Below, piece after piece: positions 1 through 64,000 of a stretch of DNA of 64,000 nucleotides (the stretch's first letter is position 1; the number at the start of each line of letters is the position of its first letter). Origin of the DNA: Bacillota bacterium (GTDB taxonomy: Bacteria > Bacillota_I > Bacilli_A > RF39 > UBA660); the NCBI GenBank assembly GCA_015059435.1, contig SVAJ01000001.1, positions 479,132 to 543,131 on the forward strand, in the 5' to 3' direction. The position numbers were made by a program, and so were the translations under genes. The notes under the pieces are model-generated. The model was not told the origin of the DNA. It saw nothing but the letters and a program-made list of their open reading frames with translations, and searched no databases.

Positions 1-663
1 TGGTAATTCAAGTACTGGTACTTTATGATTAGAATTTCCTAATTCATTTAATACGTTTTGGAATGATCCAATAACTTCAGATCTCATTTGTTCTACGATT
101 TCGTCTTTTCTGTATTCTTCTGCAGTTCCTGCTATTTTTGACATAAATGTAGATGGATCAGAAATTTTGAATGTATATTTACCAAAACATTTAACTTGTA
201 CTCTTAATGGACTCATTGATCCAGTCATTTGATTTGGAATTGGATGTGACCAATCTTGGAATGGTATTGGTGCTGGTGTTCCAAATTTGTTATCCATTAT
301 TTCTTTTGCATTAATGTAGAATACTGCTTGTTCTTTGCTTGTTCCACCATTATATACAAAACGAGTCCACATTTCTTTAAATACTCCACCAAAATCTCCT
401 GCAAAGAATGAAGGTGATGTTGATTGATCGAATGTGTAAATTCCTTCTTCTGCTGTTGCATCTAAAATTTTACCACTTTCGAAAATTACTGCTATTTGTC
501 CTGGTGCTACTTGAATAGCACTGTCTTTTGATATAATTCCATTAGGTGTAGATACTTTTTTCATTAAGATATCTTGTCCTAAATCCTCACATTTAATATA
601 ATCTTTCCATTGATCATGTAATGTTGATCCTACTGCTGCTGTTGCTGCTTTAATTAATCCCAT
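1..663 (-). CDS. SPFH/band-7-like protein (YdjI-like), N-terminal 221 aa; C-terminus lies outside the window
   Basis: Minus-strand ORF running off the window edge, ATG at 663. My translation MGLIKAATAAVGSTLHDQWKDYIKCEDLGQ... resembles Bacillus YdjI-type SPFH proteins annotated 'virion core protein'. It is the last gene of the zinc-ribbon/TPM operon. Confidence 0.45.
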   Translation of the reverse strand, partial: MGLIKAATAAVGSTLHDQWKDYIKCEDLGQDILMKKVSTPNGIISKDSAIQVAPGQIAVIFESGKILDATAEEGIYTFDQSTSPSFFAGDFGGVFKEMWTRFVYNGGTSKEQAVFYINAKEIMDNKFGTPAPIPFQDWSHPIPNQMTGSMSPLRVQVKCFGKYTFKISDPSTFMSKIAGTAEEYRKDEIVEQMRSEVIGSFQNVLNELGNSNHKVPVLELP

Positions 664-693
664 ATTTTTTTACCTCTTTCCTTTTAATTAATT

Positions 694-1572
694 TTAAAAT
701 CTGTGTCCTCCACCACCGTGGCTAATTCCACTACTTCCGTGGTGTGTAGATGATCCTCCACCTGTATCATGCTCTATTTTAGTTTTTGTAGTATGACTAC
801 TTATAAGAGTATCACCTAGATTTTTTATATCAACTGAATCTTTATTTAAATATTCAGATGCTGTTGTAGCTTTTCTTACTAATCTATTCTTAGCAATTAG
901 AATTCCCATTATAATTCCGGTTAATATTAAACCTCCTAGTAATGAGAATAATATTATCTTTGCACGACTCATTTCTACTGATGAAGAATTGCTTGGTAAT
1001 CCTTTTGATGCATAATCACTTATTTTACTTATATATTTTGAAGTTCCAGTATAATACTCTTCATCTGACATATATGAGTATACCTGATCTAGAGAACTTT
1101 CAATTCTATAATCATTATACATCTTAATTGCATTACCTGTTGTCGACATCCAAATTTCTCTGTTATCCATATCAATTAGAAATAAAACTCCATCCCTAGT
1201 TGAACCTATACCAAAGTCATTGTAGTCATAGAAATCATCTGCATAATCTCTAGCTGAAGCTTTATTATTTGAATTAATAGTTACTACAACTAAATCCATA
1301 TTATGAATATTAATGTATGTATCTATTTCATCTTTTAATTTAGTTTCTTCATTATCAGTAAATAAATTTGCAAAATCATATACTTTTTCTTCTGAATTTA
1401 CTGCAGGTGTTTTTAAAATTTTATCTTTGTTGTAATCATTTACTGTTATACCACTTGGTATTAAGTAATCAGCTTCTGTTCTTTCTTTTGTATTAGTACT
1501 TGCATTTACTGGTACTACCATAAACATCATTGTAATAACCAATGCTAATACTAATTTTAATTTTTGGATCAT
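694..1572 (-). CDS. TPM-domain membrane protein (YgcG/YdjH-like) with signal peptide, C-terminal TM and Gly/His-rich tail
   Basis: 292 aa. Signal peptide MIQKLKLVLALVITMMFMVVPVNAS, then a TPM-like core (DGVLFLIDMDNREIWMSTTG), a TM segment, and a GGGSSTHHGSSGISHGGGGHRF tail typical of YgcG-type TPM proteins. The start overlaps the upstream gene by 4 nt. Confidence 0.55.
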   Translation of the reverse strand: MIQKLKLVLALVITMMFMVVPVNASTNTKERTEADYLIPSGITVNDYNKDKILKTPAVNSEEKVYDFANLFTDNEETKLKDEIDTYINIHNMDLVVVTINSNNKASARDYADDFYDYNDFGIGSTRDGVLFLIDMDNREIWMSTTGNAIKMYNDYRIESSLDQVYSYMSDEEYYTGTSKYISKISDYASKGLPSNSSSVEMSRAKIILFSLLGGLILTGIIMGILIAKNRLVRKATTASEYLNKDSVDIKNLGDTLISSHTTKTKIEHDTGGGSSTHHGSSGISHGGGGHRF

Positions 1573-2648
1573 ACTCCACCTCCTACACCAAAGGTTAATA
1601 TTAAAAATATAATTATCGTTGTAATAATAAATATTACTATACTATAGATAATTGTCTTTTTTATATCTAGTGGAATATTTCCTACTAACTCACCTGTTTG
1701 ACCATTCATAGCAAACGTATACATCTTTTCATTATATTTTATATTTACCATCCATACTGGTAATAAAATATAATCGTCAGCTTTCTTAGTTATTTGCATG
1801 CCATTAGTTGCAACTGTTTTAGTTTGATGAATAACTGTAGCTTTTGCAGTATCAACTGCCGTATTCATCGCTCTTAAATCAGCTCTTTCTTTGGCTTTAT
1901 CCTTATCTACATCATACTTTTCAGCTAAGAATCCAGATAAATATGCATGATTGTATTCAACTAAATCACTGAAGTTAAATGGTTCTAACGAATCCATTAA
2001 ATCATCATCAAATCTAGATGAACCATCTACTAAGATTCTTTCAAAATCCATAGTAGCATCTCTTTTAGATAAATATGTATCAGTTTTTGTATATCTATAG
2101 TTATAATCACTCCAATGTTTTACATCGACTCCATTAAAACTAATTGGTCCTGATACATTTAAATCATATGTCCAAAAAGGAATATATACGCCTGTTAATT
2201 TTTCAATATTTTTTGGTTCATTGAATAATTTAGGCATAAGTGGTCTTCCTTTTGATAAACCTTTAAATGCTGTTACTGCATCTTCTTTTACCTTTTTGAA
2301 AGGTATAATTTTTGTAGGAGCAATACCATCATTAATTTTATCCTTTAAAATGGTTGTGCTTCCGCAGTACACGCAGAATGTTGCTGTTGTTTGTTCATCC
2401 GCCATTACTTCTGCTCCACAGTTTTTGCATCTATATACATCTAGATCATCTAGTTTTTTTGTTGGTTTATTTTCATCTTTTTTATTTGCTTCTTCGCTAC
2501 TAGCATTATTATGCTTTTGCATTTCTTCTAGAGAAAATTTTGAACCACAATACTCACAATCCCATAATTGATTCTTAGGGTTAAAAGTTATTTTGGCTCC
2601 ACATGCCGGACATTTGTTGTCCAATACTTCCAAAACTATCACATCCAA
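1569..2648 (-). CDS. double zinc-ribbon protein with C-terminal TM anchor (YdjG-like)
   Basis: 359 aa. Two CxxC...CxxC ribbons (CPACGAKITFNPKNQLWDCEYCG; CKNCGAEVMADEQTTATFCVYCG) and a C-terminal hydrophobic segment. It is translationally coupled to the TPM gene. Confidence 0.5.
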   Translation of the reverse strand: MDVIVLEVLDNKCPACGAKITFNPKNQLWDCEYCGSKFSLEEMQKHNNASSEEANKKDENKPTKKLDDLDVYRCKNCGAEVMADEQTTATFCVYCGSTTILKDKINDGIAPTKIIPFKKVKEDAVTAFKGLSKGRPLMPKLFNEPKNIEKLTGVYIPFWTYDLNVSGPISFNGVDVKHWSDYNYRYTKTDTYLSKRDATMDFERILVDGSSRFDDDLMDSLEPFNFSDLVEYNHAYLSGFLAEKYDVDKDKAKERADLRAMNTAVDTAKATVIHQTKTVATNGMQITKKADDYILLPVWMVNIKYNEKMYTFAMNGQTGELVGNIPLDIKKTIIYSIVIFIITTIIIFLILTFGVGGGV

Positions 2649-2698
2649 TCTTCACTTGTATTAATTATATCATAAATAATATATTTTTTATATTATTT

Positions 2699-3397
2699 TT
2701 AATATCTAACTATATCATTGAAGTTCCAAACTTTTTTTACTAAATCAACTATTTTAGTACTACAGTATGAACAACTTTTATCTTTCAATGATTTAACTGG
2801 AGCTCCACAATTCGGACAATTTATTCCTAATACTTTTTTATTACTATCTACTTTATCTATATCTATTACATAGATAAATTCTGTTTTAAATCTATCTTGA
2901 ACTTTTTTAGTAATATTATTATCTTTTTTCATATTATATTCTAAACTAGTTCCAAAATATATAGTTGCAACTCCACCTTTATTTTCATACTTGCTAACTA
3001 CAGTTTTATGGATTTTTATATTATCGTAGTTTACTTTAGATTCTTTTAAATCTTCTATTTCACTATTTACAAAAGTTTTTAATTTTCCATTTTTTATGCC
3101 ATTTGAATTTTTCTTTTCAATGGCGTTAAGTCCATCAATAATATTTTGTTCACTAACTCTTTTTAATTCATTTATGTTTAAATCTGGAAAGTCTCTAATT
3201 ATAGAATCCATATATATACTATCCATACTAGATAGTGATTTAGGTAATTCTTCATCTTCTATCCTAGCTTTTTCCATTACATCTCTCATAGAACTAAATC
3301 CATATTTATTTAAAGTTGTATTTATTTTATATCTTGCATAATAATAACAAAAAATTACAAATACTATTAATATTATTACACCTATTAAAAACCACAT
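2699..3397 (-). CDS. membrane-anchored hypothetical protein with C-terminal zinc ribbon
   Basis: 232 aa. N-terminal TM (MWFLIGVIILIVFVIFCYYY) and C-terminal CPNCGAPV...CSYC. It is the first gene of the cluster. Confidence 0.4.
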   Translation of the reverse strand: MWFLIGVIILIVFVIFCYYYARYKINTTLNKYGFSSMRDVMEKARIEDEELPKSLSSMDSIYMDSIIRDFPDLNINELKRVSEQNIIDGLNAIEKKNSNGIKNGKLKTFVNSEIEDLKESKVNYDNIKIHKTVVSKYENKGGVATIYFGTSLEYNMKKDNNITKKVQDRFKTEFIYVIDIDKVDSNKKVLGINCPNCGAPVKSLKDKSCSYCSTKIVDLVKKVWNFNDIVRY

Positions 3398-3452
3398 ATT
3401 ATCACCTCTTATAGTTTATCATATTAATTAATAAAAAAAAATAACATAACTG

Positions 3453-4322
3453 TTATTTTCCGCCTTCTACTTGATATGCATCTGTTACTACAAAGAAAAC
3501 ATCTTTATCTATAAGTTTTATTCCTTCAGTTACTCTGAAATATTCACGAGATGGTATAACGGCTAATAAAACTTTTCTTTTTTTCTCTAAGAATGCTCCT
3601 TTTACATCAAATGTTGTTACGCTATGTCTTAAGGTATTGATTATATATTCTTTTACTTTTTCATCTTCTTTAGTAATTATATAGAATGCTTTATTATTAG
3701 AGATACCTAATAAAACTTTATCAATAACTATACTACTTATATATAATAATATAATTGCATACATTACCATTGTCCAACCAATAAACACTCCACCAATTAT
3801 TACTATAATTGCATTGATTATTAAATTTGAATTAGCAATTGGTATATTGTAATACTTATATAAGATATGACTTATTACTTGTAATCCTCCATTACTATAT
3901 CCTGTTTTATAAATAAGACCATTGGCAAATCCAATTAATACTCCAGAGAAGATAGCAATTAAGAGCATGTCATTTGTATCAACATCTATTATCATTGCTA
4001 GTGGAGATGTTAATTCAACAAAGAATGGGTATACTGCACAAGCGATTAATGTTCCTGTTGTTTTTTCTGGTCCTAAGAATATTAAACTAAGCATAGTACA
4101 AATTGTTAATACTATTGATATTACAATAGCAGGATTTGTATTATAAAAGTTTTTTACTATTACTCCAATACCATTGACTCCTCCTGATACTATATTTGCT
4201 GGTAATAAAAATATATTATATACGATAGCTGATATTAATAAAGCAAATAGTAGTGTCACTATTCTCTTTACTATATTTTTCTTTCTTATTATTTCTATGG
4301 CGTTATCTATAGTTTTTTCCAT
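3453..4322 (-). CDS. YitT/DUF161-family membrane protein (paralog 2)
   Basis: 289 aa multi-TM protein with a C-terminal DUF2179-like soluble part (FFVVTDAYQVEGG). It sits in tandem with a same-length paralog. Confidence 0.55.
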   Translation of the reverse strand: MEKTIDNAIEIIRKKNIVKRIVTLLFALLISAIVYNIFLLPANIVSGGVNGIGVIVKNFYNTNPAIVISIVLTICTMLSLIFLGPEKTTGTLIACAVYPFFVELTSPLAMIIDVDTNDMLLIAIFSGVLIGFANGLIYKTGYSNGGLQVISHILYKYYNIPIANSNLIINAIIVIIGGVFIGWTMVMYAIILLYISSIVIDKVLLGISNNKAFYIITKEDEKVKEYIINTLRHSVTTFDVKGAFLEKKRKVLLAVIPSREYFRVTEGIKLIDKDVFFVVTDAYQVEGGK

Positions 4323-5192
4323 TTACTCCCCTCCAAATACTTCATAGGCATCCGTTACTACAAAGAATGCATCTTTATCAATAGTATGAATACCTTCTTT
4401 TAATTTATAATAATCTTTTGTTGGTAAGACACACATTAAAACATCTTCGTTTTCTTTTTTGTATCCACCTTTTCCTTTAAAAATCGTTACTCCATGATTT
4501 AAGTATTTTAAAATATACTCTTTAACTTTTTCTTCTTCGGTGGTAATTATATAAAAAGCTTTTGAATCTGATATACCTAGTATTATTCTATCTGATATGA
4601 TACTAATTATATATAATATAATAATTGAATACATAAGTTTATTAGGTCCAAATATAAATGCTGAAAATAAGACTATTAGTCCATCACTTAGAATTATACT
4701 TTTACCAATACTCATTTTACCATACTTCGCAATTATCTGATTAACAATATCAGTACCACCGGTTGTGAAACCTGCTTTAAATATCATTCCTCCACCAATA
4801 CCTAATAATAATCCTCCAAATACTATTGATACTAATACATCACTTGTATCTAAATTTAGATATGTATTAATATTAGCAGTTAGTTTTACTAACACCGGAA
4901 ATAAAAGTGATCCTACAACTGTAGCCTTTGTTTTTTGTTCTCCTAATGTAAAGTAGCATAATACTAATAAAAATATATCTCCTATTAGTATTATGGTGGA
5001 ATTTTCTATATTAAATAAATGATTAATAATAATAGCAATACCACTAACTCCACCTGCAACTATATCATTGGGAACCAAAAACAGATTATAGGCTATAGCA
5101 ACTATTATGCACCCTAAAATAAAACTAGTATATCTTTTAATAGTTGCTTTAGAATTTATTTCTTTTAGTAGTTGGAAATTATTATGTTTCAT
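4323..5192 (-). CDS. YitT/DUF161-family membrane protein (paralog 1)
   Basis: 289 aa, roughly 40 percent identical to the neighbour, with a zero-nt gap between the two genes. Confidence 0.55.
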   Translation of the reverse strand: MKHNNFQLLKEINSKATIKRYTSFILGCIIVAIAYNLFLVPNDIVAGGVSGIAIIINHLFNIENSTIILIGDIFLLVLCYFTLGEQKTKATVVGSLLFPVLVKLTANINTYLNLDTSDVLVSIVFGGLLLGIGGGMIFKAGFTTGGTDIVNQIIAKYGKMSIGKSIILSDGLIVLFSAFIFGPNKLMYSIIILYIISIISDRIILGISDSKAFYIITTEEEKVKEYILKYLNHGVTIFKGKGGYKKENEDVLMCVLPTKDYYKLKEGIHTIDKDAFFVVTDAYEVFGGE

Positions 5193-5193
5193 A

Positions 5194-6289
5194 TTATAGC
5201 TCCTTTTTTAAATTTTCTTCTATAAATAATTCAATATCTCCATCTAGTACTTTTGTAACGTTGCTTGTTTCTGCATTTGTTCTATGATCTTTAACCATAG
5301 AATATGGATGCATAACATAACTTCTTATTTGAGAACCAAACTCTATGTTCATTTGATCTCCTTTTATGTCATTTAATTCCTTCTGTTGTTTTTCTAATTC
5401 TAATAATAACAATTTATTTTTTAATACTTTTAATGCTTGTTCTTTATTTTGAATTTGACTTCTTTCATTTTGACAAGTTACAACTATTTTAGTTGGTAAA
5501 TGGGTAATTCTTACTGCTGAGTCTGTGGTATTTACCCCTTGTCCTCCTGCTCCTGTTGAACGATATACATCTATTTTTAAGTCTTTTTCATCTATTTCTA
5601 TATTGTTGTTTTGTTCTATCTCAGGTGTTATATCTATTGATGCAAATGATGTATGGCGACGATTATTTGAATCAAAAGGAGAAAGTCTAACTAAACGATG
5701 TACTCCTTTTTCATTTTTTAAATAACCATATGCATTAGTACCCTTTACTTCAATAGTTGCACTCTTTATACCTGCTTCTTCTCCTGCTTGATAATCAAGA
5801 ATATTTATTTTGTAGTTGTTTTTTTCACACCATCTTGTATACATTCTATATAACATCATCGCCCAGTCACAAGCTTCTGTTCCACCTGCTCCTGAGTGCA
5901 CTTCTAAAATGCAATTATTTTTATCATATGGTCCACTTAGATATATATTTAAAGATACTTCTTCTAGTGTTTTTTCAATACTAGGTATTTCTTCATTAAT
6001 TATATCTAGCATATCTTTATCTTCTTCTGTTAAAGATGATAATAATTCTAAGTTTGAAGTTATTTTCTTGTCTAAATCAATAACTTCAGAAGTTAGTTTC
6101 TTTAAATCATTCATTTCTGAAATAACTTGTTCACTATTTTCTTTATTATCCCAGAAATTAGGTTTTGACATTTCTTGTTCTAGTTCTTCTATTCTTTTTA
6201 GTTTACTATCAATGTCAAAGTGACCTCCATAGTTCTTTTGTTTTTATATGCATTTCTTCTAAATTTCTTATTAATTCTTTTGTTTCCAT
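5194..6289 (-). CDS. prfB: peptide chain release factor 2, expressed through a programmed +1 ribosomal frameshift
   Basis: The 325-aa ORF carries the RF2 SPF motif (RLSPFDSNNRRHTSF) and the GGQ motif. A 24-codon upstream ORF (ATG at 6289, METKELIRNLEEMHIKTKELWRSL) ends in CTT TGA C, with the SD-like GGAGGT just 5'. Shifting +1 at that site gives a continuous 364-aa RF2. Confidence 0.9.
6214..6220 (-). promoter_or_regulatory. prfB programmed +1 frameshift site CUU UGA C with upstream internal SD GGAGG
   Basis: The minus strand reads tggaggtca CTT TGA C, which is the classic RF2 autoregulatory recoding site. Confidence 0.85.
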
Positions 6290-6478
6290 ATATCCTCTTT
6301 TCTATTTTAATCAATATTTCTAAATTTATACTTATACCGTAACATATTAAGTAAATAATATCAAATTAATTTTTTTGTATATTATTTTAAAATACTGCAT
6401 ATATTATTATTGAGGAAGGTTCACTAGATAATGTGAAGATCCTCTGTATATAGATTAGGAGCCATTAGGCTCCTTTTT

Positions 6479-7837
6479 TTATATTTTTTCAATTATTTCA
6501 TGGGCAGCTTTTTTACCTGCTTCCATAGCAAGTATAACAGTAGCAGCTCCTGTTACTATATCTCCTCCTGCATATACATTTTCTAGAGAAGTTTTTGATT
6601 CTTCTACTACTATTAGACCTCTATCATCTAATTTTATATCACTATATTTTAAAGCTTCATGATTAGGAGAAGTTCCTAAAGCCATTACTACCATATCACA
6701 ATCTACTTTATGAAGTGATTCTTCTTTTTCAGATACACTTCTTCGTCCATCTTCACCAGCTTCTCCTAGTTCCATATCAACGACATTCATACCAATAACA
6801 TTATTATTATCATCAGTTAAAATTTCCACAGGATTTGTTAACAAGTTGAAAATTATCTGTTCTTCTTTAGCATGTTCTACTTCTTCTTTTCTTGCTGGTA
6901 ATTCTTCTTCACTACGTCTATACATTAGATGAGTTTCAATACCTAATCTTTTTAATGATCTAACTGCATCCATGGCAACATTTCCTCCACCAATAACATA
7001 GGCTACTTTAGCTTTTTTGATTGGTGTTTTTGAATCTTCTTTATAAGCATTCATCAAATTAATACGTGTTAATATTTCATTTGCAGAGAACACTCCATTA
7101 GCATCTTCTCCAGGAATATTCATAAATTTTGGAAGCCCTGCTCCTGTACCTAAGAATATGGCATCATATTCTTTTTTTAATTCATCTATTGTAATGGCAT
7201 TACCTACAGGTACATCAGTTTTTATTTCTACTCCAAGTTCTTTTAGTTTATTAACTTCATTTTCAACTATTCTTTTTGGTAATCTAAATTCTGGTATACC
7301 ATATGTTAGTACTCCTCCGGCTTTATGTAGGACTTCATATATCGTTACTTGAAAACCTTCTTTAGCAAGTTCATAAGCGCAACTTAATCCTGATGGTCCA
7401 CTACCTACTACGGCAACTTTTTTACCATTAGATTCTTTTTTACTTACTGAAGTTAAATTATCTTTTATCGCTCTATCTGCAACATAACGTTCTAGAGAAC
7501 CAATGGCAATAGCGTCACTTTTAAATCCTTTAATACACATCTTTTCACATTGTTTTTCTTGTGGACAAACTCTTCCGCATACGGCAGGAAGGGATGAAGA
7601 TAGGGAAATTATCTCATAAGCTTCCTTGATATTATTTTCTTTTATAGCTTTTATAAATTCTGGTATTTGAATATTTACTGGACATCCTTTTACACATCTA
7701 GGATTAGCGCAGTGTAGGCATCTTGAAGCTTCCTTTAATGCTTCTTCATCATTATAACCATAACTTACTTCTTCAAAATTAGTAACTCTAGATTCTGGAG
7801 ATTGGACTCTCATTTTAACCTTTGTATCATTATTCAT
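6479..7837 (-). CDS. nfnB: NADPH-dependent glutamate synthase beta chain-like oxidoreductase (NfnB/GltD/SudA-like)
   Basis: 452 aa. N-terminal Fe-S cysteine clusters (CLHCANPRCVKGCP) and an FAD/NAD Rossmann motif (VAVVGSGPSGLSCA). Paired with a PyrK-like subunit. Confidence 0.7.
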   Translation of the reverse strand: MNNDTKVKMRVQSPESRVTNFEEVSYGYNDEEALKEASRCLHCANPRCVKGCPVNIQIPEFIKAIKENNIKEAYEIISLSSSLPAVCGRVCPQEKQCEKMCIKGFKSDAIAIGSLERYVADRAIKDNLTSVSKKESNGKKVAVVGSGPSGLSCAYELAKEGFQVTIYEVLHKAGGVLTYGIPEFRLPKRIVENEVNKLKELGVEIKTDVPVGNAITIDELKKEYDAIFLGTGAGLPKFMNIPGEDANGVFSANEILTRINLMNAYKEDSKTPIKKAKVAYVIGGGNVAMDAVRSLKRLGIETHLMYRRSEEELPARKEEVEHAKEEQIIFNLLTNPVEILTDDNNNVIGMNVVDMELGEAGEDGRRSVSEKEESLHKVDCDMVVMALGTSPNHEALKYSDIKLDDRGLIVVEESKTSLENVYAGGDIVTGAATVILAMEAGKKAAHEIIEKI

Positions 7838-8663
7838 GGTTAGCCTCCATTTGTTTCATTTTTTCTTGTTCTTCTTCTTTGTAAGTATTTAATCTTTTTA
7901 ATGCTTTTTCAAAATTTACTTTATGGCCATCAAATTCTGGTCCATGGATACATGCAAATTTTGTTTTACCTTCTACTTCACAACGGCAAGCTCCACACAT
8001 ACCACTACCATCTACCATAATAGGGTTCATACTAACTATTGTTTTTAAATTATATTTCTTAGTTAAGTCACAAACATTTTTCATCATTATTACTGGACCT
8101 ATTGCGACGCATATGTCATATTTTTTTATATTTTCTTCAAGTATTGTAGTTACAAAACCTTTAGTACCAAAGCTACCATCATCAGTTGCGTACATTACAT
8201 TTTTTGAAACATCTTCTATTTTATCTTGTATCAATAACAACTCTTTAGATCTAGCTCCATATATTACATCTACATCTATTCCTTTTTCTTTTAAATATTT
8301 AACTTGTGGATAAACGGGAGCTATTCCTACTCCACCTGCTACATAGACTATTTTTTTATTTTTAAACTCATCAATGTTTGCACATATTTCATTTGGATTA
8401 CCAAGAGGTCCTGTTACTGAGAATAGTTCATCATTAGTTTTACTTAATTCCTTTGTAGATGCTCCTACTACTTGATAGATTACTGAAAGTATTCCTTTTT
8501 CTTGATCATAGTCATAAATAGTTAAAGGAATTCTTTCACTATCCTCTTTAGCCATTAATATTACAAATTGTCCTGGCATAGCTTTATTAACTACTAGTGG
8601 TGCTTCTAGCTCCATTTCAAAAGAATTTTCATTTAGTTGTTCATTTTTTAATATCTTATACAT
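7830..8663 (-). CDS. nfnA: ferredoxin-NADP reductase-like small subunit (NfnA/SudB/PyrK-like) with 2Fe-2S site
   Basis: 277 aa. FAD/NAD-binding fold with C-terminal CGACRC...C, and an 8-nt overlap with nfnB. Confidence 0.7.
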   Translation of the reverse strand: MYKILKNEQLNENSFEMELEAPLVVNKAMPGQFVILMAKEDSERIPLTIYDYDQEKGILSVIYQVVGASTKELSKTNDELFSVTGPLGNPNEICANIDEFKNKKIVYVAGGVGIAPVYPQVKYLKEKGIDVDVIYGARSKELLLIQDKIEDVSKNVMYATDDGSFGTKGFVTTILEENIKKYDICVAIGPVIMMKNVCDLTKKYNLKTIVSMNPIMVDGSGMCGACRCEVEGKTKFACIHGPEFDGHKVNFEKALKRLNTYKEEEQEKMKQMEANHE

Positions 8664-8717
8664 ATGATCCCTACCTTCTATATATTATATTATAACATAT
8701 TCATAATATAAAAAAAT

Positions 8718-8746
8718 AAAATATTCTAAACAATTTAGAATATTTT
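8718..8746 (-). terminator. intrinsic terminator: 13-bp perfect inverted repeat AAAATATTCTAAA-caa-TTTAGAATATTTT, T-run on the minus strand
   Basis: Perfect palindrome read directly from the sequence, downstream of gene 8802..9422. Confidence 0.6.
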
Positions 8747-8801
8747 ATATATGTTTTATTCTTTTTAATGAATTGTATGTACATTTTTTGTGATTAAAAG
8801 C

Positions 8802-9422
8802 CTATATTTTTATGTTATCTATAGTAGGTAATTCCTTAGATTCAATTAATTTTTGTCTTTGTTTTATTACTAAGTCTTTTACCTTTTTAACATTTTCTAT
8901 TGAAACTAGATTTACAAATGAAAGATTAGTTTTATCTGGGTTAATCATATTTTTACCAATTGTCTTTATCCCTTCATTCTCATTTAAATACTCTACTGAA
9001 AGAATTAAGTCTCCATACTTTTTCTTTACATTTTCAGTTTCAACAATACTATAATTAACTAAGTATCCATACCAAACTTCTTTTTTTCTACCTTTATAAA
9101 CTATAACTCTTTTATCTGTTATACAATATTCATCTTTTTTAACTTTTATATTCATTAAAAATAACTTACTTATAATACTATAGGCACCTAAGACACCAAA
9201 TAGCGCTACCGCTAAAAAGATTACTATAAATCCTAGGCTAGTACCACTTTCTCCATCGCCTATTCCATGAGTCACACAAAATATCATTATTGTCTGAACT
9301 ACTAGAGCAAATACTACCAAGAATATTTCACCTGATATATCTTTACTTCTATTTTCAGGATTTGGTTTACCAGTCCATATTATTTTTTCATTATCTCTTA
9401 AACATTCATTAAAATTATACAT
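8802..9422 (-). CDS. membrane protein with two TM segments and a bPH_2/YdbT-like PH domain
   Basis: 206 aa. Two hydrophobic helices followed by the motif CITDKRVIVYKG, typical of bacterial PH domains. Confidence 0.4.
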   Translation of the reverse strand: MYNFNECLRDNEKIIWTGKPNPENRSKDISGEIFLVVFALVVQTIMIFCVTHGIGDGESGTSLGFIVIFLAVALFGVLGAYSIISKLFLMNIKVKKDEYCITDKRVIVYKGRKKEVWYGYLVNYSIVETENVKKKYGDLILSVEYLNENEGIKTIGKNMINPDKTNLSFVNLVSIENVKKVKDLVIKQRQKLIESKELPTIDNIKI

Positions 9423-9443
9423 AATTAATTCTCCTCTTTTTAT

Positions 9444-9466
9444 TTATCCACATAATTTGTGGAAAT
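9444..9466. repeat. inverted DnaA-box-like palindrome TTATCCACA-taatt-TGTGGAAAT, directly upstream of the RBS of gene 8802..9422
   Basis: TTATCCACA is a perfect DnaA-box consensus. Its partner half sits inverted 5 nt away. Confidence 0.5.
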
Positions 9467-9496
9467 TTATTCACTATCTTTGATTAAATATTTCTA

Positions 9497-10339
9497 TTAT
9501 ATTAATATATCAACTATTATTCCTAGTATAATTCCTGTGAAATAAATAATTGATGTGATCATAATATTTTCTTTCATGTTTTTGTTTGTTTTAAATAATA
9601 ATAAGATACCTAAACCGCTTCCAGTAAGTAGGCCAGCAAGCATCATACCAACACTTATCATATTTGATAAATATAACTCTGTTATTATAACACTACCTGC
9701 ACAATTAGGAATTAGTCCTACTAGGCTTGCTAAAAAGTAAGTAAAAATGTTCTTATGTAATAGTAAGTTAGAAACATTTTCTTCTCCTATTTTAAATATT
9801 ATTATATTTATTAATACGTTTGCAATTAAGATAAATAGAGTTATATTTAGAGTATGTATAATACTTGAAGTAATTATATTATGTTTATTACAACTACAAT
9901 GATCATGTTCACATACATCATGTATTTGTGATTCTGTAATCTTTTGATTTTTTCTAAATATTAAATCAATTGTGAAACCAACTATTATACCAGCAATTAT
10001 TTTAAAAATAATAATTCTAAGTAGAATTGTTATATCTACTCTTTCGCTTAGCATAATTGGTAGCATTTCATCACTAGTAGATAAAAACACTGCAATTAGA
10101 GTACCCATTGTTATTACTCTTGCTGAAAATAAGTTTGAAGCCATAGAACTAAATCCACATTGTGGTAAAGCTCCTAATAATCCACCTACGATAGGTCCAT
10201 ATTTTTGATTTTCTGAAAGAGCTTTTTGATTTTTCTTAGTCAGTTTATGTTCTATAAATTCTAAAACTATAAACGTAATTAATAAATATGGTATTAGTTT
10301 AATTGTATCTATTAAAGCATCTTGTAAACAATCTAACAT
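9497..10339 (-). CDS. polytopic membrane permease with His/Cys-rich loop (possibly DUF318/ArsP-like metal(loid) transporter)
   Basis: 280 aa, multi-TM, with the loop HDVCEHDHCSCNKHN. It lies 31 nt downstream of the Fur-family gene. Confidence 0.35.
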   Translation of the reverse strand: MLDCLQDALIDTIKLIPYLLITFIVLEFIEHKLTKKNQKALSENQKYGPIVGGLLGALPQCGFSSMASNLFSARVITMGTLIAVFLSTSDEMLPIMLSERVDITILLRIIIFKIIAGIIVGFTIDLIFRKNQKITESQIHDVCEHDHCSCNKHNIITSSIIHTLNITLFILIANVLINIIIFKIGEENVSNLLLHKNIFTYFLASLVGLIPNCAGSVIITELYLSNMISVGMMLAGLLTGSGLGILLLFKTNKNMKENIMITSIIYFTGIILGIIVDILI

Positions 10340-10370
10340 ACTATCACCTTCATTCGATTATTTAATTTAT

Positions 10371-10775
10371 TCACTGTTGTCCTCCTTTTATACATTTTTG
10401 ACATAATCCATTAATAATTACACGTTCTTTATTAGGCTTAAAACTGTGTTCATTAAAAATATGATTAAATAATTCACTAATACAATCACAATCAACATGG
10501 TCTAAGTTTCCACACAACTCACATTTTAAATAGAAATGATTTGTTTTATCACATTCTTTTAAATATTCATAATAAGTTATATTATCCTTAGCTATATATT
10601 TATTTAGCCTGTTAGATTCAACTAATTTATCGATAAAACGATAAATTGTAGTTAAACCAACTTCAGAATTTAGCTCATTATAAATATCTTTTACTGTGAA
10701 TGCTTTTTTTTGATTCTTAATTATATTTAATATTAAATCTTTTTGTTTAGTATTGTATGATTCTAATCTATTCAT
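10371..10775 (-). CDS. Fur-family metalloregulator (Zur/PerR/Fur-like)
   Basis: 134 aa. N-terminal winged-helix region and two CxxC pairs (CELC, CQKC) forming the structural Zn site typical of Fur-family proteins. Confidence 0.75.
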   Translation of the reverse strand: MNRLESYNTKQKDLILNIIKNQKKAFTVKDIYNELNSEVGLTTIYRFIDKLVESNRLNKYIAKDNITYYEYLKECDKTNHFYLKCELCGNLDHVDCDCISELFNHIFNEHSFKPNKERVIINGLCQKCIKGGQQ

Positions 10776-10790
10776 ATTAACCCTCTAAAT

Positions 10791-10805
10791 TGAAAATGAT
10801 TTTCA
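10791..10805. promoter_or_regulatory. Fur-box-like 7-1-7 palindrome TGAAAAT-G-ATTTTCA in the promoter of the Fur-family gene
   Basis: Perfect inverted repeat 16 to 30 nt upstream of the ATG. It has the same architecture as Fur/PerR/Zur boxes (TGATAATnATTATCA). Confidence 0.5.
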
Positions 10806-10841
10806 TATTCGATTATATATCCTTTTTTATATAATTGCAAG

Positions 10842-10870
10842 AAAAAAAGATTATTTATCCAATAATCTTT
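10842..10870 (-). terminator. intrinsic terminator after the DUF1810 gene (AAAGATTAT-ttatcca-ATAATCTTT plus T-run)
   Basis: 9-bp perfect stem flanked by an A-run and T-run. Confidence 0.6.
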
Positions 10871-10880
10871 CTTAGTACTT

Positions 10881-11312
10881 TTATCTGACTCTATAATATC
10901 TATTTTCAAGTAAATCTAATGTCTTCTTATCTTCTTCTCCATCATAAAACTTATCAAGTATTTGCTTAAAAATCTTAGTATCTGGATCTACATAATTAAA
11001 TAATGTCATTGAAGATTGTAGTTTTAAATTATCAGGGTATTTTAAAATATTAGATATTTTTCCATCTTTTTTATATAACTCTTCCGATATTTCAATTAGA
11101 TGTTTTTTTAAATATTCATTCTCTAAATACGCCTGTGCTTCTTCTATTCCATCTATACCGAAAAACTCAGTAAATCCACTCATACCTAGTCCTTTTAATT
11201 GTGGAAATATATACCACATCCAATGTGAACGTTTTTTACCTTTTTTTATTTCTTCTAAAGCAATAGGGTATGCTTGTTCTTGTGCATTAATAAATCTTTC
11301 TAAATTATACAT
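10881..11312 (-). CDS. DUF1810-family protein
   Basis: 143 aa. The N-terminus LERFINAQEQAYPIALEEIKKGKKRSHWMWYIFPQLKGLGMS matches the DUF1810 signature. Confidence 0.6.
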   Translation of the reverse strand: MYNLERFINAQEQAYPIALEEIKKGKKRSHWMWYIFPQLKGLGMSGFTEFFGIDGIEEAQAYLENEYLKKHLIEISEELYKKDGKISNILKYPDNLKLQSSMTLFNYVDPDTKIFKQILDKFYDGEEDKKTLDLLENRYYRVR

Positions 11313-11439
11313 AGCTCTTATTCCTATCTAAATAATTATTTATATAAATTATATCATAGTTTTTTATTTCATTTCTATTATATAGACTTTTTTACAAATG
11401 TACCTTTACATATATTTATATAATTAATCTATTCTTTTG

Positions 11440-12108
11440 TTAAATTTTCACAGGTGGTTTATTTTCGGGAATTTGTGAATATGTACTTTCTAAAAGCTTT
11501 TCTCGGCTCATTTTTGTATAATATACATTTCTTGTATTTCTACCATCTTTATTAAACATATTTATAAAGTTTTCTTTTTGCTCCCTACTCATATCATCAT
11601 TTTCATTATTTAAATCTATTTCAGTCACTTTATCAAATCCTAGAATTTCGTGAACAGCAGTAATATTTTTATTAAAAAATATTGGTGAAACAGCAAATAA
11701 TGTTTGAATAGTAATATCTTCTAAACATATGCTTTGAAGTTTTGATAGAAAATCTTCTAATTGTTCTTTATAAAAATCATAAAAGGCTTCATCACCTAAT
11801 TTATTCTTTAACGGCCTTAAATTCTTTGGTATAAGATGCATATGTAATGTGTTTCCAGTTCTCCCATAACTAAACATTTGATTAACAGGTGTAAATTTGG
11901 TAGATGAGTTTTCTTGTTCTGTTTGTTCTTTAATTTTATTTTTTATAAATTGCTCTATATTTTGTTCTGTTATATTTAATTTCTTTAATGTTAATTTTAA
12001 ATCTTCTTCGTTCATTTTTTCAATAGATACTAATATGTGATTAATAGCAGATTCATTATTTGAGGTTTTTATATTCATCAGTATTCTTTTTATATTTTCT
12101 TTTAACAT
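11440..12108 (-). CDS. hypothetical cytoplasmic protein (orphan)
   Basis: 222 aa with no recognisable domain. It has its own promoter and lies downstream of direct-repeat unit U1. Confidence 0.4.
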   Translation of the reverse strand: MLKENIKRILMNIKTSNNESAINHILVSIEKMNEEDLKLTLKKLNITEQNIEQFIKNKIKEQTEQENSSTKFTPVNQMFSYGRTGNTLHMHLIPKNLRPLKNKLGDEAFYDFYKEQLEDFLSKLQSICLEDITIQTLFAVSPIFFNKNITAVHEILGFDKVTEIDLNNENDDMSREQKENFINMFNKDGRNTRNVYYTKMSREKLLESTYSQIPENKPPVKI

Positions 12109-12153
12109 ATCAATTCACCTTATATTTATTATATCATACTTTCTTAAAGCACA

Positions 12154-12180
12154 AAAAAAGATCTTTGTTGGTCTTTTTCA
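12154..12180 (-). terminator. intrinsic terminator hairpin (AAAGATC/GGTCTTT) with flanking A/T runs
   Basis: Read directly from the sequence. It immediately follows direct-repeat unit U1. Confidence 0.5.
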
Positions 12181-12182
12181 AG

Positions 12183-12202
12183 GTGTCTAAAAGGTATTTA
12201 AT
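12183..12202. repeat. tandem direct repeat U1: GTGTCTAAA-ag-GTATTTAAT (11-bp period)
   Basis: A degenerate copy of the GTATCTAAA x2 motif, 5 nt after the stop codon of gene 12208..12855. Confidence 0.55.
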
Positions 12203-12207
12203 AATAA

Positions 12208-12855
12208 CTATTTTAAAGATTCTATAAAATTATTTATTTCTTCATTGCTATTAAAATGGAAAGCATAACCTTTCTGATTATATCCGACTAGTAATATATC
12301 ATCACCGTTTGCATAATTTAGTGAAAATACACTTTGACTATATACTTGACTTTGATCATTACTATTAACACTTATGTAATATGTAATTGATTTTGGAGGG
12401 CATCCAAACCAAGAATAAGTTATATCCTTATCAATGTATTTTGCTGTTTTTAATTTACTAATAATAGTATCAATTGTATTGTTTGATACCTCGGTATTTT
12501 TTTGTTCTGTCTCGGGTGGTTTATTTGTATTTGTGGTTTTAATTTCACATCTACTTACAAATGTTGTTATACCATCTTTTTGGACCGACGAGTGTAATAA
12601 GCTAGATAACTCCTCGAAATCAAAATCAGGATTTATACTATTATCTGTTGGTTTATTTTCTTCTATTGTTTCTGTATTTTTATCATTATTATCTTCTTTT
12701 AGTTTATTGTTTTCTGCTTGTTTATCAGCGTTGTTATTGCTTATATGTTTGTCATAACAAATGTATCCACTTAATGCTACTGCTAATGTCAATAAAATTA
12801 CAGCTGCAATAACTAGCCTTTTGTTTTCTTTGTTATTTTCTTCCATCTTCATCAA
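12208..12855 (-). CDS. hypothetical membrane-anchored protein (N-terminal TM, Asn/Lys-rich linker, extracytoplasmic domain)
   Basis: 215 aa. TM segment LVIAAVILLTLAVALSGYI, with no recognisable domain. Confidence 0.4.
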   Translation of the reverse strand: MMKMEENNKENKRLVIAAVILLTLAVALSGYICYDKHISNNNADKQAENNKLKEDNNDKNTETIEENKPTDNSINPDFDFEELSSLLHSSVQKDGITTFVSRCEIKTTNTNKPPETEQKNTEVSNNTIDTIISKLKTAKYIDKDITYSWFGCPPKSITYYISVNSNDQSQVYSQSVFSLNYANGDDILLVGYNQKGYAFHFNSNEEINNFIESLK

Positions 12856-12888
12856 CCCTTTCTTTTATATTTTAATTATAACATTTTT

Positions 12889-12922
12889 TTGATAGAAAAA
12901 AAGACCTTTAACGGTCCTTTTC
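12889..12922 (-). terminator. intrinsic terminator (AAAGGACC-gttaaa-GGTCTTTTTTT on the minus strand)
   Basis: Stem with one G-U pair plus a 7-U run. Its T-run overlaps the extended -10 promoter (TGTTATAAT) of gene 12208..12855. Confidence 0.55.
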
Positions 12923-12925
12923 AAT

Positions 12926-12945
12926 GTATCTAAAGGGTATCTAAT
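12926..12945. repeat. tandem direct repeat U2: GTATCTAAA-gg-GTATCTAAT
   Basis: Lies between the stop codon of gene 13020..13826 and a terminator hairpin. Confidence 0.6.
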
Positions 12946-13019
12946 TTATTCAGAAAGTAGCTGGATTTCTCCAACTTTACCTCATCGTAATATCAAAATA
13001 TTCCGATCATTTAAAATAT

Positions 13020-13826
13020 CTATACCCTAGGTTTTATTAATGGATATTTCCTTTTTATATAACCTTTTGTATTACTTATTTTATCTTCTTGGATTTTTAA
13101 TTGTTGTTTTTTTTCTTCTCTTATCTCTTGTCTGAAATCGTATCTAGATGTTAAGTACCAGTCTTCAAAGTCCCAAAATTTAGCGGTACTATACATTTTC
13201 ATAAATGCATAAACTCTCATGTGAGCAGGTAGTGAGAAAAGTTTTTTCTTAGTACTATTACTAAGATTATCTTTCATTAATAAAACATAGTCATCAAATG
13301 ATTTCTTAAATTCTTCAATTACTTCTCCTGAACATCTTTCTATAAATGTATTAAATAATTTTTCTTGATATTCATGATTATCTTGTTTAGTTTCTGTAAA
13401 GCTTTCATTTTTTAGTTCTTCCAATTTAGAATCGATTGTATCAAAATTATAGAATTGTTTAAGTAGTTTATCAGAATCATCAACATGATGATCCCATTTC
13501 CAATCCCATTCACAATTTTCAATTGTTTCATATAATTCAGTTTGAAATTCTTTTTTTCCTTTATTATCCAAACTCTGATAAAATTCTTTAAGTTTGTTAA
13601 TCTGGATAGTTTTAATAGACATTAATTTAAGAATGCTAAACCATCTTCTATAATCGTTTCTTAAATCTATATTCAAAAATTGATACTCTTTGTTAGTTTC
13701 TATTAATTCATTAATATAATCGATTCTTTCCTCCAATGATATGTTATTAAAGCTTTCTATATATTCATTAATAATTCTATCTTTATATTCTTCAATTCTT
13801 TTTCTTAATTCTTCTTTACTTCCCAT
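13020..13826 (-). CDS. hypothetical cytoplasmic protein (orphan, helical, Glu/Lys-rich)
   Basis: 268 aa. No TM segment and no recognisable motif. Confidence 0.4.
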   Translation of the reverse strand: MGSKEELRKRIEEYKDRIINEYIESFNNISLEERIDYINELIETNKEYQFLNIDLRNDYRRWFSILKLMSIKTIQINKLKEFYQSLDNKGKKEFQTELYETIENCEWDWKWDHHVDDSDKLLKQFYNFDTIDSKLEELKNESFTETKQDNHEYQEKLFNTFIERCSGEVIEEFKKSFDDYVLLMKDNLSNSTKKKLFSLPAHMRVYAFMKMYSTAKFWDFEDWYLTSRYDFRQEIREEKKQQLKIQEDKISNTKGYIKRKYPLIKPRV

Positions 13827-13902
13827 ATTAGTTCTCCTGTTGGTTAATTATTATAGACTTTTATCATAAAAAAAGCAATAGTTCATAATATTATTTATTT
13901 TA

Positions 13903-13940
13903 CGAAAAAAAGGACTATTCAATTTTAAAATAGTCTTTTA
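13903..13940 (-). terminator. intrinsic terminator (AAGACTATT-ttaaaattg-AATAGTCC plus T7 on the minus strand)
   Basis: Read directly from the sequence. Confidence 0.55.
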
Positions 13941-13955
13941 AATTCAAATTTCAGG

Positions 13956-13975
13956 GTATCTAAAACGTATCTAAA
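13956..13975. repeat. tandem direct repeat U3: GTATCTAAA-ac-GTATCTAAA (perfect), abutting the stop codon of the methyltransferase gene
   Basis: Two identical 9-mers at 11-bp period, with 0 nt between the motif and the TAA. Confidence 0.65.
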
Positions 13976-14611
13976 TTATTTCGTTTTTCTAGCCTTAATT
14001 AGACTATAATCATCTTTATCAACATTGCTCGAAGTTATTTCTTGAAAGCCAACCCTTTTTAATACTTCTATTTCATGTTCAACAGTAAGTGGTGTATCTA
14101 TATGTCTATGATTTTCTATATTGTTTTCTAGTTCATATAATTGGCCATCTTCTATTTCTTGTGATAAAGCTATTTTGTCACAATTTATGAACTGGCCATT
14201 TTCTTTTAAACAATCATATACCTTTTTATATAGTTTGATTTTTTCTTCTAGTTTGAAATGATGAAGAGCTGATGTAGATATAACTGCATCATAATTATCT
14301 CCAAATTCTACTTCAAAGAAATCACCACATATAGTAGTTACATAATCTGCAAAACTTCTTTTATTTAATTCTTCAAGCATATTTTCGGTAATATCTATGA
14401 CTGTTACCTCAGCACTTGGGAATAATTCAAATACATGAATTAATTCTAGTCCTGTCCCTGCACCCAAGTCTAATATTTTTTTAGTTTCTTTATCTAGGCT
14501 ATCTCCTAATGTCTTTTTGGTTTCCATGTATGTACTATGGACATCATCATAAGAATCTATCTTTTCATTAAAGAATGTTCTTTGCTTTTGATTTCTTTCA
14601 TATAAATTCAT
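13976..14611 (-). CDS. class I SAM-dependent methyltransferase
   Basis: 211 aa. Motif I ILDLGAGTGLE with acidic loop VIDITE. Its start overlaps the TetR gene by 4 nt. Confidence 0.7.
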   Translation of the reverse strand: MNLYERNQKQRTFFNEKIDSYDDVHSTYMETKKTLGDSLDKETKKILDLGAGTGLELIHVFELFPSAEVTVIDITENMLEELNKRSFADYVTTICGDFFEVEFGDNYDAVISTSALHHFKLEEKIKLYKKVYDCLKENGQFINCDKIALSQEIEDGQLYELENNIENHRHIDTPLTVEHEIEVLKRVGFQEITSSNVDKDDYSLIKARKTK

Positions 14612-14613
14612 AA

Positions 14614-15177
14614 TTATATCCCCCTTAAATTAATTTCTATGTTATTTCTGATTAAATCTTTGATTTCTTTATCAGTTAATTTAATACTATTTACACATAA
14701 CTGTGTTGCAATACCATGAGTATAAAATCTTACTTCACGATATACCTTTTTTGCATCTTCTAAAGATATTTTATATTGTTTTACCATTGCATTAATAGTT
14801 TCCATGTTTCTATCAGTATTTAATACTTCGCTTACTGTTCTAGAACCAGCAAGATCTGCCATAAATAATGAAAAGAATACATTTGGTTCTTTTTTTGCAT
14901 AAAAAGCATATGCATAACTTATTGTATATAAATAATCTTTTATATCTATATACTTACGAATAAATGATGAGTAATCTTTCCTTAAATAGAATTTAAGATC
15001 TTCTTTATACATATCAAAGTTTTCATAGTTTTTAAATATTGGCTGTGTTGAACATCCTATATATTTAGCAAGTTCTCTAACTGTTAGATTAGAGTAACCT
15101 TTTTCCTTTATAAATTCAACACTCTTTTCCAATATATCTTCTTTAGAAAACTTAATAGTTCTCGCCATAAACATCAC
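14614..15177 (-). CDS. TetR/AcrR-family transcriptional regulator
   Basis: 187 aa. N-terminal HTH (GYSNLTVRELAKYIGCSTQPIFKNYENFD). Confidence 0.75.
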   Translation of the reverse strand: MMFMARTIKFSKEDILEKSVEFIKEKGYSNLTVRELAKYIGCSTQPIFKNYENFDMYKEDLKFYLRKDYSSFIRKYIDIKDYLYTISYAYAFYAKKEPNVFFSLFMADLAGSRTVSEVLNTDRNMETINAMVKQYKISLEDAKKVYREVRFYTHGIATQLCVNSIKLTDKEIKDLIRNNIEINLRGI

Positions 15178-15191
15178 CTCACATATGTATA

Positions 15192-15209
15192 AAATAACAT
15201 TTGTTATTT
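15192..15209. promoter_or_regulatory. TetR operator candidate O1: AAATAACA-tt-TGTTATTT, overlapping the predicted TSS/-10 (TATATT at 15218..15213)
   Basis: 8-bp perfect inverted repeat. A -35 TTGACA sits at 15241..15236 with a 17-bp spacer. Confidence 0.5.
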
Positions 15210-15246
15210 AATAATATACACTACTTAATAAAATTTGTCAATATAA

Positions 15247-15266
15247 AAAATAACATTTGTTATTTT
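15247..15266. promoter_or_regulatory. TetR operator candidate O2: AAAATAACA-tt-TGTTATTTT, just upstream of the -35
   Basis: A second copy of the same palindrome, centred 58 bp from O1. Confidence 0.5.
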
Positions 15267-15303
15267 ATTTTTAATGATTTAATATGTTTTTTAAGAAAAA
15301 AAC

Positions 15304-15323
15304 GTATCTAAAACGTATCTAAA
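15304..15323. repeat. tandem direct repeat U4: GTATCTAAA-ac-GTATCTAAA (perfect), 81 nt after the secA stop and flanked by A/T runs
   Basis: Identical to U3. It lies upstream of the TetR/methyltransferase operon promoter. Confidence 0.65.
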
Positions 15324-15404
15324 GTGCTTTTTTTGATAAAAATCACTTAAAATGTGGAACAAAGAAAAATCTCGCAATCCCTTTATTTATAAGGGAAAAC
15401 GAGA

Positions 15405-17897
15405 TTATTTACCACAACATTGTTTATATTTTTTGCCACTGCCACATGGACATGGATCATTTCTACCTACTTTTTTTACTCTTTTAGGTTTCTTTTTTGC
15501 AGGTTCACTTTCTGTATCATTAGTTATTTTCTTTTTTGATACTTCTTTTCTTTCAATATTTTGTCTTATTTCTGCTTTTAGTAAGAATACTGATACATCT
15601 TGATCTATTTTTTGTAACATAGCATCAAACATATCGAATCCTTCCATTGTGTATGCTCTTAGTGGATCTTCTTGAGCATATCCTCTTAAGTGAATTCCTT
15701 CTCTTAAATGAGACATTGTATTGATATGTTCCATCCAGTAATTATCTATTACTTGTAGAGTAATTGCTTTTTCAAATTCATTTGTAACTTCTACTGGAAT
15801 TTCTTTTATTTTTTCTTCATATTCAGCTGTTACTAATTTGACTAATTTATCTATTACTTCTTCTGGAGATAACTGGGAAATCTGTTGTTTTTTAATATCA
15901 TTTCTAAGTAAGTTTTCATTAACAAATTCTACTATTTCATTAAAATCTCCATCTGTTAGATATCCTTCTGGAGCTAAATGGGAATTTACTACATCTTCTA
16001 GATGATGTCTAAATGTTGAGATAATCATTTCATGAATTGAATCATTATCTAAGATTTTGTTTCTCTTATCATACATTATTTCTCTTTGATTATTCATTAC
16101 ATCATCGTATTGTAGTAAACTTTTTCTTATATCAAAGTTATTTCCTTCAACTCTTTTTTGTGCAGTTCCAATTGATCTTGTGAATGTTTTTGATTGAATA
16201 GCTTGATCCCCTAGACCCATAGTCTTCATCATTTCACCAATTCTATCTGATCCGAATCTTACCATTAGATCATCTTTCATTGATACGAAGAATTGAGTAT
16301 ATCCAGGATCTCCTTGACGTCCAGAACGTCCACGTAATTGGTTATCAATACGACGTGATTCATGGCGTTCAGTACCAACTACACATAATCCACCTAAATC
16401 TCTTATTTCATCTGATAGTTTAATATCTGTACCACGTCCTGCCATATTAGTTGCGATAGTTACTGATTTTTTTGTACCTATTTTAGAGATTATTTCGGCT
16501 TCACGAGCATGATTTTTTGCATTTAATACTTCATGTGGAATATGAGCTTGTTTCAATAATCCACTTATAAGTTCACTTGTTTCAATAGCTATTGTACCAA
16601 TTAGTACTGGTTGACCTTTTTCGTAACATTCTTTAACAAATTCTATTATTGCTTTATATTTTGCTTCTTTTGTTGCATATACTAAATCTGGTGCATCAAT
16701 ACGAGCAATAGGTCTATTTGTAGGTATTTCTATAACATACATGTTATAAATGTTTCTAAACTCTTCTTCTTCTGTTTTAGCAGTACCTGTCATACCAGAT
16801 AATTTCTTATACATTCTAAATAAATTTTGGAATGTAATAGTAGCTAAAGTTTTAGTTTCTTCATTAATAGTAACTCCTTCTTTAGCTTCTAGAGCTTGAT
16901 GAAGTCCATCTGAGAAAGCTCTTCCTTTCATTAAACGTCCAGTAAATTGATCTACTATTACTACTTCATCATCTTGTACTACATAATCAACATCATTTTT
17001 CATTGAATAATTTGCACGTAGTGCTTGATTTATAAAGTGTACTAATGTTGCGTTATTTATATCATATAAGTTATCTATTTTAAAGAATCTTTCTGCTTTA
17101 TCACTACCATCTTCTGTTAGTGTAACGCTCTTGTTTTTTTCATCATATACATAGTCATCTTCATTTTTTAACCCTTTAACAAATCTATCGGCATCTAAAT
17201 ATAAATTTGCACTATGCATTTCTCCACCTGAAATAATTAATGGAGTTCTTGCTTCATCTATTAATACAGAGTCAACTTCATCGATAATAGCAAAGTTTAG
17301 AGGTCTTTGTACTCTATCTTCACTTCTTATAACCATGTTATCTCTTAAATAGTCAAATCCAATTTCATTATTTGTAGAATATAAAATATCACAATTATAT
17401 GCATCTTGTTTTTCTTTAGCAGTTAATTCTCTTCCATTTACTCCTACTGTTAGTCCTAAAAATCTATAGATTTCTCCCATCCACTGTGCATCACGATTAG
17501 CTAGATATTCATTAACTGTAATTACATGAACACCTTTTCCTGTTAATGCATTTAAATAACCTGGTAAAACACAAGTTAAAGTTTTTCCTTCACCTGTTTT
17601 CATTTCAGCTATATTACCATAATGAATAGCAAGACCACCAAGTATTTGAACATAGAAATGCTTTTCTCCAATTACACGAAAAGCAGCTTCTCTAGCAGTA
17701 GCAAATGCTTCTACTAGTATATCTTCTAATGTTTCTCCTTTTAATAATCTTTCTTTAAATTCATCAGTTTTATCCTGTAATTCTGTATCTGTTAATTTAG
17801 AGTATTCTTCATCTAAAGCCATTACTTCGTCTGCAATACGTCTAAATTTTTTTAACTCTTTATATTCATGATCTAATAATCTCTTTATTATATTCAT
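15405..17897 (-). CDS. secA: preprotein translocase ATPase SecA
   Basis: 830 aa. Walker A MKTGEGKT and a C-terminal zinc finger CPCGSGKKYKQCCGK. Confidence 0.95.
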   Translation of the reverse strand: MNIIKRLLDHEYKELKKFRRIADEVMALDEEYSKLTDTELQDKTDEFKERLLKGETLEDILVEAFATAREAAFRVIGEKHFYVQILGGLAIHYGNIAEMKTGEGKTLTCVLPGYLNALTGKGVHVITVNEYLANRDAQWMGEIYRFLGLTVGVNGRELTAKEKQDAYNCDILYSTNNEIGFDYLRDNMVIRSEDRVQRPLNFAIIDEVDSVLIDEARTPLIISGGEMHSANLYLDADRFVKGLKNEDDYVYDEKNKSVTLTEDGSDKAERFFKIDNLYDINNATLVHFINQALRANYSMKNDVDYVVQDDEVVIVDQFTGRLMKGRAFSDGLHQALEAKEGVTINEETKTLATITFQNLFRMYKKLSGMTGTAKTEEEEFRNIYNMYVIEIPTNRPIARIDAPDLVYATKEAKYKAIIEFVKECYEKGQPVLIGTIAIETSELISGLLKQAHIPHEVLNAKNHAREAEIISKIGTKKSVTIATNMAGRGTDIKLSDEIRDLGGLCVVGTERHESRRIDNQLRGRSGRQGDPGYTQFFVSMKDDLMVRFGSDRIGEMMKTMGLGDQAIQSKTFTRSIGTAQKRVEGNNFDIRKSLLQYDDVMNNQREIMYDKRNKILDNDSIHEMIISTFRHHLEDVVNSHLAPEGYLTDGDFNEIVEFVNENLLRNDIKKQQISQLSPEEVIDKLVKLVTAEYEEKIKEIPVEVTNEFEKAITLQVIDNYWMEHINTMSHLREGIHLRGYAQEDPLRAYTMEGFDMFDAMLQKIDQDVSVFLLKAEIRQNIERKEVSKKKITNDTESEPAKKKPKRVKKVGRNDPCPCGSGKKYKQCCGK

Positions 17898-17969
17898 CCT
17901 TTCATCTCCTTAACTTAATATTTTACCAAAAAAAAAGAAAGATTTAAAGATTTTTCTTTCTTTTTCTAC

Positions 17970-18500
17970 TTATTCAGATTCAATAATACCATAATGTCCG
18001 TCTTTTCTCTTATAAACAACAGCGGCTTTATTAGTATCACTATCCTTATACATGTAGAATTGGTGACCTAAAAGCTCCATTTGTATTATTGCTTCTTCTT
18101 CATCCATTGGTTTTACTTCAACCTTTTTTCTTTTTAGAATTTGTTTTTCTTCTTCATCTTCTTCTTTTTCAAATGAAGCAAAATTAAACTCTTCAGCAAC
18201 TTTTACATGCTTTGACATCAATTTTGTTTTGTTCTTTCTTATTTGTCTTTCTAGCTTATCAATAGTTTTATCTACTGCAGCATAGAAATCCTCCTGTACT
18301 TCTTCTGATCTCAAAATAAATGCTTTTAGTGGTATGGTAATTTCAACTGTCTGTTCATGGTTTTTTACTTTTACTATGACATTCGCGCGAACGTTTTCGC
18401 TATTTTCTAAGTACTTATCTAATTTAGTTAACTTATCTTCTATATATTCTTTCATAGCATCAGTTACTTTAACCTTATCTCCGTGAATGATAATTTCCAT
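17970..18500 (-). CDS. hpf: ribosome hibernation promoting factor (long form)
   Basis: 176 aa. N-terminal YfiA/HPF domain and a C-terminal dimerisation domain. The hpf-secA order matches Bacillus. Confidence 0.85.
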   Translation of the reverse strand: MEIIIHGDKVKVTDAMKEYIEDKLTKLDKYLENSENVRANVIVKVKNHEQTVEITIPLKAFILRSEEVQEDFYAAVDKTIDKLERQIRKNKTKLMSKHVKVAEEFNFASFEKEEDEEEKQILKRKKVEVKPMDEEEAIIQMELLGHQFYMYKDSDTNKAAVVYKRKDGHYGIIESE

Positions 18501-18552
18501 ACTATCACCTCCTTATACCTGTAGTATAGCACAAATTATAAAAAAAAACTAC

Positions 18553-18774
18553 TTATTTAATATTTGCAGTTTCTTTAACTAATTTTACATTTAAAGCTTG
18601 ATATCCTTTACTTGTTTCAATTAGTTGGAATTCTACTAATTGATTTTCTGATAAAGTCTTATATCCATCAAGTTCAATTGCTGAATAGTGTACAAATACG
18701 TCTTCGTTTTCTTTATATTCTATGAAGCCATACCCCTTTTCATTGTTGAACCATTTCACTTTGCCAACTGTCAT
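18553..18774 (-). CDS. cold-shock protein (CspA family)
   Basis: 73 aa. [14 protein letters not shown] and VFVHYSAI are RNP1/RNP2-like cold-shock domain motifs. Confidence 0.85.
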
Positions 18775-18903
18775 ATACTAATACACCTCACCTTCTACCA
18801 ATGCTTACTTTGGTAGATTAATCTTATCAAAAATATATGTCTAATTTTATAATTTCCGTAATATGTATTATGATTGGTATTTTTTGGTAAAATTATTTCT
18901 TTT

Positions 18904-18920
18904 TTCGACAAATTTCGACA
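18904..18920. promoter_or_regulatory. two tandem Spo0A-box-like heptamers TTCGACA (18904..18910 and 18914..18920) upstream of agrB
   Basis: They match the 0A-box consensus TGTCGAA on the opposite strand, about 90 to 100 nt upstream of the agrB ATG. Confidence 0.35.
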
Positions 18921-19007
18921 TTCAATCATAGATAAATTCATTTTATAGAAATTCCATTTTTTCCTTGTTTTTCAATGCTATATTGTTTTCGAAAACAAGG
19001 TGATTGT

Positions 19008-19601
19008 ATGAAAAAGAGGTTTATAAATAGTTGTATCTCTTTAATAACAAAATATGGCAATTACTCAAAACGGGATATACAAAAATTAGAATATGGTTTA
19101 GAAGGTATTTATCTTACTTTTACTAAAATGGTAGTTATATTTGCATTAGCTTTTATACTAGGAATATTTAAAGAAGTAATTATAGTTTTAATACTTTTTA
19201 ATGCTATTAGATATACCGGATTCGGATTTCATGCAGAAAAAAGTTATCAATGCTTAATTATTTCTATAGTAAACTTTATTCTTATACCTTGGATATTTTT
19301 AAATATTAAATTATCAAATATTATGAGCCTTTCTATAGCAATATTTTGTATTATCAACTACTTGATATTTGCACCAGCTGATACTATAAAAAGACCATTA
19401 CCAAATAGGAAAAAGAGAATTATTAGAAAAGTAATAACTGTTCTTATAGGAATTATATATACTTTCTTAATAATAATTCTTAATAATAAGTATTATACTT
19501 CATTAGTTATATCGAGCATGATAATATTAATGATTGTTATTAATCCATTAACTTACATGATATTTAAACAACCTTATAATAACTATAAAAAACTATCATA
19601 G
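19008..19601 (+). CDS. agrB: AgrB-family membrane peptidase, processing enzyme for the cyclic peptide autoinducer
   Basis: 197 aa from the second ATG, which has the RBS AAGGTGA. Multi-TM, with catalytic-spacing His and Cys in GFGFHAEKSYQC. The table ORF begins 33 nt earlier at a weaker start. Confidence 0.7.
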   Translation: MKKRFINSCISLITKYGNYSKRDIQKLEYGLEGIYLTFTKMVVIFALAFILGIFKEVIIVLILFNAIRYTGFGFHAEKSYQCLIISIVNFILIPWIFLNIKLSNIMSLSIAIFCIINYLIFAPADTIKRPLPNRKKRIIRKVITVLIGIIYTFLIIILNNKYYTSLVISSMIILMIVINPLTYMIFKQPYNNYKKLS

Positions 19602-19649
19602 GCATAAATACTTTTGTATTTAGCAAATATATGTAAAGGAGGTAAATGT

Positions 19650-19769
19650 ATGAAAAGATTCGCTGGATTACTTGCTGCTGTTGCTATGCTTGCTACTGGT
19701 GCTGCTTCTATGGGATGTATCTGGTATTTTATTGATGAACCAGAAGCAAACGGATTATTTAGAGACTAA
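19650..19769 (+). CDS. agrD: AgrD-like autoinducing peptide precursor, 39 aa, not in the ORF track
   Basis: RBS AAAGGAGGT is 6 nt upstream of the ATG. Product: MKRFAGLLAAVAMLATGAASMGCIWYFIDEPEANGLFRD. It has an amphipathic leader, a Cys-containing core CIWYF and an acidic tail IDEPEA, which is the AgrD architecture. Confidence 0.65.
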   Translation: MKRFAGLLAAVAMLATGAASMGCIWYFIDEPEANGLFRD

Positions 19770-19797
19770 AAAAACTAGGTATTATCCTAGTTTTTTT
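19768..19797. terminator. bidirectional terminator AAAAAAACTAGG-tattat-CCTAGTTTTTTT between agrD and the convergent kinase gene
   Basis: Perfect palindrome with an A-run and a T-run. It overlaps the last codons of the kinase ORF. Confidence 0.6.
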
Positions 19798-21077
19798 ATA
19801 CTTAATTTTTGAATATAATATGCATCTATCACTTCCTGTGATGCCTCTATCCAACTGTTTTTTGAAAGGAGTTTTTTTGCAAAATGTAGTCCATTTCCTC
19901 TGTCCTGGCCTTTTGTTGATACTCCTTTTTCATTTCTATTGTCAAATTTTTTATCTTTTTTGAAAGTATTTGATATAACTATATTTGCCTTATCTTTTAA
20001 GTCATATACTTCTACTAAAACATTTCTCTTTCTTGTTTCAGACGCTCCCTCTATTGCATTATCAAAATAGATTCCTACTAATTTACATAGTATATTCATC
20101 TGTTTCTCAGATAATTTATTGATGTTTGACTTTTTACTTATACTAACATCAAAAGTTAGTAACACCTGATTTTTTTGAGCTATTATAGTTTTGTAGTACA
20201 TAAGGCCCTTAAGTCCTCCCTTAGGAAGATCTTTTAGTTCTTGTATAACTTCTCCTTCTAAGTTTATATTATCCTCTAATATTTCATCAATTTTGCCTTT
20301 CACTTTTTTATCATTCGTTAAGCATCTAAGGACAGCTAATTGATTCTTATATTCATGTCTATTAAGTTGTTCTTTTTCAATCCATTCTTCAAAATTTTGG
20401 ATGTAACTAAATAGATTATCATATTCGTGACTTAATTTATTATAATTATTACTATTAATTAAAAAAATAACTGTTATAACAATTAGAAATATAGTTATCG
20501 AAACATTAGTTATATATTGCATATTCCAATTATAGTTTGCTGCTAGATTATATGCTAAATAACTTGTTTCTATTGTAAATAAAACTACAAATACTGTACT
20601 CAGTACTGATTTATTATTTATAATTCCATAATAGAAGTTTGATAACTGTTTTTTGATATAATTTCTGTTAATGATAAAGATTACGAATGCTGCAATTAAA
20701 ATATTTGCTAATAGATATAATAAATTATTTTCTTTTATCTCTATAGCACTAACAAAATTAACTAAAACTAATGATAAGATTAGTTCTGATAAAAATGTAA
20801 AGAACATTAGTATTCCTGTTGATATTACTGACTGTTCAAATCTTAATCTAAAAATTCCCTTATACCCAATAGCGTTAATGATAAATACTATAACTGTATA
20901 CATGGTAGTATAATGCGTTGTATTTATTATTACAGTAACTAATGACATGATGATTACTATTAAACTTGTTTTTGCACTTAAGACAGTTTTTTCTATGTTC
21001 AGCACTTTTTTTATAAAATATAGTCCTGTATATGTCATAATAATAGAGCATAAAAATTTAACAAATACCTCTAACAA
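19782..21077 (-). CDS. AgrC-like sensor histidine kinase (polytopic sensor plus GHKL ATPase)
   Basis: 431 aa. About 6 N-terminal TM helices and a C-terminal HATPase G-box GQDRGNGL. Confidence 0.7.
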   Translation of the reverse strand: MLEVFVKFLCSIIMTYTGLYFIKKVLNIEKTVLSAKTSLIVIIMSLVTVIINTTHYTTMYTVIVFIINAIGYKGIFRLRFEQSVISTGILMFFTFLSELILSLVLVNFVSAIEIKENNLLYLLANILIAAFVIFIINRNYIKKQLSNFYYGIINNKSVLSTVFVVLFTIETSYLAYNLAANYNWNMQYITNVSITIFLIVITVIFLINSNNYNKLSHEYDNLFSYIQNFEEWIEKEQLNRHEYKNQLAVLRCLTNDKKVKGKIDEILEDNINLEGEVIQELKDLPKGGLKGLMYYKTIIAQKNQVLLTFDVSISKKSNINKLSEKQMNILCKLVGIYFDNAIEGASETRKRNVLVEVYDLKDKANIVISNTFKKDKKFDNRNEKGVSTKGQDRGNGLHFAKKLLSKNSWIEASQEVIDAYYIQKLSIKKLG

Positions 21078-21801
21078 GATTAAACAACTCCTTCTTTTTA
21101 TTTCTTGATATTAATTCTGATTCTTCTTTATTCTTAAATCGTATAGTATTAGTTTTTCTATTATAGCTTTCTACCTGATTAATATTAACCGCTAGACTTC
21201 TATGACATTTGAAGAATCTATTATCTAATTTCTTTAATACTTGATTTAGACTTCCCTGTATGTAGAATTTTCCATGAGTTGTTTTGATTATACATATTTT
21301 ACTATCTTGTTCTTTCTCTATGGAAATAATTGTTTTAAACTCTATATTATATGCTGTTTTCTTATATACATATTTTAAACTTTTATATTTATTATCATAA
21401 TTTTTCATACATATCTGGAAAGCATCTTTTAGTTTCTTATCTGAGTTATCGACCTTGTTTATAAAGTCTACTAACATTAATCTTTTTCCTAGGGCTTCAT
21501 ATTTATACTCTGGAAAAGATGTAATTATTATAATCATCGATGACCAATCATCACATTCTTCTCTGATTAATCTTGCAGCATCTAAACCAGTTCCTGTATC
21601 TGTCACTATATCTAATAAATATATTTTAAATCCTAGATCTTTCTTTACTAGTTCTGTAAATTTCTTATCATACTTATCAAATGTATAACAATTATAATCA
21701 ATGTCATAGTTCATCATGAACTTTTCTATTTCTTTTTCATATTTCTTTAATAGTACTTCTTCATCCTCACATACTATAAAACTTATCACACTATCACCCA
21801 T
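21058..21801 (-). CDS. LytTR-family response regulator (AgrA-like)
   Basis: 247 aa. Receiver domain (phospho-acceptor LLDI) and a C-terminal LytTR domain (FFKCHRSLAVNINQV). Overlaps the kinase gene by 20 nt. Confidence 0.75.
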   Translation of the reverse strand: MGDSVISFIVCEDEEVLLKKYEKEIEKFMMNYDIDYNCYTFDKYDKKFTELVKKDLGFKIYLLDIVTDTGTGLDAARLIREECDDWSSMIIIITSFPEYKYEALGKRLMLVDFINKVDNSDKKLKDAFQICMKNYDNKYKSLKYVYKKTAYNIEFKTIISIEKEQDSKICIIKTTHGKFYIQGSLNQVLKKLDNRFFKCHRSLAVNINQVESYNRKTNTIRFKNKEESELISRNKKKELFNLVRGIC

Positions 21802-21863
21802 CCTACACCGATTATAATTTTACCATATTTTTCCAGTTTATCAAACAAAAAATAAAAGAACAA

Positions 21864-23003
21864 TTATTTTTTATTGTTCTTTTTCTTTGTATTAGTTTTT
21901 GCTTTCATTTTAGGCTTTATTTTCTTTATCTTTTCTTTGATTTTTTTTGTATGCTTTGGTGTCTTATCAGAAATAATAGTTGTATGTAAGACAAACCATA
22001 ATACTATTATAAATATTATTATATATAGTATTTGTCCAACTATAGGATCTTTCAAAGTATAGAAAATAGATGCTGCTGCAAAAAGAATATTTATTCCATA
22101 TATTATTAATACTGTAGTTCTTTGTGAAAAATTCATTCCTAGCAATTGATGATGTAAATGTTCACTATCTGCTTGAAATGGTGGCTGACCTTTCAAAAGT
22201 CTTCTTATTATTGCGAATAATGTATCTAGTATTGGTATTCCAAGTATTGTTAATGGAACAAAGAATGAGATAAGTGCAGCTCCTTTAAATTCTAGCAATG
22301 TAATTATAGCAATTATGAATCCCATAAACGTTACACAATCACCAGCAAATATTTTAGCTGGATAGAAATTATGTAATAGGAATCCTAAAGTAGAACCTAA
22401 CATAATAAGAGTTAGGATCATTACTAAGCTTCCAGCTCTACCTTGATAGAATCCTATTATTGCGACTGTTATGTAGAATATTGTACATATACCACCACTT
22501 AATCCATCTAGGCCATCTATTAAGTCTATTATATCCGTACAGGCTACTATAAACAATATAGTAAGTGGATATGCTAATATTCCAAAATCAAAAGTAAATC
22601 CAAAAGCTGTTATATCATTTAAAGTAATACCTCCATAAAAAGCTATTACTGAGGCTGCAGCTATATGTGTTAAAAATCTATATTTAGCTTTTACCGGTTT
22701 TATGTCATCGATTATACCCATTAGAATAACAATAAAACTACCAATTAGAATTGCATTCATTTTTATACTGTGTTCACCGAAGAGCATATATCCAAATAAG
22801 AATGATAAGAATATTCCTAGTGCTCCTAATTTAGGGGTTGTTTTTTTATGAATATGTCTATTTCCTTCTGCACTGCTTGGAACATCAACTGCTTCAATAT
22901 AATTAGCAACCACTTTCATTAATGGCATTATAATTGCTGAAAAGATAAATGTTATTAATACAATTTTACTTGCATCTAATATTTGTTCTTTCATAAAAGT
23001 CAC
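21864..23003 (-). CDS. GT4 MraY/WecA-family UDP-sugar:undecaprenyl-phosphate sugar-phosphotransferase (TagO-like) with Lys-rich C-terminal tail
   Basis: 379 aa, polytopic, with the DD motif GIIDDI. The tail reads KKIKEKIKKIKPKMKAKTNTKKKNNKK. Confidence 0.6.
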   Translation of the reverse strand: MTFMKEQILDASKIVLITFIFSAIIMPLMKVVANYIEAVDVPSSAEGNRHIHKKTTPKLGALGIFLSFLFGYMLFGEHSIKMNAILIGSFIVILMGIIDDIKPVKAKYRFLTHIAAASVIAFYGGITLNDITAFGFTFDFGILAYPLTILFIVACTDIIDLIDGLDGLSGGICTIFYITVAIIGFYQGRAGSLVMILTLIMLGSTLGFLLHNFYPAKIFAGDCVTFMGFIIAIITLLEFKGAALISFFVPLTILGIPILDTLFAIIRRLLKGQPPFQADSEHLHHQLLGMNFSQRTTVLIIYGINILFAAASIFYTLKDPIVGQILYIIIFIIVLWFVLHTTIISDKTPKHTKKIKEKIKKIKPKMKAKTNTKKKNNKK

Positions 23004-23054
23004 TTCCTATTAAAATTATAACAAATTTATATTTAATAGCAAAGAAAAAACCAA

Positions 23055-24062
23055 TTAATATTGGTCTTTTTCTAACATTTTAATATTTTCAAGTAATGTT
23101 CCAGTTCCTTCTACAACGCATGTTAATGGTGATTCAGCTATTAATACTGGTACTTTTAATTCTTTTTCAAATACTTCTGTTAATCCTTTTAACATAGATC
23201 CTCCACCAGTTAAAACAATTCCTTTATCTACAATATCACCTGATAATTCTGGTGGTGTTTGTTCTAAAACATTAGTTGCTGCTTTAATAATTTTATATAT
23301 ACTTTCATGTAAAGCTTCTTCTGTTTCTTCTTGTGTTATTTCTATAGTATCTGGAAGTCCAGTAATTAGATTTCTTCCTTTTACTTCTAATTTTTGTTTC
23401 TTATCTGGTTTATATATGTTAGCAAAGTTTACTTTTATATCTTCTGCTGTTAGTTCTCCAATTAGTAGTTTATACTTATCTTTTATATATTTTATTATAT
23501 CTTGATCAAAAACATTACCAGCTATTCTTACTGAAGTTGATTTTACAATATCATTCAAAGATAGAATTGCTATATCTGTTGTTCCTCCTCCAATATCTAT
23601 AACCATATTAGCAGTTGGTTTGGATATGTCCATACCAGCTCCTATAGCTGCTACTTTTGGTTCTTCTTCTATATATACACGTCTTGCTCCTGTACGTTCT
23701 GCTGCTTCTTTAATAGCATTTTTTTCTACTGGAGTAATATTAGTAGGACAACAAATTAATATTCTTGGTCTTGCAAATAATTTCTTAGCTTTAATCTTTT
23801 TAATAAATGAATTTAACATTATTTCTGTTATTTCAAAATCTGCAATAACTCCATCTTTCATAGGTTTTATTGCTTTTACTTTTCCTGGAGTTCTACCTAG
23901 CATTTCATTTGCTTCTTTCCCTACTGCTATTACACTTTTATTTTCTGTATCTATTGCGACTATACTAGGTTCATTTAATACTATTCCTTGTCCTTTTATG
24001 TAAATTAAAACATTGGCAGTTCCTAAATCTATTCCAATATCTTTTGCTAACATATGTGTCAC
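23055..24062 (-). CDS. mreB: rod-shape determining actin homolog MreB/Mbl
   Basis: 335 aa. GIDLGTANVLIY phosphate-1 motif. Confidence 0.9.
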   Translation of the reverse strand: MTHMLAKDIGIDLGTANVLIYIKGQGIVLNEPSIVAIDTENKSVIAVGKEANEMLGRTPGKVKAIKPMKDGVIADFEITEIMLNSFIKKIKAKKLFARPRILICCPTNITPVEKNAIKEAAERTGARRVYIEEEPKVAAIGAGMDISKPTANMVIDIGGGTTDIAILSLNDIVKSTSVRIAGNVFDQDIIKYIKDKYKLLIGELTAEDIKVNFANIYKPDKKQKLEVKGRNLITGLPDTIEITQEETEEALHESIYKIIKAATNVLEQTPPELSGDIVDKGIVLTGGGSMLKGLTEVFEKELKVPVLIAESPLTCVVEGTGTLLENIKMLEKDQY

Positions 24063-24155
24063 ATCCTTTTCTGTCCATTAATATTTTACCATAATTTTTT
24101 GATTTTATAATAATATATATTAAAAATTATTTTTTTTATGAAAAAAAGAGTATAT

Positions 24156-24821
24156 TCACTCTTTTGTTTCTTGTTTTTTTAGTTCCTTATTAAGATAAAG
24201 ATTAGGATTTACTACTTGTCCATTTGTATAAAATTCAAAGTGTAAATGATTACCTACTTCTTTATCTAATTCATTAGTTCCACTTTTACCAATCACTTGA
24301 CCTTGGTTTACTGTATCACCTTTTTTTACTAGTACTTCAGATAAACTTTGATAAATACTTATATAATCATTATCATGTTTAATTTCTATTATTTTACCTA
24401 GTAACTCATCTTCTTTTATATCAGTTACTGTTCCATTTAGTACAGAGACAACTTCGAATGTATTTTCTGACACATAATCAATTCCAGAGTTTTGCATATA
24501 AGTATCATCATGATATATTATTGAATTTTCTTGATCTTTTGCCTCTGCTTGATAATCATAATAATTCTTACCTATTTTTACAGATTGATCAGTATAGGGA
24601 TTAATAATTTTACTAGTTGTATTTATAACAGCTATATCATTACCTAAAATAGTCTTTGATACATATGTTATGTTTTCACTTAGATCATTTCCTTTTAAAT
24701 TATTAATTATACCTGTTATTGAAACTACTGATACTATGGCCATTACTAATAAACTTGGTAATACATATTTTCTTAATTTTCTTCTTCTCATTTTTTTCAC
24801 CTCATTATAAGTTTTAACCAA
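24156..24821 (-). CDS. membrane-anchored M23/LytM peptidase (SpoIIQ-like candidate)
   Basis: 221 aa. N-terminal TM and a LytM domain with HLHFEF. Its size and position next to an mreB paralog resemble clostridial spoIIQ. Confidence 0.55.
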   Translation of the reverse strand: MVKTYNEVKKMRRRKLRKYVLPSLLVMAIVSVVSITGIINNLKGNDLSENITYVSKTILGNDIAVINTTSKIINPYTDQSVKIGKNYYDYQAEAKDQENSIIYHDDTYMQNSGIDYVSENTFEVVSVLNGTVTDIKEDELLGKIIEIKHDNDYISIYQSLSEVLVKKGDTVNQGQVIGKSGTNELDKEVGNHLHFEFYTNGQVVNPNLYLNKELKKQETKE

Positions 24822-24842
24822 AAAAAAAGAATTATACTTTTT

Positions 24843-25040
24843 TTAGAAAATTTTTGATACAGTAAACAAATCTATTAAAAAGTTTGTTACTAAATATATC
24901 AAAGATATTCCAAGTAAAAAGTAAAAAATTCTTGCTTGTAGTATTTTATTTTTTTTAAAAATTTGATTTATATTTACAGAATCCATTGCCCATATGACTA
25001 GCATTGTTACTAGTATATATAATAATAATTTACCTAACAT
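24843..25040 (-). CDS. small two-TM membrane protein
   Basis: 65 aa hydrophobic ORF. Confidence 0.3.
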   Translation of the reverse strand: MLGKLLLYILVTMLVIWAMDSVNINQIFKKNKILQARIFYFLLGISLIYLVTNFLIDLFTVSKIF

Positions 25041-25483
25041 TATTTATTTTCCTCATAGCTATTTATTTTTTCTATTCTTCTTATATGTTTTTCTAGATTA
25101 GAAAATGGTGTTTCTATAAATGTTTTTACTATTTCTAAAGCTTCTTCTTTTGTTGTCTTCTCGCCAAACGCTACTATATTAGAATTATTATCTTCTCTTG
25201 TATATTTAGCTTCTTCTACATTTGATACTTTCGCACAACGAATTCCTTTTACTTTATTGCAAGCTATGCTTATTCCTATACCGGAACCACATATTGCTAC
25301 TCCAAAGTCTACATTTTTGCTGGCAACTTCTGTTCCTAATTTAAAAGCGTAATCTGGATAATCCACAGATTCTGTGGAATTAGTTCCATAATTAATTACT
25401 TCATAACCTAATTTTGTTAATTCTTCTTCTAAATATTTTTTTAATTCATATCCTCTATGATCATTTGCTATTCCTATTTTCAT
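25040..25483 (-). CDS. rpiB: ribose-5-phosphate isomerase B
   Basis: MKIGIANDHRGYELK...GVAICGSGIGISIA is the RpiB/LacAB signature. The start is taken at the MKIG methionine. Confidence 0.85.
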   Translation of the reverse strand: MKIGIANDHRGYELKKYLEEELTKLGYEVINYGTNSTESVDYPDYAFKLGTEVASKNVDFGVAICGSGIGISIACNKVKGIRCAKVSNVEEAKYTREDNNSNIVAFGEKTTKEEALEIVKTFIETPFSNLEKHIRRIEKINSYEENK

Positions 25484-25539
25484 ATTTATCTCCTTATAAA
25501 TATATAATACCACTTTTTTACAAAAATAAAAACTGCTTA

Positions 25540-25758
25540 TTATTCAGCAGTTTCTGTTGTAGTAAATCCATATTTTTTATTGAACTTATCAACACGTCCA
25601 GCACGAGATGCTCTACTTTGTTTTCCAGTATAGAATGGATGACATTTAGAACAAACTTCAACGCTTATTTCATCTTTTGTTGATTGGCAAGTGAATGTTT
25701 CTCCACATGCACAAGTTACTTTACAATCTTTAACTTCTGGATGAATTCCTTTTTTCAT
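25540..25758 (-). CDS. rpmE: 50S ribosomal protein L31 (zinc-binding type)
   Basis: 72 aa. MKKGIHPE...CxC...CSKCH. Confidence 0.85.
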
Positions 25759-25829
25759 ACTATCTCTCCTTCCGCCATGACTTGTTAAGTCATAGTAATA
25801 AATGCGTTATTAGTATAACAATTATTTTA

Positions 25830-26549
25830 TTATTTGGCAAGTTTTTTAGTGATTTTTTCCACTATTTCTGTGGAAATTTCTTTATAACCTATAGAATTTG
25901 GATAGTTATTTGATGGATTTGACAAATATTTTAATGGATTATTATTTATGTTTTCACTATATATGTATATTACATTCTTATTATTTTTATATAATTCGTT
26001 TAATTTATCTATTCCTTTTAATAAATAATAATTACTTGTATTTGGTTTATAATAACCAATTATATAAATATCTTTTTGATAGTATTTTCTTATTTCTTTT
26101 ATTAAAATATTTAACGATTTATCTATATCAGTAATTATTCTATTTAGTTTATATTCATCCATATCTTCAGTAAGAGCTAGTCTATATATTAAATCATTTA
26201 TACCTATCGACATAGTTAATATTTCACTTTCACGTAGTGTTTGTTTAAAATTATTATCTTTTACTTTTCTATTTATAACTATATCTTTATATAGACTATC
26301 TATTGAAGCATTTTTATCAGTGAATGATTTATTATATTTATTCAGTATATTATTTTTCTTTAAGTGATCTCTTAAATAATCACTATATCCATAATTTATT
26401 TGATAATAAGAATCTATCCCCTTGGAATATCCATCTCCTATAGATATATATGATATATTATTTTTATTATTAGTCTTGTATATTGTAAATACTGAGCTAA
26501 TTATTATTAATAATAGAAGTGCTTTTTTATGTCTAATGATAATATTCAT
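25830..26549 (-). CDS. secreted SGNH/GDSL-like hydrolase
   Basis: 239 aa. Signal peptide, GDGYS block I and MSIGINDL block. Confidence 0.5.
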   Translation of the reverse strand: MNIIIRHKKALLLLIIISSVFTIYKTNNKNNISYISIGDGYSKGIDSYYQINYGYSDYLRDHLKKNNILNKYNKSFTDKNASIDSLYKDIVINRKVKDNNFKQTLRESEILTMSIGINDLIYRLALTEDMDEYKLNRIITDIDKSLNILIKEIRKYYQKDIYIIGYYKPNTSNYYLLKGIDKLNELYKNNKNVIYIYSENINNNPLKYLSNPSNNYPNSIGYKEISTEIVEKITKKLAK

Positions 26550-26580
26550 GTTTCCTCCACAAAAAAAGAAATATATTAGA

Positions 26581-27834
26581 TTATATTTCTTTGATTGTTA
26601 TTTTAGCACCTACTTCAGTTAATTTTTCTACTATTTGTTCATATCCTCTTAGAATGTGTTCAACATTAGTAATCTTTGTTTTTCCACTGGCAAGTAGGCC
26701 TGCCGCTACCATAGCTGCTCCGGCTCTTAAATCTGTTGCAACTACCTCTGTTCCTTTTAATGGAGTTGCACCCATAATTGTAGCAGTTTGGTTCTTAACT
26801 GTTATATCTGCACCTAAATTATTTAAGTATGGAATATGCATAAATCGATTTTCCCAAATAGTTTCTATTACTTTAGACTTTCCTTCTGCTTGAGTTAAAA
26901 GAATTGTAAACGGTTGTTGCAAGTCTGTTGGAAATCCAGGATATACAGCTGTTGTAATTGTAGTTGGTTTGTATTTCTCTGGCTTAGAAACTATTACGTA
27001 ATCTTGCCCGACATCTAATTTTACTCCAACTTCTTCTAGTTTTGAAAGTAGAGATTCTATATGTTCTGGAATAATATTATCTATTTTTAAATTATTACCA
27101 CATAATGCTCCCATTATTATATAACTTCCTGCTTCTATTCTATCTGGAATTACTTCATGGAAACATTTACCTAAGTGATCTACTCCTTCTATTTTTATTG
27201 TTGGAGTTCCTGCACCTGTTATTTTAGCTCCCATATTATTTAAGAATGTAGCAACATTTACTATTTCTGGTTCTTTTGCTGCATTATCAATTATAGTAGT
27301 TCCTTTTGCTTTTACTGCAGCTAACATAATATTGATTGTTGCTCCTACTGATGCAAAATCTAGATAAATATTAGCTCCCCTTAATTCATCAGCTTCTACT
27401 GTATATTTATTTTTTTCATTTGTTACTTTTGCTCCTAGTGCTTCAAAACCTTTTAAATGTAAATCTATTGGTCGTGCACCAATTGAGCATCCTCCAGGAA
27501 AATACATTACTGCTTTTTTATATTTTCCTAGTAGAGCTCCCATAAAATAGTAAGATGCTCTTAATTTTTTAGAAAATGATTCAGCTATTTCAATATTTTC
27601 CATATTTTCTGGATTGATAATAATACTTTCACTTGCTCTTTTAATATCTACTTTTAATTCTTTTAAAATATTGCATAGAGCATCAGTATCAGTTATTTCT
27701 GGAACATTACAAATAGTAGCTTCTTCATCAGTTAGAATAGCAGCTGGTATTAATGCAACTGTTGCATTTTTTGCCCCACTTATTCTGATAGTTCCTTTTA
27801 ATTCTTTTTGTCCTTCTAGCTCCATTATTTTCAT
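26581..27834 (-). CDS. murA: UDP-N-acetylglucosamine 1-carboxyvinyltransferase
   Basis: 417 aa EPSP-synthase fold. N-terminus ...RISGAKNA. Confidence 0.9.
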   Translation of the reverse strand: MKIMELEGQKELKGTIRISGAKNATVALIPAAILTDEEATICNVPEITDTDALCNILKELKVDIKRASESIIINPENMENIEIAESFSKKLRASYYFMGALLGKYKKAVMYFPGGCSIGARPIDLHLKGFEALGAKVTNEKNKYTVEADELRGANIYLDFASVGATINIMLAAVKAKGTTIIDNAAKEPEIVNVATFLNNMGAKITGAGTPTIKIEGVDHLGKCFHEVIPDRIEAGSYIIMGALCGNNLKIDNIIPEHIESLLSKLEEVGVKLDVGQDYVIVSKPEKYKPTTITTAVYPGFPTDLQQPFTILLTQAEGKSKVIETIWENRFMHIPYLNNLGADITVKNQTATIMGATPLKGTEVVATDLRAGAAMVAAGLLASGKTKITNVEHILRGYEQIVEKLTEVGAKITIKEI

Positions 27835-27858
27835 AATATTATTCCTCCTTATTATAGT

Positions 27859-28704
27859 TTATATTCTAGTACCAAATAAAGTTACTACTTGATCTATCTT
27901 TTCTTTTATAGCTTTTTCTCCACTTTTGATTATTTTTCTAGGATCATAGACATCTTTTTGTTCTTCTAGAAATTTTCTAACTTCTTTACTCCATACATAT
28001 TGTAGGTCTGTATTAACATTAATTTTTGATATACCACAACTAATTGCTTGCTTTATTTTTTCTTCTGGTATACCTGAACCACCATGAAGTACTAGTGGTA
28101 TAGGAAGTGCTTCATCTATTTGTTTCATTCTTTCAAAGTCTAAATTTGCTTCTCCTTTATAGAATCCATGCACACTACCTAGTGCAGGTGCAATTGCATC
28201 TATTTTTGTTTCTTCATATAATTTTATACATTCTTCTAGTTTAGCATTAGTTTCTCTTGAATCTTCACTGCTAATGTTTTCTTCTATATGACCTACTTCT
28301 GCTTCTACTGTGATATTTCTTTCATGTGCATAGTCTACTACTTGTTTTGTTATCTTTATATTTTCTTCCAATGGTAATTTTGATGCATCTATCATAACAG
28401 ATGAGAATCCAGCATCTATTGCGTTAATACAGTTTTCTAGACTACTTCCATGATCCAAATGTAGACATACATCTATTCTTATATTTAAATCTTCTATTAG
28501 TCCTTTTACAATATTAGCTACTGTATTGTATCCTCCCATATATTTAACTGCACCTTCACTTACACCTAAAATCACAGGAATATTTAATTCATTACATTCT
28601 TCTAGAATAAATTTTGTCCACTCTAAATTATTTATATTAAAATGGGGTACTGCATATTTATTTTCTTTTGCTTTTAAAAGCATATCATTAAAGTTTACTA
28701 ACAC
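27859..28704 (-). CDS. fba: class II fructose-bisphosphate aldolase
   Basis: 281 aa. HFNINNLEW, HLDHG, VHGFY motifs. Confidence 0.9.
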   Translation of the reverse strand: MLVNFNDMLLKAKENKYAVPHFNINNLEWTKFILEECNELNIPVILGVSEGAVKYMGGYNTVANIVKGLIEDLNIRIDVCLHLDHGSSLENCINAIDAGFSSVMIDASKLPLEENIKITKQVVDYAHERNITVEAEVGHIEENISSEDSRETNAKLEECIKLYEETKIDAIAPALGSVHGFYKGEANLDFERMKQIDEALPIPLVLHGGSGIPEEKIKQAISCGISKINVNTDLQYVWSKEVRKFLEEQKDVYDPRKIIKSGEKAIKEKIDQVVTLFGTRI

Positions 28705-28763
28705 TTATATCACCTAATATAATTATAGGGAATTTGACTTTTATAGTCAACAATATTAAGGAA

Positions 28764-29297
28764 TTATTGGGGTAATAATAAATATTTTACAGATAACATT
28801 AGTAATATTATTATGCCTAAGTAGATAGCTTTTTTTCCAAATTTATCACTTATCTTTTTACCTAGTATTAATCCTAGGAAAGTAAAAGTAAAACTTGTTA
28901 TTGAAAAAATTAAATAAGCTATCGCGGGATTTTTTTCTGTTAGAGATAGGGCTATTCCTACTGAAAGGCTATCGATACTAACTGTTATAGCAAATATTAT
29001 CATTGAACTTAGGTTATTTATAGTTACTTTTTTTTCTTCATTTCTTGAGATAAACATTTCTATAGCTAATAGTATAAATACTACTGAAACTATTATATTT
29101 GATTTATTTATTAAATTATTTATTACAGATGTACCTATTATTGATCCTAAAAGCGGCATTATAAAATGAAATATTCCTACTATTAGACTTAAAATAATTG
29201 TTTTTTTGAATTTTATATTATTTGTTCCGTATGCTAGAGCTAGAGAAAAAGCATCCATACTAAGTCCTACTGCAATAAAAAAATATATAAGTATCAT
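28764..29297 (-). CDS. MntP/YtaF (DUF204) family membrane protein, putative Mn efflux
   Basis: 177 aa, 6 TM. LSMDAFSLALAYG motif. Confidence 0.55.
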   Translation of the reverse strand: MILIYFFIAVGLSMDAFSLALAYGTNNIKFKKTIILSLIVGIFHFIMPLLGSIIGTSVINNLINKSNIIVSVVFILLAIEMFISRNEEKKVTINNLSSMIIFAITVSIDSLSVGIALSLTEKNPAIAYLIFSITSFTFTFLGLILGKKISDKFGKKAIYLGIIILLMLSVKYLLLPQ

Positions 29298-29331
29298 TGT
29301 ATCACCTTATATATTTTATTTATTTATAATA

Positions 29332-29844
29332 TTAAAAATACTTATCTATTACTTCTTTGATGAATGATTTATACTCTATATCTGTAGTATCTTGTTCATC
29401 CTCTGCTTCTAATAAGCATAATGGTGGGAATAATACACACCAAAAGTTTTCTCCTAATCCATCTCCTAAAGTTATTACTAATGATTCATAATCTCCCTCT
29501 TCATATACTGTTCCTTTATATTCTTTTTCTGGGAAATGATTAATACCATAATTAATCTTATAGTTTTGGTTATTTAAAGTTTGTTCTATTACTTGTTTAA
29601 ATTCTGGAAGAGTGTTTTTTATATATTCTCTTGAATTTTCTATATTCATATTTTTATTCTCTAATTCTAGTATATTATTACTTAAATTATAAACTATCTT
29701 CTTCTTAATTATTTGATCTTCTTTGGAGTTACTGTTTGCAATTACTCTAAATCTTATTGAGTTTTTTGGTATCACTACTTTTTCTTCCTTATTTAAAGAT
29801 AGTATTGTTATTATAATAGCTAGAAAAATAATAATTTTTTTCAT
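29332..29844 (-). CDS. spoIIR: stage II sporulation protein R
   Basis: 170 aa. Signal peptide, IRFRVIANSNSKEDQ and GENFWCVLFPPLCL signatures. The spoIIR-prmC-prfA order is as in Bacillus. Confidence 0.75.
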   Translation of the reverse strand: MKKIIIFLAIIITILSLNKEEKVVIPKNSIRFRVIANSNSKEDQIIKKKIVYNLSNNILELENKNMNIENSREYIKNTLPEFKQVIEQTLNNQNYKINYGINHFPEKEYKGTVYEEGDYESLVITLGDGLGENFWCVLFPPLCLLEAEDEQDTTDIEYKSFIKEVIDKYF

Positions 29845-29889
29845 GTAAAAACCTCACTTTCAAGTATATAGTGAGGTTTTTATATTTTT

Positions 29890-30714
29890 TTATTCAATAT
29901 TTTTAAAAATAAATACCATTCTGTCTTTTTTTGATAAATCTTTTTTTATTTCCACTCTTACATTATCTAGGTTTTCTTCTACTAATTTTTTTATATCGTC
30001 TGCTTGAGTATAACCTATTTCAAAAGCTATTATACATTTATCTTTCATATAGTTTTTAACTTCTTTTAATATTTTTTTGTAGCAATCTAATCCATCTATA
30101 CCTGCGTATAATGCTAGATGTGGTTCATTTTCTTTTACTATATCTTCAATTACTTCGTTTGTTTTAATATATGGTGGATTACTAATAATTACATCATATT
30201 TTTTATTAACATTTTCGAAGAAATCACTTTTTATTAAATTAGCGTTGGAATTAAGATTTCCACAATTTATGTTAGTAACTTCTAGGGCTTTTTCACTAAT
30301 ATCTATTAAATCCACAGAATTTGTGGAAACTTTTTTTTCTAATGTAAGTCCTATTACTCCACTACCACATCCTAAATCTATTATATCCACAGGTTCTGTG
30401 AAGTATTCATTTATATATTTTATAGTATTTTCAACTAATTCTTCTGTTTCAAAACGTGGTATTAATACATTTTCATTAATATAAAACTTATTACCAAAGA
30501 AATTAACATTACCTATGACATATTGAAGTGGTTTTCCATCTTTCATAGCTTGCATTTCTTTTTTAAATATTTCTACTTTTTCTTCTTCCACATAATCATT
30601 TAAATGATTTAATAATTCTAGTGGATTTAAATTTAGTAACTCTCCTAGTAATATTTTTACGTAATCAGAATGAGTATACTCTTTTCCATACACTATTAAT
30701 TCTTCTACTTTCAT
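29890..30714 (-). CDS. prmC: release factor glutamine N5-methyltransferase
   Basis: 274 aa. DLGCGSGVIG and NPPY (IISNPPYI). Confidence 0.85.
   Translation of the reverse strand: MKVEELIVYGKEYTHSDYVKILLGELLNLNPLELLNHLNDYVEEEKVEIFKKEMQAMKDGKPLQYVIGNVNFFGNKFYINENVLIPRFETEELVENTIKYINEYFTEPVDIIDLGCGSGVIGLTLEKKVSTNSVDLIDISEKALEVTNINCGNLNSNANLIKSDFFENVNKKYDVIISNPPYIKTNEVIEDIVKENEPHLALYAGIDGLDCYKKILKEVKNYMKDKCIIAFEIGYTQADDIKKLVEENLDNVRVEIKKDLSKKDRMVFIFKNIE
30311..30338 (+). repeat. intragenic palindrome TCCACA-gaatt-TGTGGA followed by a T8 run (plus-strand terminator-like), inside prmC
   Basis: Read directly from the sequence. A second imperfect copy, ATATCCACAG-gtt-CTGTGAA, lies at 30384..30402. 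Confidence 0.45.
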
Positions 30715-30829
30715 ATATTTTCCTTATTTCTTTTTTTATAACTGATATATTTTTCTTTCTTTACATATAGGTCTGGGTAATCTTATAATATTGCCACATT
30801 CTGAACATATAAAATCTGATAATAAAATC

Positions 30830-31918
30830 TTACTCTTCTTCATTTCCAGCTAATTTTCTTTTTTGATCTTCTTGAATTAAAGCATTTATTACATCATCTA
30901 AATCTCCATCCATTACTCTGTCTAGATTTTTTGTAGTAAATCCAATTCTATGATCTGTAACTCTGTTTTGTGGATAGTTATAAGTTCTTATTTTTTCTGC
31001 TCTATCTCCAGAACCTATCTTACTTCTTCTTTCGTTACCTTCTTTTTCTAATCTTTCTTGTTCTTGTAATTCATAAAGTCTTGTTTTTAATACTTTCATA
31101 GCTTGTTCTTTATTTTGAATTTGACTTCTTTCATTTTGACAAGTTACTACTGTATTAGTTGGTAAGTGAGTAATTCTAACTGCTGAATCTGTTGTGTTTA
31201 CTCCTTGTCCTCCACAGCCACTTGAACGATAGATATCAATTCTTAAATCATTTGGATTGATTTCAATATCTACATCTTCGTCTGCTTCTGGCATTACAAG
31301 TACTGTAGCTGTTGATGTTTGAAGACGTCCGTTTGATTCAGTAACAGGAACTCTTTGTACTCTATGTGAACCACTTTCATATTTTAATAATGAGTAAGCA
31401 TTAGAACCTTTTATAATAAATTCTATTTGGGAAAAACCTCCTGCAGTACCATCTACAGAGTTATATACTTGATATGAAAAACCTTGTTTTTCAGCATATC
31501 TTGTATACATTCTAAATAAGTCTCCAGCAAATATATTAGCTTCGTCTCCTCCGGCTGCTCCTCTTATTTCCATAACAACATTTTTTCCATCGTTAGGATC
31601 TTTAGGTATTAATAGTATTTCTAATTCTTTATCTAATTCAATTTTTTCTGCTTCTAGTGCTTTTAATTCTTCTTTAGCCATTTCTCCTATTTCAGGATCT
31701 TTACTCATTTCTTTGGCTTCTTCTATTCCTTCTAATACTTTTTTATATTTTCTATAACATAGGACAGTATCTTCTATAGTAGAAACTTCTTTTGATAATT
31801 CTCTTGTCTTTTTGATATCACTTAATACTTCTGGGTCAGTAAGCTGTTTTTGTAATTCATCATATTTTTTTTCAGCTAATTCTAAACGTTCTATCATTTT
31901 ATCACCCTTTCCTCTCAA
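30830..31918 (-). CDS. prfA: peptide chain release factor 1
   Basis: 362 aa. PVT tripeptide (RVQRVPVTESNGR) and GGQ. Confidence 0.9.
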   Translation of the reverse strand: MRGKGDKMIERLELAEKKYDELQKQLTDPEVLSDIKKTRELSKEVSTIEDTVLCYRKYKKVLEGIEEAKEMSKDPEIGEMAKEELKALEAEKIELDKELEILLIPKDPNDGKNVVMEIRGAAGGDEANIFAGDLFRMYTRYAEKQGFSYQVYNSVDGTAGGFSQIEFIIKGSNAYSLLKYESGSHRVQRVPVTESNGRLQTSTATVLVMPEADEDVDIEINPNDLRIDIYRSSGCGGQGVNTTDSAVRITHLPTNTVVTCQNERSQIQNKEQAMKVLKTRLYELQEQERLEKEGNERRSKIGSGDRAEKIRTYNYPQNRVTDHRIGFTTKNLDRVMDGDLDDVINALIQEDQKRKLAGNEEE

Positions 31919-31961
31919 TCACTTGGTATTATAACATTTTTTAGTAAAAAAAACTAGATTT

Positions 31962-32408
31962 TTATTCTAGTTCTAATTCATCTTCATCGATTATTACTAA
32001 ATCTTTTAATTCTTCATTAGTATCATCATCATATTCGTCTTCTTTATCATCATAGTTGTCTTCATCTTCTTCATCAATATCTGATGTTTCTATTTCTTCT
32101 TTTATTTCTTCGTCTTCTTCTTCATCTTCTTCATCAGATACTTTTACTACTTTATCAGATTTATATCTACTTCTTAAATCCCAAGTACCATCTTCTAATA
32201 AAATAAATCTTTTATCTGTTGCTAAAGCTGTATAATAATCAGCAATTTTATCCTCAAAAGTCTTTTTTGGAAGTTCTAATAATTCTATTATTTTTTTAAA
32301 TAAATCTGCTGTATTTATTGGCTTTTTACTTTCTTCTAATAATAAATTTGTTATATCTTTATTTGATAATAATTCTAATTCTTCTTTAGACATTTTTTTA
32401 ATGCTCAT
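31962..32408 (-). CDS. rpoE: RNA polymerase delta subunit
   Basis: 148 aa. N-terminal HARE-HTH-like domain plus a poly-acidic C-terminal tail. Confidence 0.7.
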   Translation of the reverse strand: MSIKKMSKEELELLSNKDITNLLLEESKKPINTADLFKKIIELLELPKKTFEDKIADYYTALATDKRFILLEDGTWDLRSRYKSDKVVKVSDEEDEEEDEEIKEEIETSDIDEEDEDNYDDKEDEYDDDTNEELKDLVIIDEDELELE

Positions 32409-32516
32409 ATTGTCCTCCTATATTTATTTAAAACATTATATGTATATGTTAATTTTTTGTTTAATATAAACACCAATAAACTTATAACATATATCATTAT
32501 TAAATACAACACTTTT

Positions 32517-34265
32517 TTACATTTTTGATGGAACTTTTATTCCTAATATATCTAATAACATTGTATTTATGCTATAAATAATTTTTGTTAATGTTAACCA
32601 AGAAGTTTGTAAGTTATTATCTTCTTCTGTTAATATTTTATTTTCTGCATAAAATTTATTATATAGTGATGTTAATTTATACATGTAATCTGCTATATCA
32701 TTTAATGATTTTGATTCTAGTGATTTATCTAATACTACTGGTAAGTTTAATATTGTTAAAGCTAAATCTTTTTCTGTTTCTGTTTTAATTTTTGTAATTT
32801 TATCCATAGATAAATCATTTGCTTTTTCTAATAAAGACTTCATTCTAATTGTTGAATATAGTAAGTATGGACCTGTTTTACCTTCAATTGATGCAAATTT
32901 TTCTACTTCAAATATATAATCTGTTTTTCTATATGGTATTAAATCTGCATACTTTAAAGCTGCAATTGCAACTGTTTTTGCTATTTCTTCTTTTTCTTCT
33001 TCTGGTACTGTTTCTGGATTAACTCTTTTTAATGTTTCTTCATTTACTAAATTTATTAAATTTTTTAGCGACATTACTCCACCATCTCTAGTTTTAAATG
33101 GTTTACCATCTTTACCATTCATTGTCCCAAATCCAATGTGTTCTAATACAACATTGTCATCTACAACTTTTCCTAGTCTTGCAGCACGGAATACTTGTTC
33201 AAAGTGAAGTGATTGTCTATCATCTACTACATACCACATTTCATCTGGATTATAGTTTTTCTTTCTTTCTATTATTGCAGCTAAATCTGTAGAATCATAT
33301 GATTTAGATCCGTTTGATTTTACTATTAATAATGGTGGCATTGGTGCATTATCTTCTTCTGTTGCTACTTCTATTACTTTGGCACCCTCACTATCAGTAA
33401 GTAATCCTTTAGATTCATATATTTCTATTAAATCATCAAAGAATTCCATTTCATCGCTTTCACCATTCCATATTTCGAATGATGTATTTAAATCATCATA
33501 TACTTTTTTAATATCTTCTTTTGAGATATCTACTATTCTTTTCCATAAATCATAGTATCCTCTTTCATGATTTTGGAATTTAGTTGTGATTTGTCTAGCT
33601 TCTTCTAAATATTCTTCATCTTCTTTTGCTTTTGTAGATGCAAGTGGATATATACGTTCTAAATCCTCATTTGTTATTGGTAACTCTATTTCACTATAGT
33701 CTCCATTATATTCTTCATTAAAATATTCTAATTCTGGATACATATCTTTTATTTCTTTGATTACTAGTCCTAGTGGTCTTCCATAATCACCTAAATGAGC
33801 ATCACCTAAAACTTCATATCCTAAAGTTCTAGCTAATCTTTTTAAAGCTTCTCCTATATTAGCACTTCTTAAATGTCCTACGTGTAATGCTTTGGAAACA
33901 TTTGCTCCACCGTAGTCAATAATCACTTTTTTAGGTTCTTTCTTATCTATATTTTCATCTAGGTTATCAGTTAATTTATTTAGACATTCAATTAAATATT
34001 CATCTGTTAAAGTAATATTAATAAATCCTGGTCCAGCAATATTTAAATTAGTAAATCTATTATCTTTTTCTAATTCCGTTACTATATCAGTTGCTATTTC
34101 ACGTGGATTTTTGTGATATTCTCTAGCTAAATTCATAGCATCATTTATTTGAAATTGACCTAAATCTGGTCTACCTGATGGTTGTAGTACTAAATTTTCT
34201 ACTTCATATCCAGCATTTTTAATTATTCCATTAATATCGTTAGTTAAACTTTTAATTATACTCAT
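32517..34265 (-). CDS. argS: arginine--tRNA ligase
   Basis: 582 aa. HVGH (ALHVGHLRS) class I signature and a DALR anticodon-binding C-terminus. Confidence 0.9.
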   Translation of the reverse strand: MSIIKSLTNDINGIIKNAGYEVENLVLQPSGRPDLGQFQINDAMNLAREYHKNPREIATDIVTELEKDNRFTNLNIAGPGFINITLTDEYLIECLNKLTDNLDENIDKKEPKKVIIDYGGANVSKALHVGHLRSANIGEALKRLARTLGYEVLGDAHLGDYGRPLGLVIKEIKDMYPELEYFNEEYNGDYSEIELPITNEDLERIYPLASTKAKEDEEYLEEARQITTKFQNHERGYYDLWKRIVDISKEDIKKVYDDLNTSFEIWNGESDEMEFFDDLIEIYESKGLLTDSEGAKVIEVATEEDNAPMPPLLIVKSNGSKSYDSTDLAAIIERKKNYNPDEMWYVVDDRQSLHFEQVFRAARLGKVVDDNVVLEHIGFGTMNGKDGKPFKTRDGGVMSLKNLINLVNEETLKRVNPETVPEEEKEEIAKTVAIAALKYADLIPYRKTDYIFEVEKFASIEGKTGPYLLYSTIRMKSLLEKANDLSMDKITKIKTETEKDLALTILNLPVVLDKSLESKSLNDIADYMYKLTSLYNKFYAENKILTEEDNNLQTSWLTLTKIIYSINTMLLDILGIKVPSKM

Positions 34266-34266
34266 A

Positions 34267-34632
34267 TTAATTCTCCTTTACTTTTATACTATATACAAAT
34301 TCTTGGTTTTCTACTGAGAATTTTATTTTTATATTATGATCATTTATTTCTAATTTAATAGTTTTTAATTTAACATAAAGAGTTTTATTTAAATCCTTAA
34401 CTGTTATTATTCCTTCAGTTTCTTTATTAGTATCAAATCTATATTCCATATCTAATGAACTATTACTTCGTCGTAATATATTCTCATCATATAAATACTC
34501 TACTTTTGTTTTCTCTTCTGTTGGTTCAAAATAAGTTAAGATATTTTTCTCTTTATTTAAGTTACCTATTAATTCGTATTTTGATTTTTCTTCTTGACTA
34601 GAAAGATCAATTTTTAACTTTAATTTAGGCAT
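34267..34632 (-). CDS. DUF1934 protein (YwiB-like)
   Basis: 121 aa. Immediately upstream of argS, as ywiB-argS is in Bacillus. Confidence 0.55.
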   Translation of the reverse strand: MPKLKLKIDLSSQEEKSKYELIGNLNKEKNILTYFEPTEEKTKVEYLYDENILRRSNSSLDMEYRFDTNKETEGIITVKDLNKTLYVKLKTIKLEINDHNIKIKFSVENQEFVYSIKVKEN

Positions 34633-34741
34633 ATAAACACCTCTTTTTAAATTTACAGTTTAGATTATAACATATGTTTGTAAATTTTGATACATATTTT
34701 TACTTTAATTTTAAATAATAGTAAGGAAAGGTGGGTTTTAT

Positions 34742-45063: not shown

Positions 45064-46045
45064 CTTCTTCTTTTAAAATTAAAGCTTTTAATTCCTTTTC
45101 TACCGCACTAATAGTGGTATTTTCGAACACTGCTGCTCCTTCGCATTCATCTCCTCCACCACCAAGTTTAGTTACTATCTTACCAATATCATAACTACCT
45201 AAACTTCTAGCACTTATTCCTATTTTATTTTTACCTATTTTTCCTATTACAAATGATGCTTCTATATTATTGAAGAAAAGTAATGTATCTGCAACTTTTG
45301 CTAAATCTTCTCTTCTATAAATGGTAGATGCACTTGCTTTTGTATAAGCTATCTTTCTATTAATTGTTTCAATTCCAGACATTAGTTTTTGTCTTTCAGT
45401 GTATTCTTCAATATCTTGTTTTAATAGATATTGAACTTTTTTAGCACTTGCTCCTATACTAGCTAAATAATAAGCTGCATAGTAAGTATCTTTACTTGTT
45501 TTTAAAGTAAAGTTGTTTGTATCTAGTACTATTCCTGATAAAAGAATAGTAGCATAATATGATTCAATATCATGATCATATAATTCTATTAGTCTAGTAA
45601 TCATTTCACAAGTACTTGATGCATTTGTATCATCAATAATAAAAGCGTCTTTTATAGTTGTTTTTCCTAATTCATGATGGTCTATTACCACTTTTTTATC
45701 TATTAATTTTAATACTTCTTTACTTTGTACTAAATCAGTTTTGTTAGTATCTAATACTATTAGTAAATTCTTTGAATCAGTAGGATTTAAATACTTTTCA
45801 ATATTTTCACTTTTTACTACATTAATGCAGCCTTCTAATTCTCTTAAAACTTTTTCTACTCCTAGTTCATGTATTTTATCATCTATTACTATATAGCAAT
45901 CTTTTCTTTTCTTTTTTAATATAAGACTTAGTCCTACGCAACTTCCTAGAGCATCTAAATCTAAATCTCTATGTGCCATCAAAAATACAGTTTTTGATTT
46001 TCTAATTATGCGCTCTAACTTTCTTCTTTCTTTTAAAATAGCCAT
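45056..46045 (-). CDS. stand-alone DHH/DHHA1 phosphoesterase (NrnA/DhhP-like)
   Basis: 329 aa. Motifs RDLDLDALGS, VIDHHE, GGGG. It occupies the gdpP position upstream of rplI but lacks the TM/PAS/GGDEF region. Confidence 0.7.
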   Translation of the reverse strand: MAILKERRKLERIIRKSKTVFLMAHRDLDLDALGSCVGLSLILKKKRKDCYIVIDDKIHELGVEKVLRELEGCINVVKSENIEKYLNPTDSKNLLIVLDTNKTDLVQSKEVLKLIDKKVVIDHHELGKTTIKDAFIIDDTNASSTCEMITRLIELYDHDIESYYATILLSGIVLDTNNFTLKTSKDTYYAAYYLASIGASAKKVQYLLKQDIEEYTERQKLMSGIETINRKIAYTKASASTIYRREDLAKVADTLLFFNNIEASFVIGKIGKNKIGISARSLGSYDIGKIVTKLGGGGDECEGAAVFENTTISAVEKELKALILKEEGE

Positions 46046-46128
46046 ATTTGCCTCCTAATATTCCTCTTCATTATTATATAATAATTATTGATTTTTGTAA
46101 AATAAAAAGACCTATCTAAGGTCTTATT

Positions 46129-46341
46129 TTATCTTGTATAAGGCATTAAAGCAATTGCTCTTGATCTTTTAACTGCTTTTGATACTTCTCTTTGATGATG
46201 AGCGCATGTACCAGTTGCTCTTCTTGACATTATTTTTCCTTTTTCATTAACAAACTTTCTTAAAGTTTCTGGATCTTTATAATCAAGTGTAACTTTACCT
46301 GCACACATTAAACATATTTTTCTTCTTCTTCCGAATGCCAT
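46129..46341 (-). CDS. rpsR: 30S ribosomal protein S18
   Basis: 70 aa. Part of the rpsF-ssb-rpsR operon. Confidence 0.9.
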   Translation of the reverse strand: MAFGRRRKICLMCAGKVTLDYKDPETLRKFVNEKGKIMSRRATGTCAHHQREVSKAVKRSRAIALMPYTR

Positions 46342-46356
46342 GTAAATTCCTCCTTT

Positions 46357-46842
46357 TTAGAATGGTAATTCATCATCGCTAATTTCAATGCTTGAACCGA
46401 AATCAGCAAATGGATTACTATCTACATCTGTACCCTTTGGTTCACTTGCTGGACCAAAATCGTAAGGTGTAGGTTCTGCTCCACTATTTGTTGAAGCATT
46501 GTTATTGTTAGAATTATTTGAAGAATTTTTAGATCCTAAGAATTCAACGTTATCAGCAACAACTTCTGTAACATATCTTTTTTGTCCATTTTGATCATCA
46601 TAACTTCTTGTTTGAAGACGTCCATCAATTGCCACTTGACTTCCTTGTTGTAGATAATTTTTAACATTTTCAGCTTGTTTTCTCCATACTACGATATTAA
46701 TAAAATCTGCTTCTCTTTCTCCAGATTGATTAGTAAAATTTCTATTTACAGCTAGTGAAAAAGTAGCTACTGCAGTATTACTTCCTGTATATCTTAATTC
46801 AGGATCTCTTGTTAATCTTCCAATTAAAAATACTTTATTCAT
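46357..46842 (-). CDS. ssb: single-stranded DNA-binding protein
   Basis: 161 aa. OB fold, Asn/Ser-rich linker and C-terminal DDELPF tip. Confidence 0.9.
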
Positions 46843-46858
46843 ATTATACCTCTTTTAA

Positions 46859-47155
46859 TTAATCTTCTACTCTTACTACTAAGTGACGAAGTAAACTTTC
46901 ATTGATTCTAACAACACGGTCAAATTCTGAAATAGCATCAGCATTAGCTTCAACTACATATAAATAATAGTATCCAGTTTTGAACTTATTAATTTCATAT
47001 GCTAATTCTCTTTGTCCCATTGCTTTTTCTTCTACAATTTTTGCTTTCTTATCTGTTAATACCTTTTTCATATCTTCAGCTGTTTTTTTGATTTCAGCTT
47101 CTTCCATATCTGGTCTAACGATAAACATAACTTCATATTTGTTCATTCTTTGCAC
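46859..47155 (-). CDS. rpsF: 30S ribosomal protein S6
   Basis: 98 aa. MNKYEVMFIVRPD. Confidence 0.9.
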   Translation of the reverse strand: MQRMNKYEVMFIVRPDMEEAEIKKTAEDMKKVLTDKKAKIVEEKAMGQRELAYEINKFKTGYYYLYVVEANADAISEFDRVVRINESLLRHLVVRVED

Positions 47156-47310
47156 CTCCTCTTGGACTAATGACCCATAATTTAATTTATGAGTAAGGAG
47201 TATTTAAAATACTCGTATGTATTATAACAGATATTTTGTTATTTGTAAAATAATTTTAAAAATTTATTCAATTTATTTTTTTATATGATATAATCAAATC
47301 AGGTGAGTTT

Positions 47311-48096
47311 ATGAAATTAGTTGAAAAAAAGTGTCCTAATTGTGGGGCTGGTTTATCTTTTAATGATACTGATAAAAGTTGTAAATGTGATTATTGTAAG
47401 AGGGCTTTTGAAATAGAAAGAGATAATACTATTGATTCTTCAGCTTCTATAAATGATCAATATCAACTTAGTGAGTTGAAAGGTCCATTAAAAATAGTTG
47501 GATTGTATTTTGCCGGTACTTATATAGTAGGTGCTATTATTACTATTATTGTTTTTATACTTGTAGGTGTTATAGGATATAATATTTATAAACACGCTAG
47601 TAACCAACTATCTGATAGCAATAACAATTCAATAATTAATAAGAAAAGCAATGCTAAATATATTACATCTATTGATGATTTAGATAATGATGATTACGAA
47701 GATATTGATTCAGATTCTAATATTGAGATTAAACGTAGTGGTAATGGGGTTAATAATGCATATCATTCATATTCAAGAGATGGTGATCCAAAACGAGAAA
47801 AAGTATATGTCGCATATAAAAAAGATGATAATGTAATTATTGCTATATATAAAGCTATATACAAAGATTTCTTTCATCAAGAAAATAGTTATACTGTATA
47901 TGTTCCTATCGTATATGAAAATATAAAGAAAAATGAGTTTGGTATTTATGAATGGGATAATCCTCAAGTAAAAGCTCCTGAGTATTATTTTGATTCTGAA
48001 CACAAATCTTATACTTATGGATATAATAGTATAGCTGATGCTTATAATAGTGTTGTTAAGCCTTTAGAAAATGATTATAAAATAAGCCAAAAATAA
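47311..48096 (+). CDS. zinc-ribbon / single-TM / extracytoplasmic-domain hypothetical protein
   Basis: 261 aa. N-terminal CPNCGAGLSFNDTDKSCKCDYC ribbon, TM (LYFAGTYIVGAIITIIVFILVGVIGY) and a Tyr-rich C-terminal domain. Confidence 0.4.
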   Translation: MKLVEKKCPNCGAGLSFNDTDKSCKCDYCKRAFEIERDNTIDSSASINDQYQLSELKGPLKIVGLYFAGTYIVGAIITIIVFILVGVIGYNIYKHASNQLSDSNNNSIINKKSNAKYITSIDDLDNDDYEDIDSDSNIEIKRSGNGVNNAYHSYSRDGDPKREKVYVAYKKDDNVIIAIYKAIYKDFFHQENSYTVYVPIVYENIKKNEFGIYEWDNPQVKAPEYYFDSEHKSYTYGYNSIADAYNSVVKPLENDYKISQK

Positions 48097-48124
48097 AGAA
48101 CATTTAAATTTAAATGTTCTTTTA

Positions 48125-49225
48125 TTATACATTAAATCTAAAGTGACAGATATCTCCATCTTGCATTAAGTAATCTTTTCCTTCTAGTCTTGCTTTTCCT
48201 GCTTCTTTTACTTTTAATTCACTACCACATTCTATTAAATCATTATATGAAATAACTTCTGCACGTATAAATCCTTTTTCAAAGTCAGTATGAATTATTC
48301 CTGCACATTGTTTAGCGTTCATACCTTTTTTAAATGTCCAAGCTCTTACTTCGTCTTTTCCTACTGTGAAGTATGTTGCTAATCCTAGGATATCATATGT
48401 AGCAGTTATTAATTTATCTAGACCACTTCCATCTAATCCTAATCCTTCTAGCATCTCTTCTTTATCTTCTTTAGAAAGTTCGCTTAATTCTTCTTCTACT
48501 TTAGCACATAGGCTTACTACTCTAGCATTTTCTTTAGATGCATATTCCTTAACTTGTTTTACATATTCGTTATCTGGATTTCCAAGTTCACTTTCTTTTA
48601 TATTTGCTAAATAAATTATTGGTTTTAAAGTAAGAAAACTATATGATTTTAATATTTTCTTTTCTTCTTCATCTAAGTCTACTTGTCTTAGAGGTTTATT
48701 TTCTTCTAATGCTTTTTTACATTTTTCTAAGGCTTCAACTTCGATGATGTCATCTTTATTCTTAGTAGTTCTAGCTTTCTTAGCTACACGTTCTAATCTG
48801 TTATTTATTACATCTAAGTCTGCTATTGCTAGTTCTAGATTTATTGTTTCAATATCTCTAATTGGATCTATTCCACCTTCTACGTGAATAATTTTACCAT
48901 CATCAAAACATCTTACTACTTCTACTATTGCATCTGTTTCTCTAATATGTGATAAGAATTTATTACCTAGTCCTTCACCTTTTGATGCTCCTTTTACAAG
49001 ACCAGCAATATCAGTGAATTCATAGGCTGTTGGTATAAATCTATCTGGTTCATACATATCTTTTAATCTATCCATTCTTTCATCTGGAACTGTAACTACA
49101 CCTACATTTGGCTCGATTGTTGCAAATGGGTAATTTTCTGCTAATATTTTTTGATTTGTAATTGCATTAAATAATGTTGATTTTCCTACATTTGGTAAAC
49201 CTACTATTCCTGCTGTCAAACTCAT
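48125..49225 (-). CDS. ychF: ribosome-binding ATPase YchF
   Basis: GIVGLPNVGKSTLFNAIT P-loop and C-terminal TGS domain. Start placed at the MSLTAG methionine. Confidence 0.9.
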   Translation of the reverse strand: MSLTAGIVGLPNVGKSTLFNAITNQKILAENYPFATIEPNVGVVTVPDERMDRLKDMYEPDRFIPTAYEFTDIAGLVKGASKGEGLGNKFLSHIRETDAIVEVVRCFDDGKIIHVEGGIDPIRDIETINLELAIADLDVINNRLERVAKKARTTKNKDDIIEVEALEKCKKALEENKPLRQVDLDEEEKKILKSYSFLTLKPIIYLANIKESELGNPDNEYVKQVKEYASKENARVVSLCAKVEEELSELSKEDKEEMLEGLGLDGSGLDKLITATYDILGLATYFTVGKDEVRAWTFKKGMNAKQCAGIIHTDFEKGFIRAEVISYNDLIECGSELKVKEAGKARLEGKDYLMQDGDICHFRFNV

Positions 49226-49275
49226 ACTATCCCTCATTTCTGTCTTATATTATATCATACTTTTTTTAATTTTAT

Positions 49276-49304
49276 AAAAAAAATACCTATAAAGGTATTT
49301 TTAT
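49276..49304 (-). terminator. intrinsic terminator AAATACCT-ataa-AGGTATTT with flanking A/T runs
   Basis: Perfect 8-bp stem overlapping the stop codon of 49301..50896. Confidence 0.55.
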
Positions 49305-50896
49305 ATTGTTGGATTTACTCCTGGTCCAATAGGTAATCCTATTATATACCAACCAACTATTAATAAAATCCATGTTGCAGCTATTAATAAGAAATATGGT
49401 GTAATCATCTTAAGTGATTTTCTTATTGTAATTGGTTTATTTTTGTTTAGATTATATAGATTTAAATATCCTATGTATATAACGAATGAGGCCATTATTG
49501 GAGTATAACCATTCGTTATTGAATTACCTACTCTCATAACTATTTGTGCAAATTGTGGTGAAATATTTGATTGCATAAACATTGGAACAACTACTGGTGA
49601 AAAGATCATCCATTTTGTTGTTGGACTAGTTAAGAATAAATTTGCAATTCCTATTAATAGTAATGTTGTTATTATCAAAGGAATTCCACTGAATTGTAAA
49701 TGTGATAATAAATTTGCAATCCATGCAGATATTATTATTCCTATATTGGTATGTTTATATACTGCAATAAATTGTGATACTACAAATATTAAGATGAATA
49801 GGTAACTAACTTTATTAAAATATCTTCCTATTTTTTCTATTAAATCTTTATCACTTTTAATACTTTTTGAACTTATTCCATATGCTATACCAGTTATTAC
49901 TAATAAAATTGAAACAAGATATGTAAATCCATCTTGGAAATATGATTGTTCTCCAAATAACTGAGCTAAGTATGTTTTTCCTTTCATATCTAATAATAGA
50001 CCTGAATATGGAAGATTAGGTATCAACATGTATATAAATGCTATAACTATGATTATAGAAGCAATTAGTGCAGATCTTAATCCTTTTTTCTCATACTTTT
50101 CTTTCTCTATTTGTTTTTGTTCTTCCTCTGCTAAATTAATAATTCTATATTGTTCAGTTTGAGCAAATTCTTCTTCTTTTTTATATTTTCCTATTTTTGG
50201 AGCTATTACTTTTTCAATTATAATTGTTCCTACTACTGATGATATTATAGACGCTGCTATAATAAATATTAAATTTGATGTTAATGCTATGTGTATACCA
50301 TCATCTATTAGCATTGCTGCTGACTTTGTGTAATCCATTAAGGAAATTTCCATAGATCCTACAAAGATAGTTACTCCATATCCAAATGCTACTCCACAAA
50401 AAGCTGTTACTATTCCTAATATTGGATTTCTTCCATTAATGAAATAAATTAAAGCTATTAATGGAATTAGTATTGCATATCCTACTTCATTTATTAATGA
50501 TGAAATAGTTGCAATAAATAAAATTAAAAAAGTTAATGTAAACTTTGGTAATTTACTTAAATGTCTTTTTGTTAATGTTTCAATAAAACCACTTGCTTCT
50601 GCAATGGTTATACCTATCAATGATATTAATAGTGTTCCAAGAGGTGCAAAACTAATAAAGTTTCTAGTTGCATTAGCAATTAAGAATTTCATTCCATCGA
50701 AACTTAACATATTTTCTACAGCTACTAATGTTGGCTCTAACTCATTTGTATTGGGATTAATTGTGTTATATGTTGCTTGCATTTGTAATCCTGATAAGAT
50801 AGGACTTATAACTATTATTGCTAATGTGAATAGCAGAAACATAGTTATTGGATGAAAATAAAATTTTTTTAATTTTAGTTTTCTTTTTTCATACAT
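49301..50896 (-). CDS. AbgT-family transporter
   Basis: 531 aa, polytopic. The N-terminal region (NFISFAPLGTLLISLIGITIAEASG) resembles AbgT/MtrF. Confidence 0.5.
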   Translation of the reverse strand: MYEKRKLKLKKFYFHPITMFLLFTLAIIVISPILSGLQMQATYNTINPNTNELEPTLVAVENMLSFDGMKFLIANATRNFISFAPLGTLLISLIGITIAEASGFIETLTKRHLSKLPKFTLTFLILFIATISSLINEVGYAILIPLIALIYFINGRNPILGIVTAFCGVAFGYGVTIFVGSMEISLMDYTKSAAMLIDDGIHIALTSNLIFIIAASIISSVVGTIIIEKVIAPKIGKYKKEEEFAQTEQYRIINLAEEEQKQIEKEKYEKKGLRSALIASIIIVIAFIYMLIPNLPYSGLLLDMKGKTYLAQLFGEQSYFQDGFTYLVSILLVITGIAYGISSKSIKSDKDLIEKIGRYFNKVSYLFILIFVVSQFIAVYKHTNIGIIISAWIANLLSHLQFSGIPLIITTLLLIGIANLFLTSPTTKWMIFSPVVVPMFMQSNISPQFAQIVMRVGNSITNGYTPIMASFVIYIGYLNLYNLNKNKPITIRKSLKMITPYFLLIAATWILLIVGWYIIGLPIGPGVNPTI

Positions 50897-50899
50897 ATT

Positions 50900-51100
50900 T
50901 TATACCTCCTCTGATATTATTTTTTTGAGTTTTTTATTAAATTCAATTCTTGGTATTAATACAGTATGCTTACATTTTAAACATTTTATTTTTATATCTG
51001 CACCTACTCTAGTTATTTCCCATTCATTACTTCCACAGGGATGACTTTTCTTCATCATTACCTTTGTTCCTAATGTGTAATTTAATTCTTTATTTTCCAT
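50900..51100 (-). CDS. DUF951-family small protein
   Basis: 66 aa. GTKVMMKKSHPCGSNEWEITRVGADIKIKCLKCKH pattern. Confidence 0.5.
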   Translation of the reverse strand: MENKELNYTLGTKVMMKKSHPCGSNEWEITRVGADIKIKCLKCKHTVLIPRIEFNKKLKKIISEEV

Positions 51101-51905
51101 TATAAACCTCTATTTGTGTATATGGTATTTTGATATGTTCTTTATCAAATACTTTCTTTATTTCTTTTCTAAGTATTCTTTCTACTTCAAATTGTGCCAT
51201 AGGTAAAGTTTTTAGAGTAACTCTATATACTACACTTGAATCAGCTAAATCATTTATACCAAGAACTTCCATTTTTCCTTGAGCTTTTGGTATTTTTTCA
51301 TATAAGTCTTCTGCTAGTTTTTTTAATGTATTTTCTACTTTTTCTATGTTTGTTTCATAGCTTACATTTATATCAATTACTGCTAGTGACTCATGCAAGC
51401 TATAGTTTATTATGTCATCAAGCTTATGATTTGCTATTATTTTAGTAGCACCTTTATAGTTTCTAATTCTTGTTGTTTTTAATCCAAGTGATACTACTTC
51501 TCCTCTAAATCCTTCTACTTCTATTGTATCTCCAATTTCATATTGGTTTTCTGTTATAATTGATATTCCTGCAATAATATCTTTAGCTAAGTCTTGAAAA
51601 GCTAAACCTATTATAGCTGTTGTTAAACCTAAACCAGCTACAATTGATTTTACATTTACACCAAAGACACTTAATATAGCTAATACTACTAATACTACAA
51701 TTATATATTTAACTATACTAGTTAATATTGTTCTAATAGTACGAGCTTTTTGTTCATGTTGTTTACTTAATTTTGTTTTTGGAGTTGTTATGTTTTTTAT
51801 TATTTTTTTTAGTATATAGTAAGCTATCATTCCTATAATAATATATATAATAGGATATATTATCTGTACTATATCTATTTTAAATTTATCAAATAACTCT
51901 ATCAT
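51090..51905 (-). CDS. small-conductance mechanosensitive channel (MscS family)
   Basis: 271 aa. 3 TM plus a beta-domain (GDTIEVEGFRGEVVSLGLKTTRIRN). Confidence 0.75.
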   Translation of the reverse strand: MIELFDKFKIDIVQIIYPIIYIIIGMIAYYILKKIIKNITTPKTKLSKQHEQKARTIRTILTSIVKYIIVVLVVLAILSVFGVNVKSIVAGLGLTTAIIGLAFQDLAKDIIAGISIITENQYEIGDTIEVEGFRGEVVSLGLKTTRIRNYKGATKIIANHKLDDIINYSLHESLAVIDINVSYETNIEKVENTLKKLAEDLYEKIPKAQGKMEVLGINDLADSSVVYRVTLKTLPMAQFEVERILRKEIKKVFDKEHIKIPYTQIEVYNGK

Positions 51906-51906
51906 A

Positions 51907-52809
51907 TTAACCTCTTACATCTAAATTCATAATTTCTAAAAGACGATTTAAATCATTAACATTTACGAAATTAATTTCTATTTTATTAGATTTTAATTTT
52001 ACTTTTGTTCCTAATTTGTCACTTAATTCTTCTTCTAGATATTGATATTCAGATGGTTTTTTAGGAGCTCTTTTTATTGTATTTGTTCTAACAAACTTTT
52101 CTTTAGATTGTGTTAATTCTTCTAATTGTCTAACACTTAAATCTTCTCTAACAACTTTCTTTGCTAATTCTCTTTGTTGATTTTCATCATCTAACTTACT
52201 TAATACTCTGGCGTGTCCCATAGTTATTTTCTTTTTAGAAATATCATCTTGAATATCTTCTGGTAAAGTTAATAATCCTAACATATTAGTTATGTGACTT
52301 CTACTCTTACCAAGACGCTTTGCTAATTGTTCTTGTGTTAAACTTAATTGTTCTAATAGTTTTTTATAAGCAACTGATTCTTCTATAGCACTTAAATTTT
52401 CTCTTTGTAAGTTTTCTAGTAATGCTATTTCCATCATTTCTTCATCTGTAAAGTCTCTAATAATTGCTGGTATTTCTTCTAATCCTGCCATTTTTGATGC
52501 TTTAACACGACGTTCACCTGCTATTATTTCATAACCTTTAATACTCTTTTTAACTATAATTGGTTGGAAAACACCATGTTCTTTTATTGAATTTGATAGT
52601 TCTTCTAATGCTTCTTCATCAAAGATTTGTCTTGGCTGATATGGATTGCTTCTTAGCTCATTCAATTTTACTTTTGTAATTGATTCTTTTGGTGTTTCAG
52701 TAATTATTTTTTCTTCCATCTTATCATAAGCTATTGGCTCATTATAAAATAGTTCTTCTAAACCTCTACCTAGGGCTCTTCTTTTACTGTTTGCTTCCAT
52801 TTCTTTCAA
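51907..52809 (-). CDS. parB: chromosome partitioning protein ParB/Spo0J
   Basis: 300 aa. ParB box GERRVKA and an HTH. Confidence 0.85.
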   Translation of the reverse strand: MKEMEANSKRRALGRGLEELFYNEPIAYDKMEEKIITETPKESITKVKLNELRSNPYQPRQIFDEEALEELSNSIKEHGVFQPIIVKKSIKGYEIIAGERRVKASKMAGLEEIPAIIRDFTDEEMMEIALLENLQRENLSAIEESVAYKKLLEQLSLTQEQLAKRLGKSRSHITNMLGLLTLPEDIQDDISKKKITMGHARVLSKLDDENQQRELAKKVVREDLSVRQLEELTQSKEKFVRTNTIKRAPKKPSEYQYLEEELSDKLGTKVKLKSNKIEINFVNVNDLNRLLEIMNLDVRG

Positions 52810-53575
52810 TCACTTCCTTTGCTAAATTTATATATGCTTCTGATCCTCTACTTTTTGGATCATATGCAATTATTGGTTCACCATGTGATGGTGCCTCTGT
52901 TAATCTAATTAGTCTTGGAATTATTGTATTGTATACTTTTTCTTTAAAGAATTTTCTAATATCTTCTACTACTTCAAAACCTAAGTTAGTTCTAGAATCT
53001 AACATTGTAAGAAGAACTCCTTCTATATCCAATGTTGGATTTAAGCTTTTTTGAGCTAACATTATAGTTTTTAGTAATTGTGTAATTCCTTCTAATGCAA
53101 AAAATTCACATTGTACTGGAATTATTACTGAATTTGATGCTGTTAAAGCATTTGTTGTTATTAATCCTAATGATGGTGGACAATCAATTATGATAAAATC
53201 AAAACTATTTTTTAAATCTACTAAATGTTTCTTTAATTGTTCTCCTTTTAAAAATCCAGATTCTTGTTTACTTTTTTCAATTAATTCAACATCTAAACCA
53301 GCTAAATTTATTGTTGCTGGTAAAACATATAGATTTTTATATTTTGTTTTAATCATTGCTTCTTCTATTCTACATTCATCTATCAAAACATCATAGACAC
53401 TTTTTTCTATGTCTCCTTTATTTATTCCTACACCAGTAGTTGTATTTCCTTGTGGATCCAAATCTATTAATAAAACTTTTTTTCCTAATACTGCTAATGA
53501 TGCAGAAAGATTTATACTAGTTGTAGTTTTTCCTACTCCACCTTTTTGATTTACTAACGAAATAATCTTTCCCAT
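52784..53575 (-). CDS. parA: chromosome partitioning ATPase ParA/Soj
   Basis: 263 aa. Deviant Walker A NQKGGVGKTTT. Confidence 0.9.
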   Translation of the reverse strand: MGKIISLVNQKGGVGKTTTSINLSASLAVLGKKVLLIDLDPQGNTTTGVGINKGDIEKSVYDVLIDECRIEEAMIKTKYKNLYVLPATINLAGLDVELIEKSKQESGFLKGEQLKKHLVDLKNSFDFIIIDCPPSLGLITTNALTASNSVIIPVQCEFFALEGITQLLKTIMLAQKSLNPTLDIEGVLLTMLDSRTNLGFEVVEDIRKFFKEKVYNTIIPRLIRLTEAPSHGEPIIAYDPKSRGSEAYINLAKEVIERNGSKQ

Positions 53576-53645
53576 CTAATCACCCATTTTCCATTTTACT
53601 TAATATATTGTACCAAATTTTCTTTTATTTTTAAATGCTTTTTCC

Positions 53646-53674
53646 AAAAAAAAAGTAGAAATTTATCTACTTTT
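53646..53674 (-). terminator. intrinsic terminator AAAAGTAGA-aattta-TCTACTTTT with A/T runs after the noc-like gene
   Basis: Perfect 9-bp stem. Confidence 0.55.
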
Positions 53675-55064
53675 AGTCATCATTTTTTTCTAATTTAATA
53701 ATAATTTGATATGATTTAGAAAAATTCATTTCTTCCATATCTGCTTTTAAATCATTTTGGTTTAATTTTTTAACAAAATTTCTTAATTTTTCTACTGCAG
53801 CTTGGATTGTATATATATCTTCATCATCATTTTCAACAGTAATTGATGATGATTGTTCTCTTGTTTCTTCTAAGTCTCTTATTGATACACTTTCTGTATC
53901 TTTCGTTTGAATTTCTGAAGGTAGTTCTATTGATACAAGATCTGGAGTCTTGAAATAATCTTCATTTTTATCAGTATCTTCATTTTGATCATTCTTAACT
54001 ATTCCTTCCGCTGGTGTAATGAATCTATTGTTTTGTGTTGTTGATTTTGAAGATATATTTAATAAATTATCTAAATCAGCTGCATTTTTTTCTCTTTTAT
54101 TTAAATCTTCTGTATTTGATTTAATATCTTCAATACTTGGAGATGTATTACTACTGTTTAGTAAATCTTTATTATCATCTTTATTATCGTCTTCATCATC
54201 ATCTATCTCACCGTAATTTATAAATTTAGGCATGTTTTCTTCTTCTCCTTCCGGTGGGGCAATAACAACTTTTCCATAATTTGATTTTTCTTCTTCTAGA
54301 TTTGTTGTTGGAGCTAATGGTGTGTCATTTACAAAATCAGTTGATACAGCTACTACATCTGAATCTGGAAGTCCTATTGGATCATTTTTTATATTTACTA
54401 CTTCTTCTACTCTTTTTTCTGCTACTTCTTCATTATCATCTTTTGGATATAATTCTTTTATCTCATTCTCTAATTTTCGTACTGGCATTCTATCAGCTAC
54501 AATCTTTTTTAGAAATTCTTTTTGTTTTTTTGTATCTGGTACTTGTAGTAATGCTCTTGCATGACGTTCTGATATTTTTTCTTTTAATACTGCATCTTGT
54601 ACTTCATCAGGTAAAGATAAAAGTCTTATTTTATTAGCTACTGCTGATTGACTCTTTCCCATTGTTTTAGCAAGTTCATCTTGAGTCATTTCATCTAACT
54701 CTAATATTTTTTGATATGTTCTTGCTTCTTCAATTGCATTAAGATTCTTTCTTTGTAAGTTTTCTAATAATGCTACCTTTGATGATTCTTTATCATCCAT
54801 ATCTCTAATAATTGCTGGGATCTTTGTAAGACCTGCTAAAGCTGATGCTTTATATCTTCTTTCTCCAGCTATTATTTCATATTTTCCATTAACATTTCTA
54901 ACTATTATTGGTTGTATTACTCCATGTTCTTTTATTGATATTGCCAACTCTTTTAATGCGCGTTCATCAAATACTTCACGCGGTTGAAATCTATTTGGAA
55001 TAATATCATCTAAATTCAAATAAACAACTTCATCTTTTTTTTCGTTATTCATTTTATCACCCAC
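53673..55064 (-). CDS. noc: ParB/Noc-family protein with ~200-aa acidic low-complexity C-terminal extension
   Basis: 463 aa. The N-terminal 260 aa are ParB-like (GERRYKA, HTH). The C-terminal half is Asp/Glu/Asn/Ser-rich and unstructured-looking. Confidence 0.65.
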   Translation of the reverse strand: MGDKMNNEKKDEVVYLNLDDIIPNRFQPREVFDERALKELAISIKEHGVIQPIIVRNVNGKYEIIAGERRYKASALAGLTKIPAIIRDMDDKESSKVALLENLQRKNLNAIEEARTYQKILELDEMTQDELAKTMGKSQSAVANKIRLLSLPDEVQDAVLKEKISERHARALLQVPDTKKQKEFLKKIVADRMPVRKLENEIKELYPKDDNEEVAEKRVEEVVNIKNDPIGLPDSDVVAVSTDFVNDTPLAPTTNLEEEKSNYGKVVIAPPEGEEENMPKFINYGEIDDDEDDNKDDNKDLLNSSNTSPSIEDIKSNTEDLNKREKNAADLDNLLNISSKSTTQNNRFITPAEGIVKNDQNEDTDKNEDYFKTPDLVSIELPSEIQTKDTESVSIRDLEETREQSSSITVENDDEDIYTIQAAVEKLRNFVKKLNQNDLKADMEEMNFSKSYQIIIKLEKNDD

Positions 55065-55170
55065 TTTTATTCTTTTTATTCTTCTAGAATTTCCTATAGT
55101 ATCATTATAGCTTATTTTAGAATATCTTTCAATATAAATTTTACAACAAAAAAATAAGATTGCTCTTATT

Positions 55171-55689
55171 TTAAAATTTTGTTTTTGTTACTGTTTTTAT
55201 TGTAGCTTCCTCTTGAGATGTTTTATATAATTCTTGATAATAGTAATTAATTACTTGATTAATTTGTTCTTCTGTAGGAATAGCATTACTGTATCCATTG
55301 ATTCTGACTATGTTGTTATTATCTTCAAAATCTTTCATTAAATAATATGAAACTTTTTTTAAATTTCCTGTTTCAATATTTATGTATTTTAGATATTTTG
55401 ACGAATTTTTATTTTCTACTCCTAGATATAAATATAAATTATTTGGTTCTTCTGTTATTTTTCCATATTCTTTTAAAATATTTATATAAACTTCTGGCAA
55501 ACTAAAGTTTTCTTCTAAATCTGGAATTAATTCATATTTTAACTTTAAATATCTTTTTATTTTTGGATCTTTTTCTAAAACTTTCAATTCCTTATAGAAT
55601 TCAATCTTTTTTTCTGTTATATTCATTTGTTGCTCTACTTCTTTTCTTACTTGTACTAGTTCTTTTTCAGTCATATAAATATCCCCCAA
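55171..55689 (-). CDS. hypothetical protein between noc and rsmG
   Basis: 172 aa with no recognisable domain. Confidence 0.35.
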   Translation of the reverse strand: MGDIYMTEKELVQVRKEVEQQMNITEKKIEFYKELKVLEKDPKIKRYLKLKYELIPDLEENFSLPEVYINILKEYGKITEEPNNLYLYLGVENKNSSKYLKYINIETGNLKKVSYYLMKDFEDNNNIVRINGYSNAIPTEEQINQVINYYYQELYKTSQEEATIKTVTKTKF

Positions 55690-55692
55690 GTC

Positions 55693-56337
55693 TTATTTAT
55701 TTTTAATTACTACTAAACTTCTGGCACTATTTTCTTTTGGTAAGGTAAATTTTTCTATTTGTTCTATTTTATATTTTCTGTTTATATTTTTTTGAACATC
55801 AAGATTTAATTCTTCTTCTATATTACCTTTCATAGCTATAAGTTTACCATTTTTATTTACTAAGTGCATTGTATATTTTAATAGTTTTTCTATATTGGCA
55901 ACTGCTCTTGCTGTTATTATATCATATTTTTCTTTATGTTCTTCTGCTCTTGTATGAATTGCTTTTATATCTTTTAAATCTAACTCTTTTATTATTTCAT
56001 TTAAATAATTTACTCTTTTTAATAATGAATCGATAAGAGTTATTTTTAAATTTGGATAAACTATTTTTAATACGATTCCAGGAAAACCTGCTCCTGTACC
56101 TACATCACATAGTGTTTCAATTTCTTTCAAATTAACTACTTTTGTGATTGTTAAGCTATCATAGAAATGTTTTAAGTAAACATCTTCTTTTTCTATAATT
56201 CTAGTTAAATTAATTTTTTGATTCCATTCTACTAATAAATTATAGAATTTTTCTAATTTATTTAACTTTTCTTCTGATAATTCTATATCTAATTGTTTTA
56301 ATTCAGTAATAAATTCTTCTTTATTCATATTTACCAT
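55693..56337 (-). CDS. rsmG: 16S rRNA (guanine527-N7)-methyltransferase
   Basis: 214 aa. DVGTGAGFPG motif. Confidence 0.85.
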   Translation of the reverse strand: MVNMNKEEFITELKQLDIELSEEKLNKLEKFYNLLVEWNQKINLTRIIEKEDVYLKHFYDSLTITKVVNLKEIETLCDVGTGAGFPGIVLKIVYPNLKITLIDSLLKRVNYLNEIIKELDLKDIKAIHTRAEEHKEKYDIITARAVANIEKLLKYTMHLVNKNGKLIAMKGNIEEELNLDVQKNINRKYKIEQIEKFTLPKENSARSLVVIKNK

Positions 56338-58201
56338 TCTTTCTTAAATAAACCATTAATATAGATATATCTGCAGGATTAACTCCACTTATACGTGATG
56401 CTTGTCCTAGAGAAGTTGGTCTTATTTCACTTAGTTTTTGTCTTGCTTCACTAGCTATATTTGGAATATCTTCATAATTAATATTTTCTGGTATTAATTT
56501 ATTTTCTAGATTTAGCATTTTTTCTGCTTCTTTTAGAGCTTTCTTTATATAGCCTTCATATCTAGTATTTATTTCTACTTGTTCTAATACATCATAATTA
56601 TAATCTAATTCTATAAATTCTTTTATATTTTCAATACTTATTTCTGGTCTTTTTAATAATTCATATAAACTAATTCCATCTTTTAATGGTGTTGTTCCTA
56701 TTTTCTCTAGTTTTTCATTAGTTTCTTTCTTAGGAGTAATTCTTGTTTCTTTTAATATTTTATATACTTCTTCTATATCTTCTTTTTTCTTTTGAAATTG
56801 TTTATTTTTTTCTTCATCTATTAAACCTATTTTATATCCATAATCTCTTAATCTTATATCAGCGTTATCATGTCTTAATAGAAGTCTATACTCTGCACGA
56901 GAAGTTAATAATCTATATGGGTCTTTTACTCCTTTTGTTACTAAATCATCTATTAATACTCCTAAATATGCTTCATTTCTTTTTAATATTAGAGGCTCTT
57001 TATTTTCTAATTTTAATGCAGCATTAATTCCTGCAATTAGTCCTTGTCCTGCAGCTTCTTCATAACCACTTGTTCCATTGATTTGTCCTGCAGTAAATAA
57101 TCCTTCAACTAATTTTGTTTCAAGTGATTGTTTTAATTGCCTTGAATCTATTGCATCATATTCTATTGCATATGCATATTTTAATATTTTAGCATTTTCT
57201 AACCCTTGTAGAGAATGAACCATTTTTTCTTGAACATATTCTGGCATAGATGTTGAAAATCCTTGAATATAAATAGTATTTCCATATTCAGGGTCATCAT
57301 TTGTTGCTGCTTCTGGTTCTAAGAATAATTGATGACGTTCTTTATCAGAAAATCTTACTACTTTATCTTCTATTGATGGACAATATCTTGGCCCTACTCC
57401 TTCTGCATATCCTCCATACATACTTGATTCTTTTAAGTGTTCATTTATTATGTCATGAGTTGTTTTATTTGTATATATTAAGTGACATGGAATTTGATTT
57501 TTATAATCATAGTATGCTTTATTATCGAATGAGAAAGTTAATTCTTTGTCATCACCAGGTTCTATACTTGTTTTTTCATAGTCTATTGAATCTATATCTA
57601 CTCTTGGAGGTGTTCCTGTTTTTAATCTTAATATATTAAATCCTAATTCTTTTAAATCTGTTGATAAGAATTTAGAATCTTTTTCTCCATGTGGTCCTCC
57701 TGGAGTTTTTTTATCTCCTACTAGAATCATACCTTTTAGGTAAGTTCCTGTTGTTAAGACTACTACATCTGCTTCTACTCTTGTACCATCTTCTAGTATT
57801 ACACCTTTTATTTTATTATCTTCAACTATTAAATGTTCTGCTAAAGATTCTTTTATATTTAAGTTATCTTCTTTTTGTAATGTTTTTAACATTTCTTTTG
57901 GATAAACTGTTTTATCTTCTTGAGCTCTTAGTGCTTGAACTGCTGGACCTTTTTTAGTATTTAACATTTTTACTTGAATTGCACCTTTGTCAGCACAACG
58001 TCCCATTTCTCCACCTAAAGCATCTATTTCACGAACTACGATACCTTTTGCTGGTCCACCTATTGATGGATTACATGGCATATCTGCTATATTATTTATA
58101 CTTCCTGTAACTAGTAGAGTTTTATGGCCTTTTCTAGCTAATGCAAGAGATGCTTCACATCCTGCATGTCCTCCACCTACTACTATTGCTTCATATTTCA
58201 T
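56321..58201 (-). CDS. mnmG: tRNA uridine-5-carboxymethylaminomethyl modification enzyme MnmG
   Basis: 626 aa. IVVGGGHAGCEA FAD motif. Confidence 0.95.
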   Translation of the reverse strand: MKYEAIVVGGGHAGCEASLALARKGHKTLLVTGSINNIADMPCNPSIGGPAKGIVVREIDALGGEMGRCADKGAIQVKMLNTKKGPAVQALRAQEDKTVYPKEMLKTLQKEDNLNIKESLAEHLIVEDNKIKGVILEDGTRVEADVVVLTTGTYLKGMILVGDKKTPGGPHGEKDSKFLSTDLKELGFNILRLKTGTPPRVDIDSIDYEKTSIEPGDDKELTFSFDNKAYYDYKNQIPCHLIYTNKTTHDIINEHLKESSMYGGYAEGVGPRYCPSIEDKVVRFSDKERHQLFLEPEAATNDDPEYGNTIYIQGFSTSMPEYVQEKMVHSLQGLENAKILKYAYAIEYDAIDSRQLKQSLETKLVEGLFTAGQINGTSGYEEAAGQGLIAGINAALKLENKEPLILKRNEAYLGVLIDDLVTKGVKDPYRLLTSRAEYRLLLRHDNADIRLRDYGYKIGLIDEEKNKQFQKKKEDIEEVYKILKETRITPKKETNEKLEKIGTTPLKDGISLYELLKRPEISIENIKEFIELDYNYDVLEQVEINTRYEGYIKKALKEAEKMLNLENKLIPENINYEDIPNIASEARQKLSEIRPTSLGQASRISGVNPADISILMVYLRKNGKYE

Positions 58202-58216
58202 TTAAGTCACTTCTTT

Positions 58217-58930
58217 CTATTTTGTTTGTAATAATATTATAATAAAAGTTACTATTCCTGTGATGAGGCTTATTATACTTATCATATATGCAAAGCCCAA
58301 ATTTTTTCTTTTAAAATCTATAAATTCGTTTGGCTTGGTTGGATTTATTAATAATTCACGTTCTTCTCCTATGTCGTAATCTTTAATACTATATATTTCT
58401 TCACTAAGAATTAAAGTTTCATTATTATAATTAATAGCGTATATAGGTTTATATGAATAACTTCCAGAGTCATAATCATATATTTTATCTTCTCTTATTA
58501 TCTTACCTTTTATCTTGTAAGTGCAATTTTTCTTTTTATTTATACTTTGCAATGTGATTCCTATTAATCCTACCAATCCTATTGTAAAAAATATTATTGG
58601 TACTGATAAAAATGCATATTTTTTTATAAATTCAGTATTAAAGTTTATTCCTAGGCCTATAATCATTGCACCTAAACCTACTATTGGAAATATTAATAAT
58701 ATTAAATCTTTTAATATTTGTTTAGATTCAAACATTTTCTTTATGAAAATTAAACCAAATACAAAGAACACTTGTCCAAATATTACAAGTATTAATCCAT
58801 ATTTTTCCTGTTTTGCAAAAGTTGTTAATAAATATATAGAACCTATGAACCATATTATAAATATTATACTAATTATGATGTTAAATACTTTTTTCATTTT
58901 ATCACTACTTTCCAACACAGAATTTTTCAA
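58217..58930 (-). CDS. hypothetical membrane protein (DUF3592-like topology) inserted between mnmG and mnmE
   Basis: 237 aa, 4 to 5 TM with a beta-rich soluble segment. Overlaps the mnmE start. Confidence 0.35.
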   Translation of the reverse strand: MKNSVLESSDKMKKVFNIIISIIFIIWFIGSIYLLTTFAKQEKYGLILVIFGQVFFVFGLIFIKKMFESKQILKDLILLIFPIVGLGAMIIGLGINFNTEFIKKYAFLSVPIIFFTIGLVGLIGITLQSINKKKNCTYKIKGKIIREDKIYDYDSGSYSYKPIYAINYNNETLILSEEIYSIKDYDIGEERELLINPTKPNEFIDFKRKNLGFAYMISIISLITGIVTFIIILLQTK

Positions 58931-60281
58931 ATAAATGATCTATTATTTCATCAGAATAAGTTTTTCCTATTATTTCTCCTAATAAGTCAAAACAATCTCT
59001 TAAATCTATTTCTATCATATCTATTGGTAGATCATTATTTATTCCTTTTTCTACATCATTTAATTTTTCTAAAGCTTGTTCTGCTTTTGTTATTTGTCTT
59101 ATATTAGTTAAATAATTGTAATCTTTTGATTCTATTTGTTCTAAATTAAATAGTTCTATTATTTTTTCTTTTAATGAATTGATTCCTTCATTACTATTAG
59201 TATTTGTACTTACTACATTATAGTCTTTTAAATCTTCTTTTGATATTTTTTGTTCTAAGTCATTTTTATTTAATACTACTATAGTTGTCTTATCTTTTGT
59301 TTTTTCTAATATTTCTTTATCTTCACCAGTAAGATTTTCATTACTATTTAATACTACTATTACTAAGTCGGCTTTATCTATTAGAGAAATACTTTTTTCG
59401 ACACCTTTTTGTTCTACTATATCTTCTGTTGTTCTTATACCTGCAGTATCTATTATATTTAAAGGTATATTATTAAGTAATACTTCTCCTTCTACTATAT
59501 CTCTTGTAGTTCCAGCAATATCAGTAACAATTGCTTTTTCTTCATCTAAAAATTTATTTAGTATACTACTCTTTCCTACATTTGGTCTTCCTATTATTAA
59601 AGTATCTATTCCTTGTTTTAGTATTTTAGTATTTTTTGATTCTTTTATTATTATTTCTAAAGTTTCTTTTAATTCTTTTACTTTATCTTTTATTTTGTCT
59701 ATAGTCATAACTTCTATATCATAGTATTCTGGATAATCTATATTTACTTCTACTCTGGATATTAAATCTTTTATATCATTTCTAAAGTTTTCTATCATTT
59801 TTGAAGTTTTTCCTTCTAATCCAGCAATGGCTAATTTTCTTGAAGTTTCTGTTTTACTTTCAATTAAGTCCATAACTGCTTCTGATTTAGCTAAATCAAT
59901 TCTACCATTTAAGAACGCTCTTTTTGTAAATTCTCCAGGTTCTGCAAGTCTTGCACCTTGTTTAATTAATAATTCTAATACTTTATTAGTTGTTGCTATT
60001 CCTCCATGGCAATTAATTTCTACTATATCTTCTGTTGTATAAGTACGAGGAGATTTCATTACTGATACTAATACTTCATCTATTATTTCATCATTATTTT
60101 TTATATAACCATAATTAATAGTATGAGAATTTACATTTTCTAAGTCATTACTAAAAATACTGTTAGCTATTTTTATTGAATCTTCTCCACTAAGTCTAAT
60201 TATAGATATAGCCCCTACTCCCATAGCCGTAGATATAGCTACTATTGTATCATTCATAATACTCCTCCTTTTTTTACTCAA
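58905..60281 (-). CDS. mnmE: tRNA modification GTPase MnmE
   Basis: 458 aa. G-domain GRPNVGKSS and C-terminal CVGK. Confidence 0.9.
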   Translation of the reverse strand: MSKKRRSIMNDTIVAISTAMGVGAISIIRLSGEDSIKIANSIFSNDLENVNSHTINYGYIKNNDEIIDEVLVSVMKSPRTYTTEDIVEINCHGGIATTNKVLELLIKQGARLAEPGEFTKRAFLNGRIDLAKSEAVMDLIESKTETSRKLAIAGLEGKTSKMIENFRNDIKDLISRVEVNIDYPEYYDIEVMTIDKIKDKVKELKETLEIIIKESKNTKILKQGIDTLIIGRPNVGKSSILNKFLDEEKAIVTDIAGTTRDIVEGEVLLNNIPLNIIDTAGIRTTEDIVEQKGVEKSISLIDKADLVIVVLNSNENLTGEDKEILEKTKDKTTIVVLNKNDLEQKISKEDLKDYNVVSTNTNSNEGINSLKEKIIELFNLEQIESKDYNYLTNIRQITKAEQALEKLNDVEKGINNDLPIDMIEIDLRDCFDLLGEIIGKTYSDEIIDHLFEKFCVGK

Positions 60282-60353
60282 TATATTATAGCATTATCAT
60301 ATAATATTGTAAATTAAATGTTTTTTATAATTTCACATTAAAAAGATTTGTTT

Positions 60354-60665
60354 CTACAAACCTTTACTATTTATATTTATTTCTGTTGTTGGAGTTGTTT
60401 CTTTTAACATATTTTCTAATTCATTGTTTTTTTGTTTAGATGTTTCTTTTTGATTTTTTTTCTTAAAATCTTCATTTACCATCTCTAGTAGATCATTATT
60501 TCTCTCATTAATAGTTTTTTCTCCTAATAAATTATGCAAAGCTTCATAATTATTACTCATCACATAATCTATTAGATGAGGTTGTTGATTATTATTTTTT
60601 CTCTCTTCTATTCTTCTTGGAATTATTATACTTAATAATGGATTTTCTCTTACTATTTTTTGCAT
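60354..60665 (-). CDS. hypothetical small protein
   Basis: 103 aa, Asn/Lys/Glu-rich. Confidence 0.3.
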   Translation of the reverse strand: MQKIVRENPLLSIIIPRRIEERKNNNQQPHLIDYVMSNNYEALHNLLGEKTINERNNDLLEMVNEDFKKKNQKETSKQKNNELENMLKETTPTTEININSKGL

Positions 60666-60721
60666 AAGATCATAATCTTTATCATTTGAAGTTGTTTTTA
60701 TTATTTGATTTAGAAAAATTT

Positions 60722-61309
60722 CTAATTCTTCATATTTTTTTCATCTAGACCATATATTTTTAATACTTCATCTTCTCCTGATTTTCTTACTCTTGCTGCT
60801 TCTTTATCACCTTGTCTTTCTATTTCATCTATTTGATCTTGATAGTATTGCATTCTTTTATTGAATCCTCTTTCTATTTCTTTATCTTGTTCAATTAGCA
60901 TATTTCTTATTTTATGTTTAAAATTTTCACTAAAAAAACTATCTGCATCTTTTTTTAATTGAGAATTATTTTGATATTCATAAGCTACTGCATATCCATC
61001 TCTATCAACTATAAGATTATTTTTATCCTTTGAATCAAAAAACAAATTATTTCCATTTAACTCACAATTTTCTTCATCTAAGTTAGGGACTGGTAAATAA
61101 CTTAATTCTAATGTTTTATTTTTTTTATCATATTTGAATATTGCTCCAGTATTTTTATTTATGTATTTATCATCACCTATCATATCTAAAGGTGAGCCAC
61201 TATATGGATCTGCTAAAAAAGTATATTTATTTTCTCCTAATTTTTGGAAAGGTCTTTTACTTAATGGATCTATTACTATTTCAATTTTATTTTTCATAAT
61301 ATAAATCAC
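60722..61309 (-). CDS. hypothetical protein
   Basis: 195 aa with no recognisable domain. Confidence 0.3.
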   Translation of the reverse strand: MIYIMKNKIEIVIDPLSKRPFQKLGENKYTFLADPYSGSPLDMIGDDKYINKNTGAIFKYDKKNKTLELSYLPVPNLDEENCELNGNNLFFDSKDKNNLIVDRDGYAVAYEYQNNSQLKKDADSFFSENFKHKIRNMLIEQDKEIERGFNKRMQYYQDQIDEIERQGDKEAARVRKSGEDEVLKIYGLDEKNMKN

Positions 61310-61408
61310 CTTCTTTGCTTTATATTATCACATTATTTTATAACAATATTTTATGAAATGTTTTTTATACATAAATTTTTACGTTTCTTTACAAAAAAAA
61401 AAGAAGAA

Positions 61409-62023
61409 TTAATCTTCTTTTGGTTTAATAACTACGTAACGATTAGGTTCTTCTCCTTCACTTTCTGTATATACTCTTTTATTATTAGTAAGTACATTGT
61501 GAACTATTCTTCTTTCATAAGAATTCATTGAATCTAATTTAGCTTCTATTTTTGTTTTAGCTACTTCTCTAGCTACGTTTTTAGCAAGACGCTCAATTTG
61601 ACGCTCATGTTTTTCTTTATATGAATTAACATCTATTAGGAATTTAAATGATCTGCCTATTTCATTTTTTACATATTGACTTGTAAGTAATGATAAAGCT
61701 TGTAAGTTTTTACCATTCTTCCCTATTAATAAAGCATCATTATCTGAATAAATTACATATTTTGGAACTTCATCGTTTGATTTTAATTCTATGTTAGCTT
61801 CGAATCCCATATTTTTTAATAGATTTATTAGATAATTTTTAATTTCCTTTACTACTTCTCTTTTCTCTATTACTTCTATTTCTACTTTTTTACTTTTAAA
61901 AAGTCCACCTTTTATTTCTTCTTTTGTTTTTATTATTAAGTTTTCTTCTAATTCTTGTAAATCTATTTTCGCATTTTCAATTGCTTCTTCTACACTTTTT
62001 CCTATATAACTATGCTTTTCCAT
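61409..62023 (-). CDS. jag: RNA-binding protein Jag/KhpB (KH plus R3H)
   Basis: 204 aa. R3H motif ERRIVHNVL. The yidC-jag order is conserved. Confidence 0.8.
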   Translation of the reverse strand: MEKHSYIGKSVEEAIENAKIDLQELEENLIIKTKEEIKGGLFKSKKVEIEVIEKREVVKEIKNYLINLLKNMGFEANIELKSNDEVPKYVIYSDNDALLIGKNGKNLQALSLLTSQYVKNEIGRSFKFLIDVNSYKEKHERQIERLAKNVAREVAKTKIEAKLDSMNSYERRIVHNVLTNNKRVYTESEGEEPNRYVVIKPKED

Positions 62024-62945
62024 GTACTTCTTTACTCCTTTTAACTAAGATATTTTGTCCTATTGTGAATATATTTGATGTTACCCAATATATTCCTAGA
62101 GCTGATGGCATAAACAATGATGTTATTATAATCATTACACTCATCATGTATGGCATTGTTTTCATATTAGGATCACTTTGATTACCAGTTAAATTCATTT
62201 TTAATGAATAGAATGTTGTTAATGCAATTAGTAATTCTAATACTAAATATGCAAACCATACATTTGATGTTATACCTACAGTTGGTGTTGTTCCTAGTTG
62301 TAAGAATAAGAATTTGTCTTCAAATATTGCTGGAGTTCTTTGAACTGCTTCAAAGAATGCTATAAATAATGGTAATTGTAACATTGAGAATAAACATCCA
62401 GACATAGGACTTATATTATATTTTTTATAGACCATCATCATTTCTTGACTTTGTTTCATCATTGAATCTTGATCTTTTTTATCTTTATATTTATTTTGAA
62501 TTTTATTTATTTCTGGTTGAGCTTTCTTTAATAATTCAGATTGCATTGCTGTTTTTTTAGTAACTGGGAATGCTATAAATCTTATTATTAAACTTACAAT
62601 TATTAAGGAAATAGCATAATTACCAATATTTTTACCAAGTAATAATAGTATAAATGATAATGGTTTAATAAATAAACTAGTCCAAAGTCCTTCATATTTT
62701 CCTGTTGTAATTTTAAAATCATCACATTTTGGAAGTTTTTCTATTTTTACTCCATTCTTTTTATATACTTTAATTGTAGTTTTATTAGTTGGTTGACATA
62801 ATATATTTTTTGTTAAGTTTTGACCAGTTATTTCATTTTTTACTGGTTTCTTGTTTGAATCAGTTAAAGTTTTAGTACATCCTGTTGATATAAGTAATAA
62901 TACTAGTATTAATAGTATTTTAATTCTATTTTGTTTTTTCTTCAT
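62010..62945 (-). CDS. yidC: membrane protein insertase YidC/SpoIIIJ (lipoprotein type)
   Basis: 311 aa. Lipobox LISTGC and a 5-TM YidC core. Confidence 0.85.
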   Translation of the reverse strand: MKKKQNRIKILLILVLLLISTGCTKTLTDSNKKPVKNEITGQNLTKNILCQPTNKTTIKVYKKNGVKIEKLPKCDDFKITTGKYEGLWTSLFIKPLSFILLLLGKNIGNYAISLIIVSLIIRFIAFPVTKKTAMQSELLKKAQPEINKIQNKYKDKKDQDSMMKQSQEMMMVYKKYNISPMSGCLFSMLQLPLFIAFFEAVQRTPAIFEDKFLFLQLGTTPTVGITSNVWFAYLVLELLIALTTFYSLKMNLTGNQSDPNMKTMPYMMSVMIIITSLFMPSALGIYWVTSNIFTIGQNILVKRSKEVHGKA

Positions 62946-63276
62946 TGCTTTGTTCCTTTCTATATAATAAATTAGTTAGTTTTTCATTTAATTCATTATA
63001 ATTATAATCTTTAGCCATTTGTCTTAATATTATTATATAGTCGTTGTTATCAATTAAATTTTTATTTGCTGTATCTATTATACTTCTTATCTTTCTTTTC
63101 ATTTTATTTCTATATACAGCATTTCCTAATTTTTTTCCTACACTTATACCAAATCTGCTATATGGTAGTTCATTCTTTTCCTTATATATAATAAATGCTT
63201 TATTTTTTATAATATTTTGTTTTTTTATTATTCTGTCAAAATCATATTGATTTTTTACTATATATAACTTTCTCAT
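62926..63276 (-). CDS. rnpA: ribonuclease P protein component
   Basis: 116 aa. RFGISVGKKLGNAVYRNKMKRKIR. Confidence 0.85.
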   Translation of the reverse strand: MRKLYIVKNQYDFDRIIKKQNIIKNKAFIIYKEKNELPYSRFGISVGKKLGNAVYRNKMKRKIRSIIDTANKNLIDNNDYIIILRQMAKDYNYNELNEKLTNLLYRKEQSNEEKTK

Positions 63277-63327
63277 AATCTCACCTACTTTTTAGTAGTA
63301 AAAAAACCACTGTTTTACAGCGGCAAA

Positions 63328-63450
63328 TTATTTACAAAGTCTCTTACGACCTTTACGACGACGACGATTTAATATATTTGTTTTTTTACGTGCGAAAAAT
63401 CCTAATTTTTTTGATTTTTTACGATTATTTGGTTGATATGTTCTTTTCAT
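63328..63450 (-). CDS. rpmH: 50S ribosomal protein L34, not in the ORF track
   Basis: My translation is MKRTYQPNNRKKSKKLGFFARKKTNILNRRRRKGRKRLCK, 40 aa, with the canonical L34 sequence pattern upstream of rnpA. Confidence 0.85.
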   Translation of the reverse strand: MKRTYQPNNRKKSKKLGFFARKKTNILNRRRRKGRKRLCK

Positions 63451-63540
63451 TACTTCCACCTCCAGTCATAAATCCCCATTATTATAATAATTTTTTGTGC
63501 TTTTTGTCAATTAAATATTAATAATTTGTTGTTTTTTTTA

Positions 63541-63672
63541 TTTTTCACACTTTCCACATAGTTGTGGATTGCAAAAACAACCCTTGTGAATTAAAAATTG
63601 TGGAAAATGTGGAAAACTAATATTTTTCTTTATTTTATATAGATTTTGTTTGTGGACAAATCTGTGGATTTG
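63541..63672. promoter_or_regulatory. oriC-proximal DnaA-box cluster (rpmH-dnaA intergenic)
   Basis: At least 7 matches at 7 to 8 of 9 to TTATCCACA in both orientations: TTTCCACA 63551, AATCCACA(rc) 63563, TTTTCCACA(rc) x2 at 63599 and 63608, TTGTCCACA(rc) 63651, AAATCCACA(rc) 63664, TTTTTCACA 63541. The flanks are AT-rich. Confidence 0.7.
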
Positions 63673-63767
63673 CTGTTGATAATTATTTTTTTATTTTTTT
63701 TGTTTATTTTTTCAACAAATTAAGGTAGAATATTGGTATAAATTTTATCTTGTGGGGAGATGGTGGA

Positions 63768-64000
63768 ATGAACGTCGACATATTGTGGTCTAATTTTTTA
63801 TTGCAAATAAAAGATGATTTAACATCACTATCTTTCGAAACTTGGTTTAAAGATACGGAACTTTATAAATTAGATAATGGGAAGGCTTATATTATTGTTC
63901 CAATGCCAATTCATAAAAAACATTTATCTGATAATTATTCAGATATTATAAGGGAAAAACTCAATGATGTTACTGGAACAAACTTTGAACTTATATTTTT
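63768..64000 (+). CDS. dnaA: chromosomal replication initiator DnaA (N-terminal fragment; continues past the window)
   Basis: ATG at 63768 with RBS GGGGAGATGG. MNVDILWSNFLLQIKDDLTSLSFETWFKDTELY is a DnaA domain-I sequence. Gene strand switches here from minus to plus. Confidence 0.9.
   Translation, partial: MNVDILWSNFLLQIKDDLTSLSFETWFKDTELYKLDNGKAYIIVPMPIHKKHLSDNYSDIIREKLNDVTGTNFELIF

Follow-up and report, generated by a model that had tools for sequence, protein, structure and literature searches.

The window, the whole 64-kb stretch of DNA analysed here (26% GC), contains the 3' end of secA, a unit encoding a TetR-family regulator and a methyltransferase, and three orphan genes, orf268, orf215 and orf222. 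The coordinates originally given for the three orphan reading frames were confirmed, and all three lie on the minus strand. The units are interspersed with copies of a direct repeat, which on the gene strand reads TTAGATAC-N3-TTAGATAC and thus comprises two TTAGATAC units with an 11-bp period (DR19); a variant with a 12-bp period (DR20) is found in relatives. In the direction of transcription, the locus comprises:

15405..15449, minus strand: last 45 nt of secA (PCGSGKKYKQCCGK*), predicted att core, at which homology with other copies of the TetR-methyltransferase unit starts
15365..15404, minus strand: secA terminator hairpin with T-run (-16.7 kcal/mol, z -5.4)
15304..15322, minus strand: DR19 copy 1 (TTAGATACGTTTTAGATAC), P'-arm repeat of an intact attL-like junction, 82 nt past the secA stop codon
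15193..15264, minus strand: TetR promoter region, with TTGACA (15236-15241) and TATATT (15213-15218) between two AATAACAAATGTTATT palindromes
13976..15177, minus strand: cassette 1, encoding a TetR-family regulator (14614-15177) and a class I SAM methyltransferase (13976-14611), assigned with Pfam
13956..13974, minus strand: DR19 copy 2, exact, at a collapsed junction
13905..13939, minus strand: hairpin with T-run that opens the orf268 unit on its 5' side (-8.3 kcal/mol, z -1.9)
13850..13878, minus strand: orf268 promoter TTGCTT-17-TATAAT, read directly from the sequence
13020..13826, minus strand: orf268, all-alpha protein with 10 helices and no assignable fold
12926..12944, minus strand: DR19 copy 3 (TTAGATACCCTTTAGATAC), exact
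12896..12921, minus strand: terminator of the orf215 unit (-11.5 kcal/mol, z -4.3)
12875..12883, minus strand: extended -10 element of orf215, TGTTATAAT, read directly from the sequence
12208..12855, minus strand: orf215, protein with an N-terminal membrane anchor and an extracytoplasmic domain
12183..12201, minus strand: DR19 copy 4 (TTAAATACCTTTTAGACAC), degenerate, at a collapsed junction
12153..12178, minus strand: decayed, weak hairpin of the orf222 unit (-4.3 kcal/mol, z -0.4)
12128..12136, minus strand: extended -10 element of orf222, TGATATAAT, read directly from the sequence
11440..12108, minus strand: orf222, protein with a helical N-terminal domain and a candidate GNAT-like alpha/beta domain

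Profile searches assigned none of the three orphan proteins to a significant Pfam, NCBIfam, PHROGs or PADLOC family, and a profile search of the PDB retrieved no sequence relative for any of them. The start codon of orf215 is either the TTG at 12855 or an ATG a few codons further inward, and the JGI gene call gives a protein of 212 aa. Its relatives form 65 clusters at E<1e-10, none of which (0/65) is annotated, and a Pfam search with longer relatives returned nothing useful. When the orf222 sequence was read for the acetyl-CoA pyrophosphate-binding motif (Q/R-x-x-G-x-G/A), no clear match was apparent. An agr two-component locus lies nearby.

Three exact copies and one degenerate copy of the repeat are contained within 3.1 kb, and no further copies occur elsewhere in the 64-kb window; the three exact matches compare with none in each of 100 shuffles. 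The 84-nt stretch upstream of orf222 shares 70% identity with the upstream module of orf215. Generic scans detected no enrichment of promoters or terminators, a result that is uninformative at 26% GC, and an Rfam search of the window and related loci returned nothing at the junctions. The succession of repeat, terminator and promoter that had been proposed to punctuate the units is seen at the three inner junctions, whereas the secA/TetR junction has the order terminator, repeat, promoter. Nor is the punctuation the same at all units, as decay has affected repeat copy 4 together with its terminator. Moreover, orf222 has a repeat on one side, and since the junction that follows it (11313-11439) carries none, it is bracketed on that one side only.

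The architecture of the locus becomes clearer when it is compared with related loci from at least about 77 low-GC gut and rumen genomes. Nearly all of these sequences are metagenome assemblies, in which repeats can be misassembled. In the relatives, the repeat marks both arms of an attachment site of ~250 bp, whose core duplicates the final 45 nt of secA. Their arrays are built as a succession of DR19, promoter, one to three genes, DR20, ~130 nt, CCATGTGGCAGTGGTAAAAAATATAAACAATGTTGTGGTAAATAA core, terminator and DR19, with the core coding for PCGSGKKYKQCCGK* and lacking a start codon. Among the matches listed, a secA-end core is located inside 22 of 26 DR20..DR19 units, and DR19 lies 55-89 nt past the stop codon in 22 of 32 real secA ends, compared with 82 nt in the window. 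A few inverted repeat pairs are exceptions to this linkage of the repeat with secA cores and arrays. The complete cassettes (n=47 among the matches listed) span 0.38-3.5 kb, with a median of ~1.2 kb, and contain one ORF in 27 cases, two in 13 and three in 4; 63 of 65 cassette ORFs are co-oriented. GNAT acetyltransferases, NUDIX hydrolases, methyltransferases and restriction-modification systems are among the cargo encoded by 70 cassette ORFs. One cassette occurs in three genomes, and the homology among these copies begins within the left core and stops within the right core; cassette families common to several genomes have different neighbours. Conserved synteny of housekeeping genes, named beforehand as an observation that would speak against modular units, was not found, and the region downstream of secA is hypervariable.

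The same site also delimits complete prophages. Two IMG/VR proviruses, 3300028833_003330 (L140 and L172) and 3300029134_000104 (L158 and L180), both display a secA-core, DR19, an integrase gene, a CI/S24 repressor gene and, at the far end, lysis and restriction-modification genes, DR20, ~110 nt and a core. Family A integrases (L140, L158 and L115; 38-59% identical) adjoin TTAGATAC repeats, and family B integrases (L132, L052 and L075) adjoin TGTTTGCAA or TTGTCCAC repeats with the same core, so that, in the loci compared, the arm repeat tracks the integrase family and not the target. L115 combines a family A integrase with TTAGATAC repeats, yet no SEC-C core was detected in its 8-kb locus. The repeat can thus be regarded as a putative arm-type element within the predicted attachment site of temperate-phage tyrosine integrases, to which the N-terminal domain of the integrase would bind; matches of this domain to Arm-DNA-bind_4 are marginal, with L132 just above the Pfam gathering score and L086, L115 and L158 below it. 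The motif is not diagnostic by itself, since other phyla contain unrelated iterons in which the 8-mer recurs with an 11-bp period; matches from high-GC genomes and other phyla, which represent such iterons next to integrases, Rep-like genes and a cupin-like gene, were excluded. Our literature search found no paper reporting secA as an att site.

The TetR-methyltransferase cassette is 92-97% identical across genomes whose secA genes are just 64-79% identical. In these distant genomes, it occupies other positions in the array and has the same ends, with the homology boundaries falling inside the core. A look-up of the exact methyltransferase of the window for population variants recovered the same context only. 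Judged by these comparisons, the cassette is shown to have spread horizontally. The window contains a single secA core, attached to secA itself. The adjoining secA terminator hairpin recurs in near-identical form in L108, L220, L221 and L226 without being linked there to the secA gene of the window, and on this evidence it is carried along with the cassette. The two AATAACAAATGTTATT palindromes are the cassette's own predicted operators, and for this reason TetR was rejected as the protein binding the repeat.

Comparison of the junctions connects the orphan units to this architecture. The left flank of DR19 copy 2 resembles the end of the L118 methyltransferase gene with its DR20, and the right flank resembles the DR19 and terminator of other cassettes; modules consisting of DR19, 'cctgaaa' and a terminator that are homologous to the 5' end of orf268 were found in L081, L023, L096 and L100. 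From DR19 copy 3 onward, the sequence resembles the 5' region of an orf215-homologue cassette in L009 and also cassettes in L129, L064, L046 and L105. At the copy 4 junction, positions 1-52 align with the L009 orf215 gene end and its DR20, and positions 27-119 with the DR19 and terminator of L129, L105 and L046. These alignments show junctions J2 and J4 of the window to be chimeras joined at the repeat, and they assign the terminator and promoter behind each repeat to the 5' portion of the downstream cassette. The core is absent at all three inner junctions, and only the junction adjacent to secA is intact. Consequently, the assignment of orf268 and orf222 as cassettes draws on the DR19/terminator modules at their 5' ends and on analogy. 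In L009, DR19 precedes the orf215 homologue and DR20 and a core follow it, so that the cassette is complete there; an orf215 homologue is located after Peptidase_S51. The retrieved orf268 homologues are located outside secA arrays, have no repeat and adjoin ALGX/MBOAT, a two-component system or ScpAB; orf222 homologues sit after secA or a beta-lactamase-like gene, and no repeat flanks those in L008 and L012. In other genomes, homologues of the three genes never co-occur, each being found in a different context.

The comparisons show the array architecture in relatives and prophages, with cassette boundaries inside the core, and the region downstream of secA is very probably a tandem array of integrase-less cassettes that accreted site-specifically at the secA end. 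The target would be the last ~45 nt of secA, encoding the SEC-C zinc-finger tail, with DR19 acting as the P' arm and DR20 as the P arm of the attachment site. An incoming circle would recombine inside the secA-end core and bring a new secA end, terminator and P' arm; behind these would come the circle's own cargo gene or genes, preceded by their terminator and promoter. Older units would be pushed downstream, generating a series that starts with secA-core, DR19, cargo, DR20 and core and continues with DR19 and the next cargo. At the inner junctions, the interval comprising DR20, P arm, core and P' arm would subsequently be deleted between the two repeats, leaving a single repeat directly followed by the terminator and promoter of the next unit, the arrangement previously perceived as identical punctuation. 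We infer this collapse between DR20 and DR19 from the chimeric junctions. Phage integrases may mobilise the cassettes in trans. Because the inner junctions have no core and no integrase gene is present within the 64-kb window, the units carrying orf268, orf215 and orf222 are probably immobilised. The term modular cassettes, used in the original prediction, is therefore apt in the sense of evolution and mobility, given an att site common to prophages and dozens of cassettes, but not in a regulatory sense.

An alternative that we regard as unlikely, though worth serious consideration, holds that each cassette was never independently mobile and is the last remnant of a decayed secA prophage, such as a moron near attR. 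Full prophages indeed share their attL and attR exactly with the cassettes, and accretion followed by decay is an accepted route to tandem elements (PMC5704250); in addition, some cassettes in L108 have no DR20 or are fused with their neighbour, and the junctions of the window are themselves decayed. However, random decay is unlikely to leave dozens of units with a promoter tens of nucleotides past an intact P' arm, to spare the two arms and the two cores that enclose units of 0.4-3.5 kb or to produce the nearly uniform orientation of the cassette ORFs. The genes nearest to attR in the two prophages point the opposite way, and the TetR-methyltransferase unit has the same ends at different positions in distant genomes.

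Three further readings have considerably less to commend them. The original prediction had envisaged a shared regulator site, and the repeat could accordingly be an operator co-regulating the units, for instance through a winged-helix response regulator acting on 11-bp direct repeats. We consider this very improbable. Its distance to the -10 elements varies between 46 and 99 nt in the window, a terminator separates it from the promoter at three junctions, and in relatives it also lies 3' of genes, in the 12-bp-period form DR20, and flanks whole prophages. Furthermore, its type co-varies with the integrase family, and the TetR unit has palindromic operators of its own and keeps its promoter in L225 without a repeat. 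These observations outweigh the 11-bp period and the location upstream of weak -35/extended -10 promoters, which are typical of activator sites, the position of some L012 copies ~26-40 nt upstream of TGNTATAAT, and the proximity of the agr locus. An agr/LytTR operator in particular was rejected in view of the att evidence and the absence of repeat copies from the agr promoters. That the three orphans form one toxin, defence or secretion-related system, with a membrane-anchored part between two cytoplasmic ones, would suit three adjacent, co-oriented genes of unknown function but is highly implausible, because each has its own promoter and terminator, the homologues occur separately and neither PADLOC nor PHROGs returned a match. 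A three-gene functional unit is thus not supported, and the favoured reading treats orf268, orf215 and orf222 as separate cargo genes with their own promoters rather than as one machine. Finally, we attach next to no probability to a genome-wide REP- or MITE-like intergenic repeat that clusters here by chance. Such an element would likewise be short, intergenic and associated with hairpins, but four copies in 3.1 kb contrast with none in the other 61 kb, the copies in relatives are, bar the inverted pairs, tied to secA-end cores and arrays, and neither terminal inverted repeats nor target duplications are present.

Site-specific accretion at secA would account for a previously unexplained motif, and for three orphan genes, by a mobile-genetic mechanism that can be tested, and it marks the secA 3' end as a putative hotspot of integration in a little-studied clade of gut and rumen Bacilli. 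For annotation, the three orphans are best described as independent, horizontally acquired cargo and not as an operon or system. The att site, as defined by its core and two arm repeats, could serve for the automated detection of cassettes and of their phage helpers. It is tempting to speculate, with the balance tipped slightly towards doubt, that this uncultured low-GC clade possesses an integron-like gene-capture platform made of phage parts, in which single-gene, promoter-bearing cassettes with complete lambda-type att sites are moved in trans by secA-targeting prophage integrases, stacked behind an essential gene and travel independently between genera. If cassettes do move in trans, the arrays would be a functional analogue of integrons on the Firmicute side and would give phages a means of seeding and reshuffling accessory genes.

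The properties of the lambda-type attP, attL and attR sites used by arm-binding tyrosine integrases, such as lambda Int and Tn916 Int, are well established. The secA site resembles them in its size of ~250 bp, a short core in the target, tandem direct arm repeats on both sides, an integrase gene next to one arm, whose product has a marginally Arm-DNA-bind_4-like N terminus, and the replacement of the target 3' end by an element-borne copy. It differs in targeting the coding 3' end of secA and in that most units have no integrase and just one to three genes. Phage morons are likewise self-contained, each combining a gene with a promoter and a terminator, and are linked to temperate phages; however, they reside inside phage genomes, whereas the secA units are free-standing, with a complete att site on either side.

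Loss of integration genes with retention of attL and attR defines the CIMEs that arise by site-specific accretion in ICESt1/ICESt3-type tandems (Guedon et al., 2017, PMC5704250). Cassettes without an integrase that retain both att ends, as seen in L046, L096, L125 and L009, fall under this definition. The inner units of the window likewise have no integrase, but because the core is lost at both of their junctions, they are not CIMEs. Unlike in CIMEs, the att sites are of the phage type rather than those of conjugative elements, and the units are far smaller, share the same orientation, bear promoters and occur several per array. A similar outcome is known from the Tycheposon-built islands at tRNA genes of Prochlorococcus (bioRxiv 10.1101/2020.12.28.424599), where repeated integration at one site also drives older elements inward, leaving partial target copies scattered in a hypervariable island with mostly unknown or niche cargo. 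Here, by contrast, the target is a protein-coding gene, another integrase family and another host clade are involved, and the cassettes do not carry the integrase and replication modules that Tycheposons possess.

With chromosomal integrons, the secA arrays share co-oriented cassettes of one to three genes, a single fixed site, diverse and mostly orphan cargo that includes GNAT acetyltransferases and restriction-modification genes, a recombination site bounding each cassette and an integrase that is presumably encoded elsewhere. The array is, however, not accompanied by an intI/attI/Pc platform and is anchored at secA. Moreover, its att sites are bipartite, span ~250 bp and have direct arm repeats instead of folded attC hairpins, and its cassettes have their own promoters, whereas those of integrons are promoterless. 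Collectively, the secA-end cassette array represents site-specific accretion in a new form, with an outcome that resembles an integron.

In the window, which has a G+C content of about 26%, every gene between 8 and 18 kb lies on the minus strand. The three orphan open reading frames proposed downstream of secA and a TetR-methyltransferase (TetR-MT) cassette are present as described, and the same DNA is carried by the JGI contig Ga0214519_100038 and one Logan assembly.

Genes and repeat copies from secA to orf222 (window positions)
15405-17897, minus strand: secA, preceded by hpf in gene order
15304-15322, minus strand: exact repeat copy
14614-15177, minus strand: TetR regulator
13976-14611, minus strand: SAM methyltransferase
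13956-13974, minus strand: exact repeat copy
13020-13826, minus strand: orphan gene orf268
12926-12944, minus strand: exact repeat copy
12208-12855, minus strand: orphan gene orf215
12183-12201, minus strand: degenerate repeat copy
11440-12108, minus strand: orphan gene orf222, then DUF1810, Fur and ArsP_2 in gene order

The original prediction further held that each gene is bracketed by the same direct repeat, terminator and promoter. The repeat, TTAGATAC-N3-TTAGATAC on the gene strand, is real: its exact match count is zero in every window shuffle, and no further copies occur elsewhere within the 64-kb window. At three junctions a T-run hairpin comes after it, with folding energies of -8.3, -11.5 and, for a weak one, -4.3 kcal/mol, and the predicted promoters are TTGCTT-17-TATAAT, TGTTATAAT and TGATATAAT. 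The observation of a shared punctuation therefore holds, albeit with corrections: the order is reversed at the secA/TetR junction, where a strong secA terminator (-16.7 kcal/mol) precedes the repeat, the repeat is absent after orf222, and one copy is degenerate. Upstream of orf215 and orf222, the modules share 70% identity across 84 nt. The terminator after each repeat is a 5' insulator of the downstream unit that now also ends the upstream transcript. A palindrome, AATAACAAATGTTATT, occurs twice (15193-15208 and 15249-15264), flanking the tetR promoter (TTGACA/TATATT); this pair is conserved in all copies of the cassette and probably represents TetR operators.

None of the three orphan genes has a sequence-profile match in Pfam, NCBIfam, PHROGs, PADLOC or PDB; orf215 encodes a membrane-anchored protein with an extracytoplasmic domain. 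Their proposed grouping as one unit did not stand, as homologues of each occur elsewhere without the other two. Those of orf268 form only 19 clusters and adjoin ALGX/MBOAT genes, a two-component system or scpAB, where the repeat is absent. The homologues of orf215 (59 clusters) and orf222 (65 clusters) are likewise found on their own. Among 1.84 billion representatives, the orf215 family comprises 65 clusters at E<1e-10, of which none carries an annotation. Neither orf268 nor orf222 was found as a complete secA cassette in the genomes retrieved. In one locus (L003 1-2120), an orf268 homologue is flanked by direct repeats of ~140-170 nt that include a sequence resembling the 3' end of a tRNA, and a genuine tRNA 3' end is adjacent; this arrangement looks like another cassette array, with a tRNA gene as its anchor.

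An exact-repeat scan of one genome per species returned at least 120 loci. At least about 77 loci with 24-30% G+C belong to MAGs of gut and rumen origin, which bear the labels Bacilli, Erysipelotrichaceae, Tenericutes, Acholeplasmatales or Clostridium sp. CAG:710/914, and these loci contain 183 repeat copies among the matches listed; the comparison data are almost all metagenome assemblies. Matches of high G+C or from other phyla were set aside as unrelated 11-bp iterons. Actinobacteria of 67-70% G+C, including Mycobacterium arosiense, carry three TTAGATAC units with an 11-bp period directly upstream of a gene start (L020 5447-5476; L024 1181-1210; L111 1014-1043), which in L020 and L024 belongs to a conserved ~341-aa ORF; this triplet seems to be an unrelated AT-rich operator-like repeat.

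In the low-GC loci, the repeat occurs as DR19, the short form (11-bp period), and as DR20, the long form (12-bp period), organized in co-oriented arrays that read DR19, promoter, one to three genes, DR20, ~130 nt, CCATGTGGCAGTGGTAAAAAATATAAACAATGTTGTGGTAAATAA, terminator, ~50 nt, DR19 and the next genes. A 45-nt core within 22 of the 26 DR20..DR19 units listed from relatives codes for PCGSGKKYKQCCGK*, the end of SecA, and lacks a start codon, with a stop just upstream. At genuine secA ends, DR19 lies 55-89 nt past the stop codon in 22 of 32 matches listed (82 nt in the window), and the DNA beyond secA is completely different from relative to relative. Repeated site-specific integration at the secA 3' end would be expected to give just the array seen in relatives, in which the secA-adjacent junction would correspond to attL (core plus P' arm, DR19) and each internal unit to P arm (DR20), core and P' arm. 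Many P arms, and likewise the prophage attR, contain three to four RAGTGC repeats ~10-12 bp apart immediately past DR20 (L009 9678-9740; L172 12122-12230; L180, minus strand, near 100-185); these are candidate excisionase or host-factor sites. A complete four-core array away from secA, between an unrelated gene and gidA (L012 13017-18560, identical to L087), begins at a free-standing core and has a degenerate core at its other end, suggesting that the array was relocated or that it occupies a secondary site.

Two proviruses from IMG/VR (35-40 kb) show the complete att organization: a secA-core and DR19 are followed by an opposite-strand tyrosine integrase, a CI/S24 repressor, replication, structural, lysis and R-M genes, and then DR20, ~110 nt and a core. 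There are two integrase families (22-28% identity to each other), which have the core in common but differ in their arms. Family A (L140, L158, L115; 38-59% identity) always adjoins TTAGATAC repeats, although the 8-kb L115 locus has no detectable SEC-C core. Family B (L132, L052, L075, L104, L086) adjoins TGTTTGCAA, TGTTTGTAA or TTGTCCAC repeats, and its elements are situated within the same arrays as the cassettes. Matches to Arm-DNA-bind_4 are marginal, with L132 just over the Pfam cut-off and L086, L115 and L158 under it. Mainly because the arm repeat co-varies with the integrase family, we infer that the repeat is an arm-type site to which the integrase would bind.

Family B elements with 11-bp-period arms at a secA-end core
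L132: 4470-4870
L086: 2520-2940
L052: 5200-5450
L075: 5590-6150
L104: 6440-7060

Among the matches listed, 47 complete DR19..DR20 units of 0.38-3.5 kb carry one (27 units), two (13) or three (4) ORFs, 63 of 65 cassette ORFs have the secA orientation, and the 559 proteins of repeat-bearing loci fall into 414 families. Where a family recurs in several species, its neighbours differ on either side, and for one cassette present in three genomes, similarity starts within the left core and stops within the right core. The cargo (70 cassette ORFs listed) includes GNAT acetyltransferases (5), Peptidase_S51 (3), NUDIX (3), MmeI-type and other R-M genes, methyltransferases, HTH proteins and many proteins without a family.

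With the window's secA-stop/terminator 29-mer as a query, the TetR-MT cassette was found in other genomes (TetR 92-97%, methyltransferase 79-96% protein identity), behind other cassettes or a different secA, with similarity beginning at CCATGTGG of the core. In the MAG SIG197, secA is 64% identical to that of the window, compared with 96% for TetR and 94% for the methyltransferase. Judging from these identities and the start of similarity within the core, the last part of the window secA, its terminator and the first DR19 copy were acquired with the TetR-MT cassette. The P'-arm repeat of this cassette consists of two 11-bp units in the window (15304-15322) and L108 but of one in three other copies (L220 6622-6900; L221 827-1105; L226 775-1060), and the unit number is therefore variable.

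The window contains a single core, attached to secA, and its inner junctions are chimeric, with the repeat as the point of joining. At the methyltransferase/orf268 junction, the left part matches the methyltransferase gene end and DR20 of L118, and the sequence from the repeat onward matches the 5' modules (DR19, 'cctgaaa' and terminator) of other cassettes; the orf215/orf222 junction is likewise chimeric (left, L009; right, L129, L105 and L046). Copies of this methyltransferase gene in L118, L220 and L225 still have an intact DR20 and core behind them. In the simplest reading, DR20-to-DR19 deletion would have removed the stretch from P arm through core to P' arm at each of the three inner junctions. 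Since the 64-kb window contains no integrase gene and the layout is identical in all four contigs with the exact window methyltransferase, the inner units are probably fixed in place. Mobilisation of cassettes in general would occur in trans, by phage integrases. The window array is a partly fossilised example of the secA cassette arrays.

The usual Firmicute gene order hpf-secA-prfB is broken in the window (6000-15404, corresponding to L001 8423-18633). In L001, prfB, identified by its peptide chain release factor domains, begins ~9.2 kb past the secA stop, and in L031 and L112 the distal array end is flanked by Fur and ArsP_2 homologues; the genes past orf222 may therefore represent either earlier insertions or the flank that was there originally. 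Immediately upstream of cspA-hpf-secA is an agr-type quorum-sensing locus (~19008-21801) with AgrB, a 39-aa AgrD-like ORF, a HATPase_c_5 kinase and a LytTR regulator, a neighbourhood shared by L009. In the window, Rfam gives a single match that exceeds the gathering score, an L31-Firmicutes ribosomal protein leader (25766-25795, minus strand). The GC skew changes sign only at 34001-38000 (+0.07 and +0.27 versus about -0.2 elsewhere), suggesting a plus-strand gene block or an inserted segment.

The proposed mechanism is the same as in lambda-type integration, including arm sites. For cis-mobilizable elements (CIMEs; PMC5704250), accretion after loss of the integrase is described, and the secA cassettes resemble these in mechanism. 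The outcome is similar to the island-building of tycheposons at tRNA genes (bioRxiv 10.1101/2020.12.28.424599), and the array is integron-like, yet without any integron component. We found no report in the literature of the coding end of secA as an integration target. Four features appear to be new here: this target, att sites that derive from phages, units that are very small, share one orientation and carry a promoter, and the clear movement of these units between distant hosts.

Follow-up and report, generated by a model that had tools for sequence, protein, structure and literature searches.

Direct repeats behind secA in an uncultured Bacilli genome as putative arm-type attachment sites marking seams in a row of acquired genes

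The gene row between secA and prfB

The window, the whole 64-kb stretch of DNA analyzed here, contains a gap of 9.2 kb between secA and prfB, which measures ~1.5 kb in locus L085 and ~2.8 kb in locus L107 of related genomes. Its features are the following, from secA towards prfB; U1 to U4 are the copies of a repeated motif.

15405..15449, minus strand: last 45 nt of secA, PCGSGKKYKQCCGK*; putative common core of an attachment site, recurring between cassettes elsewhere
15368..15406, minus strand: secA terminator hairpin (RNA fold -18.6 kcal/mol, z -5.3; 0/200 shuffles as good)
15304..15323, minus strand: U4, TTTAGATACGTTTTAGATAC, 11-bp period, starting 81 nt past the secA stop codon
13976..15177, minus strand: cargo of unit 1, a TetR-like regulator and a SAM methyltransferase, with its own promoter and two palindromic operators
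14614-15177, minus strand: the TetR-like regulator (Pfam TetR_N, 7e-05)
13976-14611, minus strand: the SAM methyltransferase (Pfam Methyltransf_25, 1.8e-17)
13956..13975, minus strand: U3, exact motif directly after the methyltransferase stop codon (0 nt gap); apparent core-less seam
13913..13935, minus strand: terminator-like hairpin after U3 (RNA fold, ~-10 kcal/mol)
13020..13826, minus strand: cargo of unit 2, a 268-aa protein without family match
12926..12945, minus strand: U2, exact motif 75 nt past the stop codon; apparent core-less seam
12897..12922, minus strand: terminator hairpin after U2 (RNA fold, -13.8 kcal/mol, z -2.7)
12208..12855, minus strand: cargo of unit 3, a 215-aa protein with an N-terminal membrane anchor and without significant family match
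12183..12202, minus strand: U1, degenerate motif with 2 mismatches, 5 nt past the stop codon; apparent core-less seam, decaying
12154..12179, minus strand: terminator hairpin after U1 (RNA fold, -7.3 kcal/mol)
6172..12108, minus strand: remaining secA-prfB interval, with genes for a 222-aa protein, DUF1810, Fur, an ArsP_2 permease, a 206-aa protein and two oxidoreductase subunits

The motif, GTATCTAAA-NN-GTATCTAA, matches exactly at 12926, 13956 and 15304 and with two mismatches at 12183, and all four copies lie on the plus strand, antisense to the genes; the coordinates and sequences given in an earlier note on this DNA were correct. It is a real element. Three exact matches compare with 0.00 expected and four matches at up to two mismatches with 0.08 expected, numbers that 0 of 100 shuffles reached in either case, while at up to three mismatches the excess loses significance (4 vs 1.14 expected; 6 of 100 shuffles). 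That the motif occurs nowhere else in the 64 kb is nearly true: one additional single 9-mer is found at 4846, inside a coding region and in a palindromic context, and the 9-mer is absent from the other strand of the whole window.

The order described earlier, stop codon, motif and terminator, applies to U1, U2 and U3, where the motif is followed by an A-tract, the hairpin and a T-tract. It does not apply to U4: RNA folding places the strong secA terminator hairpin, with a T-run at ~15360-15367, between the secA stop codon and the motif, and gives no stable hairpin 3' of the motif. A scan for consensus terminators missed all of these hairpins owing to their short stems. The view that the hairpins conserve structure and not sequence is only partly right, since the motif-plus-hairpin modules of U1 and U2 are homologous to each other. 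In other species, the real secA is followed by a module with which both share homology (86-88% over ~50 nt); U2 with its hairpin is 79-86% identical to the module of L033 and L051, and the U1 module 85-88% identical to that of L033 and L092.

Rows of small units behind secA in related genomes

A scan for the motif, using one genome per species, returned at least 120 loci; among the matches listed, ~85 are MAGs of low-GC gut or rumen Bacilli, "Erysipelotrichaceae" or "Tenericutes," often with two or three copies of the motif per 8 kb. Downstream of secA, related uncultured low-GC Bacilli from gut and rumen have rows of units of one to three genes (median unit size 1.86 kb, mostly one gene), split by orphan copies of the last 45 nt of secA. 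The window segment 15449-15296 recurs two to four times per locus, and an ORF of ~830 aa homologous to the secA of the window ends 55-84 nt before the motif in ~22 loci. The fragment recurs in orphan form between cassettes, with 97 copies counted in the loci, and the homology among copies begins abruptly at CCATGTGG; in alignments, the secA terminator hairpin is kept after them. About 65 orphans, although without a usable upstream ORF, continue to encode PCGSG(K/R)KYK(Q/M/N)C(C/H)GK* despite changes at up to 12 of the 45 nt, mostly synonymous, and were functional until recently.

The earlier note predicted that the number of cassettes between secA and prfB would vary, and the unit count indeed differs between species. 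Where different genomes have a unit in common, the homology extends from the beginning of one secA fragment to the end of the following one, and each motif copy stays associated with the gene on its side. A NUDIX unit is 96% identical between L019 and L051, where secA is 73% identical, and its rank in the row differs; the same comparison between L042 and L048 gave 69% identity for secA and 94.5% for the unit. Units have evidently been transferred between species. Unit 1 of the window has a counterpart in L095, 92.7% identical from the start of the fragment onward, which lies at least 6.8 kb deep in the array and behind an orphan fragment. In L099 and L074, genes for ArsP_2 and the 222-aa protein are found again, within an array or next to one. 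No motif or secA fragment is left in 6172..12108, and the genes of this interval are probably older units with decayed seams.

Pairs of TTAGATAC flank the fragment at fixed distances, conserved to within 1-2 nt. A pair with 11-bp period lies at +53 to +92 of 59 of the 89 fragments (modes +55 and +80-82), and a pair with 12-bp period at -101 to -159 of 41 of the 89 (modes -127 and -122), a count to be read knowing that real secA genes account for ~29 of the 89 and can have no upstream pair. The upstream pairs start a median of 39 nt past the stop codon of the cargo. Position 1 of the fragment shows linkage with the upstream flank, positions 42-45 with the downstream one, which places the presumed crossover inside the 45 nt, and no more finely than that. 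The distance of U4 from the core agrees with the mode of 80-82 nt at which the pair follows a fragment.

These distances bear on whether the UUAGAUAC repeats act in RNA at transcript 3' ends, as a signal for stability or processing just before the terminator, a function that the earlier note had also considered. The motif lies between stop codon and terminator, and is thus transcribed, at three window copies (U1-U3) and in the modules behind secA of L033, L051 and L092. However, it lies past the strong terminator at U4 and at most related junctions, dozens of them, it is found in both orientations, it has neither an Rfam match nor a conserved pairing partner, and the constancy of its spacing to the secA fragment is a constraint at the level of DNA. 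We regard a role in RNA as hardly credible.

Prophages and integrases at the same putative core

Two prophage contigs end at the same site. At the left end of IMGVR_UViG_3300028833_003330, secA with its terminal fragment is followed, at +81 nt, by the pair with 11-bp period, 37 nt, a convergent integrase gene (PHROG integrase match, 6e-63) and a CI-like repressor; at the right end, the pair with 12-bp period lies exactly 127 nt upstream of a second fragment. The second contig (L147 plus L269) has the same layout. The position equivalent to U4 in the prophages is between the core and the integrase gene, and U4 is most likely the repeat pair of a downstream arm adjoining an intact core.

The earlier note had suggested an operator for winged-helix regulators of the OmpR/PhoB type, which resembles the motif in having two identical sites about one helical turn apart. 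An extended -10 promoter usually follows within 25-100 nt, and an agr-type two-component system with a LytTR regulator is encoded 4-6 kb away. Yet the distance to the -10 varies (~24 to 100 nt), with no fixed phasing to -35/-10 and often with a terminator in between. The motif can have either orientation to the next gene, and it is also found on the far side of units, downstream of the cargo and directly before orphan secA fragments, and at both ends of the prophages, including beside the 3' end of the convergent integrase gene, a place without any promoter that it could control. The binding sites of LytTR regulators are 9-bp repeats with spacers of ~12 bp, a geometry that differs from that of the motif. 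We therefore rejected the OmpR/PhoB-type operator, and consider it very improbable that any direct-repeat transcription factor, OmpR/PhoB-like or other, uses the motif to co-regulate the promoters of acquired genes or to block read-through.

The integrases fall into groups. Those of group A (37-58% mutual identity) co-occur with TTAGATAC; those of group B, in the same arrays, co-occur with pairs of GTTTGCA, GTTTGTAAA or TTTGTCCAC, which in L073 and L062 lie ~125-150 nt upstream and ~60 nt downstream of the same secA core, the upstream sites of L073 being an inverted pair. Judging from these sequences, repeat type co-varies with integrase type at one core. In the group B element L119, the far arm carries a TTAGATAAG pair and the arm beside the integrase gene carries GTTTGTAAA repeats; either the element is composite or the pairing of repeat and integrase is not strict. 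The predominance of the TTAGATAC class is partly a matter of ascertainment, as the genome loci were found through the motif and cover the matches listed only. We also assembled a second set of loci through the integrase protein instead of the motif. All three loci with an integrase at least 59% identical to the query, including the query's own contig, have the fragment and the motif after the integrase stop codon. Seven more distant relatives (~39-44% identity) have other 11- or 12-bp pairs (TTAGGTGG, TTAGGCGC, TTAGGCGA) 8-61 nt past the stop codon, and the fragment is present in none of the seven. The N terminus of the L119 integrase matches Pfam Arm-DNA-bind_4 with 25.7 bits, above the cutoff of 22.3, under which the group A integrases remain (15-20.9 bits). 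The catalytic domain is related to that of Tn1549 Int, with matches to 6EMZ and relatives at ~1e-18.

We propose, with a probability of about 75%, that TTAGATAC-N2/3-T-TTAGATAC forms the arm-type sites of a phage-type attachment site whose core is the 3' end of secA, and that the copies in the window mark seams. Temperate phages and small integrative elements would use this site, entering the 3' end of secA by recombination within its last 45 nt, which element and chromosome have in common. secA would stay intact because the incoming element brings its own copy of the core. The P arm would carry the pair with 12-bp period, ~122-127 nt upstream of the core, and the P' arm the pair with 11-bp period, 55 or ~81 nt downstream. 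The repeats are probably bound by the arm-binding domain at the N terminus of a Tn916/Tn1549-like tyrosine integrase, which would bridge arm and core and assemble the recombination complex in the manner of lambda Int; this binding is our inference. Repeated insertion at one core, with head-to-tail stacking, would give rise to the rows, and most elements would have shrunk to, or been built as, units of one to three genes that keep both arms and lack the integrase. Such units may still be mobile.

This arrangement resembles the arm sites of heterobivalent tyrosine integrases (lambda attP P1/P2 and P'1-P'3; Tn916/Tn1549) in several respects: each arm has short direct repeats, placed at a fixed distance from a core that the chromosome has too; one set lies between core and integrase gene; the repeats change with the integrase; and the enzyme has an Arm-DNA-bind-type N terminus and a Tn1549-related catalytic domain. 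It differs in its target, the 3' end of secA, where the 45-nt shared core recodes the SEC-C zinc motif, in its arm periods of 12 and 11 bp, and in its variable orientation; binding is here a prediction. The motif is inverted relative to the core, or the pair itself is inverted, in L062, L068, L080, L056 and L073, which is unusual for classical arm sites and counts against the arm reading.

The repeats could instead be accessory sites of the same attachment site bound by another protein, either an excisionase (recombination directionality factor) or a DNA-bending host nucleoid protein. Direct repeats with a period of 10-12 bp are also typical of Xis-type binding, as in lambda attP, the TTAGATAC class is common to many species, L119 combines its TTAGATAAG pair with other repeats beside a group B integrase gene, and a weak helical phasing of A/T tracts in the P-arm spacers suggests architectural bending. 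We consider this unlikely. Lambda has Xis sites on one arm only, whereas the pair is present on both arms here; around one and the same core, another integrase group comes with another repeat class; the genes of distant integrase relatives are directly followed by pairs of their own; and the N terminus of the integrases is of the arm-binding type.

Apparent core-less seams and comparison with known systems

The four copies in the window most likely mark seams of a row of separately acquired genes behind secA. Hence, the suggestion of the earlier note that the motif is the junction mark of a site-specific cassette insertion is supported in essence, with the refinement that the crossover region would be the last 45 nt of secA and the motif an accessory (arm) site. 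Three of the four copies apparently are seams without the crossover region. At U3, U2 and U1, the core and its spacers would have been deleted between the two flanking repeat pairs, each deletion leaving one hybrid pair between the stop codon of a gene and the terminator and promoter of the next unit. U3 appears to have a P-arm context on its left and a P'-arm terminator module on its right, the right flank being homologous to the P' arm that follows a fragment in L083 and also to L068 and L010. One worked example of core loss can be read from the NUDIX unit: in L019 it ends with the gene, the pair, ~95 nt and the secA fragment, and in L051 its counterpart ends with the gene, the pair and the P' flank of the next unit, without the fragment. 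U1-U3 match this fragment-less form exactly. Their origin by repeat-to-repeat deletion is inferred by analogy with other genomes, because the window contains no integrase and no secA fragment besides that of secA itself.

Units bounded by the motif alone, with no fragment nearby, in the window, L020, L051 and L054 would also be expected if the motif were itself the crossover site, units inserting at the pair and regenerating it on both sides as a core site or target duplication. This is quite improbable: the prophages and most units are bounded by the 45-nt fragment, with the pairs inside the element ends; the shared units run from fragment to fragment and the motif moves with the gene on its side; linkage switches from upstream to downstream inside the fragment; and the L019/L051 comparison derives a fragment-less seam from one that contains the fragment.

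Arm sites around a secA core would place the rows close to systems of tandem accretion and of cis-mobilizable elements (CIMEs), for which we compared ICESt1-type elements, streptococcal IMEs (PMC5704250), the Dehalococcoides ssrA islands (PMC3146451) and SCC at orfX. There too, elements are lined up behind a single essential gene present in one copy, with a direct repeat of the 3' end of this gene at the border of each; many have retained att sites but no integrase, the same site serves prophages and relatives that do carry an integrase, and the distal part of the row is probably fixed (PMC5704250, section 2.3; PMC3146451). The secA units differ in being far smaller, in being all co-directional with the target gene, each with its own promoter and with both complete arms kept, and in that the integrase partner of the main class is phage-borne. 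We did not find secA as an attachment site in the literature searched. With integron arrays, the rows share a one-directional series of cassettes of one to three genes and very diverse functions, adjoining a fixed site, common to several species at differing ranks and without a recombinase of their own. In contrast to integrons, no IntI integrase, attI site or Pc promoter lies beside the secA array, the sites are phage-type att sites with arms instead of single-strand attC hairpins, and every unit comes with a promoter and a terminator of its own. As tandem accretion of integrated elements, the rows would be of a known kind; what is unusual here is that the accretion is single-gene, integron-like and lineage-wide.

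Motif copies in the window and in other genomes

The window has a G+C content of 26.6%, and nearly all its genes lie on the minus strand. Four copies of the 20-bp motif GTATCTAAA-NN-GTATCTAA, which reads TTAGATAC-NN-T-TTAGATAC on the coding strand, were found, all in the same orientation:

U1, 12183..12202, + strand, motif with two mismatches
U2, 12926..12945, + strand, exact motif
U3, 13956..13975, + strand, exact motif
U4, 15304..15323, + strand, exact motif, downstream of secA

The earlier note had located these copies correctly and was right about their significance. Three exact matches compare with 0.00 expected and four matches with at most two mismatches with 0.08, and none of 100 shuffles reached either count. 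The only further occurrence of the 9-mer in the window is a single copy within a coding region, at 4846. The same note had placed every copy between a stop codon and a terminator, a context that holds for three copies and fails for the fourth, because U4 differs from the others. At U1-U3, the motif starts 5, 75, and 0 nt after the stop codon, respectively, and is followed by an A-tract/hairpin/T-tract and then by the promoter of the next gene; the U1 and U2 modules are homologous to each other, hairpins included. At U4, in contrast, RNA folding places the terminator hairpin of secA (-18.6 kcal/mol, z -5.3) between the secA stop codon and the motif, with no stable hairpin 3' of it. A consensus scan for terminators and promoters detected no terminator in this region because the stems are short, and we used folding instead.

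Two functions that had been proposed for the motif are not supported. As an operator of the OmpR/PhoB type, it would have to act from 24-100 nt away from the -10 element with terminators in between, in both orientations, and in some copies with no promoter downstream. As an RNA element, it has no stable fold of its own, and Rfam gave nothing at the motif in window 11-19 kb (E-value mode) or in 16 related loci (gathering mode).

When one genome per bacterial species was scanned for the exact pattern, at least 120 loci were found; these were ascertained through the motif itself, their ORFs are mechanical calls, and MAG contigs can be mis-binned. Judging from the database size, the high-GC and other unrelated matches are at the level of chance for a 17-base pattern in ~600 Gb. 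Among the matches listed, ~85 loci are on contigs at 24-31% G+C from uncultured gut or rumen MAGs (labeled "Bacilli," "Erysipelotrichaceae," "Tenericutes/Acholeplasmatales," or "Clostridium sp. CAG:710"), often with 2-3 motif copies spaced by 1-3.5 kb. In ~22 of the loci listed, a ~830-aa ORF homologous to the window secA ends 55-84 nt upstream of the motif, which is therefore a conserved post-secA feature across many species.

Some likenesses to the motif probably have other explanations. Three high-GC loci (L007 5440-5480, L011 1175-1215, and L098; Actinomycetota, Mycobacterium arosiense) carry TTAGATAC three times in tandem at an 11-bp period (gcTTAGATACaagTTAGATACtatTTAGATAC); a conserved gene (M-S/A-T-T...PNLDPT-PAP) starts 15-25 nt further downstream. 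These repeats exceed chance because they are too AT-rich for contigs of 67-70% G+C, and they are probably an unrelated operator with the same 8-mer. A literature search with the 8-mer returned only 16S primer sequences, since GGATTAGATACCC belongs to the 790 loop of 16S rRNA. TTAGATACC(C) equals the universally conserved segment of this loop (GGATTAGATACCCTGG), and we treat the likeness as a coincidence.

The region has other features of interest. Two copies of the palindrome AATAACAAATGTTATT (15195-15268) flank its best promoter match (TTGACA-17-TATATT, 15241-15213), immediately 5' of the TetR-like gene, and probably serve as operators for that gene, unrelated to the motif. In prfB, a classical programmed +1 frameshift site (6214-6220, minus strand; GGAGG TCA CTT TGA C, an SD-like element followed by CUU UGA C) accounts for the absence of the first ~25 codons from the listed ORF (5194-6171). 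An agr-type quorum-sensing locus immediately precedes the cold-shock, hpf, and secA genes.

The agr-type locus, window 18975-21801 (domains from Pfam)
18975-19601, + strand, AgrB
beside AgrB, a 39-aa ORF that could be an AgrD-like peptide precursor
19782-21077, - strand, HATPase_c_5 histidine kinase
21058-21801, - strand, LytTR response regulator

The secA fragment and its flanking repeat pairs

When the window was compared by BLAST with the motif loci, the segment 15449-15296, which includes the last 45 nt of secA, the hairpin, the spacer, and the motif, was found in 2-4 copies per locus in many genomes. Across ten aligned copies, homology starts abruptly at (T)CCATGTGG, takes in the stop codon, hairpin, spacer, and motif, and ends there. 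The 45 nt (window 15405..15449, minus strand), hereafter the secA fragment, encode the SEC-C zinc motif PCGSGKKYKQCCGK*. The loci listed contain 97 fragments, of which ~65 are orphans, i.e., copies with no usable ORF upstream. Most of these have just 0-43 in-frame codons before the stop, often with no start codon, which led us to reject stand-alone small SEC-C proteins as their source. The orphans still encode PCGSG(K/R)KYK(Q/M/N)C(C/H)GK*, with at most 12 of the 45 nt changed. Such substitutions are mostly synonymous and leave the peptide intact, and we dropped the template and variable repeats of a diversity-generating retroelement on these grounds; no reverse transcriptase was present among the proteins examined. 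Most simply, each orphan would recently have been a working secA end, which recombination at this site then carried along or displaced.

Locus maps revealed arrays with a recurring order after secA: fragment, hairpin, spacer, motif, promoter, one to three genes, and the next fragment, with nearly all genes in the direction of secA. Among the loci listed, 29 have at least two fragments, giving 47 fragment-to-fragment units with a median length of 1.86 kb (range, 0.85-4.8 kb) and one (24 units), two (16), or three (6) genes. Their cargo is diverse: 486 ORFs fall into 327 clusters, including GNAT acetyltransferases, NUDIX hydrolases, methyltransferases, ABC transporters, a GH10 xylanase, and HTH regulators. 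The suggestion that the motif marks cassette junctions largely stands, as it lies at the seams of acquired units and the distance from secA to prfB differs among species (~1.5 kb in L085, ~2.8 kb in L107, and 9.2 kb, with 12 genes, in the window).

Across the 89 fragments with enough flanking sequence in the loci listed, the repeats keep fixed distances. Downstream, a TTAGATA[ACG] pair with an 11-bp period (the P' arm) occurs 53-92 nt after the stop in 59 of 89 fragments (modes, +55 and +80-82). Upstream, a pair with a 12-bp period (the P arm) occurs 101-159 nt before the fragment in 41 of 89 (modes, -127 and -122), at a median of 39 nt past the last cargo stop codon; ~29 of the 89 cannot carry it because real secA coding sequence occupies this position. 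The ~105-nt spacer of the P arm often has phased A-tracts or a ~10-nt repeat (GGGCAAAAAAGGGCAAAAAAGGGC... / ..AAGTGC.. each 10-11 nt; e.g., L243 12122-12228, a prophage right end; 42 junctions). The weak peaks in its A/T-tract autocorrelation at lags of 9-11 and 20-23, one and two helical turns, are no more than suggestive, and this phasing may reflect intrinsic bending or more protein sites. After some fragments, the downstream position is occupied by other repeat classes (TTTAGATAAG, TTTAGAACC, CTACATACG, CTGGAGCCA, TGTTTGCAA, GTTTGTAAA, or TTTGTCCAC). Three of these follow orphan fragments in loci where no matching integrase was found, and may represent other integrase specificities acting on the same secA core.

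Repeat classes 55-85 nt after orphan fragments
CTGGAGCCA: L030 1106, L045 7061, L068 5465
CTACATACG: L061 5129, L080 5866
TTTAGAACC: L048 1837

Where different genomes have a unit in common, its homology runs from the beginning of one fragment to the end of the following one. Therefore, the hairpin, the spacer, and the 11-bp pair travel with the downstream gene and the 12-bp pair with the upstream one. In a linkage analysis of 96 junctions, position 1 of the fragment was linked to the upstream flank (0.96 versus a background of 0.69), positions 16-17 and 42-45 to the downstream flank (0.85-0.97 versus 0.53-0.68), and positions 9-15 to neither. This switch places the exchange inside the 45 nt, probably towards their left part, the resolution being that between position 1 and positions 16-45. 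In such an exchange, the incoming element would supply a new end to secA.

Integrases and prophages at the secA end

One ORF cluster of the motif loci, present in 9 of those listed, is a tyrosine recombinase (Pfam Phage_integrase, 5.8e-27, plus Phage_int_SAM_3) and splits into two groups.

Integrases of the motif loci
Group A: ~370 aa; L129, L157, L102/L078, L032; paired with TTAGATAC
Group B: ~420-455 aa; L039, L073, L119, L062, L091, L099

Group B genes are directly 3' of a fragment inside arrays (e.g., L039, L073, and L119). The repeats after this fragment have an 11-bp period and are of the GTTTGCA, GTTTGTAAA, or TTTGTCCAC type instead of TTAGATAC. L073 and L062 have further GTTTGCA-type sites ~125-150 nt before the distal fragment of the element; in L073, these form an inverted pair. 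The repeat class covaries with the integrase group, at the same positions around the same secA core, with the caveat that the far arm of L119 (group B) carries TTAGATAAG.

The clearest view of the ends comes from phage contigs. The left end of IMG/VR contig 3300028833_003330 (40.1 kb) has secA, its fragment, the 11-bp pair at +81 nt, and, 37 nt further, a convergent integrase gene (PHROG integrase, 6e-63). Beyond it are a CI-like repressor, a short ORF called Cro-like by its position only, and replication-like genes, including an SSB-like protein read from the translation. At the right end, a 12-bp-period pair is exactly 127 nt upstream of a second fragment, and the offsets give a prophage of ~37 kb. 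A second prophage contig, 3300029134_000104, has the same layout. We therefore read the motif pairs as the internal portions of attL and attR; on the phage attP, they would occupy both arms, with the secA fragment as the common core. The two prophage contigs and the set of 89 fragments both have sites in arms that flank a core duplicated at the two ends of an element. No overlap was found between two phage contigs of one metagenome that would have joined them into a free attP. BLAST searches of the secA end plus motif against GenBank phages and PLSDB plasmids returned generic SEC-C coding matches only, none extending into the motif.

A search with the integrase protein instead of the motif gave three loci at least 59% identical to the query (one being the query's own contig), and they have the fragment and motif after the integrase stop. 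Seven distant relatives (~39-44% identity) have TTAGGTGG, TTAGGCGC, or TTAGGCGA pairs with 11- or 12-bp periods 8-61 nt after the stop, and the fragment was found in 0 of these 7. The N termini of the integrases match Pfam Arm-DNA-bind_4 at 25.7 bits in L119, above the 22.3 cutoff, and at 15-20.9 bits in group A, below it, the E-values of so short a domain being marginal. We infer that this domain would bind the repeats. The closest solved structure to the catalytic domain is Tn1549 Int; IntI4 matches the array integrases weakly, over part of this domain.

Two further observations extend this picture. At the right end of the L243 prophage, next to its P arm, three genes in the direction of secA (5621-10707) encode a helicase/endonuclease-like protein of 850 aa, a DNA methyltransferase-like protein of 477 aa, and a 364-aa protein without assigned function. 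They could be a defense or restriction-modification cargo module in an attachment-site-proximal position. In L102 (1715-2859) and L078 (2484-3310), 8 nt separate the end of a group A integrase gene from a TTAGATACCATTTAGATAC pair; no secA fragment is detectable near it, and the upstream gene encodes a 668-aa protein other than SecA. This integrase family may use a second target site too.

Core-less seams, apparent movement of units, and known systems

How did three of the window copies come to lack a core? The window has no fragment except secA's own, and no integrase. U4, 81 nt past the secA stop, is at the standard P'-arm position by an intact core. U1-U3 combine two contexts: to the left, they follow a cargo stop codon by 0-75 nt, as P-arm pairs do; to the right, their CCTGAAA/TTGAAAA and terminator share homology with the P' arm found after real secA ends or fragments in L033, L051, L092, and L083. 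A NUDIX unit present in two genomes is instructive. In L019, it ends with the gene, the 12-bp pair, ~95 nt, and a fragment; in L051, with the gene, a pair, and the P' flank of the next unit, with no fragment. Deletion between two directly repeated pairs that flank a core would likely have removed it and fixed the units in place. Similar core-less seams were found in L020 and L054. U1, with its two mismatches, looks like a decaying seam, and the unmarked genes from there down to prfB are probably older units.

Comparisons between species suggest that units move. L019 and L051 have secA genes 73% identical; their NUDIX units are 96% identical and differ in rank within the row. For L042 and L048, identity is 69% for secA and 94.5% for a common unit. 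prfB is as diverged as secA. The TetR-methyltransferase unit of the window is 92.7% identical to one in L095, where three or more other units and an orphan fragment of the C-H variant precede it. When the 268-aa protein and Hpf were looked up by exact sequence to find presence/absence polymorphism among strains, only the same arrangement came up.

Which known systems does this resemble? In mechanism, it resembles the attachment sites of lambda or Tn916, with their arm-type sites. On the scale of the genome, the parallel is the tandem accretion of integrative and cis-mobilizable elements at the 3' end of a conserved gene. Known examples of such accretion have been reviewed (PMC5704250), and the Dehalococcoides ssrA islands have been described (PMC3146451). 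Units bounded by direct repeats of the target 3' end are present in the related loci, while in the window only the secA-proximal site keeps the fragment. Integrase-bearing elements occupy the same site (group A prophages; group B elements in L039, L073, and L119). The arrays differ from known accretion systems in that the target is secA, most seams keep both arms, the main class is probably driven by a phage integrase, and the units are very small and uniform, making the row resemble an integron. We rejected an integron, since no IntI, attI, or Pc promoter was found next to the array, junctions are linear fragments with arms rather than attC sites, and each unit has its own promoter; the array integrases match Phage_integrase and Phage_int_SAM_3 with an arm-type N terminus. 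Our searches of the available literature, an incomplete sample, turned up neither a report of secA as an attachment site or cassette hot spot nor one of these arrays. Hence, we consider the motif explained and the surrounding system a variation on a known theme, in which the integrase would bind the repeats and units without an integrase may still be mobile today.

The secA rows could be more than graveyards of decayed prophages. We give roughly one chance in three to their being a working gene-capture platform, a functional analogue of the integron, across this uncultured lineage of gut and rumen Bacilli. Single-gene units would then keep a complete phage-type att site, with both arm pairs and the secA core, and integrases of temperate phages with the same site would excise, carry, and re-insert them in trans. 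Phages could in this way shuttle host-beneficial genes between species, one cassette per move.

These results have practical and biological consequences. An orphan motif now has an explanation, as it marks the seams of horizontally acquired genes. It also provides an annotation rule for this lineage: an orphan fragment, with a 12-bp pair at about -125 and an 11-bp pair at +55 or +81, marks out mobile units, the ends of prophages, and hot spots of integration in organisms that are uncultured and mostly known from MAGs. The compact, well-defined attachment site, a 45-nt core in an essential gene plus two arm pairs, is a candidate tool for site-specific integration in bacteria that are hard to manipulate. 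To our knowledge, Firmicutes-type bacteria lack classical integrons. If units without integrases are still mobilized by phage integrases, the secA rows would be a phage-driven counterpart of the integron in such bacteria, and a route of gene flow between species in the gut.

Follow-up and report, generated by a model that had tools for sequence, protein, structure and literature searches.

A complete agr-type peptide signalling locus with convergent agrBD and agrAC units and a predicted six-residue ring in uncultured gut Bacilli

We analysed a 64-kb window from a metagenome-assembled genome (MAG) of gut Bacilli and found that it holds a genuine, complete agr-type peptide signalling locus of an uncultured gut bacterium. 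The sequence-only reading had listed four open reading frames (ORFs), and each was recovered when the sequence was read: agrB (19008..19601, + strand), agrD (19650..19769, + strand), and the genes for an AgrC-like sensor histidine kinase (19782..21077, − strand) and an AgrA-like response regulator (21058..21801, − strand). Its description of a complete agr-like locus was confirmed by the presence of an AgrB with the catalytic His and Cys, an AgrD, an AgrC-like kinase, and an AgrA-like LytTR regulator. The convergent layout of agrBD against agrA-agrC also proved to be real and was kept in every related genome whose contig extends there: all 44 species-level genomes with agrD showed the order agrB(+), agrD(+), kinase(−), and regulator(−) wherever the contig reaches. 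The 44 genomes share the neighbourhood secA-hpf-csp / GT4-mreB, in which GT4 and csp flank the locus. This conserved neighbourhood argues for vertical inheritance, and the sequence composition gave no hint of a horizontally acquired island. The rest of the 64-kb window contained neither a second agr locus nor any further gene for a LytTR protein or AgrB.

The product of agrB is predicted to be a membrane cysteine peptidase/cyclase that trims the C-terminal tail of AgrD and forms the thiolactone. It matched the Pfam AgrB model PF04647 with an E-value of 9.7e-31 and 107 bits (cut-off 23), covering profile positions 4–179 of 185. R68, G73, H75, and C82 were invariant in 44 orthologues, and their spacing, R-x4-G-x-H-x6-C (+5/+2/+7), is that of R70/G75/H77/C84 in Staphylococcus aureus. 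The sequence-only reading had made its interpretation depend on the catalytic His and Cys of AgrB, and H75 and C82 bear it out. The N-termini of the orthologues and an AAGGTGA ribosome-binding site (RBS) favour a start at 19008 over one at 18975. A search among solved structures found no sequence relative of AgrB.

The 39 codons of agrD encode a predicted autoinducing peptide (AIP) precursor that reads MKRFAGLLAAVAMLATGAASMGCIWYFIDEPEANGLFRD, consisting of a leader (M1–G22), a predicted core (C23–I28), and a tail (D29–D39). An RBS, AAAGGAGGT (19635..19643, + strand), was read from the sequence, and most related loci likewise have a GGAGG-type RBS ahead of agrD. The gap between agrB and agrD is 48 nt here and 26–58 nt in the relatives, counted over every locus with upstream sequence. 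The earlier remark that agrD is missing from the annotation is true of GenBank, where agrB, kinase, and regulator carry consecutive numbers (MBE6157647, 648, 649) and agrD is left out, while the gene calls of JGI, Logan, and ENA include the peptide. Using a 51-aa upstream-extended ORF as the query, we collected 78 distinct homologues, the ring sequences being different in 74. AgrD itself scored just below the 19-bit cut-off of the AgrD model TIGR04223 (E = 0.0084, 16.3 bits), and 30 of 37 relatives matched this model, with a best E-value of 1.9e-6.

Codon-pair differences in the leader were 5344 synonymous versus 1919 non-synonymous, and those in the ring were 240 versus 3253. The invariant residues of the leader vary in their synonymous codons, which demonstrates selection at the protein level; the sequence-only reading had named a small ORF that is not translated as a weak point, and this selection speaks for translation. 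Given the 78 homologues, a gene order shared by 44 species-level genomes, and the codon-level purifying selection, the ORF is, judged by its sequence record, a real and translated gene far beyond chance.

The kinase (431 aa) consists of a polytopic sensor (approximately residues 1–212, with about 6–7 hydrophobic segments) and an HPK10-type module with a match to the GHKL domain HATPase_c_5. Its best solved relative was S. aureus AgrC (6e52, E = 8.5e-8), with rHeYkN aligned to RHDYVN. The score against the staphylococcal AgrC equivalog model was 51.6 bits versus a 500-bit cut-off, a shortfall in keeping with a distant member. Two observations back the TTG start at 21077: relatives have ATG or GTG at the same place, and the 20-nt overlap of the kinase and regulator genes is conserved. 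The regulator combines a receiver, matched weakly (19.3 bits), with a LytTR DNA-binding domain (60.9 bits), and its best solved relative was the LytTR domain of S. aureus AgrA (3bs1). H241, N340, and G394xG396 of the kinase and D13, D64, and K116 of the regulator were invariant among 35–44 orthologues.

The two transcription units appear to share one terminator. A bidirectional intrinsic terminator (19767..19798), composed of an A-run, a 13-bp stem, and a T-run, overlaps both stop codons and folds with −14.2 kcal/mol; a terminator scan of the region gave two terminator-like sites versus 0.3 expected. Hairpins of different sequences occur at the equivalent place in nearly all related loci, so that the shared terminator already proposed from the sequence is real and is kept in the related genomes whose contig reaches it. 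The best promoter-like site in the region is sigma-70-like, TTGATA-16-TAAAAT with a TG extension (21817..21844, − strand), and is probably the promoter of the agrA-agrC operon; related loci keep the TGGAAAAnTATGGTAAAAT block upstream of their regulator gene. For agrBD, a putative extended −10, TGCTATATT (18976..18984, + strand), was read from the sequence with no good −35, and TGCTATATT / TGCTATAGT are also present in the related loci L001 and L008.

The csp-agrB intergenic region contains the direct repeat TTCGACA-AAT-TTCGACA (18904..18920, + strand), a candidate operator for agrBD autoinduction. It has no other exact copy in the 64-kb window. As TTCGACA-N3-TTCGACA, the repeat was found once per locus in 11 related genomes, at the same position approximately 90–105 nt ahead of agrB; the more distant half of the clade did not keep it. 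The usual period of LytTR sites is approximately 21 bp, and the 10-bp period of this candidate is atypical for them. A conserved AATTTCCGTAAT block upstream of the repeat was, on reading the sequence, assigned to the divergent csp promoter and not to agr. No equivalent of RNAIII was identified at the locus, where the divergent neighbour is a cold-shock gene.

We examined the size of the AgrD ring by alignment of the 78 peptides. The Cys was invariant. The entropy was 2.3–3.2 bits at C+1, +3, +4, and +5, marking these columns as hypervariable, with C+5 as the most variable column (3.18 bits); it was 1.16 at C+6 (D/E), and both C+7 (E) and C+8 (P) had 0.10. Trp occupied C+2 in 69 of the 78 family members, D/E-E was present at C+6 and C+7 in 77–78 of 78, and distant relatives kept the same C-x5-[DE]EP register. 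A central Cys or Ser, a variable ring, and behind it a conserved acidic tail with D/E-E(-P) are expected of the AgrD family, and the peptides show this pattern. The predicted core is thus CIWYFI (19716..19733), followed by DEPEANGLFRD as the predicted tail for recognition by AgrB. The classical definition of AgrD asks for a five-residue macrocycle, whereas the register here comprises six residues from Cys to the cleavage motif, inclusive. This is compatible with membership of the family, in which six-membered rings are already accepted.

The sequence-only reading had proposed a five-residue thiolactone, CIWYF, formed by the same agr system; AgrB would then cut F27|I28 and leave I28 as a variable spacer before D-E-P. 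Among the AIPs characterised so far, rings of five residues are the most frequent by a wide margin, and C+4 is occupied mainly by hydrophobic residues (L, V, F, M), which would suit the position that closes a ring. In S. aureus (C28...M32|D33-E34), however, the cut falls immediately before D33-E34, which are essential for cleavage, and the equivalent D/E-E here lies one residue farther from Cys. The register matches instead that of Clostridium acetobutylicum (CVLVTL|YEP), which has the identical spacing and a six-membered signal. Furthermore, the variability of C+5 fits a specificity determinant rather than a conserved recognition tail. We consider the five-residue ring unlikely and CIWYFI the better prediction, since [D/E]-E-P starts at the sixth position after Cys and not at the fifth, and C+5 varies as strongly as the ring positions do; the more likely six-residue size is thus predicted from register and by analogy.

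The pairing of the peptide with the adjacent kinase was assessed in close genomes. In genome pairs with flanks 96–100% identical, the nucleotide identity was 41–57% over the kinase sensor and the agrD 3′ end, and it recovered to 87–100% in the regulator gene in three of four close pairs. The collapse was limited to the agrD 3′ end and the kinase and was strongest in the sensor half; AgrB lay outside the hypervariable block, with 87% identity among close pairs. In a partial Mantel test controlling for the regulator, the similarity of the ring was correlated with that of the sensor (r = 0.31, p = 0.0005), and corresponding tests with the ring gave no significance for the kinase domain, AgrB, or the regulator. 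Since ring similarity tracks sensor similarity, these sequence comparisons argue that the kinase is the cognate receptor of the AgrD peptide. The sequence-only reading had allowed for a kinase paired with a different signal, and the co-variation of ring and sensor speaks against this.

We also considered that agrBD makes a peptide and that the convergent kinase and regulator form an unrelated, merely adjacent LytTR two-component system, because each unit is transcribed separately. Clostridia do have orphan agrBD pairs; for example, the peptide of Clostridium perfringens is reported to be sensed by the distant VirS. Here, in contrast, the adjacency is kept in all 44 species, the kinase and the agrD 3′ end together make up exactly the hypervariable block, with near-identical flanks and, in most pairs, a near-identical regulator, the ring predicts the sensor after control for phylogeny, and the best solved relative of the kinase is AgrC. 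An unrelated kinase is thus highly improbable.

No part of the locus is more conserved than the leader: 12 of the 16 residues up to the Cys are invariant or nearly so across the 78 peptides. It had been described as amphipathic; instead, it is hydrophobic and resembles a Sec or lipoprotein signal (KR, then LLAAVAMLATGAAS, then MGC), with a lipobox-like A-S-x-G-C at its end, and several AgrD relatives weakly match lipoprotein families such as LP_plasma and Mollicu_LP. The usual lipobox consensus is [LVI][ASTVI][GAS]C. That the ORF is instead a tiny secreted peptide or lipoprotein, with the Cys at lipobox position +1 processed by Lgt/LspA without AgrB and the kinase and regulator sensing something else, was rejected as barely credible: the KR n-region, the hydrophobic core, the A-S-x-G-C, and the weak matches of a few family members would suit it, but the ORF lies directly downstream of agrB in every locus with upstream sequence, 30 of 37 relatives match the AgrD model, its conserved D/E-E-P tail is the AgrB recognition motif, its ring co-varies with the adjacent kinase sensor, and Ser at −3 with a bulky −2 is the reverse of the canonical lipobox.

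We consider it highly probable that the locus is a clostridial-kind, agr-type AIP quorum-sensing system split into convergent agrB-agrD and agrA-agrC units. AgrD (39 aa) would insert into the membrane via its hydrophobic leader, and AgrB (H75/C82) would cut I28|D29, directly before the invariant D-E-P. The carbonyl of I28 would then be joined to the thiol of C23 to form the six-residue macrocycle CIWYFI, and the leader would be removed by a second protease. A cut at G22|C23 would yield a tail-less ring, which an S-to-N acyl shift would convert to a homodetic cyclic hexapeptide; an alternative cut at S20|M21 would yield MG-[CIWYFI]. The thiolactone named in the sequence-only reading is retained as the form that AgrB would produce, and its persistence in the final product is uncertain, as a tail-less AIP with an N-terminal Cys would rearrange to a lactam. 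After export, the peptide would be detected by the AgrC-like kinase through its polytopic sensor domain; the kinase would phosphorylate the LytTR regulator (H241 to D64), which would presumably activate agrBD along with further targets. Between close species, the ring of the peptide and the sensor of the kinase diversify together, giving pherotypes as in staphylococci. No new mechanism is required, since six-membered rings, split operons, and pherotype hypervariability are already known.

A more speculative proposal, suggested by the highly conserved leader with its lipobox-like end and by the weak lipoprotein matches, and in our view quite unlikely, is that the leader is removed by lipoprotein signal peptidase or another dedicated, motif-recognising peptidase that cuts G|C of the S-acylated (thiolactone) intermediate, giving a tail-less six-membered ring and then the lactam. 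If such dedicated G|C cleavage were true, it would be a new AIP maturation route across a clade of uncultured gut Bacilli, in which nearly every species would have its own pherotype.

Among known systems, agrBD / agrCA of C. acetobutylicum resembles the locus in having four components in two transcription units. Its active AIP has a six-membered ring, and the tail-less R6T0 ([CVLVTL]) was the synthetic signal in complementation and reporter assays; the shared Cys-x5-x-E-P register (CVLVTL|YEP and CIWYFI|DEP) predicts a six-membered, possibly tail-less ring here. In contrast, the AgrD of C. acetobutylicum has 54 aa with a long charged or amphipathic leader, while that of the present locus has 39 aa with a short signal-peptide-like leader, and the units here are convergent with the regulator gene before the kinase gene. 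No homologue of the LanM-like CA_C0082 was seen beside the locus. Ruminiclostridium cellulolyticum makes the hexapeptide CWFWSY (Rc-AIP1), which, like the core predicted here, is rich in aromatic residues and starts with Cys; beyond this motif, the sequences are unrelated. As in this and other tail-less clostridial AIPs, the thiolactone would isomerise to a homodetic cyclopeptide if the leader were cut at G|C.

The rings of C. perfringens AgrBD ([CLWFT]) and Clostridioides difficile AgrD1 ([CPWII]) also start with C-x-W, but they are five-membered and their loci lack an adjacent agrCA, unlike the complete locus here. The AgrD of C. perfringens also has a hydrophobic, signal-like leader. With S. 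aureus agrBDCA, the locus shares the catalytic spacing of AgrB, the D-E motif after the ring, AgrC and AgrA as the best solved relatives, and a hypervariable block of AgrD and the AgrC sensor that gives pherotypes. It differs from the single agrBDCA operon with divergent RNAIII in its convergent units and in the order agrA then agrC; the leader of S. aureus AgrD is amphipathic, its ring is five-membered with an exocyclic tail, and in the present system AgrB lies outside the hypervariable block.

Neither the convergent layout nor, by sequence, the peptide family was found in the searchable texts, and the peptides may already be listed in the supplementary tables of two large AIP-mining papers. 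Within this scope, a large and so far undescribed AgrD family is added to the agr systems; its members come from MAGs of animal and human guts and belong to an uncultured Bacilli lineage. The locus keeps to one chromosomal site, where ring and receptor behave as a single pherotype cassette, and is for this reason a natural system for signal diversification and for possible cross-talk between commensals of the gut. The length of the predicted peptides allows their synthesis, and a prediction of the ring as Cys plus four residues would give the wrong mass for this family.

All four genes of the agr locus were found in the ORF list and the sequence, where the sequence-only reading had placed them: agrB (19008..19601, + strand; 107 bits to Pfam AgrB, whose cut-off is 23), agrD (19650..19769, +; 39 codons), a GHKL-domain kinase (19782..21077, −) with approximately 6–7 hydrophobic segments within residues 1–212, and a regulator (21058..21801, −) with a LytTR domain and a weak receiver match. 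The translated AgrD product, MKRFAGLLAAVAMLATGAASMGCIWYFIDEPEANGLFRD, follows the ribosome-binding site AAAGGAGGT (19635..19643, +) and matched TIGR04223 AgrD (E = 0.0084) with 16.3 bits, slightly below the 19-bit cut-off. The source MAG is labelled 'Firmicutes/Bacillota bacterium', and its GenBank protein numbers run unbroken through agrB, kinase, and regulator (MBE6157647 to 649). Therefore, agrD is unannotated in GenBank, as had been claimed; the JGI, Logan, and ENA gene calls include its peptide. GenBank starts agrB at 18975 (208 aa), whereas relatives support 19008 (197 aa; difference 18975..19007). The kinase has 418 aa in GenBank, and relatives, which start with ATG or GTG at this position and keep the 20-nt overlap with the regulator gene, support 431 aa from the TTG at 21077 (21039..21077). 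As nearly all long ORFs of 1..64000 are on the minus strand and agrB-agrD is among the few plus-strand units, its transcription runs counter to that of most genes around it.

A homologue search yielded 37 peptides of 39–40 aa. When each species was represented by one genome, 44 genomes carried the peptide. These are without exception MAGs of uncultured Bacilli, 'Tenericutes', or Candidatus Onthousia, and they derive from gut samples, including those of chicken, rabbit, and humans (Hadza, Nepal). The order agrB(+) agrD(+) >< kinase(−) regulator(−) was observed in every one of these loci with a sufficiently long contig. The proposed bidirectional terminator was also recovered: a 13-bp hairpin (19767..19798), with an A-run and a T-run on either side, covers both stop codons, and relatives keep its structure, not its sequence. 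The region has two terminator-like sites, where chance alone would give 0.3. We concluded that this is a real, complete agr system. Relatives also keep the flanking core genes: secA-hpf-csp lies at one end of the locus, and genes for a family-4 glycosyltransferase and an M23 peptidase, together with mreB, lie at the other. The locus therefore dates back to the ancestor of the clade and is no island. No base-composition anomaly was detected at the locus. At E ≤ 1e-5, AgrB has approximately 960 relatives. The 120 best are 57–81% identical and all metagenomic, and a few carry the name 'accessory gene regulator B family protein [Bacilli bacterium]'.

R68, G73, H75, and C82 of AgrB were invariant in 44 orthologues, with exactly the spacing (+5, +2, +7) of R70, G75, H77, and C84, which are required for proteolysis in S. 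aureus AgrB. The concern that AgrB might lack the catalytic His/Cys can therefore be dismissed. The kinase retains H241 (aligned with the AgrC H-box RHDYVN), N340, and G394xG396, and its best solved relative is the S. aureus AgrC kinase module (6e52). The regulator retains D13, D64, and K116, and is closest to the S. aureus AgrA LytTR domain (3bs1) among solved structures.

Homologues, synteny, and codon usage all bore out the 39-codon ORF as agrD. At invariant positions of the leader, the codons vary synonymously; Ser at −3 from the Cys is AGT, AGC, TCT, or TCA. Codon-pair differences were 5344 synonymous and 1919 non-synonymous in the leader, and 240 and 3253, respectively, in the five positions after the Cys. 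Counts of this kind mark a translated precursor whose leader is conserved and whose core diversifies. Among the relatives, P0211 lacks the entire ring (..GAAS-EPSSVNVLND), and P0187 and P0190 continue for 87–99 aa after CIWLVID/CIWLLVD, without the E-P tail; these look like defective agrD alleles, perhaps signal-null variants that occur naturally, perhaps artefacts of assembly.

The five-residue ring CIWYF proposed earlier was not supported. Among 78 distinct pooled peptides, entropy relative to the ring Cys was high at C+1 (3.16 bits), C+3 (2.34), C+4 (2.70), and C+5 (3.18), and low at C+2 (0.69; W in 69/78), C+6 (1.16; D or E), C+7 (0.10; E), and C+8 (0.10; P). S. aureus AgrB cuts at M32|D33, immediately N-terminal to the D-E at C+5 and C+6, and D33 and E34 are needed for cleavage; the D/E-E pair of this family lies one residue farther from the Cys. 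Its spacing equals that of C. acetobutylicum AgrD (..GKCVLVTL|YEPKMPEEL), whose signal is listed as six-membered [CVLVTL], and the synthetic six-ring, tail-less R6T0 was the peptide of the C. acetobutylicum complementation and reporter assays. The R. cellulolyticum product is the hexapeptide CWFWSY. The C-x5-[DE]EP register is kept in more distant relatives from a profile search, and together with these analogies it argues that the core is probably CIWYFI.

A second Cys occurs at C+4 in 12 of the 44 genome loci (L016, L020, L022, L023, L029, L030, L032, L033, L037, L039, L040, and L042), e.g. CVWWCL and CAWFCV, and could allow a thiolactone in another register, or a disulfide bond. The distant relatives P0201, P0202, P0207, and P0203 have Thr or Ser in place of the ring Cys (..STGT-VFWLL-DEP, ..VVGT-PWILT-DEP, ..AIGT-AWWYF-DEP, and ..GVGS-SFMII-EEP). 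AIPs with Ser lactones are known; AIPs are not known to carry a Thr-derived lactone.

The leader, described earlier as amphipathic, instead consists of a basic n-region, the hydrophobic stretch LLAAVAMLATGAAS, and M-G-C. It looks like a Sec signal peptide that could be cut at either of two small-residue sites, AAS|MG and SMG|C, and it also resembles a lipobox; some relatives weakly matched lipoprotein families. Cleavage after S20 would leave an MG tail, and G|C cleavage would give a tail-less thiolactone with an N-terminal Cys, a type that rearranges to homodetic lactams. The predicted six-residue core and signal-like leader correct the sequence-only reading. Separate agrBD and agrCA operons, six-membered rings, and tail-less peptides are all documented for clostridial agr systems in reviews, and large AgrB/AgrD genome-mining studies exist. 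Neither the leader sequence nor a convergent, regulator-first layout was found in the searchable texts; the supplementary tables of the mining studies may already list the family. Nothing at the locus demands a new mechanism.

Could the kinase and regulator serve a different signal? In four genome pairs with flanking genes 96–100% identical in nucleotides, identity dropped to 41–57% over the kinase, most in the sensor half, and the agrD 3' end, and returned to 87–100% inside the regulator gene in three pairs; agrB identity was 74–99%. This is the pherotype pattern of staphylococci. Across 35 loci, ring similarity followed sensor-domain similarity with regulator similarity controlled (partial Mantel r = 0.31, p = 0.0005) and correlated with neither kinase domain, AgrB, nor regulator. 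This co-variation argues that the peptide and the adjacent kinase are a cognate pair. The locus carries a well-developed pherotype cassette.

A predicted agrA-agrC promoter has a good extended −10, kept in relatives, and a putative agrBD promoter has the −10 TGCTATATT and no clear −35. The direct repeat TTCGACA-N3-TTCGACA (18904..18920), approximately 90–105 nt 5' of the agrB start in the intergenic region common to agrB and the divergent csp gene, occurs once in the window, recurs at this position in 11 related genomes, and is a candidate autoinduction operator. Its 10-bp period differs from the usual spacing of LytTR sites. In the more distant, Onthousia-like half of the clade (L043, L033, L044, L021, L022, L023, and L030), this position holds ATGTCGAAATTACAGTTAAT, whose ACAGTTAAT part resembles the staphylococcal AgrA box (ACAGTTAAG). 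An 8-bp-stem hairpin, TCTACCAATGCTTACTTTGGTAGA (18794..18817), approximately 20 nt 5' of the cold-shock gene start (18774, −), is possibly part of the csp 5' UTR; several related loci show a similar element. A search of the 64-kb window for tRNA genes found none, and its sole Rfam match at gathering threshold was the L31-Firmicutes ribosomal protein leader RF03156 (25766..25795, −; 37.2 bits).
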